DNA of 64,000 nucleotides. It comes from Nitrospina sp. (GTDB lineage: Bacteria > Nitrospinota > Nitrospinia > Nitrospinales > VA-1). The position numbers and the translations under genes were made by a program. The stretch lies in contig JABIYR010000158.1 of the NCBI GenBank assembly GCA_018702695.1, positions 2,541 to 66,540 on the forward strand, read 5' to 3'. Of the stretch, positions 1-64,000 are shown in pieces (position 1 is the stretch's first letter; every line of letters begins with the position of its first letter). Under the pieces are notes generated by a model. It was given only the letters and a program-made list of their open reading frames with translations. It was not told the DNA's origin and searched no databases.

Positions 1-82
1 GCCATATTTTGTTTTTTTGTTCACATTCATATTCATTGAACCGGCGGCGGTAAATTTTATCCAAACGTTGATTTTCAGACAT
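1..82 (-). CDS. partial CDS (first 27 codons only, continues past window start); N-terminus resembles SAM-dependent methyltransferase-type proteins
   Basis: Minus-strand ATG at 82 reads MSENQRLDKIYRRRFNEYECEQKNKIW and stays open to the window edge. It lies 33 nt downstream of the GT-C gene stop. No clear SD. Family guess is from memory of similar N-termini only. Confidence 0.3.
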   Translation of the reverse strand, partial: MSENQRLDKIYRRRFNEYECEQKNKIW

Positions 83-115
83 GTCTCGAGTGAGTCTTAG
101 GGTTTTGAAAGTTGG

Positions 116-1606
116 TTAATTGTTAACTAAATCTAAGTGATTGCTTAATTTGAAAAGAGTTACACTCTTTTCTTCGAATTCTAGCTGATGATTAGATTTT
201 AAGAAAGAATATAATGACGGGTTTGTGTTGTGAAGACTATAGTTTGCCATGACGTAGTGGGTTGCTCCGCGTTTGATATAGTCTTCTAATATTGCAGGTG
301 ATATTTTTTCACTTATAGAGTGTCCCCACCCCTTTCTCTGGCTATAATAGAAAAACTGAGGAGAAGCATTTTTATCTTCGACAACAAGAAGGTCTTTTTC
401 GGTTGTGGCTTGCTGGATTTTCTTACCTATTTTCAAATAGGCATCATTAAAATTCAATCTTTTGTTGAGTTTGTAAATGGAATGAATCGGAACAAAAGCC
501 AGCATTAATACAACAAGCCAAGCTATTTTATCTGATTGCCAGTTTGTGCTGAGCTTATGCTTATAATAATTAGAGAGATATACTCCAATGAACACGCACC
601 CAACAGGGATTATGGGCACTTGGTAATATTCGTGGATAAAGTTAAGCTTCGCTGCAATTACAAAGTACACGCATACCGATGCAAACCAGATATGAAATAC
701 CAATTGTTCCTTGTTCTCTCTGGCATGAAACATACCAAGCACTAAAAAGGGGAATGCCGTAAATGCAAACATTTTTTCAACGAGACGAGTCCAGAAAATT
801 AGTTTCCAATATCTAACTGTTGATAAAACATCCCAGTTTGTTATCAAGCTTAACCAAAGATTAGACTCTCCTGACGACTTATGGTGAAGGTCTGAGACGT
901 GGCTATACCAGAGGCCTGGTGGGATCAGAATTAATACGACAAAAACATATAAGGGGAACTGGTAAAATATTTTTCCACGAAACTTGTTCCATGCTAGAAA
1001 TAAAAGCGGGCCTCCCAAATAAAGAGTGGGAAGTTTAACGAGAAACGCAAGAGTTGAGAGCAATAAGGCCCAAACAAAATGCTTCCACTTTCTCGTGTCG
1101 AGCCAGCGAGTAAACATGTATATCATAGCGATTGAGAAAAACAGCATGGCTGATTCGGGCATGAAAACACGGGTATAATAAACACTCAAAGGAAGCACTG
1201 CAAAAAATGCACAAGCAATAATGCCGGCAGTTTCATTGTAGTAGCGCTTCACTAATAAATAGAGAAACCAAATGGAGCTCATGCTAAAAGCGATGGATAC
1301 AAGGCGACCTATTATTTCGTGGAAACCAAGAATCTTATAGAAAATGGCGATGATATAGGTGTATAGAGGGAATTCAAAAGCTCCCAGTTGATTTAGCTGG
1401 CTGGGTGTTGGATCTAAAAAAGACATTCCGTGTGCATAATAATTATAGGCTATTGTTGCCGTCAAGGTTTGTCGCCACGAATGGAAGTCTAACAGAGGGT
1501 TAGTCACTCCCCAGAGGCGAAAAGCTAGGGCAATGAGAAGCACTCCCCAGATAGCTTGAGAAGGAATGATTGGAATAGCTTGTGGGTATTTTTTTTCTTG
1601 ATCCAT
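116..1606 (-). CDS. GT-C fold membrane glycosyltransferase (family 39 / ArnT / PMT_2-like)
   Basis: 496-aa ORF with about 10 or more hydrophobic segments over the first ~380 aa and a soluble C-terminal domain. Architecture and N-terminal loop match ArnT/PMT-like 4-amino-4-deoxy-L-arabinose/mannosyl transferases. Confidence 0.65.
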   Translation of the reverse strand: MDQEKKYPQAIPIIPSQAIWGVLLIALAFRLWGVTNPLLDFHSWRQTLTATIAYNYYAHGMSFLDPTPSQLNQLGAFEFPLYTYIIAIFYKILGFHEIIGRLVSIAFSMSSIWFLYLLVKRYYNETAGIIACAFFAVLPLSVYYTRVFMPESAMLFFSIAMIYMFTRWLDTRKWKHFVWALLLSTLAFLVKLPTLYLGGPLLFLAWNKFRGKIFYQFPLYVFVVLILIPPGLWYSHVSDLHHKSSGESNLWLSLITNWDVLSTVRYWKLIFWTRLVEKMFAFTAFPFLVLGMFHARENKEQLVFHIWFASVCVYFVIAAKLNFIHEYYQVPIIPVGCVFIGVYLSNYYKHKLSTNWQSDKIAWLVVLMLAFVPIHSIYKLNKRLNFNDAYLKIGKKIQQATTEKDLLVVEDKNASPQFFYYSQRKGWGHSISEKISPAILEDYIKRGATHYVMANYSLHNTNPSLYSFLKSNHQLEFEEKSVTLFKLSNHLDLVNN

Positions 1607-1675
1607 GAGCTTTAAAAAGAAAAGTATAAAAAGTGTTTTTATAGAGGTTTTGTTTTTTAACCCAGTCTTAGAAGA

Positions 1676-2788
1676 CTAATTAGGTGGTGCATTTAGTATT
1701 TTCGTGGTTTTACTTACCAATGCTTCGGTTGCGATGGCTTGACCATAGGGGTTCCAATGTCCATCGGTCTTAAATTCAAACCTTTTATGATTAACGGTGA
1801 ACTCATTATGAAAATTACCGTGAAGGTCAAGAAAATAGGCTCCATGATCTTCTGAGGTTTTTTTCATCATAGTGTTCAATTCATTGGGTTGACTGCGCTC
1901 GTCAGGTGTAGCGTTTTGATAAATTGATTGAGTGTCTCCATTCATAGCGAATAATATTTTTATGCCTCTTTCCGTAGCAATTTTCATGATATTTGAAACG
2001 ACATAATTCGCTAATATTTTATCTTTATCTTTGTTGTCCGTTAGCATGGATGCATCCATATTCATCTTATATTGTTCGTTCAGAACGAGACTTTTGATGT
2101 AGGAAATACGGGTTCTTAGCTTATATTGATAGAAGATATAACGCATAAAGCGAAAGTTCAAAAGTTTATCCCATTTGGGTTCATAGGGTCGAGGAGGGAT
2201 CTCCACGACCTGTCCATCCTCGGCTATAGAAAGCCTCAGAAAGGTTCCTCCATACCGCCCTGAGGCCATTAAATCTTTTTGGTAAGAAGAGGAGAAGTCA
2301 TTGTGAATAATAAGAAATATAATTACCGAGGGTTCATATTTTAAAACTTCTTTATTAAACATATGGAGGTATTGAGCCAGGTGGGCTCCTCCGATGCCGA
2401 AATTATAAACTTCATATTTGTTTGACCCGAGTTTTTGCTCTAAAAGAAACGGGATTGCATTTTTATACCCCGGCTCCAGAGCCGCAATATAGGAATCGCC
2501 AATGACGGCAACCCTTGTTTTATTGTTTTTATCAATGGAGTAGCGTTTATGGTGTGAATTCCAGCCATTTTCGTTGATAGAAAATGGGGCGGAAAATTCA
2601 TTGCTTAATTTCGTGACTCCCTGTTGATTGTGTCTGTATCGAATCATGTCATCTTTAAACTCAACTCTGGCAACATCTGTGGCCGTTATAAAAAATTGAA
2701 GCACCACGTATTCAAGAGTGATCAGTAGAAAGATCACGCTCACCGATACCAGAATAATATTTTGTAACCAATTTTTCATTAATTGCAT
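1676..2788 (-). CDS. SGNH/GDSL-family hydrolase with N-terminal membrane anchor
   Basis: 370 aa with one N-terminal TM helix (IILVSVSVIFLLITLEYVVL). Block I is VAVIGDSYI (GDS), block III is GIGGAHL/FLIIHND, and the C-terminal DGHWNPYG supplies the DxxH catalytic pair. Confidence 0.7.
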   Translation of the reverse strand: MQLMKNWLQNIILVSVSVIFLLITLEYVVLQFFITATDVARVEFKDDMIRYRHNQQGVTKLSNEFSAPFSINENGWNSHHKRYSIDKNNKTRVAVIGDSYIAALEPGYKNAIPFLLEQKLGSNKYEVYNFGIGGAHLAQYLHMFNKEVLKYEPSVIIFLIIHNDFSSSYQKDLMASGRYGGTFLRLSIAEDGQVVEIPPRPYEPKWDKLLNFRFMRYIFYQYKLRTRISYIKSLVLNEQYKMNMDASMLTDNKDKDKILANYVVSNIMKIATERGIKILFAMNGDTQSIYQNATPDERSQPNELNTMMKKTSEDHGAYFLDLHGNFHNEFTVNHKRFEFKTDGHWNPYGQAIATEALVSKTTKILNAPPN

Positions 2789-2825
2789 GAGATGAGTGTG
2801 AAGATGTTATTTTTATAAGGTCACG

Positions 2826-4439
2826 TTATTGTTTTTCAGACCAAGCGGCCAGTTTCTCGCGAAATATTTTGGCATTATGCCTGACATCTACCGGGAAATC
2901 AGAGAAATAAAGTATTTTCTTTATCGAGCGGGTATGCGGGAAGGTGGCTCCAAGTTCCAGCAATTCTTTTGAAAAGCTTTGTGGGTCTTGAGTCACTCTG
3001 TGTTGATTCTCCGGTTCGATAATGATTACTGGCTCGCGCATGCTTCCCAAGCCCCTTCCTACCAACGCCGAGCGTTTGACATCGGGATGCTGATTGAAAA
3101 TAGCTTCGCAGGGAATGGTGAATAATATTTCTCCGTCGATGATGACACGGTGGCACTTTCTGCCGCAGAACCAGAGTCGGTTTTTATCATCCCACTTACC
3201 CACATCACCCATTCGATGCCAGAAGCTATCGCCATCAGGAATTTTTGCCAGCTCGGTCTTGGCCTCTTGCTTGAAATACGATTTTGTGACCCAAGGGGCC
3301 TTCACAATTATTTCACCCGTTTGTCCCTGTGGAAGCTCCAGAGCGGTGTCCCATTTTAAAATCGGTTGATCAGAAATTTGGATGATTTTTATCTCTGCTC
3401 CCGGTATGGGTTTGCCCACGCAGATTCCTTCATCCTGTTGAGCCCATGTTTCATTGACAATTTCCTGCCGATCGATAGATGTGACGGGAAGTGCTTCGGT
3501 GGCTCCATAGGGAGTCATGACTTTGCATTCGGGTTGTAAAATAGTCTCAAAGCGTTTCAACAATGAACCCGAAACCGGTGCGCCTGCTATCAGGATGCGG
3601 CGTAGGGAAGGAAGTCGTATGTCATTTTCATTGCAATAGCGAGTCACGCTGTTCCAAAGAGCCGGGGAGCCAAAACTGCTGGTGATATGCTGTTTCTGAA
3701 TGAGATCAATAATATGGCTGGCTTTGACCTTTGCCGGGCAGGTGAAATCCATGTTGGGGATCACACTTGTCATTCCTATGCCGGTGCTGAACAAACCGAA
3801 TAACGGGAAGGTGGGCAAATCTTTTTCTCCCGGTTGAATACCAAAATGTTCGTGTAAAATCTGAATTTGCTGGTTGAACATGCCATGCGTATACAGAACT
3901 CCTTTTGCCGGGCCAGTGCTTCCACTGGTGAACAAAATAGCCGCATCTTGCGTGTCAGGGGTTTCCTCTGCCTGGTAATGGAGGTGGCCGTTATTTTTTA
4001 CCTGATCCAAGGTAGGTCCTCCCCAGAACCATCTTTTCCCAACTGTTACGGAGAGTTGAATCGACTTGAACGAAGCCGGTAAAAAGGTTTTCACGGCATG
4101 TGCGAGTGGAATAGCAATGATGCCACGCGGTTCAGATTGACGGATACAATGCAGGACATTTTTTTTTCCTAAGCCTGGATCGATCAGGATGGGTATTGCA
4201 CCGGCTTTGAACAAAGCAAACGTGAGTGATACAAAATTGATTCCGTAGGGAACCATGACCAGAACCCGGTCGCCCTTTTTAAATCCATGTTGCAGAAGGC
4301 CCGAGGCGATCAAATTACTCTCACCTTCCAACTCCTGAAAGGTGACTTGCTTTCCGGTTCGGGTTTCAATGATGGCGGTTTGTCCTGGCATTTCTTTTGC
4401 CCAATGCGCCAGACCTGTGGATATGCTGAAAGGTTTCAT
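2826..4439 (-). CDS. AMP-dependent synthetase/ligase (acyl-adenylate forming, fatty-acid CoA ligase family)
   Basis: 537 aa with the adenylation core motif FTSGSTGPAKGV. It also has the TPYGATE and GDVG motifs, and the C-terminal FPVDVRHNAKIFREKLAAW tail typical of a subfamily that includes OleC-like enzymes. Confidence 0.85.
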   Translation of the reverse strand: MKPFSISTGLAHWAKEMPGQTAIIETRTGKQVTFQELEGESNLIASGLLQHGFKKGDRVLVMVPYGINFVSLTFALFKAGAIPILIDPGLGKKNVLHCIRQSEPRGIIAIPLAHAVKTFLPASFKSIQLSVTVGKRWFWGGPTLDQVKNNGHLHYQAEETPDTQDAAILFTSGSTGPAKGVLYTHGMFNQQIQILHEHFGIQPGEKDLPTFPLFGLFSTGIGMTSVIPNMDFTCPAKVKASHIIDLIQKQHITSSFGSPALWNSVTRYCNENDIRLPSLRRILIAGAPVSGSLLKRFETILQPECKVMTPYGATEALPVTSIDRQEIVNETWAQQDEGICVGKPIPGAEIKIIQISDQPILKWDTALELPQGQTGEIIVKAPWVTKSYFKQEAKTELAKIPDGDSFWHRMGDVGKWDDKNRLWFCGRKCHRVIIDGEILFTIPCEAIFNQHPDVKRSALVGRGLGSMREPVIIIEPENQHRVTQDPQSFSKELLELGATFPHTRSIKKILYFSDFPVDVRHNAKIFREKLAAWSEKQ

Positions 4440-4449
4440 GAGCGCATCA

Positions 4450-5220
4450 TTATAAGTTCAGGGCCATCTTGACCAGAGGCAGAGTGACTTTTTTCTTCTG
4501 AAAATAAGATTCTTTATTAATTGTTGAGACCGCATCTTTCATCGAAATGAAATCTCTGGAAATATGAGAAAGCAAATAGTTAATGATGGGTTCTGGCAGA
4601 GTCAGGTTGATGTCTTTTGCGAGTTTTACAATGATTTTAGCGGTGGTAGCATCATCGATGGGTTTGATTTGTGCAACCATTCCCCATTGAAATCGTGAGG
4701 TCAGATAGCTTTCCATCGCAAGGTTTTGTTCGGGCGGGCATCCGGCTGTGAAGGCAAGTTTTCCTCCCTTTTCCATGATCTGATTATAAATATGATAAAG
4801 CTTTTCTTGTGCCAACGGGGAATGTGAAAGCCCCTGCACATTATCCATTAGGAAAAAATCGACATCCAAAAGCTGTTGCAGAGTCGATTCGGCATCGGGG
4901 GAAAGTTCTTGCCCCATTTTCTCAACAAAATCATTTCCCTGGACGCAGACAGCGCGCAACCCCTGTTCGGCAACGCGATTGCCTATTGATAGCAGTAAAT
5001 GGGTTTTTCCCAGATTTTCTTGACCGAAAAGATAGAGCGACTGAAAAGAAGACGGGCTGTTGTTAGAGAATTCCTTTGCGGTTTCAAAAGCAATGCGTGA
5101 CCCATCCGAAACGACAAAATTGGAGAAATTATATTCCGGGTGCGAAGGGAAATTTAGCAATAATTGTTGGCCGGATTTTTGGGTCATGGTTTTATCGGAA
5201 CAGTCCAAGCCTTTTTTCAT
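4450..5220 (-). CDS. hda: DnaA-related AAA+ protein, Hda-like (regulatory inactivation of DnaA)
   Basis: 256 aa. N-terminal QLLLNF resembles the beta-clamp-binding motif of Hda. Walker A-like GQENLGKTHLL, a FFLMDNV box and an LTSRFQWG sensor region are present. No DnaA domain IV. Confidence 0.7.
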   Translation of the reverse strand: MKKGLDCSDKTMTQKSGQQLLLNFPSHPEYNFSNFVVSDGSRIAFETAKEFSNNSPSSFQSLYLFGQENLGKTHLLLSIGNRVAEQGLRAVCVQGNDFVEKMGQELSPDAESTLQQLLDVDFFLMDNVQGLSHSPLAQEKLYHIYNQIMEKGGKLAFTAGCPPEQNLAMESYLTSRFQWGMVAQIKPIDDATTAKIIVKLAKDINLTLPEPIINYLLSHISRDFISMKDAVSTINKESYFQKKKVTLPLVKMALNL

Positions 5221-5284
5221 CCCTGCGATATGTAAAAGGGTTTATGAAAAAAAACAAGAAAATGCCCAAAGGCTTAGATCTGGA

Positions 5285-5710
5285 TTATTTTGGCCCCGCT
5301 TGGATTTCAACATATGATTTTCCTAGCATATGTTCGACCATTATCGAACAAACCCAACCGTCTTTTTCGTAATTTAAAACCGTGGCTTCATGTTTGATGG
5401 AGTTGATGAGACTCCAGCCTTTATTGACCATTTCATTTTGATAAAAAGTGACGGTTTCATTCAGCTTGGCCCATCCCGAATAAAAAAAACGACCCACCTT
5501 CACTGAACCGCTACCCGATTCATAGACGAAGGACTTGGAATGATCCCAATCGAATCCATTGGGAACGGGGATGTCCGAAAAGGGGTAAACCATTTCAGGC
5601 GGGGGTGGGGGAGGCGAGGGTGTTTTGTCGACCCATTTATCCCAAGTTGCGCAACCTGTTGTGAGCAACCAAGTTGAAAAAAATAAAAATAGGGTTATAC
5701 GTTTAAGCAT
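5285..5710 (-). CDS. lipoprotein of unknown function
   Basis: 141 aa. Signal peptide with lipobox LLTTGC, then a proline run PSPPPPPPE. It starts 1 nt after the stop of the upstream small membrane gene. Confidence 0.6.
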   Translation of the reverse strand: MLKRITLFLFFSTWLLTTGCATWDKWVDKTPSPPPPPPEMVYPFSDIPVPNGFDWDHSKSFVYESGSGSVKVGRFFYSGWAKLNETVTFYQNEMVNKGWSLINSIKHEATVLNYEKDGWVCSIMVEHMLGKSYVEIQAGPK

Positions 5711-5711
5711 A

Positions 5712-5903
5712 TTATGCGGTGCCTCCTCCCAAATAGATCACTAGTAAACCTGCCATCATGAGACAAAAACCGATCACTCTCATGGTTCTTGAAGGGATGA
5801 GCGGAATTTTCTGTGCAAAAGATTTTACCTGCTCTGGAAAACAGAAATAAGGAATCCCCTCAAAGACTAACATCAAACCTACGGCATACAGGAATAGTTT
5901 CAT
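5712..5903 (-). CDS. small two-helix membrane protein (DUF2065-like)
   Basis: 63 aa, two hydrophobic helices. The pattern AVGLMLVFEGIPYFCFP ... RVIGFCLMMAGLLVI matches my memory of DUF2065. Confidence 0.55.
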   Translation of the reverse strand: MKLFLYAVGLMLVFEGIPYFCFPEQVKSFAQKIPLIPSRTMRVIGFCLMMAGLLVIYLGGGTA

Positions 5904-6514
5904 AGGTCAGCCTCATCCATTATAAGGGAAATTATTGTTATTGAATTGGTTAAAATAGTGTTCAAAGACTGAAAAGCCGGAGGTAAAGAAAATTATGCGG
6001 TGATAAACGCGAACTTCCGTTGCTTAAGTTGTTTTTGACCCAGCCTGAGAAACCCCTTAACAAGCAGACTCTTAGCCTGATACGATTATCTTTTATCTCA
6101 TATAACGAGTCAATATTTAATTAAAAAGAGGGGGGCCATGCAAGAGCTGTCTGGGTGGGCTATAAATAGGGGTTTTGAGGTTGTAAATAACGGAAAAAGA
6201 ATTATATAATTCTCTAACGAACTCATTTTATTGCCGTGCCTCTTTCAGAGCGTTGAACAATGCCTCTTTGTTGAGCAAACCTTAGAAGTGAAATGGTTCT
6301 CAGGTTCTTAATATCACCCAAGCCTATAAAACGATTCGAGTTTGAGGGCTTTAAATTAAGAAAATTTAATTTTTGTTTAACCTAAAATTAACCGTTAAAA
6401 TATTAAACTTAACTTATATTTAATCGCTCTGATTCGAGAGTACGATTTTTAATTGGGAAGGTCTTTTGCCCAAGAGTTCATTTTTGATTGTTGTCAAACT
6501 GAGGATTAAAAAAT

Positions 6515-7996
6515 ATGTTTAGATCTTTTGCTCATCGCGCCCGCCTTACGGCATTGGTTTTTATGTTTCTACTTACTTTAGGGTGGGTTGTTTCCCCCAA
6601 AAGTCTTTTTGCGTTAAGCAGTCGCACTCAGCCCCTTGCCAGTAATATTTTTGTTGAGATTGCTAAAAAGCAAAACCCCGCAGTGGTGAACGTCAGCACG
6701 AAAGCAAAAGCGGAGGCGGTGCATAAAAACTTTCCTGTTCCGCGACCGGGCCCTGGGCAAGACAGATCTCCCGACCCTTTTCGCGATTTTTATGACCGAT
6801 TTTTTAAAGAACGCCCTAATCAACAACAGCAACAACCCAAACGAGGTATGGGGTCAGGGTTTGTCATTGATAAAGAGGGACATATTCTTACTAATTACCA
6901 TGTCATTGAGGGTGCTGAGGAAATTGTGGTGCTTTTGGATGCGAATGGAAGTGAAAAAGAATACACCGCTACCTTGGTAGGGTCAGACCCCAAAACAGAT
7001 ATTGCTCTGATTAAAATTAACCGCGAAGCCGGTGATGAACGAGAATTTCCTTTTCTTAAACTGGGAAGCTCAGAAAACTTAGAAGTCGGAGAATGGGTTG
7101 TAGCGATTGGCAACCCCTTTGGTCTCAGCCATACCGTCACCGTGGGTGTGGTGAGTGCCTTAGGAAGAAGCATTGGTGCTGGCCCCTATGATGAATTCAT
7201 TCAAACGGATGCCTCCATCAACCCCGGTAACAGCGGTGGCCCTCTGATTAATATCGAAGGTGATGTCATTGGAATTAACACCGCCATCATGTCCGGCAAT
7301 ACCGGTGGTAATGTAGGCATTGGTTTTGCAATTCCGATTAATATTGCCAAGGGTATTTTAAAAGATTTGAAAGAGCGCGGCACGGTTACCCGTGGTTGGT
7401 TGGGAGTGATGATTCAAAAGATTACTCCTGAGTTGGCTAAATCTTTCGGTCTCAACCAAAGTGAGGGGGCGTTAGTGGGGGATGTGATTCCCGATGGCCC
7501 TGCTTTCAAGGGAGGAGTAAAACGTGGCGACGTGATCACCCGTTTTAATGATCAGCCCGTTAAAGATATGGAAGACCTTCCCAAAATTGTGGCCGCAACA
7601 AGGCCTAACTCGGTGGTTGATGTTGAAGTGATTCGCGATGGCAATAAGAAAACATTGCGCGTCAGCATCGAATTATTAAAAGATGTACAACAGCCTACCG
7701 TTGTGGCAAAAGCCGACCCTCTGGGCCTTCAGGCTCAGGACATCACCGATGAATTAGCTAAAAATCTGCAACTGGAAAGCTCAAACGGGGTATTGGTTTC
7801 TGATGTGACCGCAGGGGATGCCGCCGCAGAGGCGGGGATTCGCCGAGGAGATGTGATTTCAGAAATGAATCGTTCCGCTGTTAAAAATATGGCCGATTAC
7901 CATAGCCTCCTGACCTCTGTGAAAAAAGGGACATCCGTTTTGTTCCTGATCAAGCGGGGAGGAAGCACCATCTATATCGCTGTCAAAGTCGAATAG
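6515..7996 (+). CDS. htrA: periplasmic serine endoprotease, HtrA/DegP/DegQ family (protease domain plus 2 PDZ)
   Basis: 493 aa with a signal peptide. Catalytic triad contexts are LTNYHVIEG, DIALIKI and GNSGGPLINI. Two PDZ-like segments follow (GALVGDVIPDGPAFKGGVKRGDVI; GVLVSDVTAGDAAAEAGIRRGDVI). Confidence 0.93.
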   Translation: MFRSFAHRARLTALVFMFLLTLGWVVSPKSLFALSSRTQPLASNIFVEIAKKQNPAVVNVSTKAKAEAVHKNFPVPRPGPGQDRSPDPFRDFYDRFFKERPNQQQQQPKRGMGSGFVIDKEGHILTNYHVIEGAEEIVVLLDANGSEKEYTATLVGSDPKTDIALIKINREAGDEREFPFLKLGSSENLEVGEWVVAIGNPFGLSHTVTVGVVSALGRSIGAGPYDEFIQTDASINPGNSGGPLINIEGDVIGINTAIMSGNTGGNVGIGFAIPINIAKGILKDLKERGTVTRGWLGVMIQKITPELAKSFGLNQSEGALVGDVIPDGPAFKGGVKRGDVITRFNDQPVKDMEDLPKIVAATRPNSVVDVEVIRDGNKKTLRVSIELLKDVQQPTVVAKADPLGLQAQDITDELAKNLQLESSNGVLVSDVTAGDAAAEAGIRRGDVISEMNRSAVKNMADYHSLLTSVKKGTSVLFLIKRGGSTIYIAVKVE

Positions 7997-8039
7997 CTCA
8001 AAGTTTGGTGTCTCTGTTTTATTTTAGATCAGTCAGTTT

Positions 8040-8080
8040 AGGGGTATGGGTTCTTTAAGAACCCTGCCCCTTTATTATTT
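8040..8080 (+). terminator. rho-independent terminator candidate after first htrA
   Basis: AGGGGTATGGGTTCTT/AAGAACCCTGCCCCT imperfect hairpin (perfect core GGGTTCTT/AAGAACCC), followed by TTTATTATTTT. Confidence 0.55.
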
Positions 8081-8103
8081 TCCTCCAATTACACTGCTTT
8101 AGC

Positions 8104-9477
8104 GTGCGCCTTTTCTTAAAATGCTTCTTAATAGTCATGATGTTTGCCGTGACGGGGCAATCGTTTGCCAATGCAGATGAACGCTATAATCGCAGAACCC
8201 CTCTTGTAAGGGCCGTCGAGAAAGTCAGCCCGGCTGTTGTAAATATCTATACGACTGAGGTTTCACGGTCGGCGCGAAATCCTTTTAGACGTTCTGGCAA
8301 TAAGTTCTTCGATCAATTCTTCAAAGATTTTCTTCCCCCCACTCCAAGTCAAAAGCGGAGCCTCGGTTCAGGGGTTCTCATTAATGCCGAAGGTTTTATC
8401 TTAACGAATGAACATGTTGTCGCGCGAGCCGCAAAGATTCATGTCATCTTGAGCGACAAACAAGAGTTTGATGCCAGTGTTATTGGCGCAGATATGAAGT
8501 CTGATTTAGCCATCATCAAGATCAATTCAGACAAGCCGCTTCCTTATGTAAAGATGGGGCGGTCGGATGACTTGATGATAGGCGAACAAATTTTAGCTAT
8601 CGGCAACCCTTTTGGTTTACAGCAAACCGTTACGACCGGAATCATCAGCGCGTTGAACCGAAATATTCGAGCCGGGAAAAATATGGTGTACAGCGATTTT
8701 ATTCAAGTCGATGCCTCGATCAATCCCGGAAATAGCGGTGGAGCTTTATTAAATATCAATGGCTCGCTTATAGGGATTAATACCGCCATTTATCAAAAAG
8801 CCGAAGGTATTGGATTCGCAATTCCGATTGATCACGCCAAGCGGATTGTTGACGAGTTGATTCGTTATGGAAAAGTTCGGCGCGGTTGGCTGGGTATTTC
8901 GGTGCAAGAGTTGGATGCCCAACTAGCGCGCCATTTTAAATTGGATCGGCAAGCAGGAGTGCTTGTCGTTGGCGTTGCCGATTTAAGTTCAGCGGGAAAG
9001 GCAGGGGTAAAACGTGGCGATATTATTCTCAAAGTGGATGAACATGCCGTGACGGACAAATCTGATTTTCGTGGACGTATGGCTTCCTATACCGTGGGAA
9101 GCTCGATCCATTTTTCAATCTTGCGCGAGGGGAAAACCCTAGCACGGACCGTCCGGTTGACATCCATTCCAAAAAGTTATGTCAAAGAATTTACTCGGCA
9201 CTGGTTCGGTTTGCAGGTTCAGGAAAACAATGAACGTTTTGCCCGGTCCAACAGATTGGCGACTTCGAAGGGAATGGTTGTCATCGAAGTCGTTCCCAAT
9301 AGTGTGGCGGGTAAAATTGGTATCAGCTCAGGGGATGTCATTCGCAAAATGAATCAAAACCGTATTGATAGCGAAGAAGATTACAACAAGGCTGTGGCCG
9401 ATTTAAACAACCCCGATCGCATTTTGCTTCTGGTTCAAAGAGGTCGACAAGGTTATTATGTAACCTTAGAACCTTGA
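8104..9477 (+). CDS. second HtrA-family serine protease (protease domain plus 2 PDZ)
   Basis: 457 aa from a GTG start, with signal peptide MRLFLKCFLIVMMFAVTGQSFA. Triad contexts are LTNEHVV, DLAIIKI and GNSGGALLNI. PDZ segments include GVLVVGVADLSSAGKAGVKRGDII. Confidence 0.9.
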   Translation: MRLFLKCFLIVMMFAVTGQSFANADERYNRRTPLVRAVEKVSPAVVNIYTTEVSRSARNPFRRSGNKFFDQFFKDFLPPTPSQKRSLGSGVLINAEGFILTNEHVVARAAKIHVILSDKQEFDASVIGADMKSDLAIIKINSDKPLPYVKMGRSDDLMIGEQILAIGNPFGLQQTVTTGIISALNRNIRAGKNMVYSDFIQVDASINPGNSGGALLNINGSLIGINTAIYQKAEGIGFAIPIDHAKRIVDELIRYGKVRRGWLGISVQELDAQLARHFKLDRQAGVLVVGVADLSSAGKAGVKRGDIILKVDEHAVTDKSDFRGRMASYTVGSSIHFSILREGKTLARTVRLTSIPKSYVKEFTRHWFGLQVQENNERFARSNRLATSKGMVVIEVVPNSVAGKIGISSGDVIRKMNQNRIDSEEDYNKAVADLNNPDRILLLVQRGRQGYYVTLEP

Positions 9478-9481
9478 ATAA

Positions 9482-11503
<2,022 letters not shown>

Positions 11504-11510
11504 GGCTCAA

Positions 11511-12812
11511 TTAAGCTCTAGAGCGAGACGCATTGGGCTTTCTGCGTACGGGTCGCCTTGCATTGCCCGGTCGATTGCCCGAATTTCTATGGGAACTTGC
11601 TTTTTTAGGCGGTCCACGCCGTTTTCTCATCGGAGGCTTGCCTTCTTTTTCTTCCAGAAATAATTCTTCCTCAGGCCAAGAAACCGGAATTTTACTCTTC
11701 AAGTAGTCTTCAACGCGCTCCAAATGCTGAGCAAACTCTTCACAGCATAAAGTGATCGCTGTGCCCTTGTTGCCAGCTCGCGCGGTTCTGCCTATACGAT
11801 GCACATAGTCTTCGGCATCCTGCGGCAGGTCATAATTGATGACATGCGTGATATCGTCGATATGTAGTCCTCGCGATGCGACATCGGTGGCGATGAGGAT
11901 ATCAAGCTCGCCGTCCTGAAATTTTTCTAGCACCCGAATGCGGGCTTTCTGCGCCAGATCGCCACTGATCTGCCCAGAGTTGAAACCGTTATGGTTCAAC
12001 TTCCATTCGAGAATCTCAGCCTCTATTTTGGTGTTACAGAAAATAAGGACTTTCTTCCCAGCCTCTTGTTTCATCAAACCCAGAAGCAGGTTGAATTTTT
12101 CGTGTTGCCCGACATGATACAGCACTTGCTTGATGGCATCGACCACGGCCTTTTCAGGCTCGATGGCTACTCGAACGGGATTGTTCATGTGCTCGTAACA
12201 TAATTCCATGACCCGATGGTTGAGCGTTGCCGAAAATAACATCGACTGGCGTTTGTCATAGGCTGAACAGCTACGGAATAAATAACGCAGATCGGCAATG
12301 AAACCCATGTCAAACATGCGGTCAGCTTCATCGACTACCAATACCTCGATGCGTTTCAAACTAAAGAATTTTTGTTTATAGAAATCGATCAAGCGACCTG
12401 GCGTGGCGATGAGAATGTCCACCCCGGCTTTGATTTGATTTTTTTGTTTTTCATAATCTACGCCACCAATTACGCAAACGGTTTTGAGTCCGCAATGTTT
12501 GCCGAGAAGCAGAGCATCCTTTTCGATTTGTCTGGCTAACTCACGTGTGGGGGCAATGACCAACGCCCGAGGCCCTTCTTTACCTGTTGGAGCTGGCGAA
12601 GGATTGTTCTCCAGAAGCCGAGTTAGAAGAGTAATTAAAAATGCGGCGGTTTTCCCTGTTCCCGTCTGAGCTTGTCCGGCTAAATCTTTTTTAGCGAGGG
12701 TAATTGGCAGAGACTTGCTTTGGATGGGAGTGCAGATGTCAAATTTGGCATCCCGGATACCTTGTAAAACTTGTTCTGGCAAAGGCAGGGATTCGAAGGT
12801 CAATAGTTCCAA
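11511..12812 (-). CDS. DEAD-box ATP-dependent RNA helicase with basic C-terminal tail
   Basis: 433 aa. Q-motif region, AQTGTGKT, VVDEADRMFD, SAT and HRIGRTARAG are present, followed by an Arg/Lys-rich tail. Confidence 0.93.
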   Translation of the reverse strand: MELLTFESLPLPEQVLQGIRDAKFDICTPIQSKSLPITLAKKDLAGQAQTGTGKTAAFLITLLTRLLENNPSPAPTGKEGPRALVIAPTRELARQIEKDALLLGKHCGLKTVCVIGGVDYEKQKNQIKAGVDILIATPGRLIDFYKQKFFSLKRIEVLVVDEADRMFDMGFIADLRYLFRSCSAYDKRQSMLFSATLNHRVMELCYEHMNNPVRVAIEPEKAVVDAIKQVLYHVGQHEKFNLLLGLMKQEAGKKVLIFCNTKIEAEILEWKLNHNGFNSGQISGDLAQKARIRVLEKFQDGELDILIATDVASRGLHIDDITHVINYDLPQDAEDYVHRIGRTARAGNKGTAITLCCEEFAQHLERVEDYLKSKIPVSWPEEELFLEEKEGKPPMRKRRGPPKKASSHRNSGNRPGNARRPVRRKPNASRSRA

Positions 12813-12951
12813 TAGGTACTCCAGGTGGGCAAATCTCGTATCCGTATGCGGGAGATAAAGCCTTTGTTTACAGGTGATTAAGAATATTCGTAGAAGTTCC
12901 TGTTTATTATGAAGGCGTTACCCTCGATTTGCAACTCTAATCTCATTTTTC

Positions 12952-12981
12952 TTGACTTTTTAGGGGCGGAAATGGTTAAAT
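12952..12981 (+). promoter_or_regulatory. candidate sigma70-type promoter upstream of sdhA
   Basis: TTGACT (12952-12957), 18-nt spacer, TTAAAT (12976-12981). This would give a ~200-nt leader. The spacer is suboptimal. Confidence 0.25.
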
Positions 12982-13191
12982 CGGCCTTCAATTTTTGTTC
13001 CTGCATATCCCCCGGTTGCAAGCTTATTTGTGCGTGATTTAGAGAGAAATTCTTTGATTCTGCTTGTTATTTTGATGGTTATGTCGGGGCAGTGGGCGGA
13101 TTCAGTTCGCACGAATGAGTGATTCTTTTTAACGAACGGTAGATTCGTTTTGAATGAACTACGGGGACGTTCCCCGTTATGAGGTGATTTT

Positions 13192-14901
13192 GTGATTCAA
13201 CATGATGTAGTGATTGTCGGAGCGGGGCTCGCTGGGATGCGTTGCGCCCTAGAAGTGTGTAAGGACATGGACGTTGGCGTGTTGACCAAGGTGTATCCCT
13301 CCCGGTCTCATTCTGGTGCCGCACAGGGGGGTATTGCTGCTTCTCTAGGGAATGTAGAATCAGACAGCTGGGAAGAGCATATGTATGACACCATCAAGGG
13401 TGGTGACTTTCTCAACGATCAGGATGCCGTCGAAGAATATGTGAAGGCGGCCCCGAATGTGATTTACGAGTTAGAGCATATGGGCTGTATTTTTAGCCGT
13501 ACGGCTGATGGAAAGATTGCTCAACGTAGTTTTGGCGGACATTCCAAACCGCGTGCTTGTTTTTCTGCCGACCGAACTGGTCATGCTATCTTGCACGCAC
13601 TTCATGAACAGCTCATGAAGAACTCGAAATCTGTAAAAATATATAATGAGTGGTATATGCACTCGTTGATTGTCGAAGACGGCCGTTGCAATGGCGTGGT
13701 GGTCAGCAATATCCAGACCGGAGAGGTGGAAGTGATTCAAGCCAAGGCTGTAGTTTTTGCTACAGGTGGCTATGGTCGAGTATACAATATCACCTCCAAT
13801 GCTTTTGCTGGCACAGCCGATGGAGGCATGGCGGCATTTGAGGCGGGCATTCCTCTGGAAGACACAGAGTTCGTTCAGTTTCACCCTTCAGGGCTTTATC
13901 GTCAGGGAATTTTATTTTCTGAGGCGGCACGTGGAGAAGGCGGTTATTTGCTCAACGGCAAAGGCGAACGCTTCATGGAAAAATATGCGCCGTCGCGCAT
14001 GGAGTTGGCCCCACGAGATATTGTGGCTCGCGCCGAGCAGAGCGAAATCAATGCCGGACGCGGAGTCGATGGTAAAGACATCATTCATCTGGATCTGCGT
14101 CACTTGGGTAAAGATAGAATCATGGAACGTTTGCCGCAAATCCGGCAGTTGGGCATCGATTTCATTGGTGTGGATTGCATCACAGACTGTTTGCCGATTC
14201 AACCGACCGCACATTATTCAATGGGTGGCATTCCGACTGATAAATATAGTCACGTTATTCTTGATGAACAAGGCACACGACTGAACGGTTTTTTTGCCGC
14301 CGGAGAATGTGCCTGCGTCTCAGTGCATGGCGGAAACCGGTTGGGAACAAATTCCCTTCTGGATGCGGTGGTATTTGGAGAACGTGCGGGCAAATCGGTG
14401 CTTGATTATGCCTTAAACATTGACTATGCAGACGTTAACGAAGGCCAGGAAAAAGCCCGAGTCCTGAAGAAAATTGAAGATGTATTTCAAAGGGATGGGT
14501 CAGAATGTTATGAAGACATTCGCAATGAAATGAAAAAGATAATGATGAGCCATTGCGGGGTTTTTCGTGATGAAGAAAAACTCAAGGTCTGTATTGATAC
14601 TTTGAAAGACCTGCAAGAAAGATATAAGAAGGGTAAAGTTACCGACAAGGGCAAGCTCTTCAATACAGAAATTTATGAAATTATAGAACTGGGAAATATG
14701 CTGAGCATGGCGCAGGTTATCGCTTTCGCCGCTTTGCACAGACAAGAGAGCCGGGGCGGACATTTCCGCACCGATTTCCCGAAACGGGATGATGAAAAAT
14801 TTCTCCATCATTCCATGGTCTATGGCTCCCCAGACGGCATGATTGTTAAGAAAAAACCCGTGGTGATCACCAAACATCAACCCGCAGAGAGAACTTATTA
14901 A
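13192..14901 (+). CDS. sdhA: succinate dehydrogenase / fumarate reductase flavoprotein subunit
   Basis: 569 aa from a GTG start preceded by GAGGTG. FAD dinucleotide fold is [15 protein letters not shown] and the covalent-FAD His context is [11 protein letters not shown]. The HPSG, RGEGG and active-site regions are present. No twin-arginine signal. Confidence 0.95.
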
Positions 14902-15842
14902 TGGCGACTTTTAGGATCAAGCGATTTAATCCGGAAAAACAACCGGAACCCTATTTTGAGGAATTTCAACTAGACATTCCTGCGGGCGCGACTCTTCTGG
15001 ATTGCATGAACCAGATTAAATGGACTCTCGATGGAAGCTTGACTTACCGAATGTCCTGCCGAAGTGCGATCTGCGGATCGTGTGCGATCAAGGCAAACGG
15101 TCATGCTATTTTGGCTTGCCAACGACAGGGTGCGCATTTGGTAGATAATAATGACACTGTCACGTTGGAACCATTGGGTAATATGAAGCCCATTAAAGAT
15201 TTGGTGGTCGACTTTACTCCGTTTTGGGACAAAATCAATAAGATCAAACCTTATCTTGAACCGAAAGAAGCACCGCCGGAAAAAGAACGACTGCAATCTC
15301 AGGAAGACTTTAAACTGATTGATGATTCCAGTACCTGCATCATGTGCGGGGCCTGCTATTCCGACTGTAATGTCCTAGAAGTGGATGACAATTTTCTCGG
15401 GCCTGCAGCGCTTGCCAAAGCTCAGAGGTTCATCAGTGATTCGCGCGACTCTCAAACTCTGGAACGGGTGAAAGAGATCAGTGAACCCGGCGGCATTTGG
15501 GATTGCACCCACTGCGGTGAATGTGTAGAGCGTTGCCCGAAACCGGCGCGTCCATTTGACCGAATCAAGGAAGTCATGACCGTTGCTTTGAAAGAAGGCG
15601 TACACAATAACAACGGAGCCCGACACGCGTTATCCTTTTTCAACTCGGTTAAAAGAAGCGGCAACCTGAATGAGAACAGGATTCCTGTTGAGTCGATGGG
15701 TTTTTTCAATATTCCCGGCTTGCTCAGTTTGCTACCGATCGGGTTGAGAATGTTTTTAAAAGGAAAAGTTCCGCCAGTCATTCATCATTCCATTGAAGAA
15801 GTGGATGATGTTAAACGAATTTTCAAGGAGTTGGATAAATGA
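14901..15842 (+). CDS. sdhB: succinate dehydrogenase / fumarate reductase iron-sulfur subunit (long form)
   Basis: 313 aa. Its ATG overlaps the sdhA TAA (TAATG). Cys clusters are CRSAICGSC...[12 protein letters not shown] and [13 protein letters not shown] ~70-aa C-terminal extension is present. Confidence 0.93.
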
Positions 15843-16717
15843 AGTTTGCCCTGTTTACCGGATGTGTTGCCAAAGGGGCGACTCGCGAATTGATGCTTTC
15901 CACCACCAAGGCCGCTGAAGGTCTGGGTTTTGAATTTATAGAAATGAAGAGCGCTTCCTGCTGTGGTGCTGGGGTGGTTTCAGAAAAAAATCCCTTGATT
16001 GCCGATGCACTCAATGCACGGTCATTTTCAATTGCTGAAAAACAAGGGTTGGATATTGTCACCATCTGCTCAACTTGCCAAGGCACATTGCGAAAAACCG
16101 AAGTTCACCTTAACGAAGATGCCGAATATAAAAAGAAGGTCAACGACATTCTCGAAGACGGGGGACATCAATATAGCGGTAAAACACGCATCAAACATTT
16201 TGCCAATATCCTCGCTACCGAAGAAGGCATGGCAAGGTTGAAAGAGCGCGTCAAACGACCTCTGACAGGGTTAAAAGTCGCCGCCTTTTACGGTTGTTAT
16301 GTTTTACGTCCTTCAGAAAATTCAGACTTTGAGAACCCTGATAACCCGACTGAGATGGAAGATATCTTTACCGCATTGGGTGCGACTCCGGTTTACTACC
16401 CTAGCCGCACTAAATGTTGCGGGTTCCCCATTGTCATGATGAATAAAAAAGCATCGTTAGAAATGTCTGGTAATGCCCTGCAAGATGCGATCGATAGTGG
16501 CGCGAATGTGATGGCGACGGGGTGTCCACTCTGTCATTTGAGCCTCGATTCTTATCAACCTGAAATCGAACTCCTACAAAAAACAAACAGCTCTCTCCCG
16601 GTTTTGCATTTGCCCCAACTGGTTGCCCTAGCACTGGGCTATTCCCCCGATGAGCTTGGCATGAACAAACACATCGTCTCCACTCTAAAAATTAACGAGA
16701 TTTTAGCCGCACACTAA
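15839..16717 (+). CDS. CCG-domain (HdrB-like) subunit, SdhE/MfrE-type third subunit of non-classical SDH/FRD
   Basis: 292 aa. It overlaps the sdhB stop by 4 nt (ATGA). Two cysteine-rich CCG motifs are present (SCCGAGV; KCCGFPIV) plus GCPLCH. No TM helices. Confidence 0.8.
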
Positions 16718-17037
16718 TCATTAGGCGTACCAATCGACCCCATGTGGGCATGAAGTCCGCGAAAGAATATAATTCGGCAGTTTCTCACTGCCGACGAAAA
16801 TGATTCACTAGTATCCATCGATGGCTCCTGAAAACAGCCAAAAAGCGAAGTCATGCTGAGCCTGTCAAAGCACCCAGCTTTGAGTCTAGGCAAAATTCTG
16901 ATTGAAAAAGAAGGGGTCATCGAGATTCTTCCTGAAACCTTTATTCCACCTGTAGTTCCTAGCTGAGGTCGGTTGTGAAGTGTCTCCAGACGGGTTAAAA
17001 TCTTTCCGTTAATCTTATTAGAGGCGATCAGTTTTTA

Positions 17038-18579
17038 GTGGCAACTTCTTTCAAAAAACAAATTCTAGTCTTATTGACTGGCGTTGCTGTATTCAATCTC
17101 ATTCTTCTTCTCCCCCCTCCCGAAGGGTTGAGCGAGACTGGGCAACGCATGCTTGCTGTGACCCTGCTCATGGCGATATTGTGGATTGGCGAAGGCACTT
17201 CGTTAGCAGTGACGGCCCTTTTACCTTTGGTGTTGTTTCCGCTATTTGGTATCTTGCCGAGTAAGCTTGTCGCGCTCAATTACTCTAATCATCTTATCTT
17301 TTTATTTCTTGGCGGATTCATGATCGCTATGGCTATGGAAAAATGGAATTTCCATAAGCGTCTGGCATTGTGGATTATCTCTTTGGTGGGAACGGAACCG
17401 CAACGCATCATTTTGGGTTTCATGGTCGCAACGGCCTTTCTCTCTATGTGGATCTCCAATACGGCATCGACGATGATGATGCTCCCGGTTGCGATGGCGG
17501 TGGTGCGGCAAATTGCTCTCGATGCTTCTTTAAACGGTGAGAAAAATACTGTAACGCGTGAAACGATTGAGAAAGGGTTGGGTTTGGTGCTGATGCTGGG
17601 CCTTGCATACTCTGCCAGCATTGGCGGAGTGGGCACTCTCATTGGCACGGCACCGAATATTGTGTTTGCCGGGCTTTATAAAAATATGTTTCCCGATAAC
17701 CCTGAAATCTCATTTTTTGATTGGATGGTGCTGGCGATTCCTATCGTAATGGTTTTCATACCATTGGTATGGGTGTATTTATGTCGGTTCGTATCTCCTC
17801 TTCCGCTGAAAAATATTTCTGCTGGAAGCCATGAAATCATTCAGCGAGAATTGGAGGATCTGGGACCCATCAATCGAGCTGAAAAAATTGTGGCGATGGT
17901 TTTCTGCCTCACTGCATTTTTATGGATTTTTCGCCAACCTATTTCGATGGGAGTTTTTACCCTCCCCGGTTGGTCTGGTCTTTTTGAACAGGCAAAATAT
18001 TTACACGATTCGACCGTGGCCATGGCGATGGGTATCTTGCTGTGTCTAATTCCGGTGAATGGCACTCAAGGCATGGAACTGAATGGCAAGAGAGAGTGGT
18101 TTATTTTAGATTGGCAAACCGTGCAGTCAAAAACTCCGTGGGGAATCTTGATTCTTTTCGGCGGCGGTTTTGCGTTGGCATCTGGCTTTGGGGCGACGGG
18201 CCTTGATAATTGGATTGGCAGTAAGCTCACCCATCTAGCGGGCATGCCATTGTGGATGGTGGTGCTGAGTATTTGTCTGTCGGTGACATTTTTAACCGAA
18301 TTGACATCGAACACGGCGACCACAACGATGATATTGCCTATTCTTGCGATGGCGGCGGTCGCGGCGTCGGTGCACCCGTTATTGTTTATGATTCCAGCTA
18401 CGTTGTCTGCATCGTTTGCATTTATGTTGCCGGTAGCGACTCCGCCCAACGCCATTGTGTTTGGCAGTGGTTGGGTCAGCATTCCCAAAATGTCACGTGC
18501 GGGTTTGTTTCTCAATCTGTTAGGTGCAAGTATTGTGACAGGGGTTGTTTTGTTTTTGGTGGGTCGCCTGATGGCCTAA
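17038..18579 (+). CDS. DASS / SLC13-family sodium-coupled anion (di/tricarboxylate or sulfate) symporter
   Basis: 513 aa polytopic membrane protein with the duplicated SNT hairpin motifs (WISNTASTMMMLP and ELTSNTATTTMILP) characteristic of DASS transporters. Confidence 0.85.
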   Translation: MATSFKKQILVLLTGVAVFNLILLLPPPEGLSETGQRMLAVTLLMAILWIGEGTSLAVTALLPLVLFPLFGILPSKLVALNYSNHLIFLFLGGFMIAMAMEKWNFHKRLALWIISLVGTEPQRIILGFMVATAFLSMWISNTASTMMMLPVAMAVVRQIALDASLNGEKNTVTRETIEKGLGLVLMLGLAYSASIGGVGTLIGTAPNIVFAGLYKNMFPDNPEISFFDWMVLAIPIVMVFIPLVWVYLCRFVSPLPLKNISAGSHEIIQRELEDLGPINRAEKIVAMVFCLTAFLWIFRQPISMGVFTLPGWSGLFEQAKYLHDSTVAMAMGILLCLIPVNGTQGMELNGKREWFILDWQTVQSKTPWGILILFGGGFALASGFGATGLDNWIGSKLTHLAGMPLWMVVLSICLSVTFLTELTSNTATTTMILPILAMAAVAASVHPLLFMIPATLSASFAFMLPVATPPNAIVFGSGWVSIPKMSRAGLFLNLLGASIVTGVVLFLVGRLMA

Positions 18580-18760
18580 GTGGTCTTTTCTTATTTTTAC
18601 AGGTCTGACTTATCAGGCCGGGCGATATGGTTGTAATAGATTGAATTTTATTGGGTAAAATGCGACTCGACGGTTTGAGCTGGAGCCGGGTGACATTGAA
18701 ATTTCTGTTCCTTTCTTCGATGGTTGATTTAACACAGGCAAACTGGTATCTAATGACTGC

Positions 18761-21700
18761 ATGAAACCTTCCAATTTTGTACATCTGCATTTGCACACTT
18801 CCTATAGTTTGCAAGACTCTTCAATTCGACATTCGGCCTTATTTAAAAAGGCAGAAGAGTTTGGCATGCCAGCGGTTGCCATGACGGACCATGGCAATAT
18901 GTTTGGTGCGGTGGAGTTTTATAATGCCGCCCGCAAACGCGGTATCAAGCCGATACTTGGATGTGAGGTGTATGTCGCACCGGGCAGTCGACACGATAAA
19001 ACGTCGAAAGAAAATCTCCGCGATGCGTCGTATCACCTCATTTTACTTTCTGAAAGTGAGAAAGGTTATAAAAACCTTTTAAAGCTAGTGACCAAGGGAT
19101 ATCTGGAAGGCTTTTATTATAAGCCACGCATTGACAAGGAACTGTTGGCGGAACATTCGGAAGGGTTGATCGCTTTAAGCTCCTGTGTGCGCGGTGAGGT
19201 GGCTCACAATGTCAACCGAGAGAATGTTCCACGGGCGATCAAAGTTGCCAGCCAATATGCTGAGATCATGGGAGAGGGGAATTTCTTCCTTGAGTTGCAA
19301 AACCACCAGCTTGAAAATCAGGATCGGATCAATAAGGAATTGGTCGGCATTGGTAAAAAATTAAGCCTTCCCATAGTGGCCACCAACAATTGTCACTATA
19401 TTGATCGCGAAGATTTTCGTGCGCATGAAATTCTATTGTGTTTGCAGACGGGTAAAACCATTAACGACCCGTATCGCATGCAGTATCCCAAAGATGAGTT
19501 TTATTTTAAATCTCCGAAGGAGATGATTGCCTTATTTAAGGAGACCCCGGAAGCGATTGAGAATACTTTGAAGATTGCCGAACGTTGTGATGTGGAGCTG
19601 GAGTTTGGCAAACTCAATTTACCGGAGTACCCGATTCCTGAATCTTATACGCTTGAAACCTATCTCGATGAGCGTTCGCGAGAGGGCCTGCAAAAACGAT
19701 TTAAAGAGTTGACGCAACGTAAAGTAGCTTTTGACCAGGAAACTTATATCAAACGCTTGGATCGGGAACTGGGTATCATCAACAAGATGGGCTATCCCGG
19801 TTATTTTTTAATTGTGTGGGACTTTATTCACTACGCCAAGAATAATGGCATTCCGGTTGGACCCGGTCGTGGTTCGGCGGCAGGCAGTGTGGTGGCCTAT
19901 GCACTGGAAATCACTGATATCGATCCTTTGCAATACGATCTTTTGTTTGAGCGATTCTTGAACCCAGAGCGGGTCAGCATGCCGGATATTGATATCGACT
20001 TTTGCATGGACGGGCGCGATGAGGTAATCAAATATGTCACCGAAAAATATGGTGGCAATCAAAATGTAACGCAGATCATTACATTCGGGAGTATGAATGC
20101 GAAGGGAGTGCTTCGTGATGTGGGACGGGTTCTGGACATGACCTATGGTGAAGTTGATAAGTTAGCGAAGTTGGTTCCCAACAAGTTAAATGTCACCCTC
20201 GATGATGCGTTTAAAGAGGAACCCCAGTTTGAGAAACTGCGCAAGGAGAACAAACAGGTTGCTGAACTGCTGGACATCGCTAAAAATCTGGAAGGTTTGC
20301 AACGTCATTGCTCGACTCATGCGGCGGGAGTGGTCATTTCATCTAGAGCTTTGACGGATTTTTGTCCGCTTTACAAAGGCGGTAACGATGATGTGGTGAC
20401 TCAGTATGCAATGGGCAGTGTGGAAATGCTCGGACTGTTGAAGATGGATTTTCTTGGGCTGAGAACTTTGACGGTGATCGACAATGCCTTGAAAATGATG
20501 AAAAAGTCGCAAGATGTCGAGCTGGATATCGGTGGCATTCCTTTAAACGACCCGGCTACCTACAAGCTTCTTTGTGATGCCAAAACGCTGGGTGTTTTCC
20601 AGTTGGAAAGCTCAGGCATGCGTGACTTGCTTAAAAAATTAAAACCAGATTGTTTTGAAGACATCATTGCATTGTTGGCTATGTATCGGCCCGGCCCTCT
20701 GGAAAGTGGCATGGTGGATGATTACGTCAAGCGTAAACACGGAACGATGCAGGCCAAATATGAGTTGCCGGAGTTGGAGGCCATACTCAAAGAAACCAAT
20801 GGCGTGATTCTGTATCAGGAACAGGTCATGAAAATTGCCAGTGTGCTGGCAGGTTTCACTTTGGGAGATGCTGACTTATTACGTAGAGCGATGGGAAAGA
20901 AAAAAGCCGAGGAGATGGCGGCCCAGCGTGAAAAATTTATGCAGGGTGCGAAAGATAAAAAATTCGATGCAAAAAAATCTGAAAAGATTTTTGACCTGAT
21001 GGAAAAATTTGCCGGCTATGGTTTTAATAAATCACACAGTGCGGCGTATGCACAGATTTCTTACCAGACGGCTTATTTGAAGGCGCATTACCCATTAGAA
21101 TTTTTTGGGGCTTTAATCACCAGTGATATGGATAATACGGATAAGGTGTTGCGCTATATCCATGATTGTCGGGAAATGAAAATTTTGGTGCAACCCCCGG
21201 ATATAAATATGAGTCACCGTGATTTTTCGGTCAGCGAAAACAAATTAGTATTCGGTCTTGGAGCCATTAAAAATGTCGGTGGTAAAGCCATTGATAATAT
21301 CATCGAGGCCCGGACCGGATTGAGGGAATTTACATCGCTGGAAGAATTATGCGAAAACGTTGACATGCAGTTGGTCAATAAACGTGTGTTTGAAAGTCTC
21401 ATTAAAAGTGGAGCTTGCGACTCATTGAGCCCTAGCCGAGCTGGCATGATGCATGAACTGCAGTCGTGTATGGAGCGCGGGCAGGGTAAACAAAGAGATA
21501 AACAATTGGGGCAGTCGAGCATGTTCGACTCATTTGAAGGCGATAGCAAGCAGGAGAAAACCTCTGCCGTTGCAGTGGATGAGTGGGACGATGCTGACCG
21601 ACTGCGGCTAGAAAAAGAAAGTATTGGATTTTACATCACGGGTCATCCTCTGGACGGATTCACCCGTGAATTGTCTTGGTTCACCGATGCAACCTCAGCT

Positions 21701-22222
21701 TCTGTTGCCGAATCCAGAAATGGCAAGCCGGTGACCCTGGCCGGAATCCCGATCAAACATCTTCCAAAAACCACTCGTAAAGGCGACAAGATGGGTATCA
21801 TCACCCTGGAAGATTTGCAGGGTTCGGTTGAGGTGATTTTATGGCCCGAAATTTATAGTCTGGCTTTGGAGCTTTTATTGGCAGAAGAGCCTTTGCTGGT
21901 AAAGGGGGAGGTGGATTCTGAAGGGACAATGCCAAAAGTGATAGCGAATTCGGTTTTTCCGCTTTCACAGGCGAAACAGCATTTTCATGGTCGAGTTCTG
22001 ATTCATTTCCGGACATTGGGGTTGGAGCGTCACACTCTGGAAGCGGTGAAAGAAATTCTCGCTTCGCACCCGGGGACGAATGATACACGACTGCATTTTA
22101 TCTTTCCGGATGAAAAAGAGCGTGTGGTGACGGTGGCAAATGAACTGCGTATTCAACCCTCAGATGATGTGATTGCGCAAATTGAAGAACTTCTGGGTGA
22201 AGGCGCAATTATATTTGAATAA
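18761..22222 (+). CDS. dnaE: DNA polymerase III alpha subunit
   Basis: 1153 aa with an N-terminal PHP domain (FVHLHLHTSYSLQDS) and the palm/fingers motifs. It also has the GYGFNKSHSAAYA motif and a C-terminal OB fold. Confidence 0.97.
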   Translation: MKPSNFVHLHLHTSYSLQDSSIRHSALFKKAEEFGMPAVAMTDHGNMFGAVEFYNAARKRGIKPILGCEVYVAPGSRHDKTSKENLRDASYHLILLSESEKGYKNLLKLVTKGYLEGFYYKPRIDKELLAEHSEGLIALSSCVRGEVAHNVNRENVPRAIKVASQYAEIMGEGNFFLELQNHQLENQDRINKELVGIGKKLSLPIVATNNCHYIDREDFRAHEILLCLQTGKTINDPYRMQYPKDEFYFKSPKEMIALFKETPEAIENTLKIAERCDVELEFGKLNLPEYPIPESYTLETYLDERSREGLQKRFKELTQRKVAFDQETYIKRLDRELGIINKMGYPGYFLIVWDFIHYAKNNGIPVGPGRGSAAGSVVAYALEITDIDPLQYDLLFERFLNPERVSMPDIDIDFCMDGRDEVIKYVTEKYGGNQNVTQIITFGSMNAKGVLRDVGRVLDMTYGEVDKLAKLVPNKLNVTLDDAFKEEPQFEKLRKENKQVAELLDIAKNLEGLQRHCSTHAAGVVISSRALTDFCPLYKGGNDDVVTQYAMGSVEMLGLLKMDFLGLRTLTVIDNALKMMKKSQDVELDIGGIPLNDPATYKLLCDAKTLGVFQLESSGMRDLLKKLKPDCFEDIIALLAMYRPGPLESGMVDDYVKRKHGTMQAKYELPELEAILKETNGVILYQEQVMKIASVLAGFTLGDADLLRRAMGKKKAEEMAAQREKFMQGAKDKKFDAKKSEKIFDLMEKFAGYGFNKSHSAAYAQISYQTAYLKAHYPLEFFGALITSDMDNTDKVLRYIHDCREMKILVQPPDINMSHRDFSVSENKLVFGLGAIKNVGGKAIDNIIEARTGLREFTSLEELCENVDMQLVNKRVFESLIKSGACDSLSPSRAGMMHELQSCMERGQGKQRDKQLGQSSMFDSFEGDSKQEKTSAVAVDEWDDADRLRLEKESIGFYITGHPLDGFTRELSWFTDATSASVAESRNGKPVTLAGIPIKHLPKTTRKGDKMGIITLEDLQGSVEVILWPEIYSLALELLLAEEPLLVKGEVDSEGTMPKVIANSVFPLSQAKQHFHGRVLIHFRTLGLERHTLEAVKEILASHPGTNDTRLHFIFPDEKERVVTVANELRIQPSDDVIAQIEELLGEGAIIFE

Positions 22223-22249
22223 CAAGAAGATAGCGTCTGTATTTATCCA

Positions 22250-22891
22250 TTATAAATGCACTCCCGACCGAGACTGGATTTGTTTGTCTATTTCCTCAAT
22301 GAGGGTTCGGCCGGTTTCGTTCTTGGCGTGAAAGGGGATTTTTAGAAGCTCACCATTTTTAGCTTGGATCTCGAAGAGGGTGATTCTAGGTTTTCCTACT
22401 AACAGGCCGGGGACAAACAGAGCTTTTATTACCCGCGTTGAGTCGATTTCTTTCCATCGAATAGCGATGCGAGGTTGAAGCGGAAAATGCCAGCGAGAAT
22501 AATGCATGGACACTCCCTCCTTACCGAAAGTGGTGAAAAATTTGATCGGAAACAAATCGCGGACGGAAAGTAAAAGCTGAAGGGCCTTACCCAACCCCCA
22601 CAGCATAAAAATACATCCCCCTATGACCATTGCAAGTGTTGCCGGTGTTCCATGCCCGGAAAGCAAAAAAGCGACCAGAAAATAAGCCACCGACATAATA
22701 AATACAGGGATCGGGGCTAGAATGAAAAGGCTGTAGAGGCTCAAACCATAAAGCGGCAAGCCTGTCGGCAAAATCACGGTTACATCGTTTCCGGTATTCA
22801 GCAGGGTCGTGGTCTTGGGTAAATCTTCATTTTCTGTGACGAATTTCAACCCGAGGTCATAATCGGATTGCATCCACTTTATTGAGTTCAT
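22250..22891 (-). CDS. hypothetical membrane protein
   Basis: 213 aa with two central TM helices and a soluble C-terminal ~100 aa. No motif recognised. Confidence 0.45.
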   Translation of the reverse strand: MNSIKWMQSDYDLGLKFVTENEDLPKTTTLLNTGNDVTVILPTGLPLYGLSLYSLFILAPIPVFIMSVAYFLVAFLLSGHGTPATLAMVIGGCIFMLWGLGKALQLLLSVRDLFPIKFFTTFGKEGVSMHYSRWHFPLQPRIAIRWKEIDSTRVIKALFVPGLLVGKPRITLFEIQAKNGELLKIPFHAKNETGRTLIEEIDKQIQSRSGVHL

Positions 22892-22968
22892 AAGTTTTTG
22901 AAAGTTGGCTATCGGTTTGTGCGATAATGTAGTTTCACTTAAAAACCCTATACAATACTACAGAAAAA

Positions 22969-24279
22969 ATGCAAGTTACGGAATTTTCGTTAAAATATTT
23001 TAAAGATACCCTGTCGAATGGTCTAACGGTTGTGACGGTTGAAATGCCGCATATCCATACGATGGAAGTGTCGATGTTAGTCCGGGCTGGTTTGCGCTTT
23101 GAAAATGAAAAGAACAATGGCATCTCTCATTTTTTAGAGCATATGATGTTTCGGGGCAATCATAAATATACTAACTCCATCGCTTTGAATATGGAGTTTG
23201 AGACCATCGGTCGAGACCTTCGAGCTTCAACCTTGGGTGAATACACTCAATATGGTTTCAGCCCGCATATCCCCTATTTGGACAAGGGCATGGAAATTTT
23301 TGCGGAGTTCTTTCATTCTCCCACTTTCCCAGAAATTGAGTTAGAGCGCGGAATCATTCTGGAAGAATATTATGAAGACCTCAATGAAGAGGGTGTGAAT
23401 GTCGATATAAACAACCACGCCTGCCAACTGCTTTACCCCGATACGCCTATGTCCTGGCCGACCATCGGAACAGAAGAGACCATCAAAAGCATTAACGTCG
23501 AGATGTTGAGAGATTATTATAATACGCATTATATTCCTGGCAATATGGTTTTGGCAATGGCGGGGCCGGTCGAACACAAACAGAACCTGAAGTTGGCAGA
23601 AGAATATTTTTCTGATTTTACGAATAGCGTTACTCCCATATCAAGAAATCATTTTATTGGGAGCATCCCTGATGAACAGCGTCGACCGCAGTTTCTTTTT
23701 CAGCAAGATTCAGACAGTCAGATCGAACTGCAAATCTGTTTTCGATCCTGCTCTTATAACCATGAAGATTTTCTCCCATTAGGTTTGATCAGCCGGATAT
23801 TCGATGACGGCTTTACCTCTCGATTACAGAGAGTGCTGAGAGAAGAACGCGGCCTGATATATTCGGTAGAATGCCGCGCAACCAGTATGTCTGATATCGG
23901 CACGATGGATTTTGATGTGACGGTGCGTCCGGAAAAACTCATTGAAGTTGCAAAAGTGCTTCTTGATGAGATCAAATCATTTGTGATGTCCGGGCCGACA
24001 GATGAAGAAATGGAACATGTGAAAAAACGTTATATGTTTGACCTAGACTCAGAGCTGGACGACCCTTATAAACAGGTGATACGCTACGCTTTCCCCCTAC
24101 TTTACTCGGAAGAAATGTCGATAGAGGAGGAGCGGAATCAGGTGATGGCAGTCACGAAAGAAAAAATTGTGGCGGTTGCTCAGCGCATCTTTGTCGCCGA
24201 AATGGTTAATCTTATTTTGGTCGGCCCCTATACCCCGGAACTGAAAAAAGAACTCGAAACGCTAATTGAAAACTATTGA
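22969..24279 (+). CDS. M16-family (pitrilysin-like) zinc peptidase
   Basis: 436 aa with the inverted zinc motif HFLEHMMF (HxxEH) near the N-terminus. Two-domain length is typical of bacterial M16B. Confidence 0.85.
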   Translation: MQVTEFSLKYFKDTLSNGLTVVTVEMPHIHTMEVSMLVRAGLRFENEKNNGISHFLEHMMFRGNHKYTNSIALNMEFETIGRDLRASTLGEYTQYGFSPHIPYLDKGMEIFAEFFHSPTFPEIELERGIILEEYYEDLNEEGVNVDINNHACQLLYPDTPMSWPTIGTEETIKSINVEMLRDYYNTHYIPGNMVLAMAGPVEHKQNLKLAEEYFSDFTNSVTPISRNHFIGSIPDEQRRPQFLFQQDSDSQIELQICFRSCSYNHEDFLPLGLISRIFDDGFTSRLQRVLREERGLIYSVECRATSMSDIGTMDFDVTVRPEKLIEVAKVLLDEIKSFVMSGPTDEEMEHVKKRYMFDLDSELDDPYKQVIRYAFPLLYSEEMSIEEERNQVMAVTKEKIVAVAQRIFVAEMVNLILVGPYTPELKKELETLIENY

Positions 24280-24289
24280 ATCACTTTCC

Positions 24290-25072
24290 ATGAATAAAAT
24301 TAAAATGAATGCATTTGTATTGCAGTGGTTGAGCACTCTATTTGTTCTGTTTCTGATTTCTTGCGAAACCAATGTGGAAAAGTGTTTGCAGGACGATAGT
24401 TGTGGCCCTGCTATTCAGGTTGTTAGCCATGATGGAGTTCTGCCTGCTGATCCTTATGACGCATTTTGGGATGAAGGGGTGGTCCCCGTTAAAATCGAGT
24501 TGGGGCCACAAATGATCACCAATCCTAAATGGCCGAATCCTTCGATAAGAGATGTGGTGGTGCGAGCGGCAAAGAATAATTCTCGTATCGCCATCATGCT
24601 TGAATGGGACGATGTGACGCGTGATAGTAATTTCGACCATTCGGCATTATACGTAGACCGTGCGGCGGTGATGTTTCCCGTGAATGCGAAGCAAGAAGCT
24701 CCATCGATCACTATGGGAGAGTCGGGCAAGCCGGTTAATATTTGGCAGTGGAAGCCGATAGGCGGCGAGCGCGGGCAACCGGGTGTTAAAGATAACCCAA
24801 ATTCAAAAATTGCTTATCAAACGATTGAAGATTTAAACGCTGAAGGCTTCAGCACCTTGACCGATCAAAATAAACAGGATGTTGAAGGCATTGCGGTGTG
24901 GAAGAATAATAAATGGCGGTTGATATTCAACCGGTCTTTAACTAATGCCAACGGCAATGATGTTCAGTTTGAGCAATCCGTCCTCATGGCCATTGCAGTT
25001 TGGAATGGCTCCAATAAAGAGTTGAACGGGCAAAAAGGCGTCGCGGGCTGGTTGCTTTTGAAAATGACTTAA
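24290..25072 (+). CDS. EB_dh-type (ethylbenzene dehydrogenase gamma / DdhC / NxrC-like) haem-binding lipoprotein
   Basis: The tracked ORF starts at TTG 24266 inside the M16 gene. I prefer ATG 24290 (MNKIKMNAFVLQWLSTLFVLFLISC), which gives a lipobox. Sequence blocks DPYDAFWD, AAVMFPVN, NIWQWK, WKNNKWRLIFNRSL and AIAVWNGSNKELNGQK match my memory of the PF09459 fold. Confidence 0.6.
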   Translation: MNKIKMNAFVLQWLSTLFVLFLISCETNVEKCLQDDSCGPAIQVVSHDGVLPADPYDAFWDEGVVPVKIELGPQMITNPKWPNPSIRDVVVRAAKNNSRIAIMLEWDDVTRDSNFDHSALYVDRAAVMFPVNAKQEAPSITMGESGKPVNIWQWKPIGGERGQPGVKDNPNSKIAYQTIEDLNAEGFSTLTDQNKQDVEGIAVWKNNKWRLIFNRSLTNANGNDVQFEQSVLMAIAVWNGSNKELNGQKGVAGWLLLKMT

Positions 25073-25087
25073 CATCTCGCCTGTTTA

Positions 25088-26023
25088 TTATTTTGTAATC
25101 CTATGCTTTTCAAGATTATCGTGGAATTTTTTCCAAGGAGCTTGCAAGGCGGGGATGAGCTTTTCTTTTAACTCCTGTGGAACGTGGTTGATTTTTTCCA
25201 CAGGCCATTCCTCTATATTTTTTATATCCAAACCTTCTTTTTTGTAGGGGTTTTGTAACGCTTCTTCAAAGCCATAAACCAAAGCGTTGGAGTAAACCTT
25301 TTGGTATTGCTCTTCAATCGTTTCCTCTGAATGCATGCCAGTTATAAATTGATCAAATAAACTTTTGATGATTGGCTGGGCATGCTCTACAAAGTCTGGA
25401 GTCAAGGCCGCATACAGGGTGTAATAGGTGATGAGCACATCCTGCAAGAGGAACTTGAGTTCCGAACTGTCTTTTTTCATGGGCCGAATATTGATATCCA
25501 AAAGTTCCTTCAGAACTTTAATATTGCGGACCATGTCGTAGATGATGGACTCCTCCCATGTTGCTTCCTGACGCACAAAAAAGGCTCTTGCGAACTTGGC
25601 TTTTCCGGTTGTTTCCCACATTTGCAATGTGGTGGTAGGTTGCACACGGTTGGAATAAGGGATGGTCTCACCCCAGCATGGGTCCACCAGATTCAAGCCA
25701 TAACGTTTAAAAGTTGTGGCAAATGTTTGCTGATAGATCTCCATCAAACACTCAAAGTTTTCTATTTTATCAAGCGGGCCATTCTGTGGCAGGTTGACAA
25801 TGGAGTACAAACGCACCACTTTTGTTTTGGCTTGCCCATCGTCATCCGCGACCATATAAGAGCCTCCCCACATGCCAGCTGTAATGGGAATGCGGATACG
25901 ATGCTGTTGATACATTTGCTGGGAAACTGATTCGCCAATGACCTGTAAAAGGTTATGGAAATAATAAAGATTAATGCGGTCTTCTTTAGGGTAAAGATTT
26001 CCGGGAAGAATATTGTAGTTCAT
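25088..26023 (-). CDS. hypothetical protein (no domain recognised)
   Basis: 311-aa ORF with protein-like composition. The antisense 182-aa ORF is Cys/His-rich nonsense. Confidence 0.55.
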   Translation of the reverse strand: MNYNILPGNLYPKEDRINLYYFHNLLQVIGESVSQQMYQQHRIRIPITAGMWGGSYMVADDDGQAKTKVVRLYSIVNLPQNGPLDKIENFECLMEIYQQTFATTFKRYGLNLVDPCWGETIPYSNRVQPTTTLQMWETTGKAKFARAFFVRQEATWEESIIYDMVRNIKVLKELLDINIRPMKKDSSELKFLLQDVLITYYTLYAALTPDFVEHAQPIIKSLFDQFITGMHSEETIEEQYQKVYSNALVYGFEEALQNPYKKEGLDIKNIEEWPVEKINHVPQELKEKLIPALQAPWKKFHDNLEKHRITK

Positions 26024-26059
26024 TGAATCCGTTCGATGCTTATGCGCCTATGATGTTTT

Positions 26060-26088
26060 AATTGCCCTTCCGTTGAAGAAGGGCAATT
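26060..26088 (-). terminator. perfect 11-bp hairpin downstream of ilvD (terminator-like, weak U tract)
   Basis: AATTGCCCTTC-cgttgaa-GAAGGGCAATT, about 30 nt after the ilvD stop. No clean U run on the minus strand. Confidence 0.35.
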
Positions 26089-26119
26089 CGTTTAGTTGAG
26101 TAATACTTCAAGCTGTCAT

Positions 26120-27808
26120 TCAGTCGGTCACAGCACCTTTACAGGCTGAACCAACTAGTTTTGCGTATTTCGCCAAAACTCCCGACTTATATTTAATTTC
26201 CGGTGCGACGAATTGTTTTTTTCTTTGCTCTAGCTCTTCCTCTGACAGTTTTACATCTAACTGGTTATTGCCGATATCGATGGTGATGATATCATCATCT
26301 TGAATGAGACCGATGGTTCCGCCTATTTGCGCCTCAGGAGCGATATGACCGATTACGATGCCATACGTTCCACCTGAGAACCGACCGTCGGTGATGAGAG
26401 CGACTTGATCTCCCAAGCCTTTTCCTACAATGGCTGCCGTAGGTGCTAGCATTTCGCGCATTCCTGGCCCACCCTTGGGGCCTTCGAAACGAATGACGAC
26501 GATATCACCCGCTTTAATTTTATCATCGAGAATGGCATCCAGACATTCCTCTTCCGAATTGAAGACGCGCGCAGGGCCGCTGATATTGCGGGTTGTCACT
26601 CCCGAAACCTTGGCAACGGCTCCTTCCGTACAGAGGTTGCCATGTAGAATTACCAAGTGCCCTTCAGTGTACTTGGGTTGATCCAAAGGCAGTATGACAT
26701 TCTGATCAGCTCGGGGTTGGTCGGGAACATCTTTCAAGTTCTCGGCGATTGTTTTACCCGTAACGGTCATGCAATCTCCGTGTAGAAGCCCGGCATTTAG
26801 CATCATCTTCATGACTTGCGGAATACCACCGGCATAATGCAAATCGATGGCAACGTATTGACCTGATGGTTTCAAATCACAAAAGACGGGAATTTTTTTG
26901 CGTATTTCTTCAAATTCGTTCATCGTCAAAGGCACTCCAGCCGAATGAGCGATTGCTAGAAAATGCAGAACGGCATTGGTCGAGCCTCCAACTGCCATCA
27001 CAACGGCGATGGCATTTTCAAAGGCTTTCTTGGTCATAATATCTCGGGGTAAGATATTTTTCTCAACCATATTTAAAAGAGCTTTCGCGCTTTCGCCTGT
27101 ACTGATTTCTTTATCATTGTCTTCATTTGCCATTGTGGAGCTGTAAGGCAAGCTCATGCCCATAGCTTCAAATGCTGAAGACATGGTGTTGGCCGTGAAC
27201 ATTCCCCCACAAGAACCGTAACCGGGGCAGGCATTTTTTTCAATGTCTGTCAGTTCTTCTTTGTCAATGCTACCAGCCCCTAATTGCCCCACCGCTTCGA
27301 ATACGTTGACAACGGTCAGGTCTTTACCGCTGAGGTGACCGGGTTTGATTGTTCCGCCATAAACAAAAATTCCGGGAATATTCAATCTCGCCATGGCTAT
27401 CATGGCTCCGGGCATATTTTTATCACACCCACCTATGCAGATGACGGCGTCCATGCTTGCACCTCGGCAAACGGTTTCAATGGAGTCGGCGATCACCTCT
27501 CGGCTGACGAGAGAACATTTCATACCCTCGGTTCCCATTGATATACCATCGCTGACAGTAATGGTTCCAAACATCTGCGGCATGCCGCCACTTTTGCGGA
27601 TTTCTACAGAAGCGATATCGGCTAATTTCCCCAACCCTGCATTACAAGGTGTGGTTCCACTTTGCCCATTGGCGATGCCGACGATGGGTTTGTTGAAATC
27701 GTCATCGGTGAAGCCTACCGCTCTAAGCATGGCACGGTTTGGAGCGCGTCGGTCTCCTTGAGTGATCGCTCTACTTTTTGAATTTAAGGGGTGTGAATTT
27801 TGCGTCAT
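26120..27808 (-). CDS. ilvD: dihydroxy-acid dehydratase
   Basis: 562 aa with conserved blocks [23 protein letters not shown] and GHIAPEA. Confidence 0.97.
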
Positions 27809-27893
27809 TGTAATTTCCTAATTGCTAAGGTGTTTTTTATAGAGAGGCCAGAAGCCCCAAATTTATTCATTTCATGCGGGTGACAAAGGCTAA

Positions 27894-29534
27894 CTACGTC
27901 TTCGTAACCGATATGGCATTGACGGTGGGACGGCGAAAATAACCGTCCCCATTCTGAGAATGCGCAATAGCGTAGTATACAGGATTTTTGGTTGCTTTTA
28001 AAATGGCTTGCGACCCGGATATCGCAATTTCATGATGGAATGGAATCACCGGGGTCTTGCGGTCTTTTTCCCAAGTTTTGACTGGCGGCAGGTGTTTGCT
28101 GGTTTGTAGAACCGCTGGCAATCGAAAGGACCTTTGTGAATAGAGGTAATCGAGCTTCAACAAGTCTTGTTCCATTGCCGTGGCTGCCGAAAAAAACGTG
28201 TCTCGAAATATTCGGTAATATTCGTCAAGCGAAACCGGGTTCATCAATATATCGTGTGCATCATGATAGTCTCGCAATCGGTTGAATATGATTATAGGGT
28301 CCATTTTTTCGAGAAGATAATGGATCGAAAACCGGAATCGCTTGGAATTGTAGTAGCGATCAAAAATATCGACGAACTGCTTTAAATACGTCACCTCTTG
28401 AGGGGATAGATGTTGGTGAGAAATAAGTTCGTACGGAGGGGTCGATTGATAGTGGTACTGATGTGTCTCTATGAGATTATTAATGGGAGCGCCGGGAAGA
28501 AATTTTAGAAACCCCAACTGCAACTCGTGTGGTTTCAGCGCGATCACTTTACATAAAGACTGCTGTATATCCTTCAACGTTTCTCCCGGCAAACCAAATA
28601 TAAGGTCACAATGGAAATGAATGCGGTCTTGTTCAACCAGTTGTTGAATGGTTTTAAATAATTTTTCGTTGCTTTGCTTACGTTGGATGGTTTCTTGAAC
28701 CGACTCGGTGGTGGTTTGAATTCCAATTTCAAATTGAAACATTCCAGCAGGAACGGTTTTGAGAAAATCAAGAATTTCGGGTGTGAGAATATCGCCCACC
28801 ACTTCAAAATGAAACTCACTGCCTTTGAACTGGGTCAACCATTGCATGAGATCTTTCATTCGACTTGGTTTGAGGTTGAAAGTGCGATCTACGAATTTGA
28901 TTTTCTGAATTCCGGCTGTGATGAGTTTTTTTATTTGAATTTGTATGGTGGCATCATCGAAATAACGCACGGTTTTATCCAATGCGGATAGACAGAACGA
29001 GCAAAGGTAAGGGCAACCTCGAGATGTTTCAAAATAAACAAGGCGGTTTTTTAGTTTAGGGAAATCTTCTTCTAGGTAAGCCGGGGTCAGTTCTGGCAGA
29101 TCAGTTCCGTATGTGCGCCAGCGCTTGAGCACCTCCTCTGAGGGAGGCTCATTTTTATGGGTCAGCTCAAGAAACTCAGTCCACTTCTTTTCGCCTTCAC
29201 CGGAAATGACAGGGAAGGGCAGTAAGTTGTCTTTTTCAAATGATACCTCTGGCCCTCCCACCGCTATCTTAAGTTCAGGCATTTGTTTTTGCAGACGTTC
29301 TATCAACTCCAAACTCTGGCTTCGGTTCCAGATATAAATGCCCACTCCTAAAATTTCTGGCTGGAGTTTTTGTATTTCAGCGGCAATTTTCCATATCGGC
29401 TGATTGATGACAAATTCACGGATCCATACATTTTGATAGCCCGCTTCACGGCTGGCATTTCTCAAGTATCTTAAGCTGAGAGATGAATGAATGAATTTTG
29501 CGTTGAGCGTTATAAGCCCTATGGAACGATTCAA
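27894..29534 (-). CDS. B12-binding-domain radical SAM protein (DUF4080-containing class)
   Basis: 546 aa. An N-terminal cobalamin-binding-like domain is followed by the radical SAM motif SRGCPYLCSFC (CxxxCxxC) and a long C-terminal extension. Confidence 0.8.
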   Translation of the reverse strand: MNRSIGLITLNAKFIHSSLSLRYLRNASREAGYQNVWIREFVINQPIWKIAAEIQKLQPEILGVGIYIWNRSQSLELIERLQKQMPELKIAVGGPEVSFEKDNLLPFPVISGEGEKKWTEFLELTHKNEPPSEEVLKRWRTYGTDLPELTPAYLEEDFPKLKNRLVYFETSRGCPYLCSFCLSALDKTVRYFDDATIQIQIKKLITAGIQKIKFVDRTFNLKPSRMKDLMQWLTQFKGSEFHFEVVGDILTPEILDFLKTVPAGMFQFEIGIQTTTESVQETIQRKQSNEKLFKTIQQLVEQDRIHFHCDLIFGLPGETLKDIQQSLCKVIALKPHELQLGFLKFLPGAPINNLIETHQYHYQSTPPYELISHQHLSPQEVTYLKQFVDIFDRYYNSKRFRFSIHYLLEKMDPIIIFNRLRDYHDAHDILMNPVSLDEYYRIFRDTFFSAATAMEQDLLKLDYLYSQRSFRLPAVLQTSKHLPPVKTWEKDRKTPVIPFHHEIAISGSQAILKATKNPVYYAIAHSQNGDGYFRRPTVNAISVTKT

Positions 29535-29612
29535 TTTTAAGCCTTGCTCTTAAAGTGTGGTGGGGAATATCCCAACATCATAAAGGGTGTCGGGCGAGTA
29601 AGACAACCCCGT

Positions 29613-30431
29613 TTATTTTTTCTGGCAAGATTTGCAGAAAAAGGTGGAACGTCCAGAATGAAGTCGGCGAGATAGTGGGGTCTTGCATTTTTGGCAAGGC
29701 TGTCCCTCTTTGCCATAGACAGACAATTTTACCGCATAATAGCCCGCTGATCCGTTCGGGTCGAAAAAATCGCGCAGAGTGGTGCCACCAGCAGAAATAC
29801 TGTTCTCTAGGGTAGAGCGCACGCATGAAAGAAGGCGGTCCCATTCGGCAAGCGTGATACGCCCTGCTTGGCGTTGCGGGTTGATGCCAGCCTGAAACAG
29901 AGATTCGCAGGCATAAATATTACCAATCCCGGTAATACGCCGAGCATCCATGATGAAAGTTTTAATCGGTGACTTACATTTTCTAGCACGGATTTTTAAT
30001 GCCTGAGCGTTGGCCTCGGGTGAGAACGGGTCGGGGCCCATTTTATCGAGTAAAGGGTGTTCCCCATTTTGAGGAACCCAAAGAATGCAACCAAAACGCC
30101 GAGGGTCGACAAAATGCAGGCAAGTTTTGGCACCAAATTGGAAGATGGCATGCGTGTGTTTTTCTTGAATTGCCATAGAGTTGTTCAGGGTAACGCGACC
30201 GCTCATGCCCAAATGCAAGAGCATGGCTCCGTGCGGAACTTTTAAAAGCAGATATTTCCCCAGACGCTGGATTTCATGAACGACCTGTTGGGAAAAATGT
30301 TCCTGCAATGTGTCTTGAGGGATTGGAAAACGGATGTCTTTACGGTAGAAACTGAGGCCTGTGCAGGTTTTATTTACCACTAATGGGAGAAGCGCACGGC
30401 GCAGGGTTTCAACTTCAGGAAGTTCAGGCAT
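29613..30431 (-). CDS. mutM: formamidopyrimidine-DNA glycosylase
   Basis: 272 aa with N-terminal MPELPEVE, an H2TH region and a C-terminal zinc finger (CQKCKTPL...FFCKSCQ). Confidence 0.95.
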   Translation of the reverse strand: MPELPEVETLRRALLPLVVNKTCTGLSFYRKDIRFPIPQDTLQEHFSQQVVHEIQRLGKYLLLKVPHGAMLLHLGMSGRVTLNNSMAIQEKHTHAIFQFGAKTCLHFVDPRRFGCILWVPQNGEHPLLDKMGPDPFSPEANAQALKIRARKCKSPIKTFIMDARRITGIGNIYACESLFQAGINPQRQAGRITLAEWDRLLSCVRSTLENSISAGGTTLRDFFDPNGSAGYYAVKLSVYGKEGQPCQKCKTPLSRRLHSGRSTFFCKSCQKK

Positions 30432-30452
30432 GAGCGTAATAGACGAGGAAAG

Positions 30453-30474
30453 GCCCTGCCTGGCGAGGCAGGGC
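30453..30474 (-). terminator. terminator candidate after grpE
   Basis: GCCCTGCC-tggcga-GGCAGGGC, a perfect 8-bp GC-rich stem. On the minus strand it is followed by CTTTCCT. Confidence 0.45.
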
Positions 30475-30497
30475 GCACTTATTTTAAACGCGAAGTT

Positions 30498-31142
30498 TTA
30501 CTCTGCTTTATCCGCTTCTTTTGTTTCTTCTGGCTGTTCCGTGTCTTCTTCTTTGACAGCGGGTTTTTTTGAAATCACCACTTTAGCTGAATGAAGAATC
30601 CGTCCATTTAAGGTATAGCCTTTTGAATATTCTTGAATCACGATATTTTCATCGTGTTCCTCGGATTCCAATTGCGTCATGACCTCATGCAGGTTGGGGT
30701 CAAAAGGTTTGCCCATGGCTTCGATGGCTTCGACCTTTTGGTTTTTGAGAAAAGCGGTGAACTGCTTCTGGATCATCTCAACGCCTTCTCTTAAACTTTC
30801 CAAGGAGGCCTTGGGGGCCTCTAAAGCGCGGTCCAAATTGTCATTGATCTGCACCAGCTCTTTCAAGAGTCGTTGGTTGGCAAATTGAATAGAGTCTTCT
30901 TTGTCTTTAATCAATCGTTTGCGAAAGTTTTCAAGGTCGGCTTTTTCTCGTAGGAAGTCTTCTTTTTGTTCCGCCAGTTCTTGGTCTTTCTTTTTTACTT
31001 CTTCTTGAAGTGCTTCAAGAGGTGTCAGTACCACTTCTAACGGAACGTCTTTTGGTTCTTCAACCGTTTCTTCCTGATTTTGATCCTCTGCCTTTTCAGT
31101 TTCTTCGACAGGTTCCTTTGTCTTTTTTTCCTTGGATGTCAT
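30498..31142 (-). CDS. grpE: nucleotide exchange factor GrpE
   Basis: 214 aa with an acidic N-terminus, a coiled coil and C-terminal beta-domain motifs (FDPNLHEVM). Confidence 0.93.
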   Translation of the reverse strand: MTSKEKKTKEPVEETEKAEDQNQEETVEEPKDVPLEVVLTPLEALQEEVKKKDQELAEQKEDFLREKADLENFRKRLIKDKEDSIQFANQRLLKELVQINDNLDRALEAPKASLESLREGVEMIQKQFTAFLKNQKVEAIEAMGKPFDPNLHEVMTQLESEEHDENIVIQEYSKGYTLNGRILHSAKVVISKKPAVKEEDTEQPEETKEADKAE

Positions 31143-31151
31143 AAAACCTTT

Positions 31152-32213
31152 TTAAACTCCCTGATTTTCAGAAATTAATTTAGAGACTATTTTTGCGGTA
31201 TGGTTCACAACAGAAATGATACGTTTATAATCCATTCTCTTGGACCCAAAAACAGCCAGTGTGCCTACATTTTCATTTCCCAATTGATAATTTTGCGCGA
31301 TGAGACTGCAGTTTTCCATTTCCTCCTGGAGATTTTCCTCTCCTATCAATATGGTCATTCCATCATGGTGCAGGCAAAGATCGAGCAGATTGATCAATTT
31401 GGTTTTTTCTTCAAGAGTGCCCAGAAGTGCTTTGATATGACTGATATCTTCTGAGAACTCGGGTTGATCGAGAAAGTTGAGTGCCCCTTCTATTATCAGC
31501 TCATTACTGTCATTTTTCTCCGCAAATAAAGCGGCTGACAATGTGTGAGCCTTTCTTGCTAATACATTATAGTGTTCTTTTTCCTGCTTCAACCTTTTCA
31601 GTAAATCCCGCAGAATCGATTTAATGGGTTTGCCACTGAACTCGCTGTTCAGGTAATTAGAAATGGAGGTCAACTGCTCTTGAGTCATGTCTGCTTCAAT
31701 TGGGAGTACTTTGTTTTGCAGAAGACCTTGCTCAGAAAAGAAGACCGCTAGCGCCGCTTGGGGCGCGACCTTGGTAAATTCGATATGTTTGAAGCAAGTA
31801 CTGGAAAAACTGGGAAGCAGGACCAGCCCGGTTTGCTGTGAATCTTTGGAAAGGTTTTCGCAGGCTTGTTCAAGAAGCCCTTGCAGGTTTTGTTTGTCAG
31901 CGGAGTATTCATGATCATGGCTTTCTGATAGAACCTCGGCCTTCATCAAAAAACTTTGTGGACGCAGAAGATGATCCACATAAAATCGATAGCCTTTATC
32001 GGTGGGAACTCGGCCCGCTGACTTGTGAGGTTGCTTCAAAAACCCAATCTCCTCTAGGTCGGCCATCACATTCCTGAGTGTGGCAGAGCTAAGATGTTCA
32101 GGGTGAACCTTGGAGATGGTTCTGGAGCCGACCGGTTCAGCGGTTTCGATGTATTTATCGACAACTGCTAAAAGAACCGCTTGGTTTCTTTCTTCCAATA
32201 AAGGGGAGCTCAT
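31152..32213 (-). CDS. hrcA: heat-inducible transcription repressor HrcA
   Basis: 353 aa with the N-terminal winged helix LLAVVDKYIETAEPVGSRTISK. It lies directly upstream of grpE (9-nt gap). Confidence 0.93.
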   Translation of the reverse strand: MSSPLLEERNQAVLLAVVDKYIETAEPVGSRTISKVHPEHLSSATLRNVMADLEEIGFLKQPHKSAGRVPTDKGYRFYVDHLLRPQSFLMKAEVLSESHDHEYSADKQNLQGLLEQACENLSKDSQQTGLVLLPSFSSTCFKHIEFTKVAPQAALAVFFSEQGLLQNKVLPIEADMTQEQLTSISNYLNSEFSGKPIKSILRDLLKRLKQEKEHYNVLARKAHTLSAALFAEKNDSNELIIEGALNFLDQPEFSEDISHIKALLGTLEEKTKLINLLDLCLHHDGMTILIGEENLQEEMENCSLIAQNYQLGNENVGTLAVFGSKRMDYKRIISVVNHTAKIVSKLISENQGV

Positions 32214-32343
32214 TGTTTTAGGAAATACCGAAAAGTTTCAATAATCTTATCTACTCTAATAAATTATCAACCCGTCTGATTTTTGTCAATATGGGAGTAA
32301 TTCTGGCTGTATCTCGCTTGGGTTTTGTTGGTTCGTCCTGCTT

Positions 32344-33261
32344 TTATTGCGGTGCGGCAGAAGTTTTTAAGTCTTTTGTCTTCTCGACGATCTGGGTGCC
32401 AATGCCCTCGGCTGTGAAAATTTCCAGTAACAGAGCGTGTCGAACCCGACCATCAATGATATGGGTTTTATGAACCCCTGATTTGAGGGCTTGCAGACAA
32501 CAATTGACCTTTGGAAGCATGCCATCGCGAATGACTTTACTGCGGATCAGGTCTGTGACCTTTTTTCGGGTGAGGCCCGACTGCAAGACCCCGGTTTTGT
32601 TCTTAACGCCTTCTGTATCGGTCATCAAAATCAATTTTTCGGCTTTCAGAGCCGATGCGATTTGAGCGGCAACAAAGTCTGCGTTGATGTTGAGCGTCTC
32701 GCCATTCTCACCTTTACCTATGGGTGCGATGACAGGAATGAACCCATTCTGATCGAGCGTTTCCAGAATTCGCGGGTTCACCTTCGTGATTTCGCCGACC
32801 AAACCTAGGTCGATGATTTCTGGACGATCGGTCTCGGGGGACTGTTTCACCTTTTTATGTCGTTTTGCAAGAATCAGATCACCATCTTTTCCAGTGATGC
32901 CCACAGCATTGCCTCCCTGATTGTTGATCAGGGAAACGATCTCCTTGTTCACTTTTCCGCCTAAAACCATTTCTACGACATCAATTGTTTCCTTGCTGGT
33001 TACACGTTGTCCTTCCACAAACTGCGATTGAATTCCCAATGCTTTGAGGGTTTTATCGATTTGTGGCCCGCCTCCGTGAACCACCACCGGGTTAATGCCG
33101 GTGTATTTCATCATGACGATGTCGAGGGCAAAGTTTTGCTTCAAGTCATCTGAGACCATGGCATTGCCGCCATATTTGATGACGATGGTTTTATTGTAGA
33201 AGTTCTTGATATAGGGCAGAGCTTCTAACAGGATTTCCGCTTTTTGTATCAATTTTTTCAT
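32344..33261 (-). CDS. argB: acetylglutamate kinase
   Basis: 305 aa with the [19 protein letters not shown] and NINAD motifs. Confidence 0.95.
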
Positions 33262-33268
33262 AATAAAC

Positions 33269-34687
33269 TTAAAGGATATAACGACTCAGGTCTTCGTCTT
33301 GAATAATGTCTTTCAATTTGTCTTTAATATAGTTCGCATCAATGGTGATATTTCTATCTTCCAGATCGGGTGCATTGAAGGAGATGTCTTCGAGAAATTT
33401 TTCCATAATGGTATGCAGTCGTCGGGCCCCGATGTTTTCCATCCGCTGATTGACCAGAGCCGACATTTCTGCAATTTGCTCAATCGCATCTTCTTTAAAC
33501 GATATATCCACCTGCTCTGTTTTCAGCAGGGCCGTATATTGTTTGACTAGGGCATTATCGGGTTCTGTCAAAATACGGACAAAATCTTTCTTGGTCAGAG
33601 AGTCGAGTTCCACCCGAATCGGGAAACGCCCCTGAAACTCCGGAATCAGATCAGAAGGCTTGGCTGAGTGAAACGCCCCCGCTGCAATGAACAAGATATG
33701 GTCGGTTTTCACTATCCCATGTTTGGTGTTGACGGATGAGCCTTCTACAATCGGTAGAAGGTCACGCTGAACTCCCTCACGAGAAACATCCGGTCCGCTG
33801 GTTCCACCTGACTGGCGACCGATGATTTTATCTACCTCATCGATGAAGATGATGCCATTTTGCTCAACCCGTTTAAGAGTTTCCTGCATGATTATGTCTT
33901 GATCGAGTAATTTCTCAGCCTCTTCTTTGCAAAGAACCTTGAAGGCATCGGGCACTTTCAATTTTTTGTTCTTGGTTTTTTGCGGCATGATGGAGCCGAG
34001 CATATCTTTGATGTTATTGCCCATATCTTCCATGCCATTACCCGCGCCCGCGCCGAGATCTATAATGGAGGGCATCTTTTCTTGTATCTGAATTTCCACA
34101 TCGCGTTCATCGAGCTTGCCTTCTTTCAACATCTGGGAAAATTTTTCGCGTGTTTGCTGGTAATGCAACTTGCCATTGGCGTCCAGATGCGTATCGGCTT
34201 TTCCCTGCATACCCGGTGGCGGAGGAAGAAGTAGATCGAGAATTCGTTCTTTTGCCATTTCACGGGCTTGCACGCGAATGGATGCTTCCATTTCTTCTTT
34301 AACCATGTTTTTGGACAGTTCCACCAAGTCACGAATCATCGACTCGACATCGCGCCCGACATAACCCACTTCGGTATACTTTGAAGCCTCAACTTTGATG
34401 AAAGGCGACTTCGAGAGTTTTGCCAGCCGACGTGCTATCTCTGTTTTACCCACGCCAGTGGGGCCGATCATGAGAATATTTTTGGGGCCGACTTCATCGC
34501 GAAGTGAATCGGGGAGCTGTTGTCGTCGCCAGCGGTTACGCAAGGCAATGCCGACGGCTCGTTTGGCGTTGGTTTGTCCCACTATATACTTGTCCAGTTC
34601 CTCGACAATCTGTTTGGGAGTCAAGGATGCCATGAAGGCGTCACTCGATACGGTTGTATCGGGCAAGGGTAATGTTGTTTCGTTCAT
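33269..34687 (-). CDS. hslU: ATP-dependent protease ATPase subunit HslU
   Basis: 472 aa with Walker [16 protein letters not shown], an I-domain insertion and conserved IFIDEVDKI. Confidence 0.97.
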
Positions 34688-34690
34688 GAA

Positions 34691-35218
34691 CTACAATTCC
34701 TCAATCGTTACATTAGAGTTGGTATAAATACAGATCGACTCGGTGATTCTCATGGCTTCTTCCACGATTTCCCGAGCTGAAAGACTGCTATGTTTGACCA
34801 ATGCTTTAGCGGCGGCGGTTGCAAACATGCCTCCTGAACCGATAGCTAAAACACCGTCGTCGGCTTCGATCACATCTCCCGTTCCTGAAAGCAGGAGTGA
34901 ATGGTCTTTATCGACGACAATCAGCATGGCTTCCAGCCGTCTGAGCATTTTGTCCGTACGCCAGTCTTTAGCCAGTTCAACGGCTGAGCGGGGTAGGTTG
35001 CCTTGGAATTTTTCCAGCTTTTCTTCAAACCGGGCAAATAAAGAAAATGCATCGGCAGTGGACCCGGCAAAGCCTCCGACTATTTTATCGTGATACATGC
35101 GCCGGACTTTACTGGCGGAATGTTTCATAATGGTACTGCCTAAACTAACTTGCCCATCACCGCCTATGGCAACTTGGCCGTTGTGTCTTACTGCGAGTAT
35201 TGTGGTTGCGTGCATCAT
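34691..35218 (-). CDS. hslV: ATP-dependent protease subunit HslV
   Basis: 175 aa with the N-terminal Thr nucleophile context ([12 protein letters not shown]). 3-nt gap to hslU. Confidence 0.96.
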
Positions 35219-35266
35219 ATCGAATATTGTACTGGTATCAGTAGTAAAAAGGAAACCCGATTAATA

Positions 35267-36190
35267 TTAATCCGTCGCGGGTTTTGCTTGAGCGCGAGGA
35301 TGGGCCTTGTCATAGGTTTCGGATAAATGATCAAGGGTTAAATGTGTGTATTTCTGGGTTGTGGACAGACTGGAATGTCCCAACAGTTCTTGGATAGATC
35401 GCAAGTCGGCCCCGCCGTCCAAAAGGTGGGTGGCAAAGGAGTGGCGGATGGAATGTGGTGAAACTCCACCAGGGAAATTCCCTTGTTTGATGTATTTTTC
35501 CACCACTTTACGCACTCCTCGTACGGTGATTGCGGTTCCCCGATAATTCAGGAAGAGTTTTTTTGTACCGGGGGCCATCTCTTTTTCCCTGCGGAGGGTG
35601 AGGTAGCTTTGCAGAGCTTCGACACAATGACGGCCCATGGGTAACAAGCGTTCCTTGCCTCCTTTTCCCAGTACTTTGACCATGCGGGAGTCGGGGTGAA
35701 TGTCTTCGATGCTCAGCCCAACCAGTTCGCTGATGCGCAAGCCACAACTGTAAAACAGCTCCAGCAAAAATCTATCGCGCGTAGGCAGAAATTCTTTGCC
35801 CTGCGGCAACTCTAAAAGTCGAAACATATCATCGACGGAAAAATAGGCAGGGAGCTTGTTTTGTATTCGCGGTGCGGGCACGGTTCTGGCGATATTATTC
35901 TTTAGAGTTCCCTCTCGACATAAGAAACGAAAAAATGAGCTCAATGTTGACAGTTTGCGCCGCATGGAAACACCAGAAATTTTCTTCTCGTAGAGATAGC
36001 CCATGAATGAGCGGATCACCAAACGGTCTATTTTTTCAAGCTGAATGGTATCGTTATGCATGGCATGACCTGAGTATCGCAAGAATTCCTGGAATTGAGC
36101 GATATCATTGAGATAACCTTCCAACGTATGAGGAGAGGCATTTTTCTCCACCAGCAGGTAATTCTTGAACTCCTGTATGGCGTTTTCCAT
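35267..36190 (-). CDS. xerC: tyrosine recombinase XerC/XerD family
   Basis: 307 aa with catalytic R...HxxR...Y (HSIRHSFATHLL, GHSSLSTTQKYTH). The xerC-hslV-hslU synteny is typical of the chromosomal dimer-resolution recombinase. Confidence 0.85.
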   Translation of the reverse strand: MENAIQEFKNYLLVEKNASPHTLEGYLNDIAQFQEFLRYSGHAMHNDTIQLEKIDRLVIRSFMGYLYEKKISGVSMRRKLSTLSSFFRFLCREGTLKNNIARTVPAPRIQNKLPAYFSVDDMFRLLELPQGKEFLPTRDRFLLELFYSCGLRISELVGLSIEDIHPDSRMVKVLGKGGKERLLPMGRHCVEALQSYLTLRREKEMAPGTKKLFLNYRGTAITVRGVRKVVEKYIKQGNFPGGVSPHSIRHSFATHLLDGGADLRSIQELLGHSSLSTTQKYTHLTLDHLSETYDKAHPRAQAKPATD

Positions 36191-36379
36191 TCATTAACCC
36201 TTTATTTATCAATGCTGTCAAAATACCCGACCATTTAGGGGAAGTCAAGACGTGTAAACTTATGTTTAGCATTTGAAACTGTCATGGATTACGTTCATAA
36301 TTAACCCATTACCTACTTTGTTAATCGATTGCCTGAGAACAGGTCGCTAAAAATACGCGAGCCAATGGGATGGAGTTAT

Positions 36380-36940
36380 ATGTCAAGCAACTCAGAGTTT
36401 GAAAAAGAACGTCAGCAAGCGGGGCAAGGGTTCAAAACGGTATCTGATATTCGCCAAAGGTTGGATATTCTTGCCGAACATGTAGAGTCTCGCAAAGAAG
36501 CGTTGGAAGAGGAGATTCAAGAGCATCTTCATGAATCGTTGGCCAATGCGCGAGATTCTATGGAGAGAATAGAAGAAAATATTGCGCCCAAAGTAGAAAA
36601 AGCCATTCGCACCAAGTTGGGGGAAATTGATCGTAAGTTGGCCCTGATGCAGGAAGATGGGCTTGAAGCGGTGCGGGAAGAATTGAAAAAAGCGACGCCT
36701 CACATGACCGAAAAAATAATGGCAGAGCTCGATCAGGTGGTGGCCGAAAATATACGTTTTACAAAAATGGAAATTTTAGGTGAGGTCAAAGGGGAACTCA
36801 AGAAGTCGGTGGAGTCTGCATTAGAACCGATTCAGGAAAAACTGGACAAAGGTTTATCAGGAATGAAAGCGCTTGCAATCACGGCGCTGATTTTGTCTGG
36901 ATTGGCGTTACTGGGAGTGATTGCGTTGGCTACTCAGTGA
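36380..36940 (+). CDS. tail-anchored coiled-coil protein (apolipoprotein/phasin-like helical repeats)
   Basis: The tracked ORF begins at 36329. I prefer ATG 36380, preceded by GGAG 4 nt upstream. About 160 aa of charged amphipathic helix is followed by one C-terminal TM helix (ALAITALILSGLALLGVIALATQ). Confidence 0.55.
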   Translation: MSSNSEFEKERQQAGQGFKTVSDIRQRLDILAEHVESRKEALEEEIQEHLHESLANARDSMERIEENIAPKVEKAIRTKLGEIDRKLALMQEDGLEAVREELKKATPHMTEKIMAELDQVVAENIRFTKMEILGEVKGELKKSVESALEPIQEKLDKGLSGMKALAITALILSGLALLGVIALATQ

Positions 36941-37100
36941 TCAGCCAGAAGAGAAAAAAGAAAAGAAAGCATGAAATCACCACCTGCCAGACAAAAGAAA
37001 AGCCCGGGCCGGTAAATAGGATTAAAACTGTGCAGACGCAGAGAATGACAAAGGCTAAGATATGGCGTGTGCGCTTGCTTAAGACGGGTTCTGGTTCCAT
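36930..37100 (-). CDS. unannotated 56-aa two-TM small membrane protein (below ORF-track cutoff)
   Basis: My own translation reads MEPEPVLSKRTRHILAFVILCVCTVLILFTGPGFSFVWQVVISCFLFFFLFWLITE. A basic patch precedes TM1 (positive-inside). It starts 24 nt after the stop of the 37125..37631 gene. No clear SD. Confidence 0.35.
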   Translation of the reverse strand: MEPEPVLSKRTRHILAFVILCVCTVLILFTGPGFSFVWQVVISCFLFFFLFWLITE

Positions 37101-37124
37101 AGCTGATAGAAGAAGATTAAGTTT

Positions 37125-37631
37125 TTAACCCGGTTGTTTTTGCAGAAGCATTTTCTTGATATCTTCAAAAGCCAAAATTTCTTCTGCTTCCATTAAGAGG
37201 TCATCTACCGAAAAACTGGTATCGCTTGGCGTGTCTTCGTTTTTCTGAGAGTCTGAATTCACTTCCAAGCCGGGAGAAGACTCTAGATAATTTTTAATTT
37301 GATCGTGGCTGAATGTGTCTGCGATACCTTTAGCGAAATCGGCAACCAGAGCTTCCAGATGTTTGACCTGCTCCAAAGGGCCTCTGTAATGTTCCTGCAC
37401 GGTTAAAGCATAGCTCATTTTCAACGAGCGCCCTCCTTGATTGAGAGGGTGGTCTTCAGACATTTGATTGCTGGTATATAGAAATTGAAGTTTTCGTCGA
37501 GCGTCTTTAAGCTGTTTGAAATGCGCCCCGAATCGTTCGCCAATTAAATAGGAAAGAGCCGTATGAATGCCTTCGCGCTCACCAATTTGCGACGCTTCTT
37601 TGCAATACCCCTGAACTTGTGCGAATTCCAT
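37125..37631 (-). CDS. hypothetical protein
   Basis: 168-aa ORF with an acidic C-terminal third. No motif recognised. Confidence 0.5.
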   Translation of the reverse strand: MEFAQVQGYCKEASQIGEREGIHTALSYLIGERFGAHFKQLKDARRKLQFLYTSNQMSEDHPLNQGGRSLKMSYALTVQEHYRGPLEQVKHLEALVADFAKGIADTFSHDQIKNYLESSPGLEVNSDSQKNEDTPSDTSFSVDDLLMEAEEILAFEDIKKMLLQKQPG

Positions 37632-37751
37632 AAAATGATTTTCAATAAAAATATTAACAATGAGACTTGATGCTTGTCTCTATTATTCTTGTAATGACAG
37701 CAGAAGTAAACCCCTTAATGTCATGACGTTCAGTTTTAACTTCTGAGGTTG

Positions 37752-38342
37752 TTAAGTTATTTTTGGGTTGTACCATTTCGCGCAAAGGTAAGCCAAGAAG
37801 CGGGTGGCAGAATGGAACAAGGCTTCACTCCCCTTTATAGGCTGTACATAGATGAAAAGCATTCCCGCATCGATGGCTCCCCCATCTGTCACATAATTGT
37901 CTCCAACCATGCATACTTTGGCGGGGTCTTGCAATTGCAAGAACTCGGTCATGGCAACCTGAAACCCTGTCCGGTCGGGTTTGGCGGGAACCTTGCTGAC
38001 AATTTTCACTCCCAATGTTTCAAATGCTTGAAAGCGATCTTCCCAGGCATTGGTGTAAATGGCAATTTTAAGCCCGCTTTCAAGCATGGATCGAACATGG
38101 TTGACCACAGAAGGGTTGAATTCTCTGGCATGGTGTGGGCCAAGCGTGCCATCGGCATCGAGAAGAACTCCTTCAATGCCCTTGGCGAGCAGACTTTCTA
38201 TGGGAATATCTTCAAACTTTTGGACAGATAAAAACGTTTTCAACCGCAATGGGCTAAAAGGCAGAGCAAGGAATCGGGATATCTTTGCCCAAGTGAAGCC
38301 TTCGCGCTCAGGAGGCGGAGAATCTCGATGGGTCGTTGCCAT
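37752..38342 (-). CDS. HAD-superfamily phosphatase (YqeG-like, subfamily IIIA)
   Basis: 196 aa. Motif I is VLLDADGTL (DxDxT), motif II is IYTN, and motif IV is MVGDNYVTDGGAIDAG. Confidence 0.8.
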   Translation of the reverse strand: MATTHRDSPPPEREGFTWAKISRFLALPFSPLRLKTFLSVQKFEDIPIESLLAKGIEGVLLDADGTLGPHHAREFNPSVVNHVRSMLESGLKIAIYTNAWEDRFQAFETLGVKIVSKVPAKPDRTGFQVAMTEFLQLQDPAKVCMVGDNYVTDGGAIDAGMLFIYVQPIKGSEALFHSATRFLAYLCAKWYNPKIT

Positions 38343-38493
38343 AAAATTAATAGTCTGGAAGTTGATCGGTTGTGAGGTGCCTTTTCATCTTCTTAAAAGT
38401 TCAGGTTAGCAGAATACCATGGCAACTGGGTCATAACGGGTAAAATTGTTGCCTGTATTTTATCTTCAATTTGGTGGAGTGAGTAATTACTCT

Positions 38494-38910
38494 TCAGGGA
38501 ACCAGAGAGAACTCCGGCGTGGCATCGAGGATGAACTTAAGTAAATCGTGGCGAGTGATAATTCCGACAAGCTTTCCTTGGTCGGTAATGGGTAAACGAA
38601 GGATCTGGTTATCAATGAAAGATTTTACTACTGAGAGCATATAGCAGTTTTGATCGGCGGTGATAACATCTCGTGTCATGAACTCACTGGCGAAGGTGGA
38701 GCTGAGGCTTTTCCCCTGTAACAACAGCTGCATTATATCTTTTTCCGATACAATACCGAGGACAATATTCTCTTCACATATGGGCATGCCAGAAAAACCA
38801 CTGCTATTCAGTTTTTCTAGAATATCACGTGCAGAAGTGTCAGCACTCGAGCAGACAACGGGCTGGGTCATGACTGTTGAAACTTTTATAGCTTTAAGTT
38901 TTTCAAACAT
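38494..38910 (-). CDS. CBS-domain pair protein
   Basis: 138 aa comprising two CBS repeats (VMTQPVVCS...GIVSEKDIM; FMTRDVITA...GIITRHDLL). Confidence 0.85.
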   Translation of the reverse strand: MFEKLKAIKVSTVMTQPVVCSSADTSARDILEKLNSSGFSGMPICEENIVLGIVSEKDIMQLLLQGKSLSSTFASEFMTRDVITADQNCYMLSVVKSFIDNQILRLPITDQGKLVGIITRHDLLKFILDATPEFSLVP

Positions 38911-39059
38911 GTGTGACCCCCTCCATATTTATGTAGATAGATCGCTACCATTATATAGTAAAATCGGAATGGCGATGGTAGTTATTGGGGCAGAATAATT
39001 TTAAGAGGGTTTTCTGTGTTTAGCCTGAGGGGAACTTTGTTGTGACAAAAATAAGGTTA

Positions 39060-39917
39060 CTAAAGCACTGATTCCGCCGCAAGAAGGCCAATTTGAGTCC
39101 AATCGACCAATTCATCCATCTCTTCTCGGGTCATATTCAGAGCTTCCAAATAGCTTTCATCGGAGTTGGATTTTTCACGAGTTTCTATCGAGTGACCCAA
39201 ACCATACTCATTGGCGATTTGATTTGCAGTGCAGACCAGACGCATCAGGTTTGGGGGTTGGTTTTTAGTCAGGCCGGATTCAATATGAGCGGCTGTGGCT
39301 TCGACGACTTTTTGCGAAACCGGCCACCATTCTTTCAGGTAAGCCGCTCCCAATTCAGAGTGGCCCATTCCAAAAAAGTTTTTTTCCAATGTTTCTAAAG
39401 ACTGGTCGGAAGCATGAAAATCTGTGTGAGAGAGAAACTGATTGTACTGCTCGGGGATGAGATAATCGTAGACTAACAAACCGATATCATGCACCAAACC
39501 GGCTAGGTAGCACGAGTTCAGCTCTTCTGGGTCGGTCAAGACTTTCTTCCCCAGTTCACGAGATAGAATGGCAACGGCCAGCCCGTGTTTCCAATATTGA
39601 GTCTGACCCAATGTCTGTGGAACATTGATACAACCGGGTAGCTCGACCGTATAACACAATTCTAAAACAGCTCCGACTCCTAACCGAACAATGGCATCTT
39701 CAATATTTTCCGCCAAATCGCGTCCTCCGCCGAACAGGGCGCTATTGGCCATGCCAATGATTCGAGATGATAAAACAGGTTCAGAGGAAATGAGCCGCCG
39801 AACGTCTTCGACATCACAGTCGGGGTCTCCCATTAACTTCTGCAATGCGATGAGCACATCGGGAAGGGGAGGCAGGTAACCACTCGCTTTTAATTTTTCT
39901 AAGATTAGATCTTTCAA
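39060..39917 (-). CDS. HDOD-domain signalling protein
   Basis: 285 aa with LPPLPDVLIALQKLMGDPDCDVEDVRRLISSEPVLSSRIIGMANSALFG and a downstream HD-like GLVHDIGLL. This is typical of HDOD. Confidence 0.85.
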   Translation of the reverse strand: MKDLILEKLKASGYLPPLPDVLIALQKLMGDPDCDVEDVRRLISSEPVLSSRIIGMANSALFGGGRDLAENIEDAIVRLGVGAVLELCYTVELPGCINVPQTLGQTQYWKHGLAVAILSRELGKKVLTDPEELNSCYLAGLVHDIGLLVYDYLIPEQYNQFLSHTDFHASDQSLETLEKNFFGMGHSELGAAYLKEWWPVSQKVVEATAAHIESGLTKNQPPNLMRLVCTANQIANEYGLGHSIETREKSNSDESYLEALNMTREEMDELVDWTQIGLLAAESVL

Positions 39918-39987
39918 AGTAAAACCAGAAAATATAGATCAGACTAATAATGTAATCCGTCTTTCTTTATAAAGCTATGCTTAAATT

Positions 39988-40015
39988 GTAACCGGGCCAA
40001 TTTGCATTGGCCCGG
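39988..40015 (-). terminator. perfect 12-bp hairpin after the DUF2231-like gene
   Basis: AACCGGGCCAAT-ttgc-ATTGGCCCGGTT, 12 nt after the stop at 40028. On the minus strand it is followed by ACAATTTAAG (weak U tract). Confidence 0.5.
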
Positions 40016-40027
40016 TTAGCTTCGAAC

Positions 40028-40567
40028 CTAGTCATCATGATCTATATCACTGTCTTTATCGCTATCATTCTGCTTTATCGGGAGCTTCCCCGATGAGTAC
40101 ACTCTGGCTTGCTGATCTGCTGGCATGTGAGCGGTGGCGGCACCATATTGGTACACCAGCTCCCCACCAGTATGACCGGCATCCACTAATGGGATGAGGG
40201 CGACCAAACTCAATGCCGCCAACCCTAAGCGCAGGGAATGCGAATTTTTCTTGATCAACCCAGCGAAAGATACCAGAAATAGAGTTCCTGCCACCCAAGG
40301 AATCATTTCTGCCGCTTCTTCGTGCTCCTCGATCACTCTTTCGGATACAATTTCTTCGACTTTGTCCTCGTCTTTTTCGCCCAGTTCCATCGCAATGAGC
40401 GAAGTTGCCCCATAAGCAAGAGCCATGATTGCTACCAGTACCCAAACCCTTTGTTGTAGGTAGCCCTTTTTGATGGTCGCCCAGAGTATGAATGCCAAAA
40501 CAGGAAGCAACGTCCCCAAAACAATCGGAAAATGAACTACAACGGGATGCAACGGTAAATCAAACAT
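40028..40567 (-). CDS. DUF2231-like membrane protein with acidic C-terminal tail
   Basis: 179 aa. N-terminal LHPVVVHFPIVLG signature, four TM helices, and a tail of DSDKDSDIDHDD. Confidence 0.6.
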   Translation of the reverse strand: MFDLPLHPVVVHFPIVLGTLLPVLAFILWATIKKGYLQQRVWVLVAIMALAYGATSLIAMELGEKDEDKVEEIVSERVIEEHEEAAEMIPWVAGTLFLVSFAGLIKKNSHSLRLGLAALSLVALIPLVDAGHTGGELVYQYGAATAHMPADQQARVYSSGKLPIKQNDSDKDSDIDHDD

Positions 40568-40682
40568 GATAATCTCCTGAGCAATGAGTATTGTCCTAAC
40601 TTGTTATTAGCTTTGGCCAAAAAGCAGGAAACATCCATCCGTACAATGGAGTATGTAGAATTGTTAATTAAATCAATGTTTT

Positions 40683-41219
40683 ATGGGAGGCGTAGGGCAA
40701 ATGGAGGATGACCGTGAGACCTCGCCTTTGCTTCTCGCATTATCGGGAACGTTTGTGGTTTTGGTGGGGCTTGATCTTGTCAGCGATTATTTGGAAGGAG
40801 GCACGGGAGCTCACCTGACTTTGGAGGCGATTCTGCTGGCGATCAGCGGGTTAGTTTTTGGGCGAGGTATCCAGCAATTGCGTCAAGCCCGGCAGAAAAT
40901 TCAATCACTCAAAAACGATGTAGAACAGCTGAGTGAAGAAAAGGAAAAATGGCAAGGCGAGACGCATCAACTCCTCGCGGGTTTGTCGGTCAAAATAGAA
41001 AATCAGTTTGCGTATTGGCAATTGACCCCGGCTGAAACAGAGGTGGGTTTTCTTCTTCTGAAAGGGTTTTCGCTGAAAGAAATCGCTGGTATCCGCAATA
41101 CAAAGCTCAAAACGGTGCAACAGCAGTCGCAATCGATCTATCAAAAAACTGGCCTAGCCAGCCGTTCTGAGCTGGCGGCTTTTTTCCTTGAAGATTTATT
41201 GCCTCCGTGTGCTGACTAG
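40683..41219 (+). CDS. membrane-anchored LuxR/GerE-type HTH regulator without receiver domain
   Basis: 178 aa. Two N-terminal TM helices and a coiled coil precede the LuxR_C HTH (LTPAETEVGFLLLKGFSLKEIAGIRNTKLKTVQQQSQSIYQKTGLASRSELAAFF). Confidence 0.75.
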   Translation: MGGVGQMEDDRETSPLLLALSGTFVVLVGLDLVSDYLEGGTGAHLTLEAILLAISGLVFGRGIQQLRQARQKIQSLKNDVEQLSEEKEKWQGETHQLLAGLSVKIENQFAYWQLTPAETEVGFLLLKGFSLKEIAGIRNTKLKTVQQQSQSIYQKTGLASRSELAAFFLEDLLPPCAD

Positions 41220-41223
41220 AAAA

Positions 41224-43560
41224 TTATTCTGTAGTAGAGCTCAAAGCTTCTGGGAAGTGGATGATGAAAGTGGCTCCTTCCCCCAGCTTGCTTTTTGTGG
41301 TGATGTTTCCTCCATATGTTTTTACAATTTTGTCGCATATTGCCAAGCCGATGCCAGTTCCTTCGTAGGCACTACGACCTTGTAACCGCTCAAACATACT
41401 GAATATTCGGTGGGCAAATTTTTGTTCAAAACCGATGCCGTTATCTTCTACTCTGATTTCCCACATCTTGTCACTTTGATTAAAAATGCTCGTGATATTG
41501 ATAATGGGAGGGCTGTCTTGTTTGTGAAACTTTAAGGCATTTGAAAGAAAATTTTGAAACAATTGTTGAGCTTGATGGAAATTAATATTGAGTGTTGGCA
41601 TCTCAGAAATATTGATTTGAGCTTTCGTGGCCGTTATCTGAGTGTCTAGATCGCTTGTGACCTGAGTTAAAACGTCTTTGAGGTTTAAGGGGTGCGTACT
41701 ATCTTTATCAATGGAAACCTTGGAATATTTTAAGAGGTCGTCAATAAAATTTGCCATTCTTAACGACGCTTTTTGCATTCGATCCAGATAATTTTTTGAA
41801 CGTTCGCTGATATGGTGTTCTGTATCGATTAAAAGGTCGCCGAAGGTGATGATCTTTCTTAAAGGTTCTTTCAAATCATGCGAGGCGATGGCGGCAAAAT
41901 TTTGCAGCTCCTGATTACTTTGTTTTAGTTCCTCGGTATATTGATTTAAAGCTTTTTCCTGATACTTGGATTCAATGGCAAAACCCGCTTTGTAGGCCAA
42001 GGCTTTTAAAAGTTTTAATTCTTCTTCATCAGGAGATCTTGTGGTTTTGTAATAAACGGCAAACGTTCCAAGTATTTGTTCCTTTGAACTATAAATCGGT
42101 TGCGACCAGCAAGCTTTCAAACCGGCACTTTCAGCGACATTTTTATGTTTTTTCCATAATGGGCTTGTTTCTATATCCTCTACGATGGTCAATTCATTGT
42201 TATACACTGCTGTGCCACAAGAGCCTGTATCAGGCCCGATGACCAACCCTTCTATGGCGGAATTATAAAAAGCCGGTAATGAGGGGGCCACGCCACTGAT
42301 AAAATATTTTCCGGCATTATCCAAGAGCAACACTGAGCAAAAAGAACCGGGGGCTTCGAACTCATAGAACAAGGTCAATTGTTTGAGAATGCCATTGAGG
42401 TTTTTTGATCGCGCTATCACCTCCATGGTTTTATTGCTGAACTCCAAATGACGTTGTCCCGTCAATAGAATATGTATGGCATCTGAGAGCCTTTCGATTT
42501 CATCCCCACCCTTGTTGATTTTTATATTTTCTTTTGAGCCCGATAAAATGATATCAACTAGATAATTGAGTCTGGCAACAATGCCACGACTACTCACCAG
42601 CCAAATCACTAGAGCGACGAATAAAATACTGACCCCCAGCACTGAGAAAACAATGAATGAGTTCTGTTCAACTTGACGGCTCAACTCATGTCGCTTCTTT
42701 TGAAAACTACTTAAAACAGCCTCTTGATAACTTGAAGTCAGGTGTTTCAATTCGTTATCTATGGTCCTTAATTCGTTGGAACTTGTTTCTATAAAAGAGC
42801 GCTTTTTAATAAGGTTTTCATGGGCAATTAAATACTTGCGGTAGTTATTTAAATACTCAGAGCTGATCGTATCCAATTTTCCCTTTGGCTCAGTGGATTT
42901 GCTTATTTGTTTTTCAAGAGTGGCGGTGATCAGCTCATCTTGAAACTTTGTTGCTGAGTCAATGCTTTTTGTTGTGTCTGTAGCACTGCTTAACGCTCTG
43001 TGGCGGTCTCCTTGGATCTCAGTCAACTTGATCAGCATTGCTTGCACAGTTCTAATTTTGTTCGCGGTTGAGGCGTTATGACTTTTCGCGTTAGCACTCC
43101 ACAGGTTTTGAAGGTGCTTGTTGTTCTGCTGAAAAAATGTATCCATTTCATTATAAAGCTCAAATATTTGAACTTTTAACTGTAGAGACAGGTCTAAACT
43201 ATTACCTAGGTCTTGAGCTAACTGAATAAATCGGATTTTATTTTTAAAATTGGGGTCTTGGGATAAGTGGTGGGTCAATTCTCGAAAAGCATTTAAATCT
43301 TTATTGACCTCCTGGTAGGCATTTTTCAGCTCTGTCTTGTTGGGAGCATAGAGCATGGTTGAACCTGAATTTAAAAGCCTATTTGTGGTTGCCACAAATT
43401 CGCTGGCCCGAATGACTTGCGGGAAATTTTTATCCAATAAATTTCTATTTGCACTCACATAATTATTAAACAGAATGCTTAACGAGACTCCCACTAAGAG
43501 GGTGGCACTGCCTAATACTCCAAAGGCGAAAAATAATTTTGAACGAATAGTTCGAAACAT
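41224..43560 (-). CDS. sensor histidine kinase (large extracytoplasmic helical domain, HAMP-like linker, GAF, HisKA, HATPase_c)
   Basis: 778 aa with TM helices at ~aa 10-32 and ~300-322. A GAF-like segment precedes the H-box ASHDLKEPLRKI. N, G1 and G2 boxes are present (EDNGIGF, GTGIGLAICDKIV). Confidence 0.88.
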   Translation of the reverse strand: MFRTIRSKLFFAFGVLGSATLLVGVSLSILFNNYVSANRNLLDKNFPQVIRASEFVATTNRLLNSGSTMLYAPNKTELKNAYQEVNKDLNAFRELTHHLSQDPNFKNKIRFIQLAQDLGNSLDLSLQLKVQIFELYNEMDTFFQQNNKHLQNLWSANAKSHNASTANKIRTVQAMLIKLTEIQGDRHRALSSATDTTKSIDSATKFQDELITATLEKQISKSTEPKGKLDTISSEYLNNYRKYLIAHENLIKKRSFIETSSNELRTIDNELKHLTSSYQEAVLSSFQKKRHELSRQVEQNSFIVFSVLGVSILFVALVIWLVSSRGIVARLNYLVDIILSGSKENIKINKGGDEIERLSDAIHILLTGQRHLEFSNKTMEVIARSKNLNGILKQLTLFYEFEAPGSFCSVLLLDNAGKYFISGVAPSLPAFYNSAIEGLVIGPDTGSCGTAVYNNELTIVEDIETSPLWKKHKNVAESAGLKACWSQPIYSSKEQILGTFAVYYKTTRSPDEEELKLLKALAYKAGFAIESKYQEKALNQYTEELKQSNQELQNFAAIASHDLKEPLRKIITFGDLLIDTEHHISERSKNYLDRMQKASLRMANFIDDLLKYSKVSIDKDSTHPLNLKDVLTQVTSDLDTQITATKAQINISEMPTLNINFHQAQQLFQNFLSNALKFHKQDSPPIINITSIFNQSDKMWEIRVEDNGIGFEQKFAHRIFSMFERLQGRSAYEGTGIGLAICDKIVKTYGGNITTKSKLGEGATFIIHFPEALSSTTE

Positions 43561-43561
43561 A

Positions 43562-44650
43562 CTAATTATCGACTTTCCATGAGTTCATATAGGTTTTTCG
43601 GTAAAGATTGAGAGGATCAAATAGATTGTTTTTATTGACCTCTTTGAGAATGTTTTCTTCGGTGATAATAATTGTCGGGGAAACATAATTGCTGGGTGGT
43701 TTGTCGTTGAACAGACGGTTCAGTTCATCAATCAGTTGCCAGCCTTGCAATAAAAGCGGTTCTGGAATCGTTGCATATTGCAAGCCGCCATATTTTATCC
43801 TTAAGTAAGCTGAATAACTGCCATCTCCTGCCGATATATTTTTAATCAGCATGGGGAAGTCCTTCTCATAAGTCGCAAATACGGGCGCGGCAAAATCGAA
43901 GTAACGGTCATTGATTGCCAAACTATGTGTCCATTGCGAACCATATTTATCTAACAATTGCTTGATTCTTTTTTGAGCGATTGAAGTCTCTTCCGATAGG
44001 TCTAAATCAATGATTTCTAGTGTCTCACAATGCGAACATTGTCTGATGGCCTTTTCCATGAAGGCAGATTTTTTTAACGCAATCTCATAATGTGAGTCGG
44101 TAAAGATGATCACTCCAGCGGCTTTAGCCGAGTCGCCTTTGACTTCATCTACGGAATATTGTGCAACTTGATCGGGATCAGTGGTGATGTTTGTGAGTAC
44201 CGGGGAGTCCTTTAAAGGCCCTGAGGTTCCACCTGAATGCCAACCGACAATTTTCACGTTTTTATCTGCTAATGCTTGTAGCTCTACTGCGAACTTGCTG
44301 GAGTTGAAACCTCCGATAATGATGCCATCTAAATTTTGATTGATAGCGTTCTTTAAAATAATTGCAATTTTTGAATTGTCGCCTCCGGCATCGCTGACTA
44401 TTAATTGCCAACGGATTTCTTTGGCCGCCTCCTCCAACCCTTCGGCTACACCAAGAATTCCTCCATTGGTCAAATCTGTGGCCACATATAATATTGTTTT
44501 TGTCGTTACGGCTTTAGGTCCAACAGGAGGCAGGGGCCAAGCTTGGCTGGAGTTTTTATAGTCATTAAGCGGAGACTCTTGCGCTTGCACCGGCACGAAG
44601 GCAATAAATATAGCTCCGATTAGGAACATTAAATAACTAGTGGCTCTCAT
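43562..44650 (-). CDS. periplasmic-binding-protein fold (sugar-binding/LacI-type) sensor partner
   Basis: 362 aa with a signal peptide. Alternating beta-alpha pattern (ILYVATDLTNGGILGVAEGLEEAA...DGIIIGGFN...VKIVGWHSG) is typical of Peripla_BP_4. Its stop is 1 nt from the kinase start. Confidence 0.7.
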   Translation of the reverse strand: MRATSYLMFLIGAIFIAFVPVQAQESPLNDYKNSSQAWPLPPVGPKAVTTKTILYVATDLTNGGILGVAEGLEEAAKEIRWQLIVSDAGGDNSKIAIILKNAINQNLDGIIIGGFNSSKFAVELQALADKNVKIVGWHSGGTSGPLKDSPVLTNITTDPDQVAQYSVDEVKGDSAKAAGVIIFTDSHYEIALKKSAFMEKAIRQCSHCETLEIIDLDLSEETSIAQKRIKQLLDKYGSQWTHSLAINDRYFDFAAPVFATYEKDFPMLIKNISAGDGSYSAYLRIKYGGLQYATIPEPLLLQGWQLIDELNRLFNDKPPSNYVSPTIIITEENILKEVNKNNLFDPLNLYRKTYMNSWKVDN

Positions 44651-44893
44651 GTTTATGCTATTTGAGTTGTCTGAGTATTGAGCCTGTCATCTTATCGGTT
44701 TAGTGATTCAGAGTACAAACAAAAATGATATGCGAATCAGACTCTCTATCGACTTAAGTGAGGTGAGGAGTGCTAAATATAATGAAGGCATTGGGCTATG
44801 TTGGGTAATAGTTGCATACCCCATTGCAATAAAACCGATGGCGGGTTTGGGAGGAAGGCTGAAGTCTAGCGAAAGTTTTCTGAATTGAGATGG

Positions 44894-45262
44894 CTACGGC
44901 TCTTTGTTGTTATTCCCTTTGATCATGGCATATTTATAACCACATTCTTTTTGGTTGGATATTGTGACCATGTCATCGTGACGGTTTTTCAAGGCTTCGG
45001 TTTCGGCTAAATCAGCGACATGAGAGTCCGAAACGGTCAAAATGGCATTTATTATTGTCAGAGGGGGGAAAGCGAACCCCGCCGCTGTGAGAACCAAATC
45101 TCGCAGGTTCTTTAAGTTGTGGTTGACCTTATGCAAGACACCAATTTTTGTTTGCGCTTCCTGCATCTGTTTTTCAAGGGTTAGGCAAGAGGCCTGTGGA
45201 TCTTCAGACTTGGCAAGATAAACCTTGCCTGCGGCACAACCCGTAAACAAAAAACCACACAA
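44894..45262 (-). CDS. putative lipoprotein, apparently frameshifted at its 5' end (see finding)
   Basis: The tracked ORF starts at TTG with MCGFLFTGCAAG, which has a lipobox but no h-region. A well-placed ATG with RBS sits at 45288 in another frame. Confidence 0.5.
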   Translation of the reverse strand: MCGFLFTGCAAGKVYLAKSEDPQASCLTLEKQMQEAQTKIGVLHKVNHNLKNLRDLVLTAAGFAFPPLTIINAILTVSDSHVADLAETEALKNRHDDMVTISNQKECGYKYAMIKGNNNKEP

Positions 45263-45515
45263 ATAAGCAAACGGTACCCGCTATTCATTACTACTCCCTA
45301 CAAACTAAAGTTGATAGATATATTTTTAAGGAAACTGGCTTGAGACGTTAAGACTCAAATTCAAGGATGAGATTTAGGGACCAAAAAAGCGAACAGAAGT
45401 GGAAATAGCGTAGAAGGGGTCTTTAAATGATTAATCCTATTATCAAATATAACGCATTTTTACTACTTTAGATACCAAAAACCGAGGGAACCAATGTTTG
45501 CTGAATAAACGGAAG

Positions 45516-46424
45516 CTATAAAATAATTTTGCGAGCTACTGTGAGGAGGTGTTGTAGGGAATTTTCAACCGAAACCGCTTCTGTCTGACGGGCTTTTACC
45601 GCTGAAATGAGATCGTTATGCTCACTGCCATCGTAACCCGTCACCGCAGTGCCCGTGAGCAAATTAAAATGATCGTCTGACGAACCGATAGAGGCTAAGC
45701 CCAAGTCCTCTGCATAGTTCTCTTGATACCCGTGTCCTGATGATAGGTCTTCAATGCCATCGACCAGACCGAGAAGGTTTTCCTTCACCCAACTGATGCT
45801 GGCACCAAATGGATGAGTTCTCTTTTTTTCTGGGTGTGCAACGATTGATATTCCACCAAAAGGTGCAATTCGTGGAATCACATCAAGCATGGAAACAAAA
45901 CGATAATCAAAATCAGAAAATTGCAATGCGAGATCGCCAGATTTTTCCACCGATAAATAATCCGGGTCGAGAATGATAACTAGGTGCCCCTCTGTCGTGC
46001 TTATTTCAAAAGCGGGGTAAGCCTTAACCGGCTTATAGGTTTCATCCCATTCATGAAGGCATCGAGCTTGTTCTTTGGCTGAGGTAACAATATTGTCAAT
46101 TAAAAATTTCCCAGGAATCAAATGGTCGGTGATGACAACATAATCCAACCCCAAGCGCGAAGCCCTTTTTAATATGCTGGAGACAGAGTGCGAGCCATCA
46201 GAAAAAGTAGAATGGCAATGCGTCTCGCCCAATACTCGATTAGGTTGTTGCTCCTTGAGGAGAGCGATATTTTTACGAATCCGTGAATCGAGAAAATATC
46301 GAGCCGTTAAATCAGCAAAAGGTTTGGCCATTTTACGTTTATTTCTGGACCAACGACCGAAATCATTGGGAAGTAAATAACGCTGTTCCTCACGAATAAA
46401 TTTATGGGTTGTGATGCGATTCAT
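45516..46424 (-). CDS. PHP-domain metal-dependent phosphoesterase
   Basis: 302 aa. PHP motif I is GETHCHSTFSDGSH, followed by VVITDH, VAHP and SSDDH metal-ligand blocks. Confidence 0.8.
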   Translation of the reverse strand: MNRITTHKFIREEQRYLLPNDFGRWSRNKRKMAKPFADLTARYFLDSRIRKNIALLKEQQPNRVLGETHCHSTFSDGSHSVSSILKRASRLGLDYVVITDHLIPGKFLIDNIVTSAKEQARCLHEWDETYKPVKAYPAFEISTTEGHLVIILDPDYLSVEKSGDLALQFSDFDYRFVSMLDVIPRIAPFGGISIVAHPEKKRTHPFGASISWVKENLLGLVDGIEDLSSGHGYQENYAEDLGLASIGSSDDHFNLLTGTAVTGYDGSEHNDLISAVKARQTEAVSVENSLQHLLTVARKIIL

Positions 46425-46566
46425 GGTGATTCTGTTTTATTGAAAGATGCTTGGTTACTTGTCTGTACGGTTTTTTATAGGAATTACTGAATTCAAATCT
46501 GTGGTTTGATTTCATTCAGTTTAACCTAATATTTCTTGGCAGGTATGATTTTTGTTAATTGAATAT

Positions 46567-47361
46567 CTATAAGTGCTCCCCACATTTCGGACAAGTTGGT
46601 TTGTGGTTAGAATCGTTGCTCTTGATTTCTTCGATTAGACCCGAGGCTAAGATTCCTGCGGGAAGGGCAAATACTCCCAGCCCTAGAAGCGCAACCAAAG
46701 CCGCAAATACCATTCCCAGCATAGTTGAGGGGTTTGGCCCAACGCCTAACCTTGTAGTCGCCCCTACTGTCCACCACATCGCCGCAGGTATGCTGGTAAA
46801 TGTATTGGGTTGGGATTTGTTTTCTACAAAGTAGATAATGCTGGATGCGAAAACTAAAAGGATGATGGCTACGGTAAAAGTTATTATTAGGTCTTCTTTC
46901 TTTTTAACAAGTACTCTCCAGAGGAGTTGCATGGATTGAGAGTATTTGGCAAGTTTTAGAAGCCTGAATATTCTAGTTAAACGAAGAATTCTAAGAAACC
47001 GTAAATCATATGGAATTAGCAACGGTAAATAGAAAGGGAGTATTGCCAAAAGGTCAATTAAAGCCATTGGACTGAATAGGAATTTTATTCTTCCTTTGCC
47101 CCCGGTATTTTGGGAGTGCTGATCAATTACCCAGACTCTTAATCCGTACTCAACTGTGAATATTAAGACTGAAAACTCTTCAAAAGTTTTAAAATATTGG
47201 CTGTAGTTGCTTGTTAGGTTGGGTACTGTTTCCAAAATAACTGTAAGCACATTGAGAAATATCAAAGCCATTAACCCAATGTTCACCCCTCGACTCATTG
47301 CATCTGCTGAGTGACCCGGGTCTAAAATTTGGGATATTCTTTTTTTGATGTGGTTATTCAT
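46567..47361 (-). CDS. six-TM voltage-sensor ion channel (Ion_trans family) with non-canonical pore filter and C-terminal CPxC
   Basis: 264 aa. S4 reads RFLRILRLTRIFRLLKLAKY, with a basic residue every third position. Pore region is AAMWWTVGATTRLGVGPNP where Kv-type channels have TTVGYGD. C-terminus is CPKCGEHL. Confidence 0.8.
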   Translation of the reverse strand: MNNHIKKRISQILDPGHSADAMSRGVNIGLMALIFLNVLTVILETVPNLTSNYSQYFKTFEEFSVLIFTVEYGLRVWVIDQHSQNTGGKGRIKFLFSPMALIDLLAILPFYLPLLIPYDLRFLRILRLTRIFRLLKLAKYSQSMQLLWRVLVKKKEDLIITFTVAIILLVFASSIIYFVENKSQPNTFTSIPAAMWWTVGATTRLGVGPNPSTMLGMVFAALVALLGLGVFALPAGILASGLIEEIKSNDSNHKPTCPKCGEHL

Positions 47362-47389
47362 AGAATGCTTTTATATGTAGCTAGGATAG

Positions 47390-49003
47390 CTAATCCTCTT
47401 TCATTAGATTTTTAGCTTCTTTGATATCAATTTTTGCGGTGTGTCCATGTTTTTCAAGTAGGTGCAATAGGTTAGACCCATTGAGTAAAGTTATAGGCTT
47501 CCCATTCGCAAAACTATACGAATCTGCACCATAATCAGCGGTTGTTACAAGAATACCTTTGGTTGCACCTTCATTCATGATTGTGCCATATAGGTCGCGT
47601 ACTGCTGAGACTCCAACTGTATTGGTATAGCGTTTAGCCTGTATAACAATCTTGCCACCGCGGATTGGATCCGGATCAAAAGCGATAGCATCTACACCTC
47701 CATCAGATGATGCTTGAGTGACTTTTACTTCACCACCGTTTTGAGCAAATTCTTTTTCAAATATCTCTCGAACAAGATGCTCGAAATCTTCCCAATCCAT
47801 TGCGGCGAGGTTGGTGCTTTCATTCATGCCGTCAGCAACTTCATAATGGTCTGTGAAGCGTTTGTCTGATTTATCTAATTCCAGAATGGGTCGAACTGTG
47901 GTAATGGTACTTAACTTTGCGCTACCGACACCTTTTAGGGCTTTAAAACAAAGTTTAGGATCAATGTTAGCGAGGTTTATTTTAATGAATTCGGTTTTAG
48001 AGGCTTGAATCGATAGAATACACTTCGTTTCCTTATGCCCTGTTGCTGGATTTAATGCGGTGATAATGCCATTAAAGGTAATAGCAGCAATAACATCAAC
48101 AACATCAGCTTCGAATAACTCGTGAAGTGTTCTCAATGTTATTTGATAAATCGTAGAGTCAAATAATTTGCTTTGGTCTGATTGACTTAAAAATTTTTCA
48201 TCAAAGCTGTCTTTGCTTTTAATGTATTTGACCATTGTTCGAGCTGGTATGTTGTCCGGGCTGGGTAATTGGAAATCAACAAGAATCATTCCATTTGATT
48301 CATTATGCTGAACTTCAAAGTCTTTTGGGAAGCTATCTGGATATTCTGAATTATTGAGAACCATCTCACAGTACTCAACGATTGCTTCGGGGTCTTTCTT
48401 TTGATAGCGAGTCTTAAGTTCATCAACTTTTTGATTAAATGCGGTCCGTTTCTGTTCTGAAATAGTATGCTTGTTTAGCGTTTCCTCATTTTCCTTCTCG
48501 ATTTTGCCCTTAGATTTTTGCCACTTTTTCAATGCTTGCGAATATTCGAGTTCCTGTTGTTGGTTATGCTTTTTAGTGCCACCAAAGAGGGCTTTAAAAA
48601 ATGGGACTTTTGTCATGTATTCACTACGTTGTGGTTCTTTAGGTTTGCTTGCTAGCTTGGGAGAATTCGGTTTTTGAACTTTTAGTTTTTCCCAATCAAC
48701 AGCATCATTGATATCTAAGGTATGTGAAAGCAGGCCTTCTATTGCCTCAAGCGCAATTCTTGATTTAGTGGTCATCTCCTGAGCTTGTTCTTCTTTGTCT
48801 TTCTTTTCTTGAATTTCGACCTGCCGTGCCCACTTCTTTTCCCAAGCGTTAACTTGATTTTGAATTTTGCCGTGTAGCACTGAGGGGTCGCTTGCTGATA
48901 AGTGTCGTGTTAAATCTAAGCCTTTGTGGTACATTTCGGTCATGTAGCCGGAGTGATTTCCTTTGCTAGTATACTTGTCTTCGATCTCGCCTATTTCTAT
49001 CAC
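47390..49003 (-). CDS. Mrr-cat (restriction endonuclease, PD-(D/E)xK) domain protein with ~400-aa unknown N-terminal region
   Basis: 537 aa. The C-terminal ~130 aa (DWEDFEHLVREIF...SSDGGVDAIAF...IVIQAKRY...VRDLYGT...GILVTTADYG) matches the Mrr_cat pattern. The N-terminal part is Lys/Glu-rich coiled coil plus a globular domain. Confidence 0.8.
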   Translation of the reverse strand: MIEIGEIEDKYTSKGNHSGYMTEMYHKGLDLTRHLSASDPSVLHGKIQNQVNAWEKKWARQVEIQEKKDKEEQAQEMTTKSRIALEAIEGLLSHTLDINDAVDWEKLKVQKPNSPKLASKPKEPQRSEYMTKVPFFKALFGGTKKHNQQQELEYSQALKKWQKSKGKIEKENEETLNKHTISEQKRTAFNQKVDELKTRYQKKDPEAIVEYCEMVLNNSEYPDSFPKDFEVQHNESNGMILVDFQLPSPDNIPARTMVKYIKSKDSFDEKFLSQSDQSKLFDSTIYQITLRTLHELFEADVVDVIAAITFNGIITALNPATGHKETKCILSIQASKTEFIKINLANIDPKLCFKALKGVGSAKLSTITTVRPILELDKSDKRFTDHYEVADGMNESTNLAAMDWEDFEHLVREIFEKEFAQNGGEVKVTQASSDGGVDAIAFDPDPIRGGKIVIQAKRYTNTVGVSAVRDLYGTIMNEGATKGILVTTADYGADSYSFANGKPITLLNGSNLLHLLEKHGHTAKIDIKEAKNLMKED

Positions 49004-49069
49004 TTGAATCTCCTAAGGTGTTTGCTCGCTTTATAACGTTCTGACCTATTGCGACCGGCGGCTCGCCGG

Positions 49070-50599
49070 TCAGAACCAACTTTCTCGGTCTAAAGAGCGA
49101 TATTGGATTGCTTCTGCCACATGTTCTGACTGCACCGATTCGCATTCGGCCAGATCGGCGATGGTGCGGGCGACTTTTAGGATGCGGTCATGCGCTCTTG
49201 CGCTGAGGCCGAGTTTGTCGATGGCGAGTGCCATGATTTTTTTGGAGGCTTCATCGAGCTGGCAAAAGGTTTTCAGTTGGTGGGGATTCATATTAGCGTT
49301 GAAATTGTTTTCATCTTCTTTGTGAAAGCGTTTTAGTTGAATCGTTCGGGCCTGTTCGACTCGGTTGGCGATAGATTGGGAGCGTTCTCCGCCGGATTCA
49401 GACGATAGGTCTTTGTATTCCAGTGCTGGCACTTCGATATGTAAATCGATGCGGTCGAGCAGGGGGCCGGATATTTTCCCGACATATTTTTTGATGGTCA
49501 TTGGCGTGCATCCGCATTCGCGTTTAGGGTCGAACCGGTAACCACAGGGGCAGGGGTTCATCGCCGCGACTAGCATCAGGTTTGCCGGATAGGTGATGGA
49601 ACCCGCGGCGCGTGAGATGGAGACGGCACCGTCTTCTAGAGGTTGACGCAATACTTCCAATACATTTCTTTTGAATTCGGGCAATTCATCGAGAAATAGA
49701 ACGCCGTTATGCGCCATCGACACTTCTCCCGGCATGGGCACGCGCCCGCCGCCGATCAGCCCAGCATCGGAGATGGTGTGATGCGGGGAACGAAAGGGGC
49801 GTGAACTCAATAACCCTTTTTTCAGTTGACCGAGCACGCTGTGAATTTTGGTGGTGGTGATAGCCTCCCCCTGAGTCATGGAGGGTAAAATAGTCGGGAT
49901 GCGTTTCGCTAGCATCGACTTACCGCTACCCGGTGGGCCGATAAGTAGGATATTGTGCCCGCCAGAGGCGGCGATCTCTCAGGCGCGTTTGACATGGTGC
50001 TGGCCTTTGACATCGGTGAAATCTAATTCATGTTTGTTGGCAGAGGCATCTTGGCTTTTGGGTTTGGGGCTGACAGGTTGCAGTGCCAGATTACCGCATA
50101 AAAACTCAAGCGCCTGAGGCAAGGTGTCTATGGGATAAACGGGAATGCCTTCGATGATAGCAACCTCGGCGGCATTTTCACTGGGCAGAAGCACTCCCTC
50201 CATGCCATTTTCATGGGCCATAGCGGTGATAGACAATGCGCCACGAATGGGTTTGACTCGACCATCGAGAGAGAGTTCACCGAGAATCACCATTTTCTTC
50301 AGGCGATCATTGTCGATCATGCCACTGGCGCAAAGTATACCTATTGCGATGGGCAGGTCGAAAGCAGAGCCTTCTTTGCGAATATCGGCAGGTGCTAAGT
50401 TGATAGTGATTTTTCTTACTGGCAGGGCCAGTTGTGTGTTGCGGATGGCGGCACTGACACGATCACTGCTTTCTTTAACGGCGGCATCGGGCAGACCCAC
50501 GATAGACATGCCGGGTAGCCCTTGTGCTAGGTTGACTTCGACTTCAACGGGGTAACCGTTTATGCCTAAAACCGCTCCACTATGAACGAGTGCGACCAA
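49070..50599 (-). pseudogene. comM: comM/yifB Mg-chelatase-like AAA+ ATPase interrupted by one in-frame TGA
   Basis: The two tracked ORFs (49979..50599 and 49070..49915) are in the same frame. My translation across the junction reads ...[38 protein letters not shown], with the stop codon at 49979-49981 where homologues have Leu. Confidence 0.8.
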
Positions 50600-50727
50600 A
50601 GTTTCTCCAATCTAAATCTGTTTGAATATCCGCTGAGGCTGGTTTCTATTTTGGCAATCCGATTCTCGCCTCAACCTACACGAGTCAATCTTAGGGGTCA
50701 AGTTCGCAAGTCAGGCTGTTCTTTTCA

Positions 50728-52581
50728 TCACGGTTGCTCAACTTGCTGTAAAAGGGAGGTTAAGACCTGAGCTTGTTGCGCGGTGGGGTTCAGCTTGAGC
50801 GCCGCTTTGAGGTGAATGCTGGCTTGTTGTGTGTTGTCTTTCAACTCCAATAGCAGTTTTGCCAGGTTGAAGCGTGCTTCCAGCGACTTGGGATTCTGTT
50901 TGACTGCTTTCTCAAACTGGATGAGTGCGGGTTCAAATTGCTGTGACTGAATCAGTTGGATACCCGCCTGATTGTGGGCGCGGGCTTTATCTGCATAAAA
51001 TTGCTGGGCTGGGCTATTACCTTGGATTCTATACAGCGCATCGGCTCGATCAAACTGCTGGCTGGCCTGAATAAATTTTCTCAGGTTGCCATAGAGGCTG
51101 GCAAGGTTGAAATGCGAATCTGGATCTGTGGGTTTAATGCGTATGGCTTCTTTAAAATTTTTCTCGGCCTCGGTGTATTGTCCCAGACTTTTGTGGGCGA
51201 TGCCTAAATTCTGGTGAACGTCATAAAGGTTAGGGTTGATCTTTAATAATGCCTGTAAGGGGGGGATGGCGTTGGCATAATCTTCTGCCATCAGATAGTG
51301 GATGCTCAGGGTTTTCCCGACACTCAATTTATAGGGAGATTTTTTGAAGGTGTCGGCCCAGAGTGTCGAAGGGGATGCGTAAACCTGGTTTCTCTTAACC
51401 ACCAGCGCTGAGAATGTTGTGCAGATAAGAATTAGAACTAAAGCTCCCCATAAAGGACGGTGTTTTTCTTGTTTATCTTTGAACCCTACCAGATAGAGAA
51501 CGACCGCAAAGAACAGGCATAATCCAAATGAGGGAATATACATATTACGCTCACTAAATAAATGGGTGCGAGGCATGAAAGAATTGGTCGGTGCGATGGT
51601 CAAAGGAAACCACAGGATACAGAATGTCAAAATAGAACTTTTGATGTAGAATTTTTTGCAAGCCAGAAAAACACAGGTCAGCACGATGGCGATGGAAGCC
51701 AGAAGAGAACCCCATGACACCTGTGTGAGGAAATCGTATTCAAAATTCAGGTTGATGGGGAACAGAAAAAGTTTGAGAGGGTGCTTGAGCAGGTCGAGCT
51801 GGACCAGCCCTAATGTGAAATTGATTTTTTGAAATAGACTTTCAATTGCCGTAAAAACGTTTGGCGAAAGAAAAAAAGCGGCTCCGGCCAGAGCAGGAAA
51901 AGTGAGATAAATTTTGAGTCGTGAACGAAACGGTGACCACTGTTGTCCCTGCATAAAACATAGATCATAAATGAAAATCATGACTGGCAAGGTGATGGCT
52001 ATTTCTTTACTCAGGACGGCGAGGAAAAAACTTATCAGCGAACAGAGGTAGATAATAAAACTAAGAAATTTCCCGGTAAAATCTTTCAAGCTGGCGAGAA
52101 TAAAAAGCAATAAAGACAAAAAATAAAAGAATCCGGCCAAGCCACCGGGCCTTCCTGAAATATAGGTGACGGTTTCGGTTTGAATAGGGTGAAGGCCAAA
52201 CAGCAGGGTTGTGGTCAAGGCAATGTTCAGCGCCGCGTCTTCCCCCCATGATGTGCCTTTTGCAAGGGTCAGCCGAGTGATGAAAAAAACCAGAAACGTC
52301 GAGCCGATATGAATGATGATATTGAATAAATGGTAGCCGAAAGGGTTTTCTTGCCCCCAATGGTAGTTCAGGGCAAAGCTCAAAAGGTTGATATGACGAT
52401 AGGCAAGATGGGACAGGTTGGTGTAATGGCTTAAATTATCTATATAATAGGTGCCATAAATATGTCTTTCGTCGTCGCTCTGAAAAGGCGTGTTTAACCC
52501 GTTGGCATAGATGAGGAAAATGATTCCGGCAAGGCAAACAAAAATGCTGAGAATATTTAACCGACTGAAGTGAGGTTTCAC
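50728..52581 (-). CDS. TMTC-like membrane protein: polytopic GT-C-like N-terminal domain plus C-terminal TPR repeats
   Basis: 617 aa with about 11 TM helices over ~400 aa and the early loop motif FQSDDERHI. About 5 TPR repeats follow (YANAIPPLQALLKINPN..., AEKNFKEAIRIKP...). Confidence 0.7.
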   Translation of the reverse strand: MKPHFSRLNILSIFVCLAGIIFLIYANGLNTPFQSDDERHIYGTYYIDNLSHYTNLSHLAYRHINLLSFALNYHWGQENPFGYHLFNIIIHIGSTFLVFFITRLTLAKGTSWGEDAALNIALTTTLLFGLHPIQTETVTYISGRPGGLAGFFYFLSLLLFILASLKDFTGKFLSFIIYLCSLISFFLAVLSKEIAITLPVMIFIYDLCFMQGQQWSPFRSRLKIYLTFPALAGAAFFLSPNVFTAIESLFQKINFTLGLVQLDLLKHPLKLFLFPINLNFEYDFLTQVSWGSLLASIAIVLTCVFLACKKFYIKSSILTFCILWFPLTIAPTNSFMPRTHLFSERNMYIPSFGLCLFFAVVLYLVGFKDKQEKHRPLWGALVLILICTTFSALVVKRNQVYASPSTLWADTFKKSPYKLSVGKTLSIHYLMAEDYANAIPPLQALLKINPNLYDVHQNLGIAHKSLGQYTEAEKNFKEAIRIKPTDPDSHFNLASLYGNLRKFIQASQQFDRADALYRIQGNSPAQQFYADKARAHNQAGIQLIQSQQFEPALIQFEKAVKQNPKSLEARFNLAKLLLELKDNTQQASIHLKAALKLNPTAQQAQVLTSLLQQVEQP

Positions 52582-52695
52582 AGGTTTTCTCGGTTTAAAA
52601 TAATGCTTGGAGTGACAAGCTCGGGCAAATAAAACGGCTTGTTATTTGGATTGCAGGCTTGATTTGTATACGAAATCAAGTCAAACTCATGGGGC

Positions 52696-54261
52696 GTGAT
52701 ATTTTTTAATGTAAGCCACGCTGAGTTTCGTTTAAACAATATCAAAAATTTCTCCTTTAGCTTAACACACCTCTTGACCCGTCCTTCTACAACTTTAAAG
52801 CGTTCTATTTGGTCAGCGCTATTTTGTTGGAGCGCAGTTTCTATTATTCTGCACGCCTTTTATATCCAGACTCCTTTTGTGAGTATGGAGTATGTTTTTG
52901 CGCAGGCCACACAAAACCTTCTCAGCTCTGAAAATAATTTGGCCCATTACTGGTCCATGCAAGCCAACCCCTTGGGTTATGTCTGGGTCTCCACGCTGAT
53001 TCACTTTCTTCTGGGAGAGCCGAGTGGCTTCTGGAGTTATCGACTTGCATCGCTCTTAGGTTTAGTGGCGATTTTGGGTGCTGGGGCTATGGTTGCTTCC
53101 ACTCTAAAGTCAGACTGCCGACGAGCGTTTCATTTATGGTGCGCGTTGGTGACGTTTTCTCCCTTGATATGGGTGTTCTCGGGGCGGGCGACCGCAGATG
53201 TTTTGCCAATGGGTTTGTTAGGGTTGAGCTTGGCTCTGGTCTATAAAAATGAAGCCAGAACCAGTGGCTTGGCTTCAATATTGTTTTTATTTGCATCCAT
53301 TGTTAAATACCACGCTTTGTTGATGGCCCCCGGGTTCATCTATATTTTCTGGTATCAGAGTCAGAATAATGGAGAGTGGATCAAGAGATGCGGACAGTTT
53401 TTTCTATTGCCTCTATTGGGGTTCCTTTTATATTTGTGGGGTATATACAATCAGTACGGTTTTTTTCTAGTTGCAGAGACTCACTCGCAAACTCATAAAT
53501 TCGAACCGGCTAATTTCCTCAAAACATTTTCTTTGTATGCCGGTTATCTGGGCATATTGCTGGGGCCTGTTGCCTGGGTCAGCCTTCTCAATGTCCGCAA
53601 AAACTGGCCTGGAAAATGGCTGATTCTCATCGGATTTGGGCTGGGGTTCGGGTTCTGGGTGGACTCATTAGAAACCATGGGGGAGATGAACTATGGGCCT
53701 TTTGACTGGATACTCAATCGCTCGATGTTATTTTTGGTGAAAAGTATGGGAGCCATTGTTTTTGGATTTCTTATTTTGGATTGCATTGTAGAAGCCAGAA
53801 AACATAAGAATGCGGTGGCGGGGTTTGTTTTGACCGTATGCATTCCTTTTTTGTTAGTTTGTTCTGCCAGTCGTCCTGCTCAGCGATATCTGATTTTCCT
53901 AATCCCTTTGATTTTCTATTATCTGGTTTTTTATCGCATGCAGGGGCACAAAATTTATAGGGTGGTTCTTGGTTGGGGCACAGTGGGGATTTTTGTCTTA
54001 GCCAATTTATTTGCGGTAAATTATCAAGTTGCGCAAGCTCGTGCCGCCGATAATATGGCTCACTGGCTGATTGAAAATAAGTTGATCGAAGAAACTCTAC
54101 CGGGGAGCATTAATACCCATAGTGGGCAATATTTTATCCCATTTATAACCACCCAAAAAACGCGGACGGTTTTGCAGGGTTCGGGCGATATTGCAACGGC
54201 CTTGCATGCGGAAAAAGTGGTGGTTTTTGGCAGAACTCTGAAAACTTATTACCTGAATTAG
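52696..54261 (+). CDS. GT-C fold membrane glycosyltransferase (family 39/83-like); start codon uncertain
   Basis: 521-aa polytopic membrane ORF from GTG, with an ArnT/PMT_2-like hydrophobic pattern. It is divergent from the TPR-GT-C gene. Confidence 0.55.
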   Translation: MIFFNVSHAEFRLNNIKNFSFSLTHLLTRPSTTLKRSIWSALFCWSAVSIILHAFYIQTPFVSMEYVFAQATQNLLSSENNLAHYWSMQANPLGYVWVSTLIHFLLGEPSGFWSYRLASLLGLVAILGAGAMVASTLKSDCRRAFHLWCALVTFSPLIWVFSGRATADVLPMGLLGLSLALVYKNEARTSGLASILFLFASIVKYHALLMAPGFIYIFWYQSQNNGEWIKRCGQFFLLPLLGFLLYLWGIYNQYGFFLVAETHSQTHKFEPANFLKTFSLYAGYLGILLGPVAWVSLLNVRKNWPGKWLILIGFGLGFGFWVDSLETMGEMNYGPFDWILNRSMLFLVKSMGAIVFGFLILDCIVEARKHKNAVAGFVLTVCIPFLLVCSASRPAQRYLIFLIPLIFYYLVFYRMQGHKIYRVVLGWGTVGIFVLANLFAVNYQVAQARAADNMAHWLIENKLIEETLPGSINTHSGQYFIPFITTQKTRTVLQGSGDIATALHAEKVVVFGRTLKTYYLN

Positions 54262-54444
54262 CCGGAAATTAGGGTTTTTTCAGAATAACCTATACACTTA
54301 TTAAGTGTTTTCTTCATATTATGGGGGGGATTCGTTAAAGGTCATGTTTTGAGATGTCGTTAAGACAGTATTAGAGAAGTGGCTTTCTGGTGATGGGAGA
54401 GCAATTTTACCGTACGAGATACTAACTGAGAGAATCAGAGTTTC

Positions 54445-56697
54445 ATGCCAATAAAACGTCCTAAACATTTGCTGGTGATCGGGGGAGGGGTGTTCCAAGT
54501 TCCTGCTATCAAGACTGCCAAATCGATGGGCTTAAAAGTTGCGGTGACGGATTACAACCCGGAAGCAGAAGGGATGCTTTTGGCCGATTACCCGGTAGAG
54601 GTCAGCACTCGCAATATCAACCTGACCGTTAATATCGCTAAGCAGTTTCATCAAACCTGTCCTCTCGATGGGGTGATAACGGTGGGGACCGATGCCTCTC
54701 AAACTGTCGCGGCAGTTGCTAATGCTTTGAACCTGCCGGGAATTCCCTTTGAAGTGGCTGAACGAGCCACCGATAAAATCAAGATGCGTCAGGTGTTGAA
54801 AGAGAAGGGCGTGCCCGTTCCCGAATTTCGTCCTATCTGGACATTGGACGAAGGACGGTCAGCAGTCAATGAGATGACCCTGCCTCTGGTTATAAAACCC
54901 TGCGATAATATGGGCGCACGCGGGGTGAGAAAAATCGAAAGTCTGGACGATCTGATCCCTGCTTTTCGTGAGGCGAAAGAAGCTTCCATCAGCGGAAAAT
55001 TAATTCTTGAGTCGTTCATGGATGGGCCAGAGTTGAGTTTGGATGCATTGGTGCATGAGGACGATATTCATATTACGGGAGTGGCAGATCGAATCATCGA
55101 ACGCGCGCCTTATTTTGTTGAGATCGGACACACGCTCCCTTCAGCTTTGCCAGCCGATCAACAGGCGGGGGCCGTTGCCGTTTTCAAGCAAGCCATAATT
55201 GCATTGGGAATAGATATTGGGGCGGCGAAGGGGGATATCAAGATAACGCCTGATGGCCCTAAAATTGTTGAGATTGCCGCTCGTTTGAGTGGCGGCTGGA
55301 TGTCTGCTTATACCTACCCTCTCTCTACCGGAGTCAATCTTTACAAAGCGGCTATTCAGATTGCTTTGGGTGAAGAGCCAGGCGATTTGACCGCCAAAAC
55401 CTCTTTGGTTGCGGTCGAGCGGTCGTTATTGCCAACGCCGGGAAAAATCCTCTCTATTAGAGGGGTGGAAGAGGCCCGCAAGATCAAAGGGGTCAAAGAA
55501 ATTATTCTTATGAAAGAAGCCGGGGATATGGCAGAAGAACCCCGCAGTAATATGGGCAAAGTGGGTTATGTCATCACGGTGGGAAAAACTCGCGCCGAAG
55601 CCCTACGCATCAATGACCTGGCTCATCAAACTTTGAAAATCGAAATTGGTGCTTCCAGTGATTTGACCTGGGACATCATCCGTAATAATGCGCGCAAGAA
55701 ATTTTATATTGCCTGCAAAGCCTGCACGGTTTGCGATGGGTTGGAATGCGCGGGCAAAGTCCCCGGCATAGGTGGCATCGGGTCAGGCAGTGCCTTCACC
55801 GAAAACCTGACGGCATTGGCTCGTTATCAGGTCAACCTGAGAACCATTCATAACGTGAAAGCCCCCGATACTTCCGTGGAGTTGTTTGGGCACAAACTGG
55901 CTTTGCCAGTTCTGGCGGCACCGATCACCGGTATGGAAACTAATTTAGCAGGCGGTATGGATGAAAGGGCGTACGCCGATGCCATTCTGGATGGTTGTCT
56001 GGAAAGCGGTACGCTGGGAATGGTTGGCGATGGAGCCAGCCCGCAAAAATATTTGATCGGCTTGGAAGCCATTAAAAAACGCGGTGGGTTGGGAATTCCT
56101 ATCTTCAAGCCAAGGGAATACAACCTCGATATCATCAAGCGGTTCAAAGCCGCTGAAGATGCAGGGGCTCTTGCTGTTGGCATTGACATCGATGCGGCTT
56201 CATTTAAAACCATGACGCTCAAAGGTCAGGCCGTTGGCCCTAAAAGTATCTCTGAATTGCAGGAGTTGAAATCGCATTTGAAAGTGCCTTTTATATTAAA
56301 AGGCATTATGAATGCGGAGTCGGCGTTGGCGGCGATAGAAGCCGGAGCCGATGCCATTGTTGTTTCTAATCATGGCGGAAGAGTGATGGACCATATGCCT
56401 GGAACCGCAGAAGTGCTTCCTGAAATTGTCCACGCTGTGGCAGGGCGAGTTAAAGTGCTTGTTGACGGGGGCGTTCGTGAAGGCGTTGACATACTCAAAA
56501 TGTTAGCATTGGGAGCCGATGCAGTCATGATTGGTAGACCTGTTTGCATTGCGGCGTTTGGGGCTGGGCAGGAAGGGGTTTCCTTTTATTTACGGGAGAA
56601 AATGAACGAGTTGAAGAAAGCCATGATTCTTACAGGCTGTGGCTCCATCCCGAATATTGATCCTTCCATTATTTTCCGTAAAAAGGAGGATCGATAA
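54445..56697 (+). CDS. fusion protein: ATP-grasp carboxylate ligase domain (aa ~1-402) plus FMN-dependent alpha-hydroxy-acid dehydrogenase/oxidase domain (aa ~405-750)
   Basis: The N-terminal half has the pre-ATP-grasp Rossmann-like start HLLVIGGG and the ATP-grasp core PLVIKPCDNMGARGV...ESFMDGPELSLDALV...VEIAARLSGG. The linker is CKACTVCDGLEC. The C-terminal half has the FMN_dh signature VVSNHGGRVMD, DGGVREGVDILKMLALGADAVMIGRP. Confidence 0.8.
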   Translation: MPIKRPKHLLVIGGGVFQVPAIKTAKSMGLKVAVTDYNPEAEGMLLADYPVEVSTRNINLTVNIAKQFHQTCPLDGVITVGTDASQTVAAVANALNLPGIPFEVAERATDKIKMRQVLKEKGVPVPEFRPIWTLDEGRSAVNEMTLPLVIKPCDNMGARGVRKIESLDDLIPAFREAKEASISGKLILESFMDGPELSLDALVHEDDIHITGVADRIIERAPYFVEIGHTLPSALPADQQAGAVAVFKQAIIALGIDIGAAKGDIKITPDGPKIVEIAARLSGGWMSAYTYPLSTGVNLYKAAIQIALGEEPGDLTAKTSLVAVERSLLPTPGKILSIRGVEEARKIKGVKEIILMKEAGDMAEEPRSNMGKVGYVITVGKTRAEALRINDLAHQTLKIEIGASSDLTWDIIRNNARKKFYIACKACTVCDGLECAGKVPGIGGIGSGSAFTENLTALARYQVNLRTIHNVKAPDTSVELFGHKLALPVLAAPITGMETNLAGGMDERAYADAILDGCLESGTLGMVGDGASPQKYLIGLEAIKKRGGLGIPIFKPREYNLDIIKRFKAAEDAGALAVGIDIDAASFKTMTLKGQAVGPKSISELQELKSHLKVPFILKGIMNAESALAAIEAGADAIVVSNHGGRVMDHMPGTAEVLPEIVHAVAGRVKVLVDGGVREGVDILKMLALGADAVMIGRPVCIAAFGAGQEGVSFYLREKMNELKKAMILTGCGSIPNIDPSIIFRKKEDR

Positions 56698-57489
56698 ATG
56701 AAATCAAAAAAAACAGCGTTGAAGGTCGTACCGGTTAAACCCGGTCAAAACCTGCGGTCGGAACTCTTGTTATTGAAAAAACAGTTTGGCGCTTGCGGGT
56801 TAAAACTATCTACGGAAGATGCCGCCATGAGCCTAGAGCAGATTGCTTTTTGGGCAGAGTCCGCAGGCAATGCCCTACCGGCGATGGTGAAAATAGGCGG
56901 CCCGAATGCCCGGAACGATATCAAGCAACTCCTTCCTATGCATATTGATGGATTGATTGCCCCTATGGTGGAATCGCCTTATGGCCTAGAAAATTTTATT
57001 GCCGCTGTGCGTGATTTCACCACCCCGATGCAGTTTGAGCGATTGAAAAAGCAGATTAATATTGAAACGGAAACAGCGGTTCGGCAGTTAGATTCGATTC
57101 TTTCAGCTCCAGAAGCAAAATACATTGATGAGATCACCATTGGCTGTAGTGACCTGTCAGAGTCGATGAAGCAACCGCGGTGGGATGCAAGCTTTATGGC
57201 TCTGGTTGTGCAGGTGGTTAAAAAAATTCAGAAAAATAATATTTCCGTTTCAGTCGGCGGGGGCATCACCCCTGATACCATAGAAGGGTTGTTGGAACAA
57301 GTTCGGCCCGATAAGTTCAATACGCGGGTTATTACCTTTAAGGTGGAGCCAGACCGAGACTACCGCTTAGCGGTTCAATCGGCACTGCGCTTTGAAATAC
57401 TGATGCTTGAGCACGATTCCTGCCATAATTTTATCTCCCGCGATGAAGAAAAATTCCGCATTAAAGAGTTGAAAAAAAGATTGAAATAA
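56698..57489 (+). CDS. HpcH/HpaI aldolase / citrate-lyase-beta (CitE)-like TIM-barrel lyase
   Basis: 263 aa, with its ATG immediately after the upstream TAA. Blocks VKIGGPNARNDIKQLLPMHIDGLIAPMVESPYGLENF and INIETETAVRQLDSIL...ITIGCSDLSESM fit the HpcH/CitE pattern (V-R/K-I/V-N...D-G-hh-h-P-K/M-V-E; IET; G-x-x-DL). Confidence 0.6.
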   Translation: MKSKKTALKVVPVKPGQNLRSELLLLKKQFGACGLKLSTEDAAMSLEQIAFWAESAGNALPAMVKIGGPNARNDIKQLLPMHIDGLIAPMVESPYGLENFIAAVRDFTTPMQFERLKKQINIETETAVRQLDSILSAPEAKYIDEITIGCSDLSESMKQPRWDASFMALVVQVVKKIQKNNISVSVGGGITPDTIEGLLEQVRPDKFNTRVITFKVEPDRDYRLAVQSALRFEILMLEHDSCHNFISRDEEKFRIKELKKRLK

Positions 57490-57560
57490 TAAATTTGAGA
57501 TCGTTGAGAAATCGACATTTTTAGGTGAATTTTGTCTGTGATTATTCTCTCAGGATATGA

Positions 57561-57588
57561 TTGACAAAAAAATGAAATGTCTTACAAT
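57561..57588 (+). promoter_or_regulatory. near-consensus sigma70 promoter for aclBA
   Basis: TTGACA (57561-57566), 16-nt spacer, TACAAT (57583-57588). It lies ~145 nt upstream of the aclB ATG, which is preceded by AGGAG. Confidence 0.55.
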
Positions 57589-57732
57589 ACAACCCTCTAA
57601 TTACCATAAAGCTATATGAACATGAGGTTGACTTGAATTATGTTTGGTGAACCTCCTTTAAAAGTTATTGATTTTTAAGCTTCTCACACCCTAAACCCAT
57701 TTCAATTTAATTTTGGAAGGCAGGAGAAAACG

Positions 57733-59001
57733 ATGCAGATAACTGGCATGCTTTGGGGGCGTAAATTATTGGACCTAGTAGAATTTCCCCATTCTGAAGT
57801 CCGGGGTCCTGAACTCAGTGTTGATGAGATCAAAGACATGATCAAACGACACGGTATGGTATTCATTAAACCTTTGTTTAAAGGCGGCGTGGGTAAAAAA
57901 GGCAAGGCTGGTTTGATGGGTCGGGTCGATAATATTACTGATGCTCTGAAAGAAAAAGAACGTCTTTATTTTGCGGAACATGTAGATGGATTCAGTAAGG
58001 TCAAGTCTGATGGCGTGACCTATGAAGGGGCTGTTCCTGCTGAGTACGAAGTCTATTTTTCTATTTCAGAAAGCACCGAACATCGTTGTCCAATAATGAC
58101 CGTCACTCATCATGGTGGGGTGGATATTGAAGAATTGCCGGAAGATAAAATTAAGGTCGTGCCTTTTGATTCCTTAACCGGGCTGAAAGCGTATCACGTC
58201 TCGAACGCATTGATGGAACTGGGTGCGCCTCCTCAGGTGATCAGCCCATTGGTTCAGAATCTGCCTAAACTTTGGGATCTGTACAATAACTACGGCATGT
58301 TGATGCTGGAGTTGAACCCCATTCGCATGCAACCTGGCAAAGGCGGACGCTTGACACCCGTAGCCTGTGACTTCAAATGTGCATTCGATCAAGATGATCC
58401 GGCTTGGAAGCGTTTGCATCTGCCGGAGCATCTATTTGCTTCTGACTATTCAGAGTTTGAGCAGGAGATCAATCAGCTTCGCACCTATCAAGGGCAGAGT
58501 GACGTATTTGTTATGAATGATAAGGGAACCATCACCGCTCCGACTTTTGGCGGCGGTGCCAACGCCATGGTTACTGAATTGTTGGGTGAAGATGCAACCA
58601 TCTCTTCTGATTTTGGTGGCAACCCCCCTTATGAAAAGATGCATGATATCTCCAGAATCAGTTTTAAATATTGGTTGCCTCAGTCCAATGTGCTGTTCAT
58701 CATTGGCGGTAAAGCTAATAATACGGATATTTACGAAACATTCCGAGCCATGGGTGATGGGTTGCGTGACTTCTTTCAGACACACGGGCCAACTCCTTTG
58801 TTTGTCGTGGTGGGACGAGGCGGTCCCAATGTCATCCGCGGAATGAATTATTTGCAGGAGATTCTCGATTCTTTAGGGCTTCCTTACCGTTTCTTTGGGC
58901 ACGATAGTGCGATGTCTGAAGTCATCAATTACACTCTGGCTGTGAACGAGTGGATGAATAACGGTGGTAAGGATGAGATTAAAGCAAAACTTAAAATTTG
59001 A
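57733..59001 (+). CDS. aclB: ATP-citrate lyase beta (small) subunit, SucC-like ATP-grasp
   Basis: 422 aa. It has the ATP-grasp_2 signature FIKPLFKGGVGKKGKAGLMG and a C-terminal citrate-binding/ligase-CoA-like region. It is directly followed by the large subunit. Confidence 0.85.
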   Translation: MQITGMLWGRKLLDLVEFPHSEVRGPELSVDEIKDMIKRHGMVFIKPLFKGGVGKKGKAGLMGRVDNITDALKEKERLYFAEHVDGFSKVKSDGVTYEGAVPAEYEVYFSISESTEHRCPIMTVTHHGGVDIEELPEDKIKVVPFDSLTGLKAYHVSNALMELGAPPQVISPLVQNLPKLWDLYNNYGMLMLELNPIRMQPGKGGRLTPVACDFKCAFDQDDPAWKRLHLPEHLFASDYSEFEQEINQLRTYQGQSDVFVMNDKGTITAPTFGGGANAMVTELLGEDATISSDFGGNPPYEKMHDISRISFKYWLPQSNVLFIIGGKANNTDIYETFRAMGDGLRDFFQTHGPTPLFVVVGRGGPNVIRGMNYLQEILDSLGLPYRFFGHDSAMSEVINYTLAVNEWMNNGGKDEIKAKLKI

Positions 59002-59098
59002 AGTGACTGTCTCTGTCGGGCATGGCTTGACCGGGGGCAGGGCAAACTCATGAATTTAAAAATATCAATTAAAAGTATTTTCCGTTTTGGAGGTTTGA

Positions 59099-61813
59099 AT
59101 GCATAAGCAAGGTGTGGAAAAATTCCCCTTTTACTGCGGCATTAATTCCTTGTCTGAACTGGCAACTAAAGATGACAGGGTCGTGGTTTTGAATATCCTG
59201 GGTAAAGAAAGCTCAGGCGTAACCCCCATCAGTAATGATTATTCTGGTGGCAATATTGTGTTTGGAACCGGGCCGGGTAAATCCGGTAAATCATTGGTGA
59301 CAAAATCGGGGAAGATTCCGGTTTATAACTCAATCAAAGAAGGTCTCGAAGCCGGTCATAAATTTAATACGGTTGTGGTCTATCTTCCACCTTCCGGGGT
59401 GAAAGATGGTATCGCTGAAGCCGTCCGTGAAAATCCGGATCTGACCAAAGCTATTATTCTTACGGAGAAAGTGTCGGTCAAAGATTCTCGTGTTATGCGA
59501 GCGATTTGTCAGGCCAATGGCGTTGACTTGTTCGGCGGCAATTGTCTGGGACTGGCAGATGCTTGGAACCACGTTCGCCTTGGCGGCGCGCTGGGCGGCA
59601 ATGCACCGGAAGAGTCTCTGGTAAAGGGAACGGTCGCATTGTTCTCCAACTCGGGCAACTTCACCACCACTATCGCGGTTTATCTGACCACCGCAGGCTG
59701 GGGCACGACGACCTCGGTTTCCAGTGGTAAAGACGTTTATATTCAATACGGTGCCAAAGAGTTCTTGCACGCGTTTGATAACGATGAACGTTCAAAAGTG
59801 GCGGTCATGTACAGCGAACCGGGCGGATATTATGAACGCGGACTGAAATCTGATAAACCTATTGTTGCCTGTGTCGTAGGGCGTTGGAAAGCAAGGTTGA
59901 GCAAGGCTTGTGGCCATGCTGGGTCCTTGGCGGGTTCTGGCGACGATGCTTTGGCGAAAGAACAATGGTTCATGGATTATTTTGGCGTGGACGGTGTTTA
60001 CACCCCACAAAAACCCATTTTCTCGAAGAAGGGTGCGTTGGTGACCAACATCGCGCATATTCCGGAAGCGGTTTCCAAAGTCATGGAACTCAATGGCCTG
60101 AAGCCTGATTTTGAACCAAAAGGAACCTTGTCCTTAAAAAGCTGGTTCGGCAATAATCAGGGGCTTGCTTTGCCGCCTGAACTAGATATTCCGACTGTTG
60201 AAGCCGCAAGTCCTTATAACGAGCAGATTGAAGCTCTGAACAAAATGGTTGGCGTTCAACATCGTCGAGAAAACCTCAAGGATGCCAGTGGCGCGTCCAT
60301 GATGGACCCTAAAACGCAGGTTTCTAAAATCCATAACACTTCGATTCTCGACGCTTCTGTCAAGTCTTTTGAATCCAATTTGGTCTTTGCTTTGACACGG
60401 GTTTACCCCTGTGACTATGGCGAAAAAATTGCCAATCTTGTGCTGAATATGTATGTCAATCAGCACGGTCAGGCGACCCTAGCGGCGGCTCAAGCGGCGC
60501 GAGAAAATGGCAATTCTCCCAATACGGTTGTAGCGTCTGCGGTGGCCATTTGTGGGAAAAAAATGGTGCAAAAGGCGATGGACTCATCGAGAGCACTTCT
60601 GGAGTTGTTCCAGTTTAGCAAGATGGACGACCCCTGCGAGAAGTTTGATTACTCCGAGCAACTGAAAGAGGCGGCTAACCATAAGGCTGTACTGCTAGCA
60701 GACGGTGAAGACCCTTGCGCTGAAAAACTTGCCGCATGTCTCAATAAAGCCGGACACTCTGTATTCGTCCAGTTTGTGCAAGACTTGGCAAAAGCCAATG
60801 GTGGCAAACTTTCTACCGATGCGCTGTTCGCCGCGGTATGGGTGACTCTTGGTTGGAGTGCGTTGCGAGGTAAAAAGATTTCTAAAGATACTCTCGTACG
60901 TTTGCCTTGGTACTCACGCATCTATAGCACCATCGTCGGTGTTTCTGCTCCGGCTGAACGACATACCGAAGATAGTATTGCCGGTGTTAAGCTGGAAGAG
61001 TTGATTCCCAATTATAGTTTCACGAAAACGGCATTTGTCACATTGTTGGGGCGTCAGCCTTCCGAGTCAGAGCTTTACGAGTTCCAGGTACTGCTCGGAC
61101 TGATTATCACCAACGGGCCGGGCACGATCTCAGCTCAGGGTTGTAAAGGCGCAGTCAGTGCAGATGGGCCAGAACAGCCACAGCGGGTTCAAGTGAACAA
61201 AGCTTTTATCGGCTTTCTCACACATACCGGTTTCGCACATGGCGGAAACGGTTATGAAGCGGCGGCTTTCTTGTTGGAAAACTTTAAAGATAAGGGCCTC
61301 AAAAATGCCGCTGATACCGGGCATGGGCTAGATCTTGATGCCATGGCATTAGAAGTGGCGAATAAGTATTCTGATTATAAAAAGAAAGAGAAAGCCATTG
61401 GCAATCTTGATTATGCCAAATTGCCTTGTGTTAACCACCCTGTGTTTAAAGGGAAAGATGTTAACTACGATCCACGAGAAGTTTTTGTACGAGACCTGTT
61501 TAAAGAAAAAGGCATCAATAATGTGTTCCTTGATTTTTATCACAGCCTTGTCGAAGCTTTGTTTAAAACTAAAGTCAGCAAAAATGTTTATTGCGTAAAC
61601 ATTGACGCGGTCATTGCGGTCATTCTGCTCAAAGTGGTCTGGTCTGACTTCAGTGGTGGCAACATGAAAGAAGAGGATATTGAGTCTGCTAGTTTTGCAA
61701 CCTTCTTGTTTGGCAGGATGATAGGTTGTGCGGCAGAAATTGATGACCACACTTCTCGTGGTAAAAATATGGATACTCGAACCCCGGCCAGCAAAGTTCG
61801 CTGGGTGGGTTGA
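59099..61813 (+). CDS. aclA: ATP-citrate lyase alpha (large) subunit, unusually long: SucD-like CoA-binding/phosphohistidine domain, ~300-aa extra region, then citrate-synthase-like citryl-CoA lyase domain
   Basis: 904 aa, RBS GGAGG. Phosphohistidine loop is ACGHAGSLAGSG (His273). CS-like catalytic blocks are GFAHGGNG (aa ~711-717) and VNHPVFKGKDVNYDPRE (aa ~778-794), plus EIDDH near the C-terminus. Confidence 0.85.
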   Translation: MHKQGVEKFPFYCGINSLSELATKDDRVVVLNILGKESSGVTPISNDYSGGNIVFGTGPGKSGKSLVTKSGKIPVYNSIKEGLEAGHKFNTVVVYLPPSGVKDGIAEAVRENPDLTKAIILTEKVSVKDSRVMRAICQANGVDLFGGNCLGLADAWNHVRLGGALGGNAPEESLVKGTVALFSNSGNFTTTIAVYLTTAGWGTTTSVSSGKDVYIQYGAKEFLHAFDNDERSKVAVMYSEPGGYYERGLKSDKPIVACVVGRWKARLSKACGHAGSLAGSGDDALAKEQWFMDYFGVDGVYTPQKPIFSKKGALVTNIAHIPEAVSKVMELNGLKPDFEPKGTLSLKSWFGNNQGLALPPELDIPTVEAASPYNEQIEALNKMVGVQHRRENLKDASGASMMDPKTQVSKIHNTSILDASVKSFESNLVFALTRVYPCDYGEKIANLVLNMYVNQHGQATLAAAQAARENGNSPNTVVASAVAICGKKMVQKAMDSSRALLELFQFSKMDDPCEKFDYSEQLKEAANHKAVLLADGEDPCAEKLAACLNKAGHSVFVQFVQDLAKANGGKLSTDALFAAVWVTLGWSALRGKKISKDTLVRLPWYSRIYSTIVGVSAPAERHTEDSIAGVKLEELIPNYSFTKTAFVTLLGRQPSESELYEFQVLLGLIITNGPGTISAQGCKGAVSADGPEQPQRVQVNKAFIGFLTHTGFAHGGNGYEAAAFLLENFKDKGLKNAADTGHGLDLDAMALEVANKYSDYKKKEKAIGNLDYAKLPCVNHPVFKGKDVNYDPREVFVRDLFKEKGINNVFLDFYHSLVEALFKTKVSKNVYCVNIDAVIAVILLKVVWSDFSGGNMKEEDIESASFATFLFGRMIGCAAEIDDHTSRGKNMDTRTPASKVRWVG

Positions 61814-61879
61814 CGCTCATCATTGCCCTTTGTTCCTGTTTAGGGTGATGATTGTTGAGTGAGTAAAAATAAAGAAAAA

Positions 61880-61912
61880 GCCTTCATCCCCTTCTGGGGT
61901 GAAGGCTTTTTT
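61880..61912 (+). terminator. rho-independent terminator after aclA
   Basis: GCCTTCATCCCC-ttct-GGGGTGAAGGC (one bulge), followed by TTTTTT. Confidence 0.8.
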
Positions 61913-61994
61913 GATTTTTAAGGAAAGTTTTGGTAAATATAGTCATAGGTTTTGCGAATGTTAAAGTTTTGAGACGTTCAAGGGGAGAAACGAT

Positions 61995-62381
61995 ATGGGA
62001 GAAGATAAGAGAGGTTTTCCACGTTCGTTGGTTGAAATGGTCGTTAAGATTCAGGTTGATAACAAATGGGTTGAATGTGAGGTTCTTGATCTTTCGGTCG
62101 AAGGCATCTCATTGGAAGTGGGGCAGTCGCTTGATATGGGCGCACAAATTGACCTGGAACTGGAGCATGGAGAATCAATGAAGAAAAATCAGGTACGAGC
62201 TGAGGTGCTTCGGTGTGACAGCAACCCAGGAGAAAGCAACCCAGAAAGATATCATGTGGTGGCAAGGCTGATCGAACCAAATGATGAATACCTAATGGGT
62301 GCTTTAGCATTGGTTCATGGTGATGGCCCGAAGCAAGACCGACGAAACACTGTATACGGAAAGAGAGATGATGGAAGATAA
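61995..62381 (+). CDS. PilZ-domain (c-di-GMP binding) protein
   Basis: 128 aa with RxxxR (RGFPR) at aa 6-10 and DxSxxG (DLSVEG) about 23 residues later. RBS is GGGGAG. Confidence 0.8.
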   Translation: MGEDKRGFPRSLVEMVVKIQVDNKWVECEVLDLSVEGISLEVGQSLDMGAQIDLELEHGESMKKNQVRAEVLRCDSNPGESNPERYHVVARLIEPNDEYLMGALALVHGDGPKQDRRNTVYGKRDDGR

Positions 62382-62793
62382 TACCCTGTTGCAAGAAGTT
62401 GGTGGCAAGCCCATTTTGGAGAAGGTACATAAACTTTTTTACGATAAACTTTACGAGCATCCTTGGCTCAAGAAATTTTTCCTGCATATTGATCAAAAAC
62501 TCATTGAAAACCAGCAGACCGATTTCATGATTTCCAATATGGGTGGGGGAAAAATATACTCCGGCGGTATGCCCAAGAATGTTCATCGGCATATGTATAT
62601 CACAGAAGAGCTGTTTGACCTGCGAACCCAGATTTTGAGAGAATCTATCCTCGCCTGTGGTGTGCGAGAAGAGTTGGCTGACCGATGGATTCGCATCGAC
62701 TCGGCGTTTAAACATTCTCTGGTCAAACCCAGTGTTGATAAATGTGAAAAACGTTACTTCACCGATGAAATTTTAAATTTCCCCAAACCTTAA
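62368..62793 (+). CDS. truncated haemoglobin (bacterial-like globin, trHb family)
   Basis: The tracked ORF starts at 62317. I prefer ATGATG at 62368, after AAGAGAG. The sequence LLQEVGGKPILEKVHKLFYDKLYEHPWLKKFF...QTDFMISNMGGGKIYSGG...HRHMYITEELFD fits trHb helices B-E-F, including the proximal His context. Confidence 0.75.
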   Translation: MMEDNTLLQEVGGKPILEKVHKLFYDKLYEHPWLKKFFLHIDQKLIENQQTDFMISNMGGGKIYSGGMPKNVHRHMYITEELFDLRTQILRESILACGVREELADRWIRIDSAFKHSLVKPSVDKCEKRYFTDEILNFPKP

Positions 62794-62961
62794 ACCTTCC
62801 TAGGTTTAGAGGTAATGTCTCAAACAATTTTTATTTCCGCTTCGTTATAATGGGCCTCTCTGCTCGCCCCGGCTAATAAATAAGTTTCATTTATACGAGG
62901 TGAGTTGTGAAAGTCTTCGCAAAAGCGAGGCGATATAATCTATTCCGCAAGGAGGCATTGC

Positions 62962-63708
62962 GTGCAGGCACAGGCTGGAGTTTTAAATCTTCCCAGAAAA
63001 CATAGTTTGGTTCAGGTCTATACCTTTGAAGACTTGCCATTGATCACCATGAATGTGGCGAGAATTGGGGCGCAAACCCCCGGCATGGCTTCAGAAATTG
63101 CAGGCGATGAAAATCATTTTGCCACCGTCGGGTTCGGCCCGATGACTTGGATCTGGCTCACACCCGATAAACCTGTGCCCGGAGGCTTCCGTGCATTTGA
63201 TGAAACCGAGGTTGCAGGGCAAGACGTACCTGAAACAGAAGGGGATATCTTGCTTTACTTTTCTTCCGACCATGCTGATTTAAATCGTGAGCTGGCAAAC
63301 CAAGTCGGTCAACTGTTTGGCAATGATGGCGAGCTTATAGAAGAGGTGGTGGCAGAACATTGTAGCCAACCAACACTGAGCGATAATTTCGCAGAAAATG
63401 TTTTGATTGATGCTTCCACTAATCTTGATACGGAACAAAGTAGTTTTGTGCTCACCCAACACTTTCAAGGGGAGGAGGACATTCCTGCAAACCATTATCA
63501 AACCAGCTTCACCTGCAAAACCGACCGTTATACCCTGACCTATAGCAATAACCCCGATGAACTGGAGGCGCATAGCGATAACGTCTCTCGCCCACCGAAA
63601 TCACGCGGCTTGTTTATCATCCCCTCCCTCGACCTGTTGACCAGCCTGAGAATGGGCGGTATCCGCATGGGCTCTCTTGCTATCAACGCTAAATGGAAAG
63701 GGCACTAG
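62962..63708 (+). CDS. divergent DyP-type peroxidase-like protein (short, canonical GxxDG motif not evident)
   Basis: 248 aa from GTG with a strong RBS (AAGGAGG). N-terminal QAGVL..., mid FVLTQHFQ and C-terminal GLFIIPSLDLLTSL resemble E. coli YfeX blocks (QSGIL, YVFVQRWEH, GYYFAPSLDKLMAL) as I recall them. Confidence 0.45.
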   Translation: MQAQAGVLNLPRKHSLVQVYTFEDLPLITMNVARIGAQTPGMASEIAGDENHFATVGFGPMTWIWLTPDKPVPGGFRAFDETEVAGQDVPETEGDILLYFSSDHADLNRELANQVGQLFGNDGELIEEVVAEHCSQPTLSDNFAENVLIDASTNLDTEQSSFVLTQHFQGEEDIPANHYQTSFTCKTDRYTLTYSNNPDELEAHSDNVSRPPKSRGLFIIPSLDLLTSLRMGGIRMGSLAINAKWKGH

Positions 63709-63871
63709 CTTGGCAGGGAAATAACGGCTGGCGGTCTCTCTGCTATCGAGTCGAAAAATTCCCCATTCAAATTAAATTATTGGTTGACCTGAATATGTAT
63801 GGATGTCAGTATTGTGGCCAGCCTAGATGAATAGAATACTTCACGTATGCCAATAAAATTGGAGGTTTAGC

Positions 63872-64000
63872 ATGGCCAGTATCCCCACCATAACTAGCAA
63901 GAGGATTGCTTCTGTCGTCCCTAAATTTAAAAAGATCTTAGAGCAGGCTCGCGAACGAGACGTAAACGAATCGGATACAGTAACAATCATCACAGATATT
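63872..64000 (+). CDS. partial CDS (first 43 codons); N-terminus resembles HsdR_N-type (restriction-enzyme N-terminal, PD-(D/E)xK-like) domain proteins
   Basis: ATG at 63872 is preceded by GGAGG. It reads MASIPTITSKRIASVVPKFKKILEQARERDVNESDTVTIITDI and is open to the window end. The NE-x-DT-V motif recalls HSDR_N_2 proteins. Confidence 0.4.
   Translation, partial: MASIPTITSKRIASVVPKFKKILEQARERDVNESDTVTIITDI

Follow-up and report, generated by a model that had tools for sequence, protein, structure and literature searches.

ATP-grasp domains of the L-amino-acid ligase (LAL) type convert a carboxylate to an acyl-phosphate, which is then joined to an amine or possibly to a hydroxyl; the reaction that defines LALs is the ATP-dependent coupling of two free L-amino acids to a dipeptide. 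Described LALs, such as BL00235 (3VOT), RizA (4WD3) and BacD (3VMM), have a three-subdomain fold that includes LAL_C2, together with ATP- and Mg-binding residues, and have these in common with the N-terminal half of the protein described here. The α-hydroxy-acid oxidases and dehydrogenases, which include L-lactate oxidase (LOX), HAO1, Hmo and MftD, are comparable with its C-terminal half, with which they share the FMN TIM barrel, the SNHGGR segment and a Lys/His/Arg core. For the product of the adjoining gene (ORF2), the corresponding proteins are HpaI, HpcH, YfaU and the citrate synthase SbnG, with a TIM barrel, PMVES and IGxxDLS motifs and Glu/Asp ligands in common; in HpaI, the catalytic Arg70 polarises the pyruvate carbonyl.

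Despite these likenesses, the locus differs from each of them. Unlike the LALs, to which it is only 24-25% identical, the ATP-grasp half is joined to a flavoenzyme. The flavoenzyme half, which is ~30% identical to Hmo (TM ~0.77), differs from LOX, HAO1, Hmo and MftD in carrying an N-terminal helix and a four-cysteine (Cys4) motif, and ORF2 is only 19-20% identical to HpaI-type class II aldolases. All coordinates below refer to the window, the whole 64,000-nt stretch of Nitrospina sp. DNA that was analysed.

A conserved two-gene unit independent of aclBA

Positions 54445-57489 form a conserved, tightly abutting two-gene unit that is independent of aclBA, the genes for ATP-citrate lyase (ACL; Table 1). 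The ATG of ORF2 abuts the TAA stop codon of the fusion gene (TAAATG, 56695-56700), and AGGAGG lies ~8 nt 5' of the ORF2 start. A predicted sigma-70-type promoter further on delimits the module on its downstream side. An earlier interpretation made from this DNA alone (the sequence-only reading) had reported two abutting ORFs, the SNHGGR segment and the cysteine motif, and all of them were re-read from the sequence at exactly the positions it gave.

Table 1. Coordinates of the gene pair, its domains and motifs, and the downstream acl region.
Feature	Position	Strand	Basis or description
Fusion gene (gene 1)	54445-56697	+	750-aa ORF
ATP-grasp half, predicted L-amino-acid-ligase type, aa 1-405	54445..55659	+	Pfam, phmmer, Foldseek, invariant residues
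Subdomains of the ATP-grasp half: pre-ATP-grasp, ATP-grasp, LAL_C2	within 54445..55659	+	
FMN_dh half, aa 406-750 and stop codon	55660..56697	+	Pfam FMN_dh, PDB matches, invariant residues
C-x2-C-x2-C-D-G-x2-C motif (C424, C427, C430, C435), CKACTVCDGLEC	55714..55749	+	Sequence
SNHGGR catalytic signature, with His643 base and carboxylate-binding Arg646	56365..56382	+	Sequence
ORF2, 263 aa, HpcH/HpaI-type fold	56698..57489	+	Pfam, profile against PDB, AF2, Foldseek
Predicted sigma-70-type promoter of aclBA, TTGACA-16-TACAAT	57561..57588	+	11/12 consensus matches
aclB-like gene	57733-59001		Downstream of the pair
aclA-like gene	59099-61813		Downstream of the aclB-like gene

The long ORF is genuine. 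A profile built from the fusion matches 791 proteins at a threshold of E ≤ 1e-50, and full-length homologues number in the hundreds; these are 737-763 aa long, share an invariant junction region and are spread over many assemblies and phyla, complete chromosomes included. Some copies lie on contigs that are complete or of megabase scale. An assembly or frameshift artefact that merged two genes might be suspected, given that stand-alone relatives of both halves exist (ATP-grasp, ~400 aa; FMN_dh, ~340 aa), but so many independent full-length fusions with the same junction refute it, and we give this origin practically no weight. The single 750-aa ATP-grasp::FMN_dh fusion described in the sequence-only reading, which had named such an artefact as a point to check, is thereby upheld.

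Homologues of the fusion are found in Nitrospinota at 73-92% identity, and in a comparison across this phylum its conservation is on a par with that of ACL, with identities of 66-93% versus 72-95%. In Spirochaetota (including Leptospira) and Hydrogenedentota, homologues are 37-60% identical and the fusion is a solo gene. An NCBIfam search of the fusion and ORF2 returned no model that reached its cutoff, and the sole mention of a relative encountered when the literature was searched for a characterised one is a "hypothetical protein," LA2659 of Leptospira, reported to be induced on macrophage contact. These results agree with the earlier statement that no characterised pathway or family was known.

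In each of the 58 species genomes or loci that are informative, ORF2 adjoins the fusion, as expected of the two-gene module that had been proposed. The fusion precedes ORF2 in 51 loci, and the order is reversed in seven distant ones, which belong to one lineage; adjacency that persists despite this reversal indicates that the two genes truly function as a unit. When 185,579 species genomes were scanned for ORF2 with two peptide patterns derived from its family, only loci labeled Nitrospina or Nitrospinota were returned, along with about nine whose label gives no phylum.

Domain assignments of the fusion and ORF2

ATP-grasp half: By sequence and fold comparison, the N-terminal half is assigned as an L-amino-acid-ligase-type ATP-grasp domain. 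The fusion matches the Pfam families ATP-grasp_4 (49.7 bits, cutoff 27), ATP-grasp_3 (45.5 bits, cutoff 23.2) and LAL_C2 (66.6 bits, cutoff 29.4, aa 329-401), and ATPgrasp_N is also matched in this half. Its similarity to the LAL BL00235 is seen both by phmmer (3VOT, E = 7.5e-35) and by Foldseek (target TM 0.86-0.88). The ATP/Mg-binding set of the LAL family is present, comprising the central-sheet Lys, the hinge Glu and the E-x-x-x-R Mg segment, and K151, E189, E276 and R280 are invariant across phyla (Nitrospinota and Spirochaetota). Scores against the BacD and DdaF equivalog models of NCBIfam fall far below their cutoffs. The best curated match is PRK02186, an ATP-grasp domain fused to an argininosuccinate-lyase-like domain, in which, again, a ligase is linked to a domain potentially able to act on what has been ligated. 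Many ATP-grasp relatives carry a C-terminal extension of ~140 aa, a separate domain that was considered as a counterpart of FMN_dh and rejected as unrelated to it.

FMN_dh half: The Pfam FMN_dh match is strong (230.3 bits, cutoff 24.9; E = 4.4e-68), and PDB matches include LOX, HAO1 and Hmo. The SNHGGR segment (S641-R646) is invariant and aligns with the catalytic segment of LOX and HAO1; K619, H643 and R646 are invariant in the fusions, so that the Lys/His/Arg catalytic core is kept. Conversely, the usual two tyrosines that bind the carboxylate and hydroxyl of the substrate appear to be absent: in a profile alignment that is of low confidence in this region, Y26 of HAO1 corresponds to a VPG(M/I)GG loop and Y132 to an IPF(I)KP segment, neither with a conserved Tyr. 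Against the NCBIfam equivalogs, the fusion scores 131.5 bits for LldD (cutoff 550), 113.1 for LOX (cutoff 645.5) and 115.2 for MftD (cutoff 470.85), and its stand-alone Cys4-FMN_dh relatives also fall below these three cutoffs.

The four cysteines are invariant in Nitrospinota fusions, distant fusions and stand-alone proteins alike. Stand-alone homologues begin where the C-terminal half begins in the fusion, and in these ~340-aa proteins the motif lies at residues ~14-22. The pattern C-x2-C-x2-C-[DN]-G-x2-C is therefore best described as a signature that marks the N-terminus of an FMN_dh subfamily, large and so far uncharacterised, as judged from these alignments. The sequence-only reading had located the motif correctly and had called it a linker feature of the junction; this part does not hold, since the signature is also found in unfused enzymes. 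The cysteines form a putative metal site. For comparison, medium-chain alcohol dehydrogenases have a structural Zn(Cys)4 site with the pattern C-x2-C-x2-C-x7-C; both place cysteines at i, i+3 and i+6 with a fourth nearby, a resemblance of motif only, as the last spacing is four residues in the fusion versus seven and the protein context differs. In the AF2 model of the fusion, residues 423-445, which cover this segment, have pLDDT < 50, and the inter-domain geometry is uncertain (pTM 0.58).

Stand-alone Cys4-FMN_dh proteins occur in anaerobes and are common in fermentative ones; the presence of the subfamily in strict anaerobes makes an oxidase role unlikely there. Out of 80 metagenome loci encoding stand-alone forms, 73 contain neither an ATP-grasp gene nor ORF2, which implies that the domain can act on a free substrate. 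No neighboring family recurs in more than ~5 of these 80 loci, and the neighbors look by eye like unrelated housekeeping genes. A fusion of the domain to a HAD phosphatase also exists (P0340).

ORF2: The adjoining gene encodes a divergent protein of the class II pyruvate-aldolase fold in which the Glu/Asp metal ligands are kept. Its Pfam match to HpcH_HpaI is marginal (28.8 bits, cutoff 25), a profile search against PDB finds HpaI and YfaU (E ~2e-5), and Foldseek with the AF2 model (pLDDT 91) finds HpaI, HpcH, YfaU and SbnG with probability 1.0 and TM ~0.58. E123 and D152 are invariant in 24 homologues and align to the metal ligands E149 and D175 of E. coli HpaI. Invariant K65 and R72 lie in the strand-loop region that corresponds to Arg70 of HpaI, a correspondence of region that does not extend to residue-level superposition. 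The HpaI equivalog model gives 18 bits (cutoff 369). The substrate may carry a phosphate, to judge from an invariant S-x-G-G-G loop that follows strand 7 and an N-T-R motif that follows strand 8.

The earlier proposal that ORF2 is of the HpcH/HpaI or citrate-lyase beta type is supported by Pfam and Foldseek in its first part; the second is not favored, as pyruvate aldolases match better. In the Foldseek ranking, malyl-CoA lyase and RipC come 35-42 (E ~1e-6), behind more than 30 HpaI/HpcH-type matches (E 1e-9 to 1e-7), and no CitE family is found among the Pfam or NCBIfam results of ORF2.

Neighborhood of the pair and alternative functions

Beyond the pair itself, gene context varies. Four loci of the reversed-order lineage have a KdsB-like CTP_transf_3::PseG-like gene immediately upstream of ORF2, and both of the loci whose downstream flank is long enough carry an MptE-like gene there. 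Similarly, a PseG-like GT-B gene is found upstream of the fusion in L055 and L056, and a sugar epimerase/dehydratase is also present in L055. Such sugar-nucleotide context is limited to minor lineages and is not seen in the mainstream loci of Nitrospinota or in Spirochaetota; it points only weakly to sugar-acid or glycan chemistry.

Proximity to aclBA had led the sequence-only reading to suggest a role in citrate, oxaloacetate or acetyl-CoA metabolism, in which the pair would serve ACL and rTCA as an accessory that converts C2-C6 acids (citrate, oxaloacetate, acetyl-CoA, glyoxylate or pyruvate) together with aclBA. Synteny within Nitrospinota is what speaks for this role: among 44 informative loci, ACL is immediately downstream of the pair in 34, which may reflect a lineage-specific functional tie, but in six it stands apart from the pair, with 0.7-6.7 kb inserted in between, and in four, each with at least 3 kb of flank and among them L044 and L045 of Nitrospinota, it is missing. 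The GT2 and HEAT genes, located past ACL in other Nitrospinota, come right after ORF2 in L044. The reversed-order lineage has the pair without ACL beside it, and in Spirochaetota, where the fusion is widespread, it is found without ACL nearby, in disagreement with the co-occurrence expected of a member of the acl operon. The predicted promoter, which the sequence-only reading had already separated from the module, appears to belong to aclBA itself, its hexamers being kept in 25 of 28 Nitrospinota spacers while flanking sequence diverges. The idea that the acl leader or the surroundings of the module contain a conserved RNA element was rejected, as an Rfam search of these regions gave no match and conservation there is confined to the promoter and RBS. 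Two further points could be cited for an accessory role, apart from conservation equal to that of ACL: the ACL of Nitrospinota is unusually divergent (PMC3578206), which makes unusual helpers conceivable, and the structural neighbors of ORF2 include SbnG and malyl-CoA lyase. Nevertheless, the best matches of ORF2 are pyruvate aldolases rather than CitE-type acyl-CoA lyases, and the ORF2 scan returned no locus from any named phylum except Nitrospinota. We therefore reject an ACL-linked pathway on comparative grounds, assigning it only a slim chance, and the adjacency looks like inherited Nitrospinota gene order rather than a shared pathway.

A small route for 2-hydroxy-acid salvage or catabolism would instead make the FMN domain a plain lactate or glycolate dehydrogenase, with ORF2 condensing or cleaving glyoxylate and pyruvate (4-hydroxy-2-oxoglutarate type) and the ATP-grasp domain trapping the product as an amide. 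Among solved structures, lactate, glycolate and mandelate oxidases are indeed closest to the C-terminal half, although the LldD, LOX and MftD cutoffs are far above the observed scores and the two substrate-binding tyrosines are not conserved. The HAD-phosphatase fusion recalls the pairing of phosphoglycolate phosphatase with glycolate oxidase, and the stand-alone enzymes of fermentative anaerobes need no partner; however, the neighborhood shows no recurrent transporter, regulator or other gene of catabolism, and the obligatory fusion to an ATP-grasp domain is given no reason. We consider this route as a whole unlikely.

Proposed function and comparison with known enzymes

The reading that we prefer, and hold to be slightly better than an even bet, is that ligation, oxidation and a C-C step occur in sequence on one small acid, leading to a specialised metabolite or an envelope sugar-acid, with the position beside ACL due to synteny. 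The three activities would act in turn on one small 2-hydroxy- or 2-oxo-acid building block: once the ATP-grasp half has attached an amino or hydroxy acid, the flavin domain would dehydrogenate C-alpha beside the free carboxylate, and ORF2 would make or cleave a C-C bond of the corresponding 2-oxo acid. Rather than an rTCA intermediate, the product would most likely be a specialised metabolite, or else a sugar-acid modification of the cell envelope.

A more daring proposal, which we regard as improbable, is that the fusion represents a new ligate-then-oxidise class of enzymes. An amino or 2-hydroxy acid would be attached to a carboxylate and then dehydrogenated at C-alpha to a 2-oxoacyl or imine product. 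Hydrolysis of an imine would yield a primary amide and release a 2-oxo acid, so that flavin chemistry would parallel the nitrogen transfer by ligase plus lyase that the related ATP-grasp::argininosuccinate-lyase-like fusions suggest. In Nitrospinota, ORF2 would take over the 2-oxo acid and might use pyruvate, rather than PEP, to build a sugar acid of the 3-deoxy-2-ulosonic type.

Few proteins common to Nitrospinota, the main marine nitrite oxidisers, are conserved as well as the fusion. It is also found throughout Spirochaetota, including pathogenic Leptospira, yet its annotation is generic only. The Cys4-motif FMN_dh subfamily is likewise uncharacterised, with close relatives on human-gut metagenome contigs. 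With a reaction assigned, hundreds to thousands of genes would gain an annotation, and new flavin/ATP-grasp chemistry could come to light; explaining the adjacency to ACL by synteny guards against a misleading "rTCA accessory" annotation.

Among known systems, the ligate-then-oxidise logic may be likened to the ligase-plus-flavoenzyme fusion CoaBC (Dfp), the phosphopantothenoylcysteine synthetase/decarboxylase, in which an FMN enzyme oxidises the unit that an amide ligase has just attached. The folds of CoaBC, the CoaB ligase and the HFCD flavoprotein, are unrelated to those of the fusion and no homology is expected; the likeness is one of logic only, with a nucleotide-dependent amide ligase and an FMN enzyme in one polypeptide, as the domain assignments suggest for the fusion.

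Conservation of the fusion and its partner gene

The fusion and ORF2 are contiguous, with the TAA stop of the former directly abutting the ATG of the latter and an AGGAGG sequence about 8 nt upstream of the ORF2 start. When the window was re-read, the positions given in the sequence-only reading for the ORFs, the stop/start junction, the SNHGGR segment and the Cys motif were all exact. Its domain assignments were borne out by Pfam, which placed ATPgrasp_N, ATP-grasp_4, ATP-grasp_3 and LAL_C2 on residues ~5-401 of the fusion, FMN_dh on its C-terminal half (E = 4.4e-68) and HpcH_HpaI on ORF2 (28.8 bits, cutoff 25). What was observed is thus confirmed; how it was interpreted is supported in part.

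Coordinates of features in the window and in compared loci (L numbers)
Feature	Locus	Position (nt)	Strand	Basis
ComM/YifB-like Mg-chelatase-family gene	window	49070-50599	-	
In-frame TGA in that gene	window	49979-49981		
Two large multi-pass membrane proteins	window	50728-54261		
Fusion ORF, 750 aa	window	54445-56697	+	ORF read from window
Cys motif CKACTVCDGLEC, in fusion	window	55714-55749		read from sequence
SNHGGR segment, in fusion	window	56365-56382		read from sequence
ORF2, 263 aa	window	56698-57489	+	ORF read from window
aclBA promoter, TTGACA-16-TACAAT, in ORF2-aclB spacer	window	within 57561-57740		
aclB-like and aclA-like genes	window	57733-61813		
Fusion divergently adjoining mnmG (gidA)	L005	5784-7682		
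Fusion divergently adjoining mnmG (gidA)	L147	4927-6855		
1878-aa insert between ORF2 and aclB	L037	9197-14833		
Five genes upstream of the pair	L062	1168-7890		

The possibility that an assembly artefact had joined two genes is excluded, since full-length fusions are widespread across phyla. Source names of the nearest homologues mark the organism as a Nitrospinaceae bacterium. Homologues in different Nitrospinota genera, 'Ca. Nitrohelix' and 'Ca. Nitronauta' among them, are 73-92% identical, and when 1.84 billion representative proteins were searched exhaustively, more full-length fusions turned up at 37-56% identity, which cluster look-ups and a profile search assigned to Hydrogenedentota and Spirochaetota (Leptospira, Leptospiraceae, Turneriella and many MAGs). 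The fusion profile search retrieved 791 proteins at E <= 1e-50. The earlier reading knew of no characterised pathway with this domain combination, and the literature on this architecture mentions a hypothetical protein only, L. interrogans LA2659, which is given the description "FMN-dependent; ATP-grasp fold" and rose ~2-3.6-fold on contact with macrophages (PMC2964297). The pair is an uncharacterised new variant assembled from known superfamilies.

A scan for the ORF2 family, using one genome per species across 185,579 species, identified 58 loci. About 49 carry Nitrospina/Nitrospinota-type labels and about nine are labelled just "bacterium" or "uncultured bacterium", eight of these being 36-46% identical. 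Consistent with the proposed two-gene module, ORF2 adjoins the fusion in every locus with enough flank, following it in 51 loci and preceding it in 7 distant ones (the reversed-order lineage). Adjacency kept through gene-order inversion, down to ~37% identity, is strong evidence that the two act as a functional pair.

Of the two membrane proteins upstream of the module, one has 617 aa with TPR repeats at its C-terminus and the other 521 aa without a match in a Pfam search; both are GT-C-type glycosyltransferase-like, as judged by eye only, and the 521-aa gene is kept upstream of the fusion in close relatives only (L007, L012 and L013). The TGA in the ComM/YifB-like gene sits just ahead of an intact Walker-A motif, and the homologues in L001 and L003 are unbroken (508-510 aa); pseudogenisation, a sequencing error or recoding could each account for the split.

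Independence of the pair from ATP-citrate lyase

The sequence-only reading tentatively linked the pair to citrate/oxaloacetate/acetyl-CoA metabolism through the downstream ATP-citrate lyase (ACL) genes, aclB-like (422 aa, beta-like) and aclA-like (904 aa, alpha-like). These are of the divergent type already noted for Nitrospina gracilis (PMC3578206). The citryl-CoA-lyase-like C-terminus of the aclA-like subunit scores weakly against curated models.

Of the 44 loci that were informative, 34 have ACL next to the pair, 6 have it shifted away by inserts of 0.7-6.7 kb and 4 lack it. In L044 and L045, ORF2 is directly followed by GT2 and HEAT-repeat genes that are located beyond ACL in other Nitrospinota. 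One displacing insert encodes an 1878-aa DUF7507 repeat protein; found in some Nitrospinaceae (L037 and also L039), it is adhesin-like and additionally carries DUF11 and CARDB domains. The promoter noted earlier at 57561 is present and near-consensus sigma-70-type, with both hexamers kept in 25 of 28 loci amid an otherwise divergent leader (~145 nt in all); the AGGAG RBS is also conserved across Nitrospinota, and the ORF2-aclB spacer has no Rfam family match. Spirochaetota carry the fusion as a solo gene among unrelated neighbours, and neither ORF2 nor ACL lies near the fusion loci examined. Given the separate aclBA promoter, the displacement or absence of ACL and the solo spirochaete fusions, the proposed metabolic link therefore has no backing other than phylum-specific synteny. 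The pair is independent of ACL, and is noteworthy for its breadth and conservation, not for this link.

The fusion adjoins mnmG in two related spirochaete loci, and the start of the Leptospira copy (L004) runs into the end of mnmA; both arrangements probably represent coincidental housekeeping synteny.

Cysteine motif, genomic contexts and proposed chemistry

The four cysteines, invariant in Nitrospinota and in distant fusions, had been described as a linker. This is ruled out because C-x2-C-x2-C-[DN]-G-x2-C also occurs in stand-alone FMN_dh proteins (~340 aa, motif at residues ~14-22) from strict anaerobes such as Romboutsia, Megasphaera and Desulfovibrionaceae, which makes the motif the signature that opens the sequence of an FMN_dh subfamily, large and uncharacterised, that has no specific Pfam or NCBIfam model. 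Around the stand-alone genes the neighbours vary and seem to be unrelated housekeeping genes; 73 of 80 such loci have neither ATP-grasp nor ORF2 close by, so the flavin domain is able to work by itself. In the fusion the motif is a putative metal site, and its spacing is as similar to the C-x2-C-x2-C-x7-C of the structural Zn(Cys)4 site in medium-chain alcohol dehydrogenases as to the ferredoxin-type C-x2-C-x2-C. P0340, a 557-aa protein found in the searches, joins a HAD-phosphatase to a Cys4-motif FMN_dh domain; this hints at small phospho-hydroxy-acid-derived substrates and suggests that some subfamily members act on dephosphorylated hydroxy acids.

In four loci of the reversed-order lineage, a cytidylyltransferase::PseG-like gene lies directly upstream of ORF2 (cytidylyltransferase part: CTP_transf_3 and KdsB-like matches, E = 4.7e-15; PseG-like part: TIGR03590, E = 1e-12), and an MptE-like, Maf-type gene follows downstream in the two loci whose flank reaches far enough. 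A PseG-like GT-B gene precedes the fusion in L055 and L056, where ORF2 is among the most divergent (one locus bears the label Nitrospinota, the other just "uncultured bacterium"); L055 also has a sugar-nucleotide epimerase/dehydratase. These contexts, absent from mainstream Nitrospinota loci and Spirochaetota, suggest sugar-acid (ulosonic/nonulosonic) or glycoconjugate chemistry, and would fit an aldolase that uses pyruvate to make 3-deoxy-2-ulosonic acids, together with a ligase amidating or acylating them. In L062, from a sediment lineage, the upstream genes (an NTP_transf_3::3-dehydroquinate-synthase-like fusion, an SDR, a PfkB kinase, a CDP-alcohol phosphatidyltransferase and a CTP_transf_3::PseG-like fusion) together resemble a cluster for activating cyclitol phosphates or sugar acids.

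The analysis establishes what the domains are, that their catalytic residues are intact and that the two genes form a pair independent of ACL. With moderate confidence, we propose that the pair is a self-contained unit performing three steps on one small acid-derived building block, and that it serves specialised biosynthesis, not the rTCA cycle. The ATP-grasp half would perform ATP-dependent ligation via an acyl-phosphate, accompanied by FMN-dependent dehydrogenation at C-alpha beside a free carboxylate and, with a 2-oxo acid as substrate, metal-dependent C-C chemistry; the order in which these act, what they act on and the tie to glycans are inferred.

Comparison with known enzyme families

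The N-terminal half belongs to the L-amino-acid-ligase type of ATP-grasp. In the PDB it is most like BL00235 (3VOT; E = 7.5e-35), on which the fusion model superposes with a target TM of 0.86-0.88, and K151, E189, E276 and R280 are invariant across phyla. The best curated-family match, PRK02186 (ATP-grasp fused to an argininosuccinate-lyase-like domain), reaches 149 bits, under that model's cutoff. Many ATP-grasp relatives from the representative-protein search (P0272-P0310) are 40-47% identical to this half and share a conserved C-terminal extension of ~140 aa, with the motifs DW-G-R and FW-A-L-[RK]-G-x2-QGG and without a Pfam match.

The barrel of the C-terminal half is of the FMN-dependent alpha-hydroxy-acid dehydrogenase kind; it shares ~30% identity with 4-hydroxymandelate oxidase (TM ~0.77) and falls far under the equivalog cutoffs for LldD, LOX and MftD. 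K619, H643 and R646 are invariant, whereas the first and second substrate-binding tyrosines of HAO1/LOX correspond to a Gly/Pro-rich loop and an IPF(I)KP segment, both lacking Tyr, in a profile alignment of low confidence there; the redox core therefore looks retained and the substrate pocket different. In the AlphaFold (AF2-type) model both catalytic domains are confident (mean pLDDT 87), pTM is 0.58, and residues 423-445, the Cys segment, fall below pLDDT 50.

Many polar residues of ORF2 are invariant in a 24-sequence alignment, including the PMVES and IGxxDLS motifs common to HpaI. Also invariant, towards the end of the barrel, are an S-x-G-G-G loop and N-T-R, a motif that with the loop may point to a phosphorylated substrate. 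HpaI and YfaU are PDB matches of the ORF2 profile (E ~2e-5), their metal ligands aligning with E123 and D152. The ORF2 model (AF2, pLDDT 91) matches HpaI, HpcH, YfaU and SbnG citrate synthase with a Foldseek probability of 1.0, at a TM of only ~0.58 and 19-20% identity, so that ORF2 has the class II pyruvate-aldolase fold in a divergent form. Of the two assignments first offered for it, the HpcH/HpaI type stands and the citrate-lyase-beta type is disfavoured, CitE-type lyases ranking much lower than these four enzymes.

Follow-up and report, generated by a model that had tools for sequence, protein, structure and literature searches.

A second form of ATP-citrate lyase (ACL), called type II, was reportedly postulated by Hugler and Sievert in 2011 for Magnetococcus marinus (Mmc1_3638/3639), Ca. 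Endoriftia persephone, and other tubeworm symbionts; the family considered here is already named in the literature. In type I ACL, four identical citryl-CoA-lyase (CCL) modules, also referred to as citrate synthase homology (CSH) modules, assemble into a homotetrameric core, and it is contested whether this module is catalytic in human ACLY (PMC10115795). Assays have detected citrate cleavage in Magnetococcus, whose ACL genes are of type II only (PMC6783814), and the genome paper of N. gracilis treats such a gene pair as the predicted ACL, no other candidate citrate-cleaving enzyme being present there (PMC3578206). The fused forms of Planctomycetes have been placed as phylogenetic intermediates between the two-enzyme system of citryl-CoA synthetase and lyase (CCS/CCL) and type II ACL (Thiel et al., 2017; PMC5459899).

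The window, i.e., the whole 64,000-nt stretch of Nitrospina sp. DNA that was analyzed, harbors on its forward strand a gene for a small, AclB/CcsA-like subunit of 422 aa (57733..59001), adjoined by a gene for a large subunit of 904 aa (59099..61813). Both open reading frames lie exactly where the first-pass annotation had located an adjacent aclB–aclA pair, and both are preceded by ribosome-binding sites (GGAGG/AGGAG). The near-consensus promoter and the strong terminator noted there were also recovered as pattern matches: a predicted sigma-70-like promoter (TTGACA, 16 nt, TACAAT; 57561..57588, forward strand; 11 of 12 consensus positions) is the top-scoring site in the scanned region and ends 145 nt 5' of the small-subunit start codon, and an intrinsic-terminator-like hairpin with a 17-bp stem, a 5-nt loop, and a T-run (61874..61912, forward strand) follows the large-subunit stop codon by 61 nt. 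Taken as a whole, the explanation that we consider probable is that the locus represents a two-gene operon for type II ACL of a marine Nitrospinaceae bacterium. Fumarate reductase/succinate dehydrogenase (SDH) and a di/tricarboxylate transporter are also encoded in the window.

The 422-aa protein combines an ATP-grasp fold with an ACL-type citrate-binding domain, both scoring above the Pfam cutoffs (ATP-grasp_2, 46.8 bits against 29.5; Citrate_bind, 55.4 bits against 26.8). Its best solved relative is the large subunit of citryl-CoA synthetase from H. thermophilus (6hxq_B, E 1.4e-29), followed by Methanothrix ACL subunit 1 (2e-21), human ACLY (6e-14), and Chlorobium AclB (7e-9). Residues G296, N329, T331, and R362 align with G309, N346, T348, and R379 of ACLY, which we take to be citrate-binding positions. 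In 79 of the 80 related loci, the small-subunit gene stands directly 5' of that for the large subunit.

The N-terminal part of the large subunit (aa 1-305; 59099..60013, forward strand) comprises CoA-binding and phosphohistidine domains resembling the succinyl-CoA synthetase alpha subunit and CcsB. Pfam CoA_binding and Succ_CoA_lig are each above cutoff, and among solved structures CcsB 6hxq_A is the closest (E 8e-27, or 2e-33 with the family profile). The catalytic phosphohistidine loop GHAGS occupies aa 272-276, and its G272, H273, A274, and G275 are invariant in the family. It is followed by a family-specific linker of ~95 aa (aa 306-401; 60014..60301, forward strand), featuring many invariant columns, e.g., P372-Y373 and S397-G-A-S400. 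The linker is collinear in the shorter, single-module relatives P0138, P0147, and P0200. The Pfam search of the linker, and of the wider region aa 306-620, returned no match. Model confidence (pLDDT) is low across aa 342-398 of the linker, and the full-length model of the large subunit is mediocre (pLDDT 68).

The C-terminal module, hereafter copy 2 (aa 618-904; 60950..61813, forward strand), is a catalytic CCL module by profile match and invariant residues. It contains the motifs GFAHGGNG (aa 711-718), NHPVFKG (aa 779-785), and DPRE (aa 791-794), and the residue set H714, H780, D791-P-R793-E, D836, R873, R887, and R894 is invariant throughout the family. With the copy-2 profile, the match to H. 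thermophilus Ccl 6hxp_A reaches E 3e-10, the HGG, GH(R/P)V, DPR, and NVD motifs being aligned; the Chlorobium CCL cores and citrate synthases match more weakly. A published survey verifies AclA by H491 and D543 of 6HXJ; these correspond to H780 and D836 of copy 2, which thus possesses the catalytic His and Asp of an ACL, with H714, R793, R873, and R894 aligned as well. The spacing of the motifs is as initially described, with 441 aa between His273 and His714 and 631 aa after His273. The NCBIfam citryl-CoA lyase subfamily matches below its cutoff (E 3e-13; 49.6 bits against 212), as does Pfam Citrate_synt (PF00285; 21.3 bits against 27), the latter model being matched in part only.

Solved type I AclA chains have 617 residues in Chlorobium (6hxj_B) and 616-631 in Methanothrix (6hxi_B); therefore, the excess of ~290-300 aa noticed at the outset is real. 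The large subunit is over-long mainly because it contains the lyase module twice in tandem, with the first copy devoid of the catalytic residues. The extra sequence spans aa 306-617, rather than the ~340-640 proposed initially, and consists of the linker and one complete CCL module (copy 1; aa 402-617; 60302..60949, forward strand). Likewise, the segment LVLNMY...AICG (aa 447-486; nt 60437-60556), earlier perceived as a degenerate copy of the helical region of citrate synthase (CS), is indeed CS-like, but it belongs to a complete inactive module preceded by a conserved linker, so the suspected duplication embraces the whole module and not a part of its helices.

Five independent lines of evidence speak for the duplication: profile-profile comparison, a profile search of the PDB, AlphaFold2 (AF2) models searched with Foldseek, BLASTP with P0138, and a one-module indel. 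Aligned with hhalign, the two copies gave probabilities of 98-99% and E-values from 4e-13 to 1e-17 over 219-221 columns (best comparison 99.07%, E 1e-17, score 95.6), with a maximum probability of 0.31% and a maximum score of 8 among 20 column-shuffled controls. Judged by their profiles, the copies are homologous end to end, far above chance. Searched against 177,635 PDB sequences, the copy-1 profile found a sole match, Ccl 6hxp_A, in register. The structure prediction of the insert yielded a CS-like module: modeled in isolation, copy 1 reached pLDDT 90 and pTM 0.86, and its top 50 Foldseek matches were all CCL, ACLY-CCL, or citrate synthase, the best being 6hxp (TM 0.67, 4.2 A). Finally, the single CCL module of the 694-aa relative P0138 aligns by BLASTP to both copies, and the 904-aa and 694-aa forms differ by a clean one-module indel, the copy-1 unit being wholly absent from the 694-aa relatives. 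What is new here is the identification of the extra ~300 aa as a linker and an apparently dead CCL copy ahead of the live one; no description of this arrangement (linker, dead copy, live copy) within the large subunit was found in the searchable literature.

The unusual length and the lack of a Pfam match in aa 306-620 are the only features that would suggest a fusion of two genes by an assembly or sequencing error, or an AclA interrupted by unrelated or mobile DNA. Such an origin has a negligible probability. The large subunit measures 899-914 aa throughout the family, across several phyla and in hundreds of genomes and metagenomes obtained independently, closed chromosomes included; its M1 and C-terminus are conserved, and the middle region, being a homolog of the C-terminal module, is not foreign. 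The estimates of omega are ~0.02 for aa 1-305, ~0.06 for the linker, and ~0.055 for copy 1, values that are rough, since dS is close to saturation, and yet omega is well under 1 in every segment. The conserved length and the constraint in every segment refute both the artefact and the unrelated insertion, including the sequencing-error fusion entertained in the first-pass annotation.

Regarding copy 1, the histidine of HGG is replaced (K488/M489), that of NHPVF is deleted, and C540 and T611 occupy the positions of R793 and R873, respectively; of the two copies, only copy 2 has the catalytic His and Asp pair that characterizes the CCL module of an ACL. Despite these losses, copy 1 is, as far as models and substitution rates can tell, well folded and under purifying selection. 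One conceivable role of such a domain is that of a putative regulatory module binding a ligand (e.g., CoA, acetyl-CoA, or oxaloacetate) and exerting allosteric control over the ligase arm. It would parallel the opinion of one school that the CSH of human ACLY is allosteric, with CoA bound non-productively (PMC10115795), and it would account for the strong constraint and for the retention of some invariant polar residues (R468, P474-N475, and, in most members, D538-P539). Still, all the known substrate contacts of CS and CCL are gone from copy 1 (the two histidines and the equivalents of R793 and R873), the segment with the second histidine is deleted, and D574 is not kept in Variovorax or Geobacter, making a regulatory role rather unlikely.

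The preferred reading is that copy 1, which arose via tandem duplication, lost its catalytic residues, and persisted as a folded domain under selection, would be a structural pseudo-protomer, taking the place of another lyase protomer within the core of the enzyme. The 422-aa subunit and aa 1-305 of the large subunit would then form a citryl-CoA-synthetase-like ligase converting ATP, citrate, and CoA to citryl-CoA, which copy 2 (the last 287 residues), with its complete His/His/Asp/Arg set, would cleave into acetyl-CoA and oxaloacetate, closing the reductive TCA (rTCA) cycle. Since each chain carries two CCL-fold domains, a dimer of the large subunit could rebuild the four-domain core made by four type I chains. 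We propose, tentatively and with more doubt than confidence, a pseudo-tetrameric core built from two chains within an alpha2-beta2 holoenzyme that has two ligase arms and two active lyase sites. If true, this quaternary solution would be without precedent among the solved ACLs and would add an independent case of duplication and pseudo-enzyme formation rebuilding the core of a metabolic enzyme; the series from the single-module Planctomycetes forms to the tandem ones would then record the remodelling of citrate cleavage in the reverse Krebs cycle.

At least 555 species genomes, from Nitrospinota, Thermodesulfobacteriota, Chromatiales, Geobacter, and Burkholderiales, carry a relative, and across these groups both the length of the large subunit and the position of the small-subunit gene immediately 5' of it are conserved. 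The homologs from Nitrospina are ~70% identical, and the primers published for the large subunit of type II ACL fall in the family motifs KE(E/Q)WF and NG(F/Y)EA, 1.3 kb apart; on a Chromatiales homolog (L080, 61% identical), acl2F1 and acl2R1 have 2 mismatches each and give a 1318-bp product. Owing to the primer matches and to the identity with the Nitrospina homologs, the type II assignment suggested initially holds: the gene pair, two adjacent ORFs distant from type I aclB/aclA, is by its sequence a member of the family called type II ACL, the comparison with Magnetococcus and Endoriftia being by description only. The supposition that this type is confined to a few autotrophs did not stand, as it also occurs in many heterotrophs devoid of the rTCA cycle.

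Indeed, the same tandem architecture is common in organisms without the rTCA cycle: many aerobic heterotrophs and CBB autotrophs possess it (Variovorax, Cupriavidus necator, Polaromonas, Ralstonia), as do Acidovorax and Geobacter metallireducens. In such organisms, the genes often adjoin those of tricarboxylate uptake. In C. necator, the neighbors include TctC binding proteins, an AMP-forming ligase, an IclR regulator, and a stand-alone Ccl-like gene; next to the genes of Variovorax stand those for an MFS transporter and an aldolase. This spread implies that the family is no marker of autotrophy and that it could accept other hydroxy-acids. It also lends some credit, along with the neighboring genes and a searchable literature in which no biochemical characterization or published assay of any type II enzyme was found, to a ligase-lyase with a physiological substrate or direction other than citrate cleavage for CO2 fixation, e.g., breakdown of imported citrate or of some other tricarboxylate or hydroxy-acid, or a role in anaplerosis or in acetyl-CoA supply. 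We deem this quite unlikely for the enzyme under study: the rTCA cycle of Nitrospina needs a citrate-cleaving enzyme, for which the pair is the only candidate (PMC3578206), Magnetococcus cleaves citrate with type II genes only (PMC6783814), and heterotrophs breaking down citrate would still rely on the chemistry of an ACL. The fumarate reductase/SDH and the di/tricarboxylate transporter of the window also weigh against it. With Citrate_bind above cutoff and the four aligned ACLY citrate-contact positions conserved, we infer that citrate is probably the substrate and that the pair would serve the rTCA cycle in Nitrospina sp.

Among the known systems, each catalytic part, and copy 1 as well, finds its nearest solved relative in CcsA/CcsB and Ccl of Hydrogenobacter thermophilus (6hxq, 6hxp). 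There, three separate genes encode two enzymes, whereas in the window the ccsB and ccl parts are fused via the ~95-aa linker, with the ccl part doubled. With CcsB-like and Ccl-like parts in a single 904-aa ORF and the NCBIfam match below cutoff, assignment to the CCS/CCL two-enzyme system (Aquificaceae, Leptospirillum) was rejected. The type I ACLs (Chlorobium limicola 6hxj, Methanothrix 6hxi, and human ACLY) share with the window enzyme the overall logic, the domain order (ATP-grasp/citrate-binding, CoA-binding/phosphohistidine, and C-terminal CCL), and the catalytic His and Asp, and they are the best structural matches over the whole large-subunit chain. At the same time, the sequence similarity to Chlorobium is low (AclA 8e-12, AclB 7e-9) in comparison with Hydrogenobacter (CcsB 8e-27, CcsA 1e-29), so the protein is not the Chlorobium-type AclA with an insertion that it was first thought to be. 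The type I class was set aside on these grounds and because the large subunit has 904 aa and two CCL-fold modules against ~610 aa and a single module in type I AclA. Citrate synthase has in common with both copies the CS/CCL helical fold, and with copy 2 the His/His/Asp chemistry, but it possesses no ligase part, and what sets it apart from the CCL unit is ~85 aa inserted internally rather than a tandem repeat; this class was discarded, given the partial, sub-threshold match to PF00285. The fused ACLs of Planctomycetes (P0138, 694 aa, and P0147) share with the window protein the CcsB-like N-terminus, the linker, and the type of catalytic CCL module (TNGPGTISAQ, HGGNG, HPVF...DPRE), with collinearity over 638 aligned positions. 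These forms have one CCL module, and the window protein has one further whole module of ~216 aa.

The genes of the two subunits of the putative ATP-citrate lyase (ACL) are co-directional: the ORF of the small subunit (422 aa) occupies 57733–59001 (+) and that of the large subunit (904 aa; residue numbers below refer to it unless indicated otherwise) occupies 59099–61813 (+), exactly as called in the first-pass annotation. Good Shine–Dalgarno sequences are present 5' of both genes. The promoter and the terminator proposed to flank the pair were also located, i.e., a sigma-70-like site (TTGACA-16 nt-TACAAT, 11 of 12 consensus matches) at 57561–57588 (+) and, by pattern match, a putative hairpin whose 17-bp stem precedes a T-run at 61874–61912 (+). 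Every motif quoted for the large subunit, namely GHAGS with His273, GFAHGGNG (aa 711–718), NHPVFKG (aa 779–785), and DPRE (aa 791–794), was found in its place. Since the solved type I large subunits measure only 617 residues (Chlorobium, 6hxj_B) and 616–631 residues (Methanothrix, 6hxi_B), the suspected excess of ~300 residues is real.

In the small subunit, ATP-grasp_2 and the citrate-binding domain of ACL score over the curated Pfam cutoffs; aa 1–305 of the large subunit carry CoA_binding and Succ_CoA_lig, and the phosphohistidine loop GHAG is invariant across the family members aligned. Small-subunit residues G296, N329, T331, and R362 are identical to the aligned G309, N346, T348, and R379 of human ACLY, which we take to be its citrate contacts (the positions reportedly come from Sun et al., 2010). 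The last ~290 residues of the large subunit weakly match the NCBIfam citryl-CoA lyase (CCL) model (E 3e-13, below cutoff). The profile of this C-terminal module (copy 2, aa 618–904) aligns with the Hydrogenobacter citryl-CoA lyase 6hxp (E 3e-10), bringing HGG, GH(R/P)V, DPR, and NVD into correspondence and hence placing H714, H780, R793, and D836 at catalytic positions. Of these, H780 and D836 are the counterparts of Chlorobium AclA H491 and D543, by which a recent genome survey verifies AclA (PMC13147460). Judged by its sequence, the enzyme is shown to possess every predicted part required for the ACL reaction: ATP-grasp/citrate-binding, CoA-binding/phosphohistidine, and one intact CCL module.

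The extra residues gave no significant Pfam match when aa 304–630 were searched alone, and their nature became visible only by profile–profile comparison. As shown by five independent lines of evidence, aa 402–617 (copy 1) duplicate the lyase module. Within the family, aa 402–622 align end-to-end with aa 618–884 over ~220 columns (probability 98–99%, E 4e-13 to 1e-17); other segment pairs stayed below 1%, and column-shuffled controls (n = 20) did not exceed 0.31%. Among 177,635 distinct PDB sequences, the profile of aa 402–622 retrieved exactly one match, the citryl-CoA lyase 6hxp, in register from the N-terminus and with the 6hxp “SAHGG” opposite “GKKMV” of copy 1. The AlphaFold2 model of aa 402–622 alone is an 11-helix domain (pLDDT 90, pTM 0.86), and the 50 PDB structures that Foldseek ranks highest for it are, without exception, citryl-CoA lyase, CCL-core modules of ACL, or citrate synthases, with 6hxp at the top (TM 0.67, 4.2 A, 227 columns). 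Furthermore, there are shorter relatives, i.e., a 694-aa protein (P0138) and the fragmentary P0147 (Planctomycetota) and P0200, featuring a matching N-terminal half, the linker (aa 306–401 of the window protein), and a lyase module present only once. This module of the 694-aa protein aligns by BLASTP twice with the window protein, at aa 412–595, collinear with the upstream part, and at aa 627–901 (E 2e-44). Finally, one whole module makes the difference in size between the 904-aa and the 694-aa forms.

The 40-residue segment previously read as degenerate citrate-synthase-like helices preceding HGG is indeed the corresponding part of copy 1 (aa 447–486). The extra region as a whole does comprise ~300 aa with a copy of the lyase module, although its exact boundaries are aa 306–617 rather than about 340–640. 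The full-length AlphaFold2 model was of middling quality (pLDDT 68) and poor in its N-terminal half, owing to the shallow alignment, and was used only for whole-chain Foldseek ranking; citrate synthases aligned with it over ~540 columns, but such alignments lack aligned ranges and are not interpretable. The idea that citrate synthase is itself a tandem of two CCL units, reportedly traceable to Verschueren et al. (2019), would have made the window protein citrate-synthase-like and was rejected: the alignments instead show one CCL-like unit into which ~85 aa are inserted.

The possibility that the long ORF represents two genes fused through a sequencing error, raised in the first-pass annotation, is excluded by the lengths of the homologs, their spread over genomes, and the low omega in every segment. 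The window belongs to a Nitrospinaceae bacterium. Among 5.8 billion proteins searched, hundreds of homologs measure 899–914 aa at 100% query coverage, the nearest being 88–92% identical; homologs with named sources came from Nitrospinaceae (77–79% identity), Nitrospina (~70%), and Thermodesulfobacteriota or “Deltaproteobacteria” (65–68%). In a scan of one genome per species, a relative was present in at least 555 genomes, the best matches (91–92%) belonging to marine Nitrospina/Nitrospinales MAGs, closed chromosomes among them. Of the 80 loci fetched, 79 have the small-subunit gene directly in front of the large one. Compared pairwise with the closest loci, each of the four segments shows a dN/dS far below 1, with omega values, rough as dS is near saturation, of 0.021 (N-terminal part, aa 1–305), 0.062 (linker, aa 306–401), 0.055 (copy 1, aa 402–617), and 0.024 (copy 2, aa 618–904).

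Just upstream of the ACL genes, two genes together occupy 54445–57489 (+). The first encodes a 750-aa fusion of an L-amino-acid-ligase-like half (LAL_C2/ATP-grasp_4) and an FMN_dh half (E 4e-68) of the FMN-dependent alpha-hydroxyacid dehydrogenase type, and the second, adjoining it with no gap, a 263-aa HpcH/HpaI/CitE-like aldolase-lyase. This pair was seen in the window and in ~11 of ~36 Nitrospinales-type loci and not in other phyla; a CitE-like lyase adjoining an ACL is curious. Downstream, a PilZ-domain ORF (61995–62381, +) overlaps by 65 nt a truncated bacterial-globin ORF (62317–62793, +), so the true globin start may be further downstream; a weak DyP-peroxidase-N-like ORF (62962–63708) follows, and the trio is kept downstream of the ACL genes only in the closest relatives (L002, L024). 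Farther upstream are a 521-aa ORF with zero Pfam matches (52696–54261, +), a 537-aa protein ending in an Mrr_cat restriction-endonuclease domain (47390–49003, –), and a ComM/YifB-type Mg-chelatase-like gene (49070–50599, –) that appears split into a ChlI N-terminal part (49979–50599) and a part with the Mg_chelatase and C-terminal portions (49070–49915); the apparent split could stem from a frameshift, pseudogenization, or a sequencing error.

Copy 1 has lost both catalytic histidines and the arginines. H714 of HGG in copy 2 is replaced by K488/M489, the segment of H780 is deleted, D791-P-R793 became D538-P-C540, and R873 became T611; the counterpart of D836, D574, is kept in Nitrospinota but is absent from Variovorax and Geobacter. 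None of the 11 diverse members examined carries a histidine where HGG would lie in copy 1. At the same time, the non-synonymous rate of copy 1 is only ~2x that of the catalytic parts. Since the catalytic residues are lost, yet the predicted fold is confident and purifying selection is evident, copy 1 has been maintained as a pseudo-enzyme domain rather than left to decay as a spacer. The linker of ~95 aa (aa 306–401, nt 60014–60301) is separate from copy 1, strongly conserved, and family-specific, with invariant SGAS (aa 397–400) and P372-Y373; it is common to the 904-aa and the single-module forms. It lacks a match to any Pfam family or solved structure and is poorly predicted (pLDDT < 50 over aa 342–398). 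The linker, together with the inactive second module, explains the failure of sequence models on the large subunit.

The ligase part of the enzyme would make citryl-CoA via phospho-His273. The core of type I ACL is a homotetramer of four CCL modules (PMC10115795). As the type II chain (see below) carries two CCL-fold domains, two chains could rebuild a four-domain core, and the preferred, albeit tentative, suggestion for copy 1 is such an alpha2-beta2 assembly with two active sites. The main alternative is that copy 1 serves as an allosteric ligand-binding module; whether the citrate-synthase homology module of ACL is catalytic or structural/allosteric has been debated (PMC10115795), and a family in which evolution preserved the chemistry in one copy and not in the other adds a new data point to this debate. 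The two-chain core is a testable hypothesis provided by the module anatomy, and the module boundaries offer exact constructs and mutation targets for the first biochemistry and structure of a type II ACL.

The main marine nitrite oxidisers are bacteria of the Nitrospina type, which fix CO2 by the reductive TCA (rTCA) cycle. For the enzyme closing this cycle in them, there has been no more than a prediction, “with very low similarity” to genuine ACLs; in N. gracilis, there was no other candidate citrate-cleaving enzyme, and the authors assumed the type II pair to be a functional ACL (PMC3578206). In Magnetococcus, possessing type II genes only, citrate cleavage was measured (PMC6783814). The window also harbors a fumarate reductase/SDH flavoprotein gene (13192–14901, +) followed by two more ORFs (14901–16717) and a DASS/CitMHS-type di/tricarboxylate transporter gene (17038–18579, +), adding TCA-related context beside the ACL pair. 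Indirectly, this literature and the TCA-related genes support the view that the type II enzyme may close the rTCA cycle in the window organism.

The distribution of the enzyme is broader than a few autotrophs, and many heterotrophs carry it. The gene pair with a large subunit of ~907 aa is common in aerobic Burkholderiales (including Variovorax, Cupriavidus necator, Polaromonas, Acidovorax, Comamonas, and Ralstonia) and in Geobacter metallireducens, to which a metabolic model assigns ACL and the rTCA cycle (PMC3998878). In C. necator (locus L081, 10862–13203), a stand-alone 260-aa gene of the Citrate_synt family (Ccl-like) occurs near the pair, along with an AMP-forming ligase, two TctC binding proteins, and an IclR regulator; in Variovorax (locus L083, 10774–12084), an MFS transporter and a class II aldolase sit beside it. 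Such neighbors in Burkholderiales suggest the use of tricarboxylates or organic acids and a catabolic role of the enzyme outside the rTCA cycle. Since the architecture is common in heterotrophs and its neighbors are organic-acid-related, the type II family is not by itself a marker of rTCA autotrophy. The large subunit is publicly labeled “CoA-binding protein”, “succinyl-CoA synthetase alpha subunit”, “citrate/2-methylcitrate synthase”, or “hypothetical protein”, and ATP-citrate lyase is absent from the source names among the homologs listed. Hence, surveys of ACL genes and automated rTCA surveys are likely to miss the enzyme; conversely, they may over-read it as a marker of autotrophy.

Magnetococcus and the Riftia/Tevnia symbiont are the organisms for which Hugler and Sievert (2011) reportedly postulated type II ACL. 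The published primers for the type II large subunit (PMC3522073) translate to VAKEEWF and NGFEAIA, corresponding to aa 286–291 (AKEQWF) and 717–723 (NGYEAAA) of the window protein. On a 61%-identical homolog from Chromatiales (L080), they match with two mismatches each and predict a product of 1318 bp that runs across the linker and copy 1 into the beginning of copy 2. The earlier guess at a type II ACL is thus borne out, with the link made through the published primer sequences (a search with the Variovorax homolog for named Magnetococcus or Endoriftia proteins returned Burkholderiales only).

Overall, the locus is an ordinary member of a named, biochemically uncharacterised enzyme family. 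What is added here is that its extra length is composed of a conserved linker and an inactivated duplicate of the lyase module. No description of tandem dead and live lyase modules was found in the searchable literature, which does not include key subscription papers, and the novelty of this anatomy is provisional. Rather than a type I ACL carrying an insertion, it is an ACL-type enzyme of citryl-CoA synthetase (CCS)/CCL-like ancestry. The small subunit matches CcsA at E 1e-29 (Chlorobium AclB, E 7e-9), and the N-terminus of the large subunit matches CcsB at E 8e-27 (AclA, E 8e-12), so both subunits are nearer to the CCS of Hydrogenobacter, part of a two-enzyme system, than to the type I enzyme. 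Split or fused forms from Planctomycetes were described as intermediates between CCS/CCL and type II ACL (Thiel et al. 2017, PMC5459899), and their counterparts in the present analysis are the 694-aa proteins with a single module.
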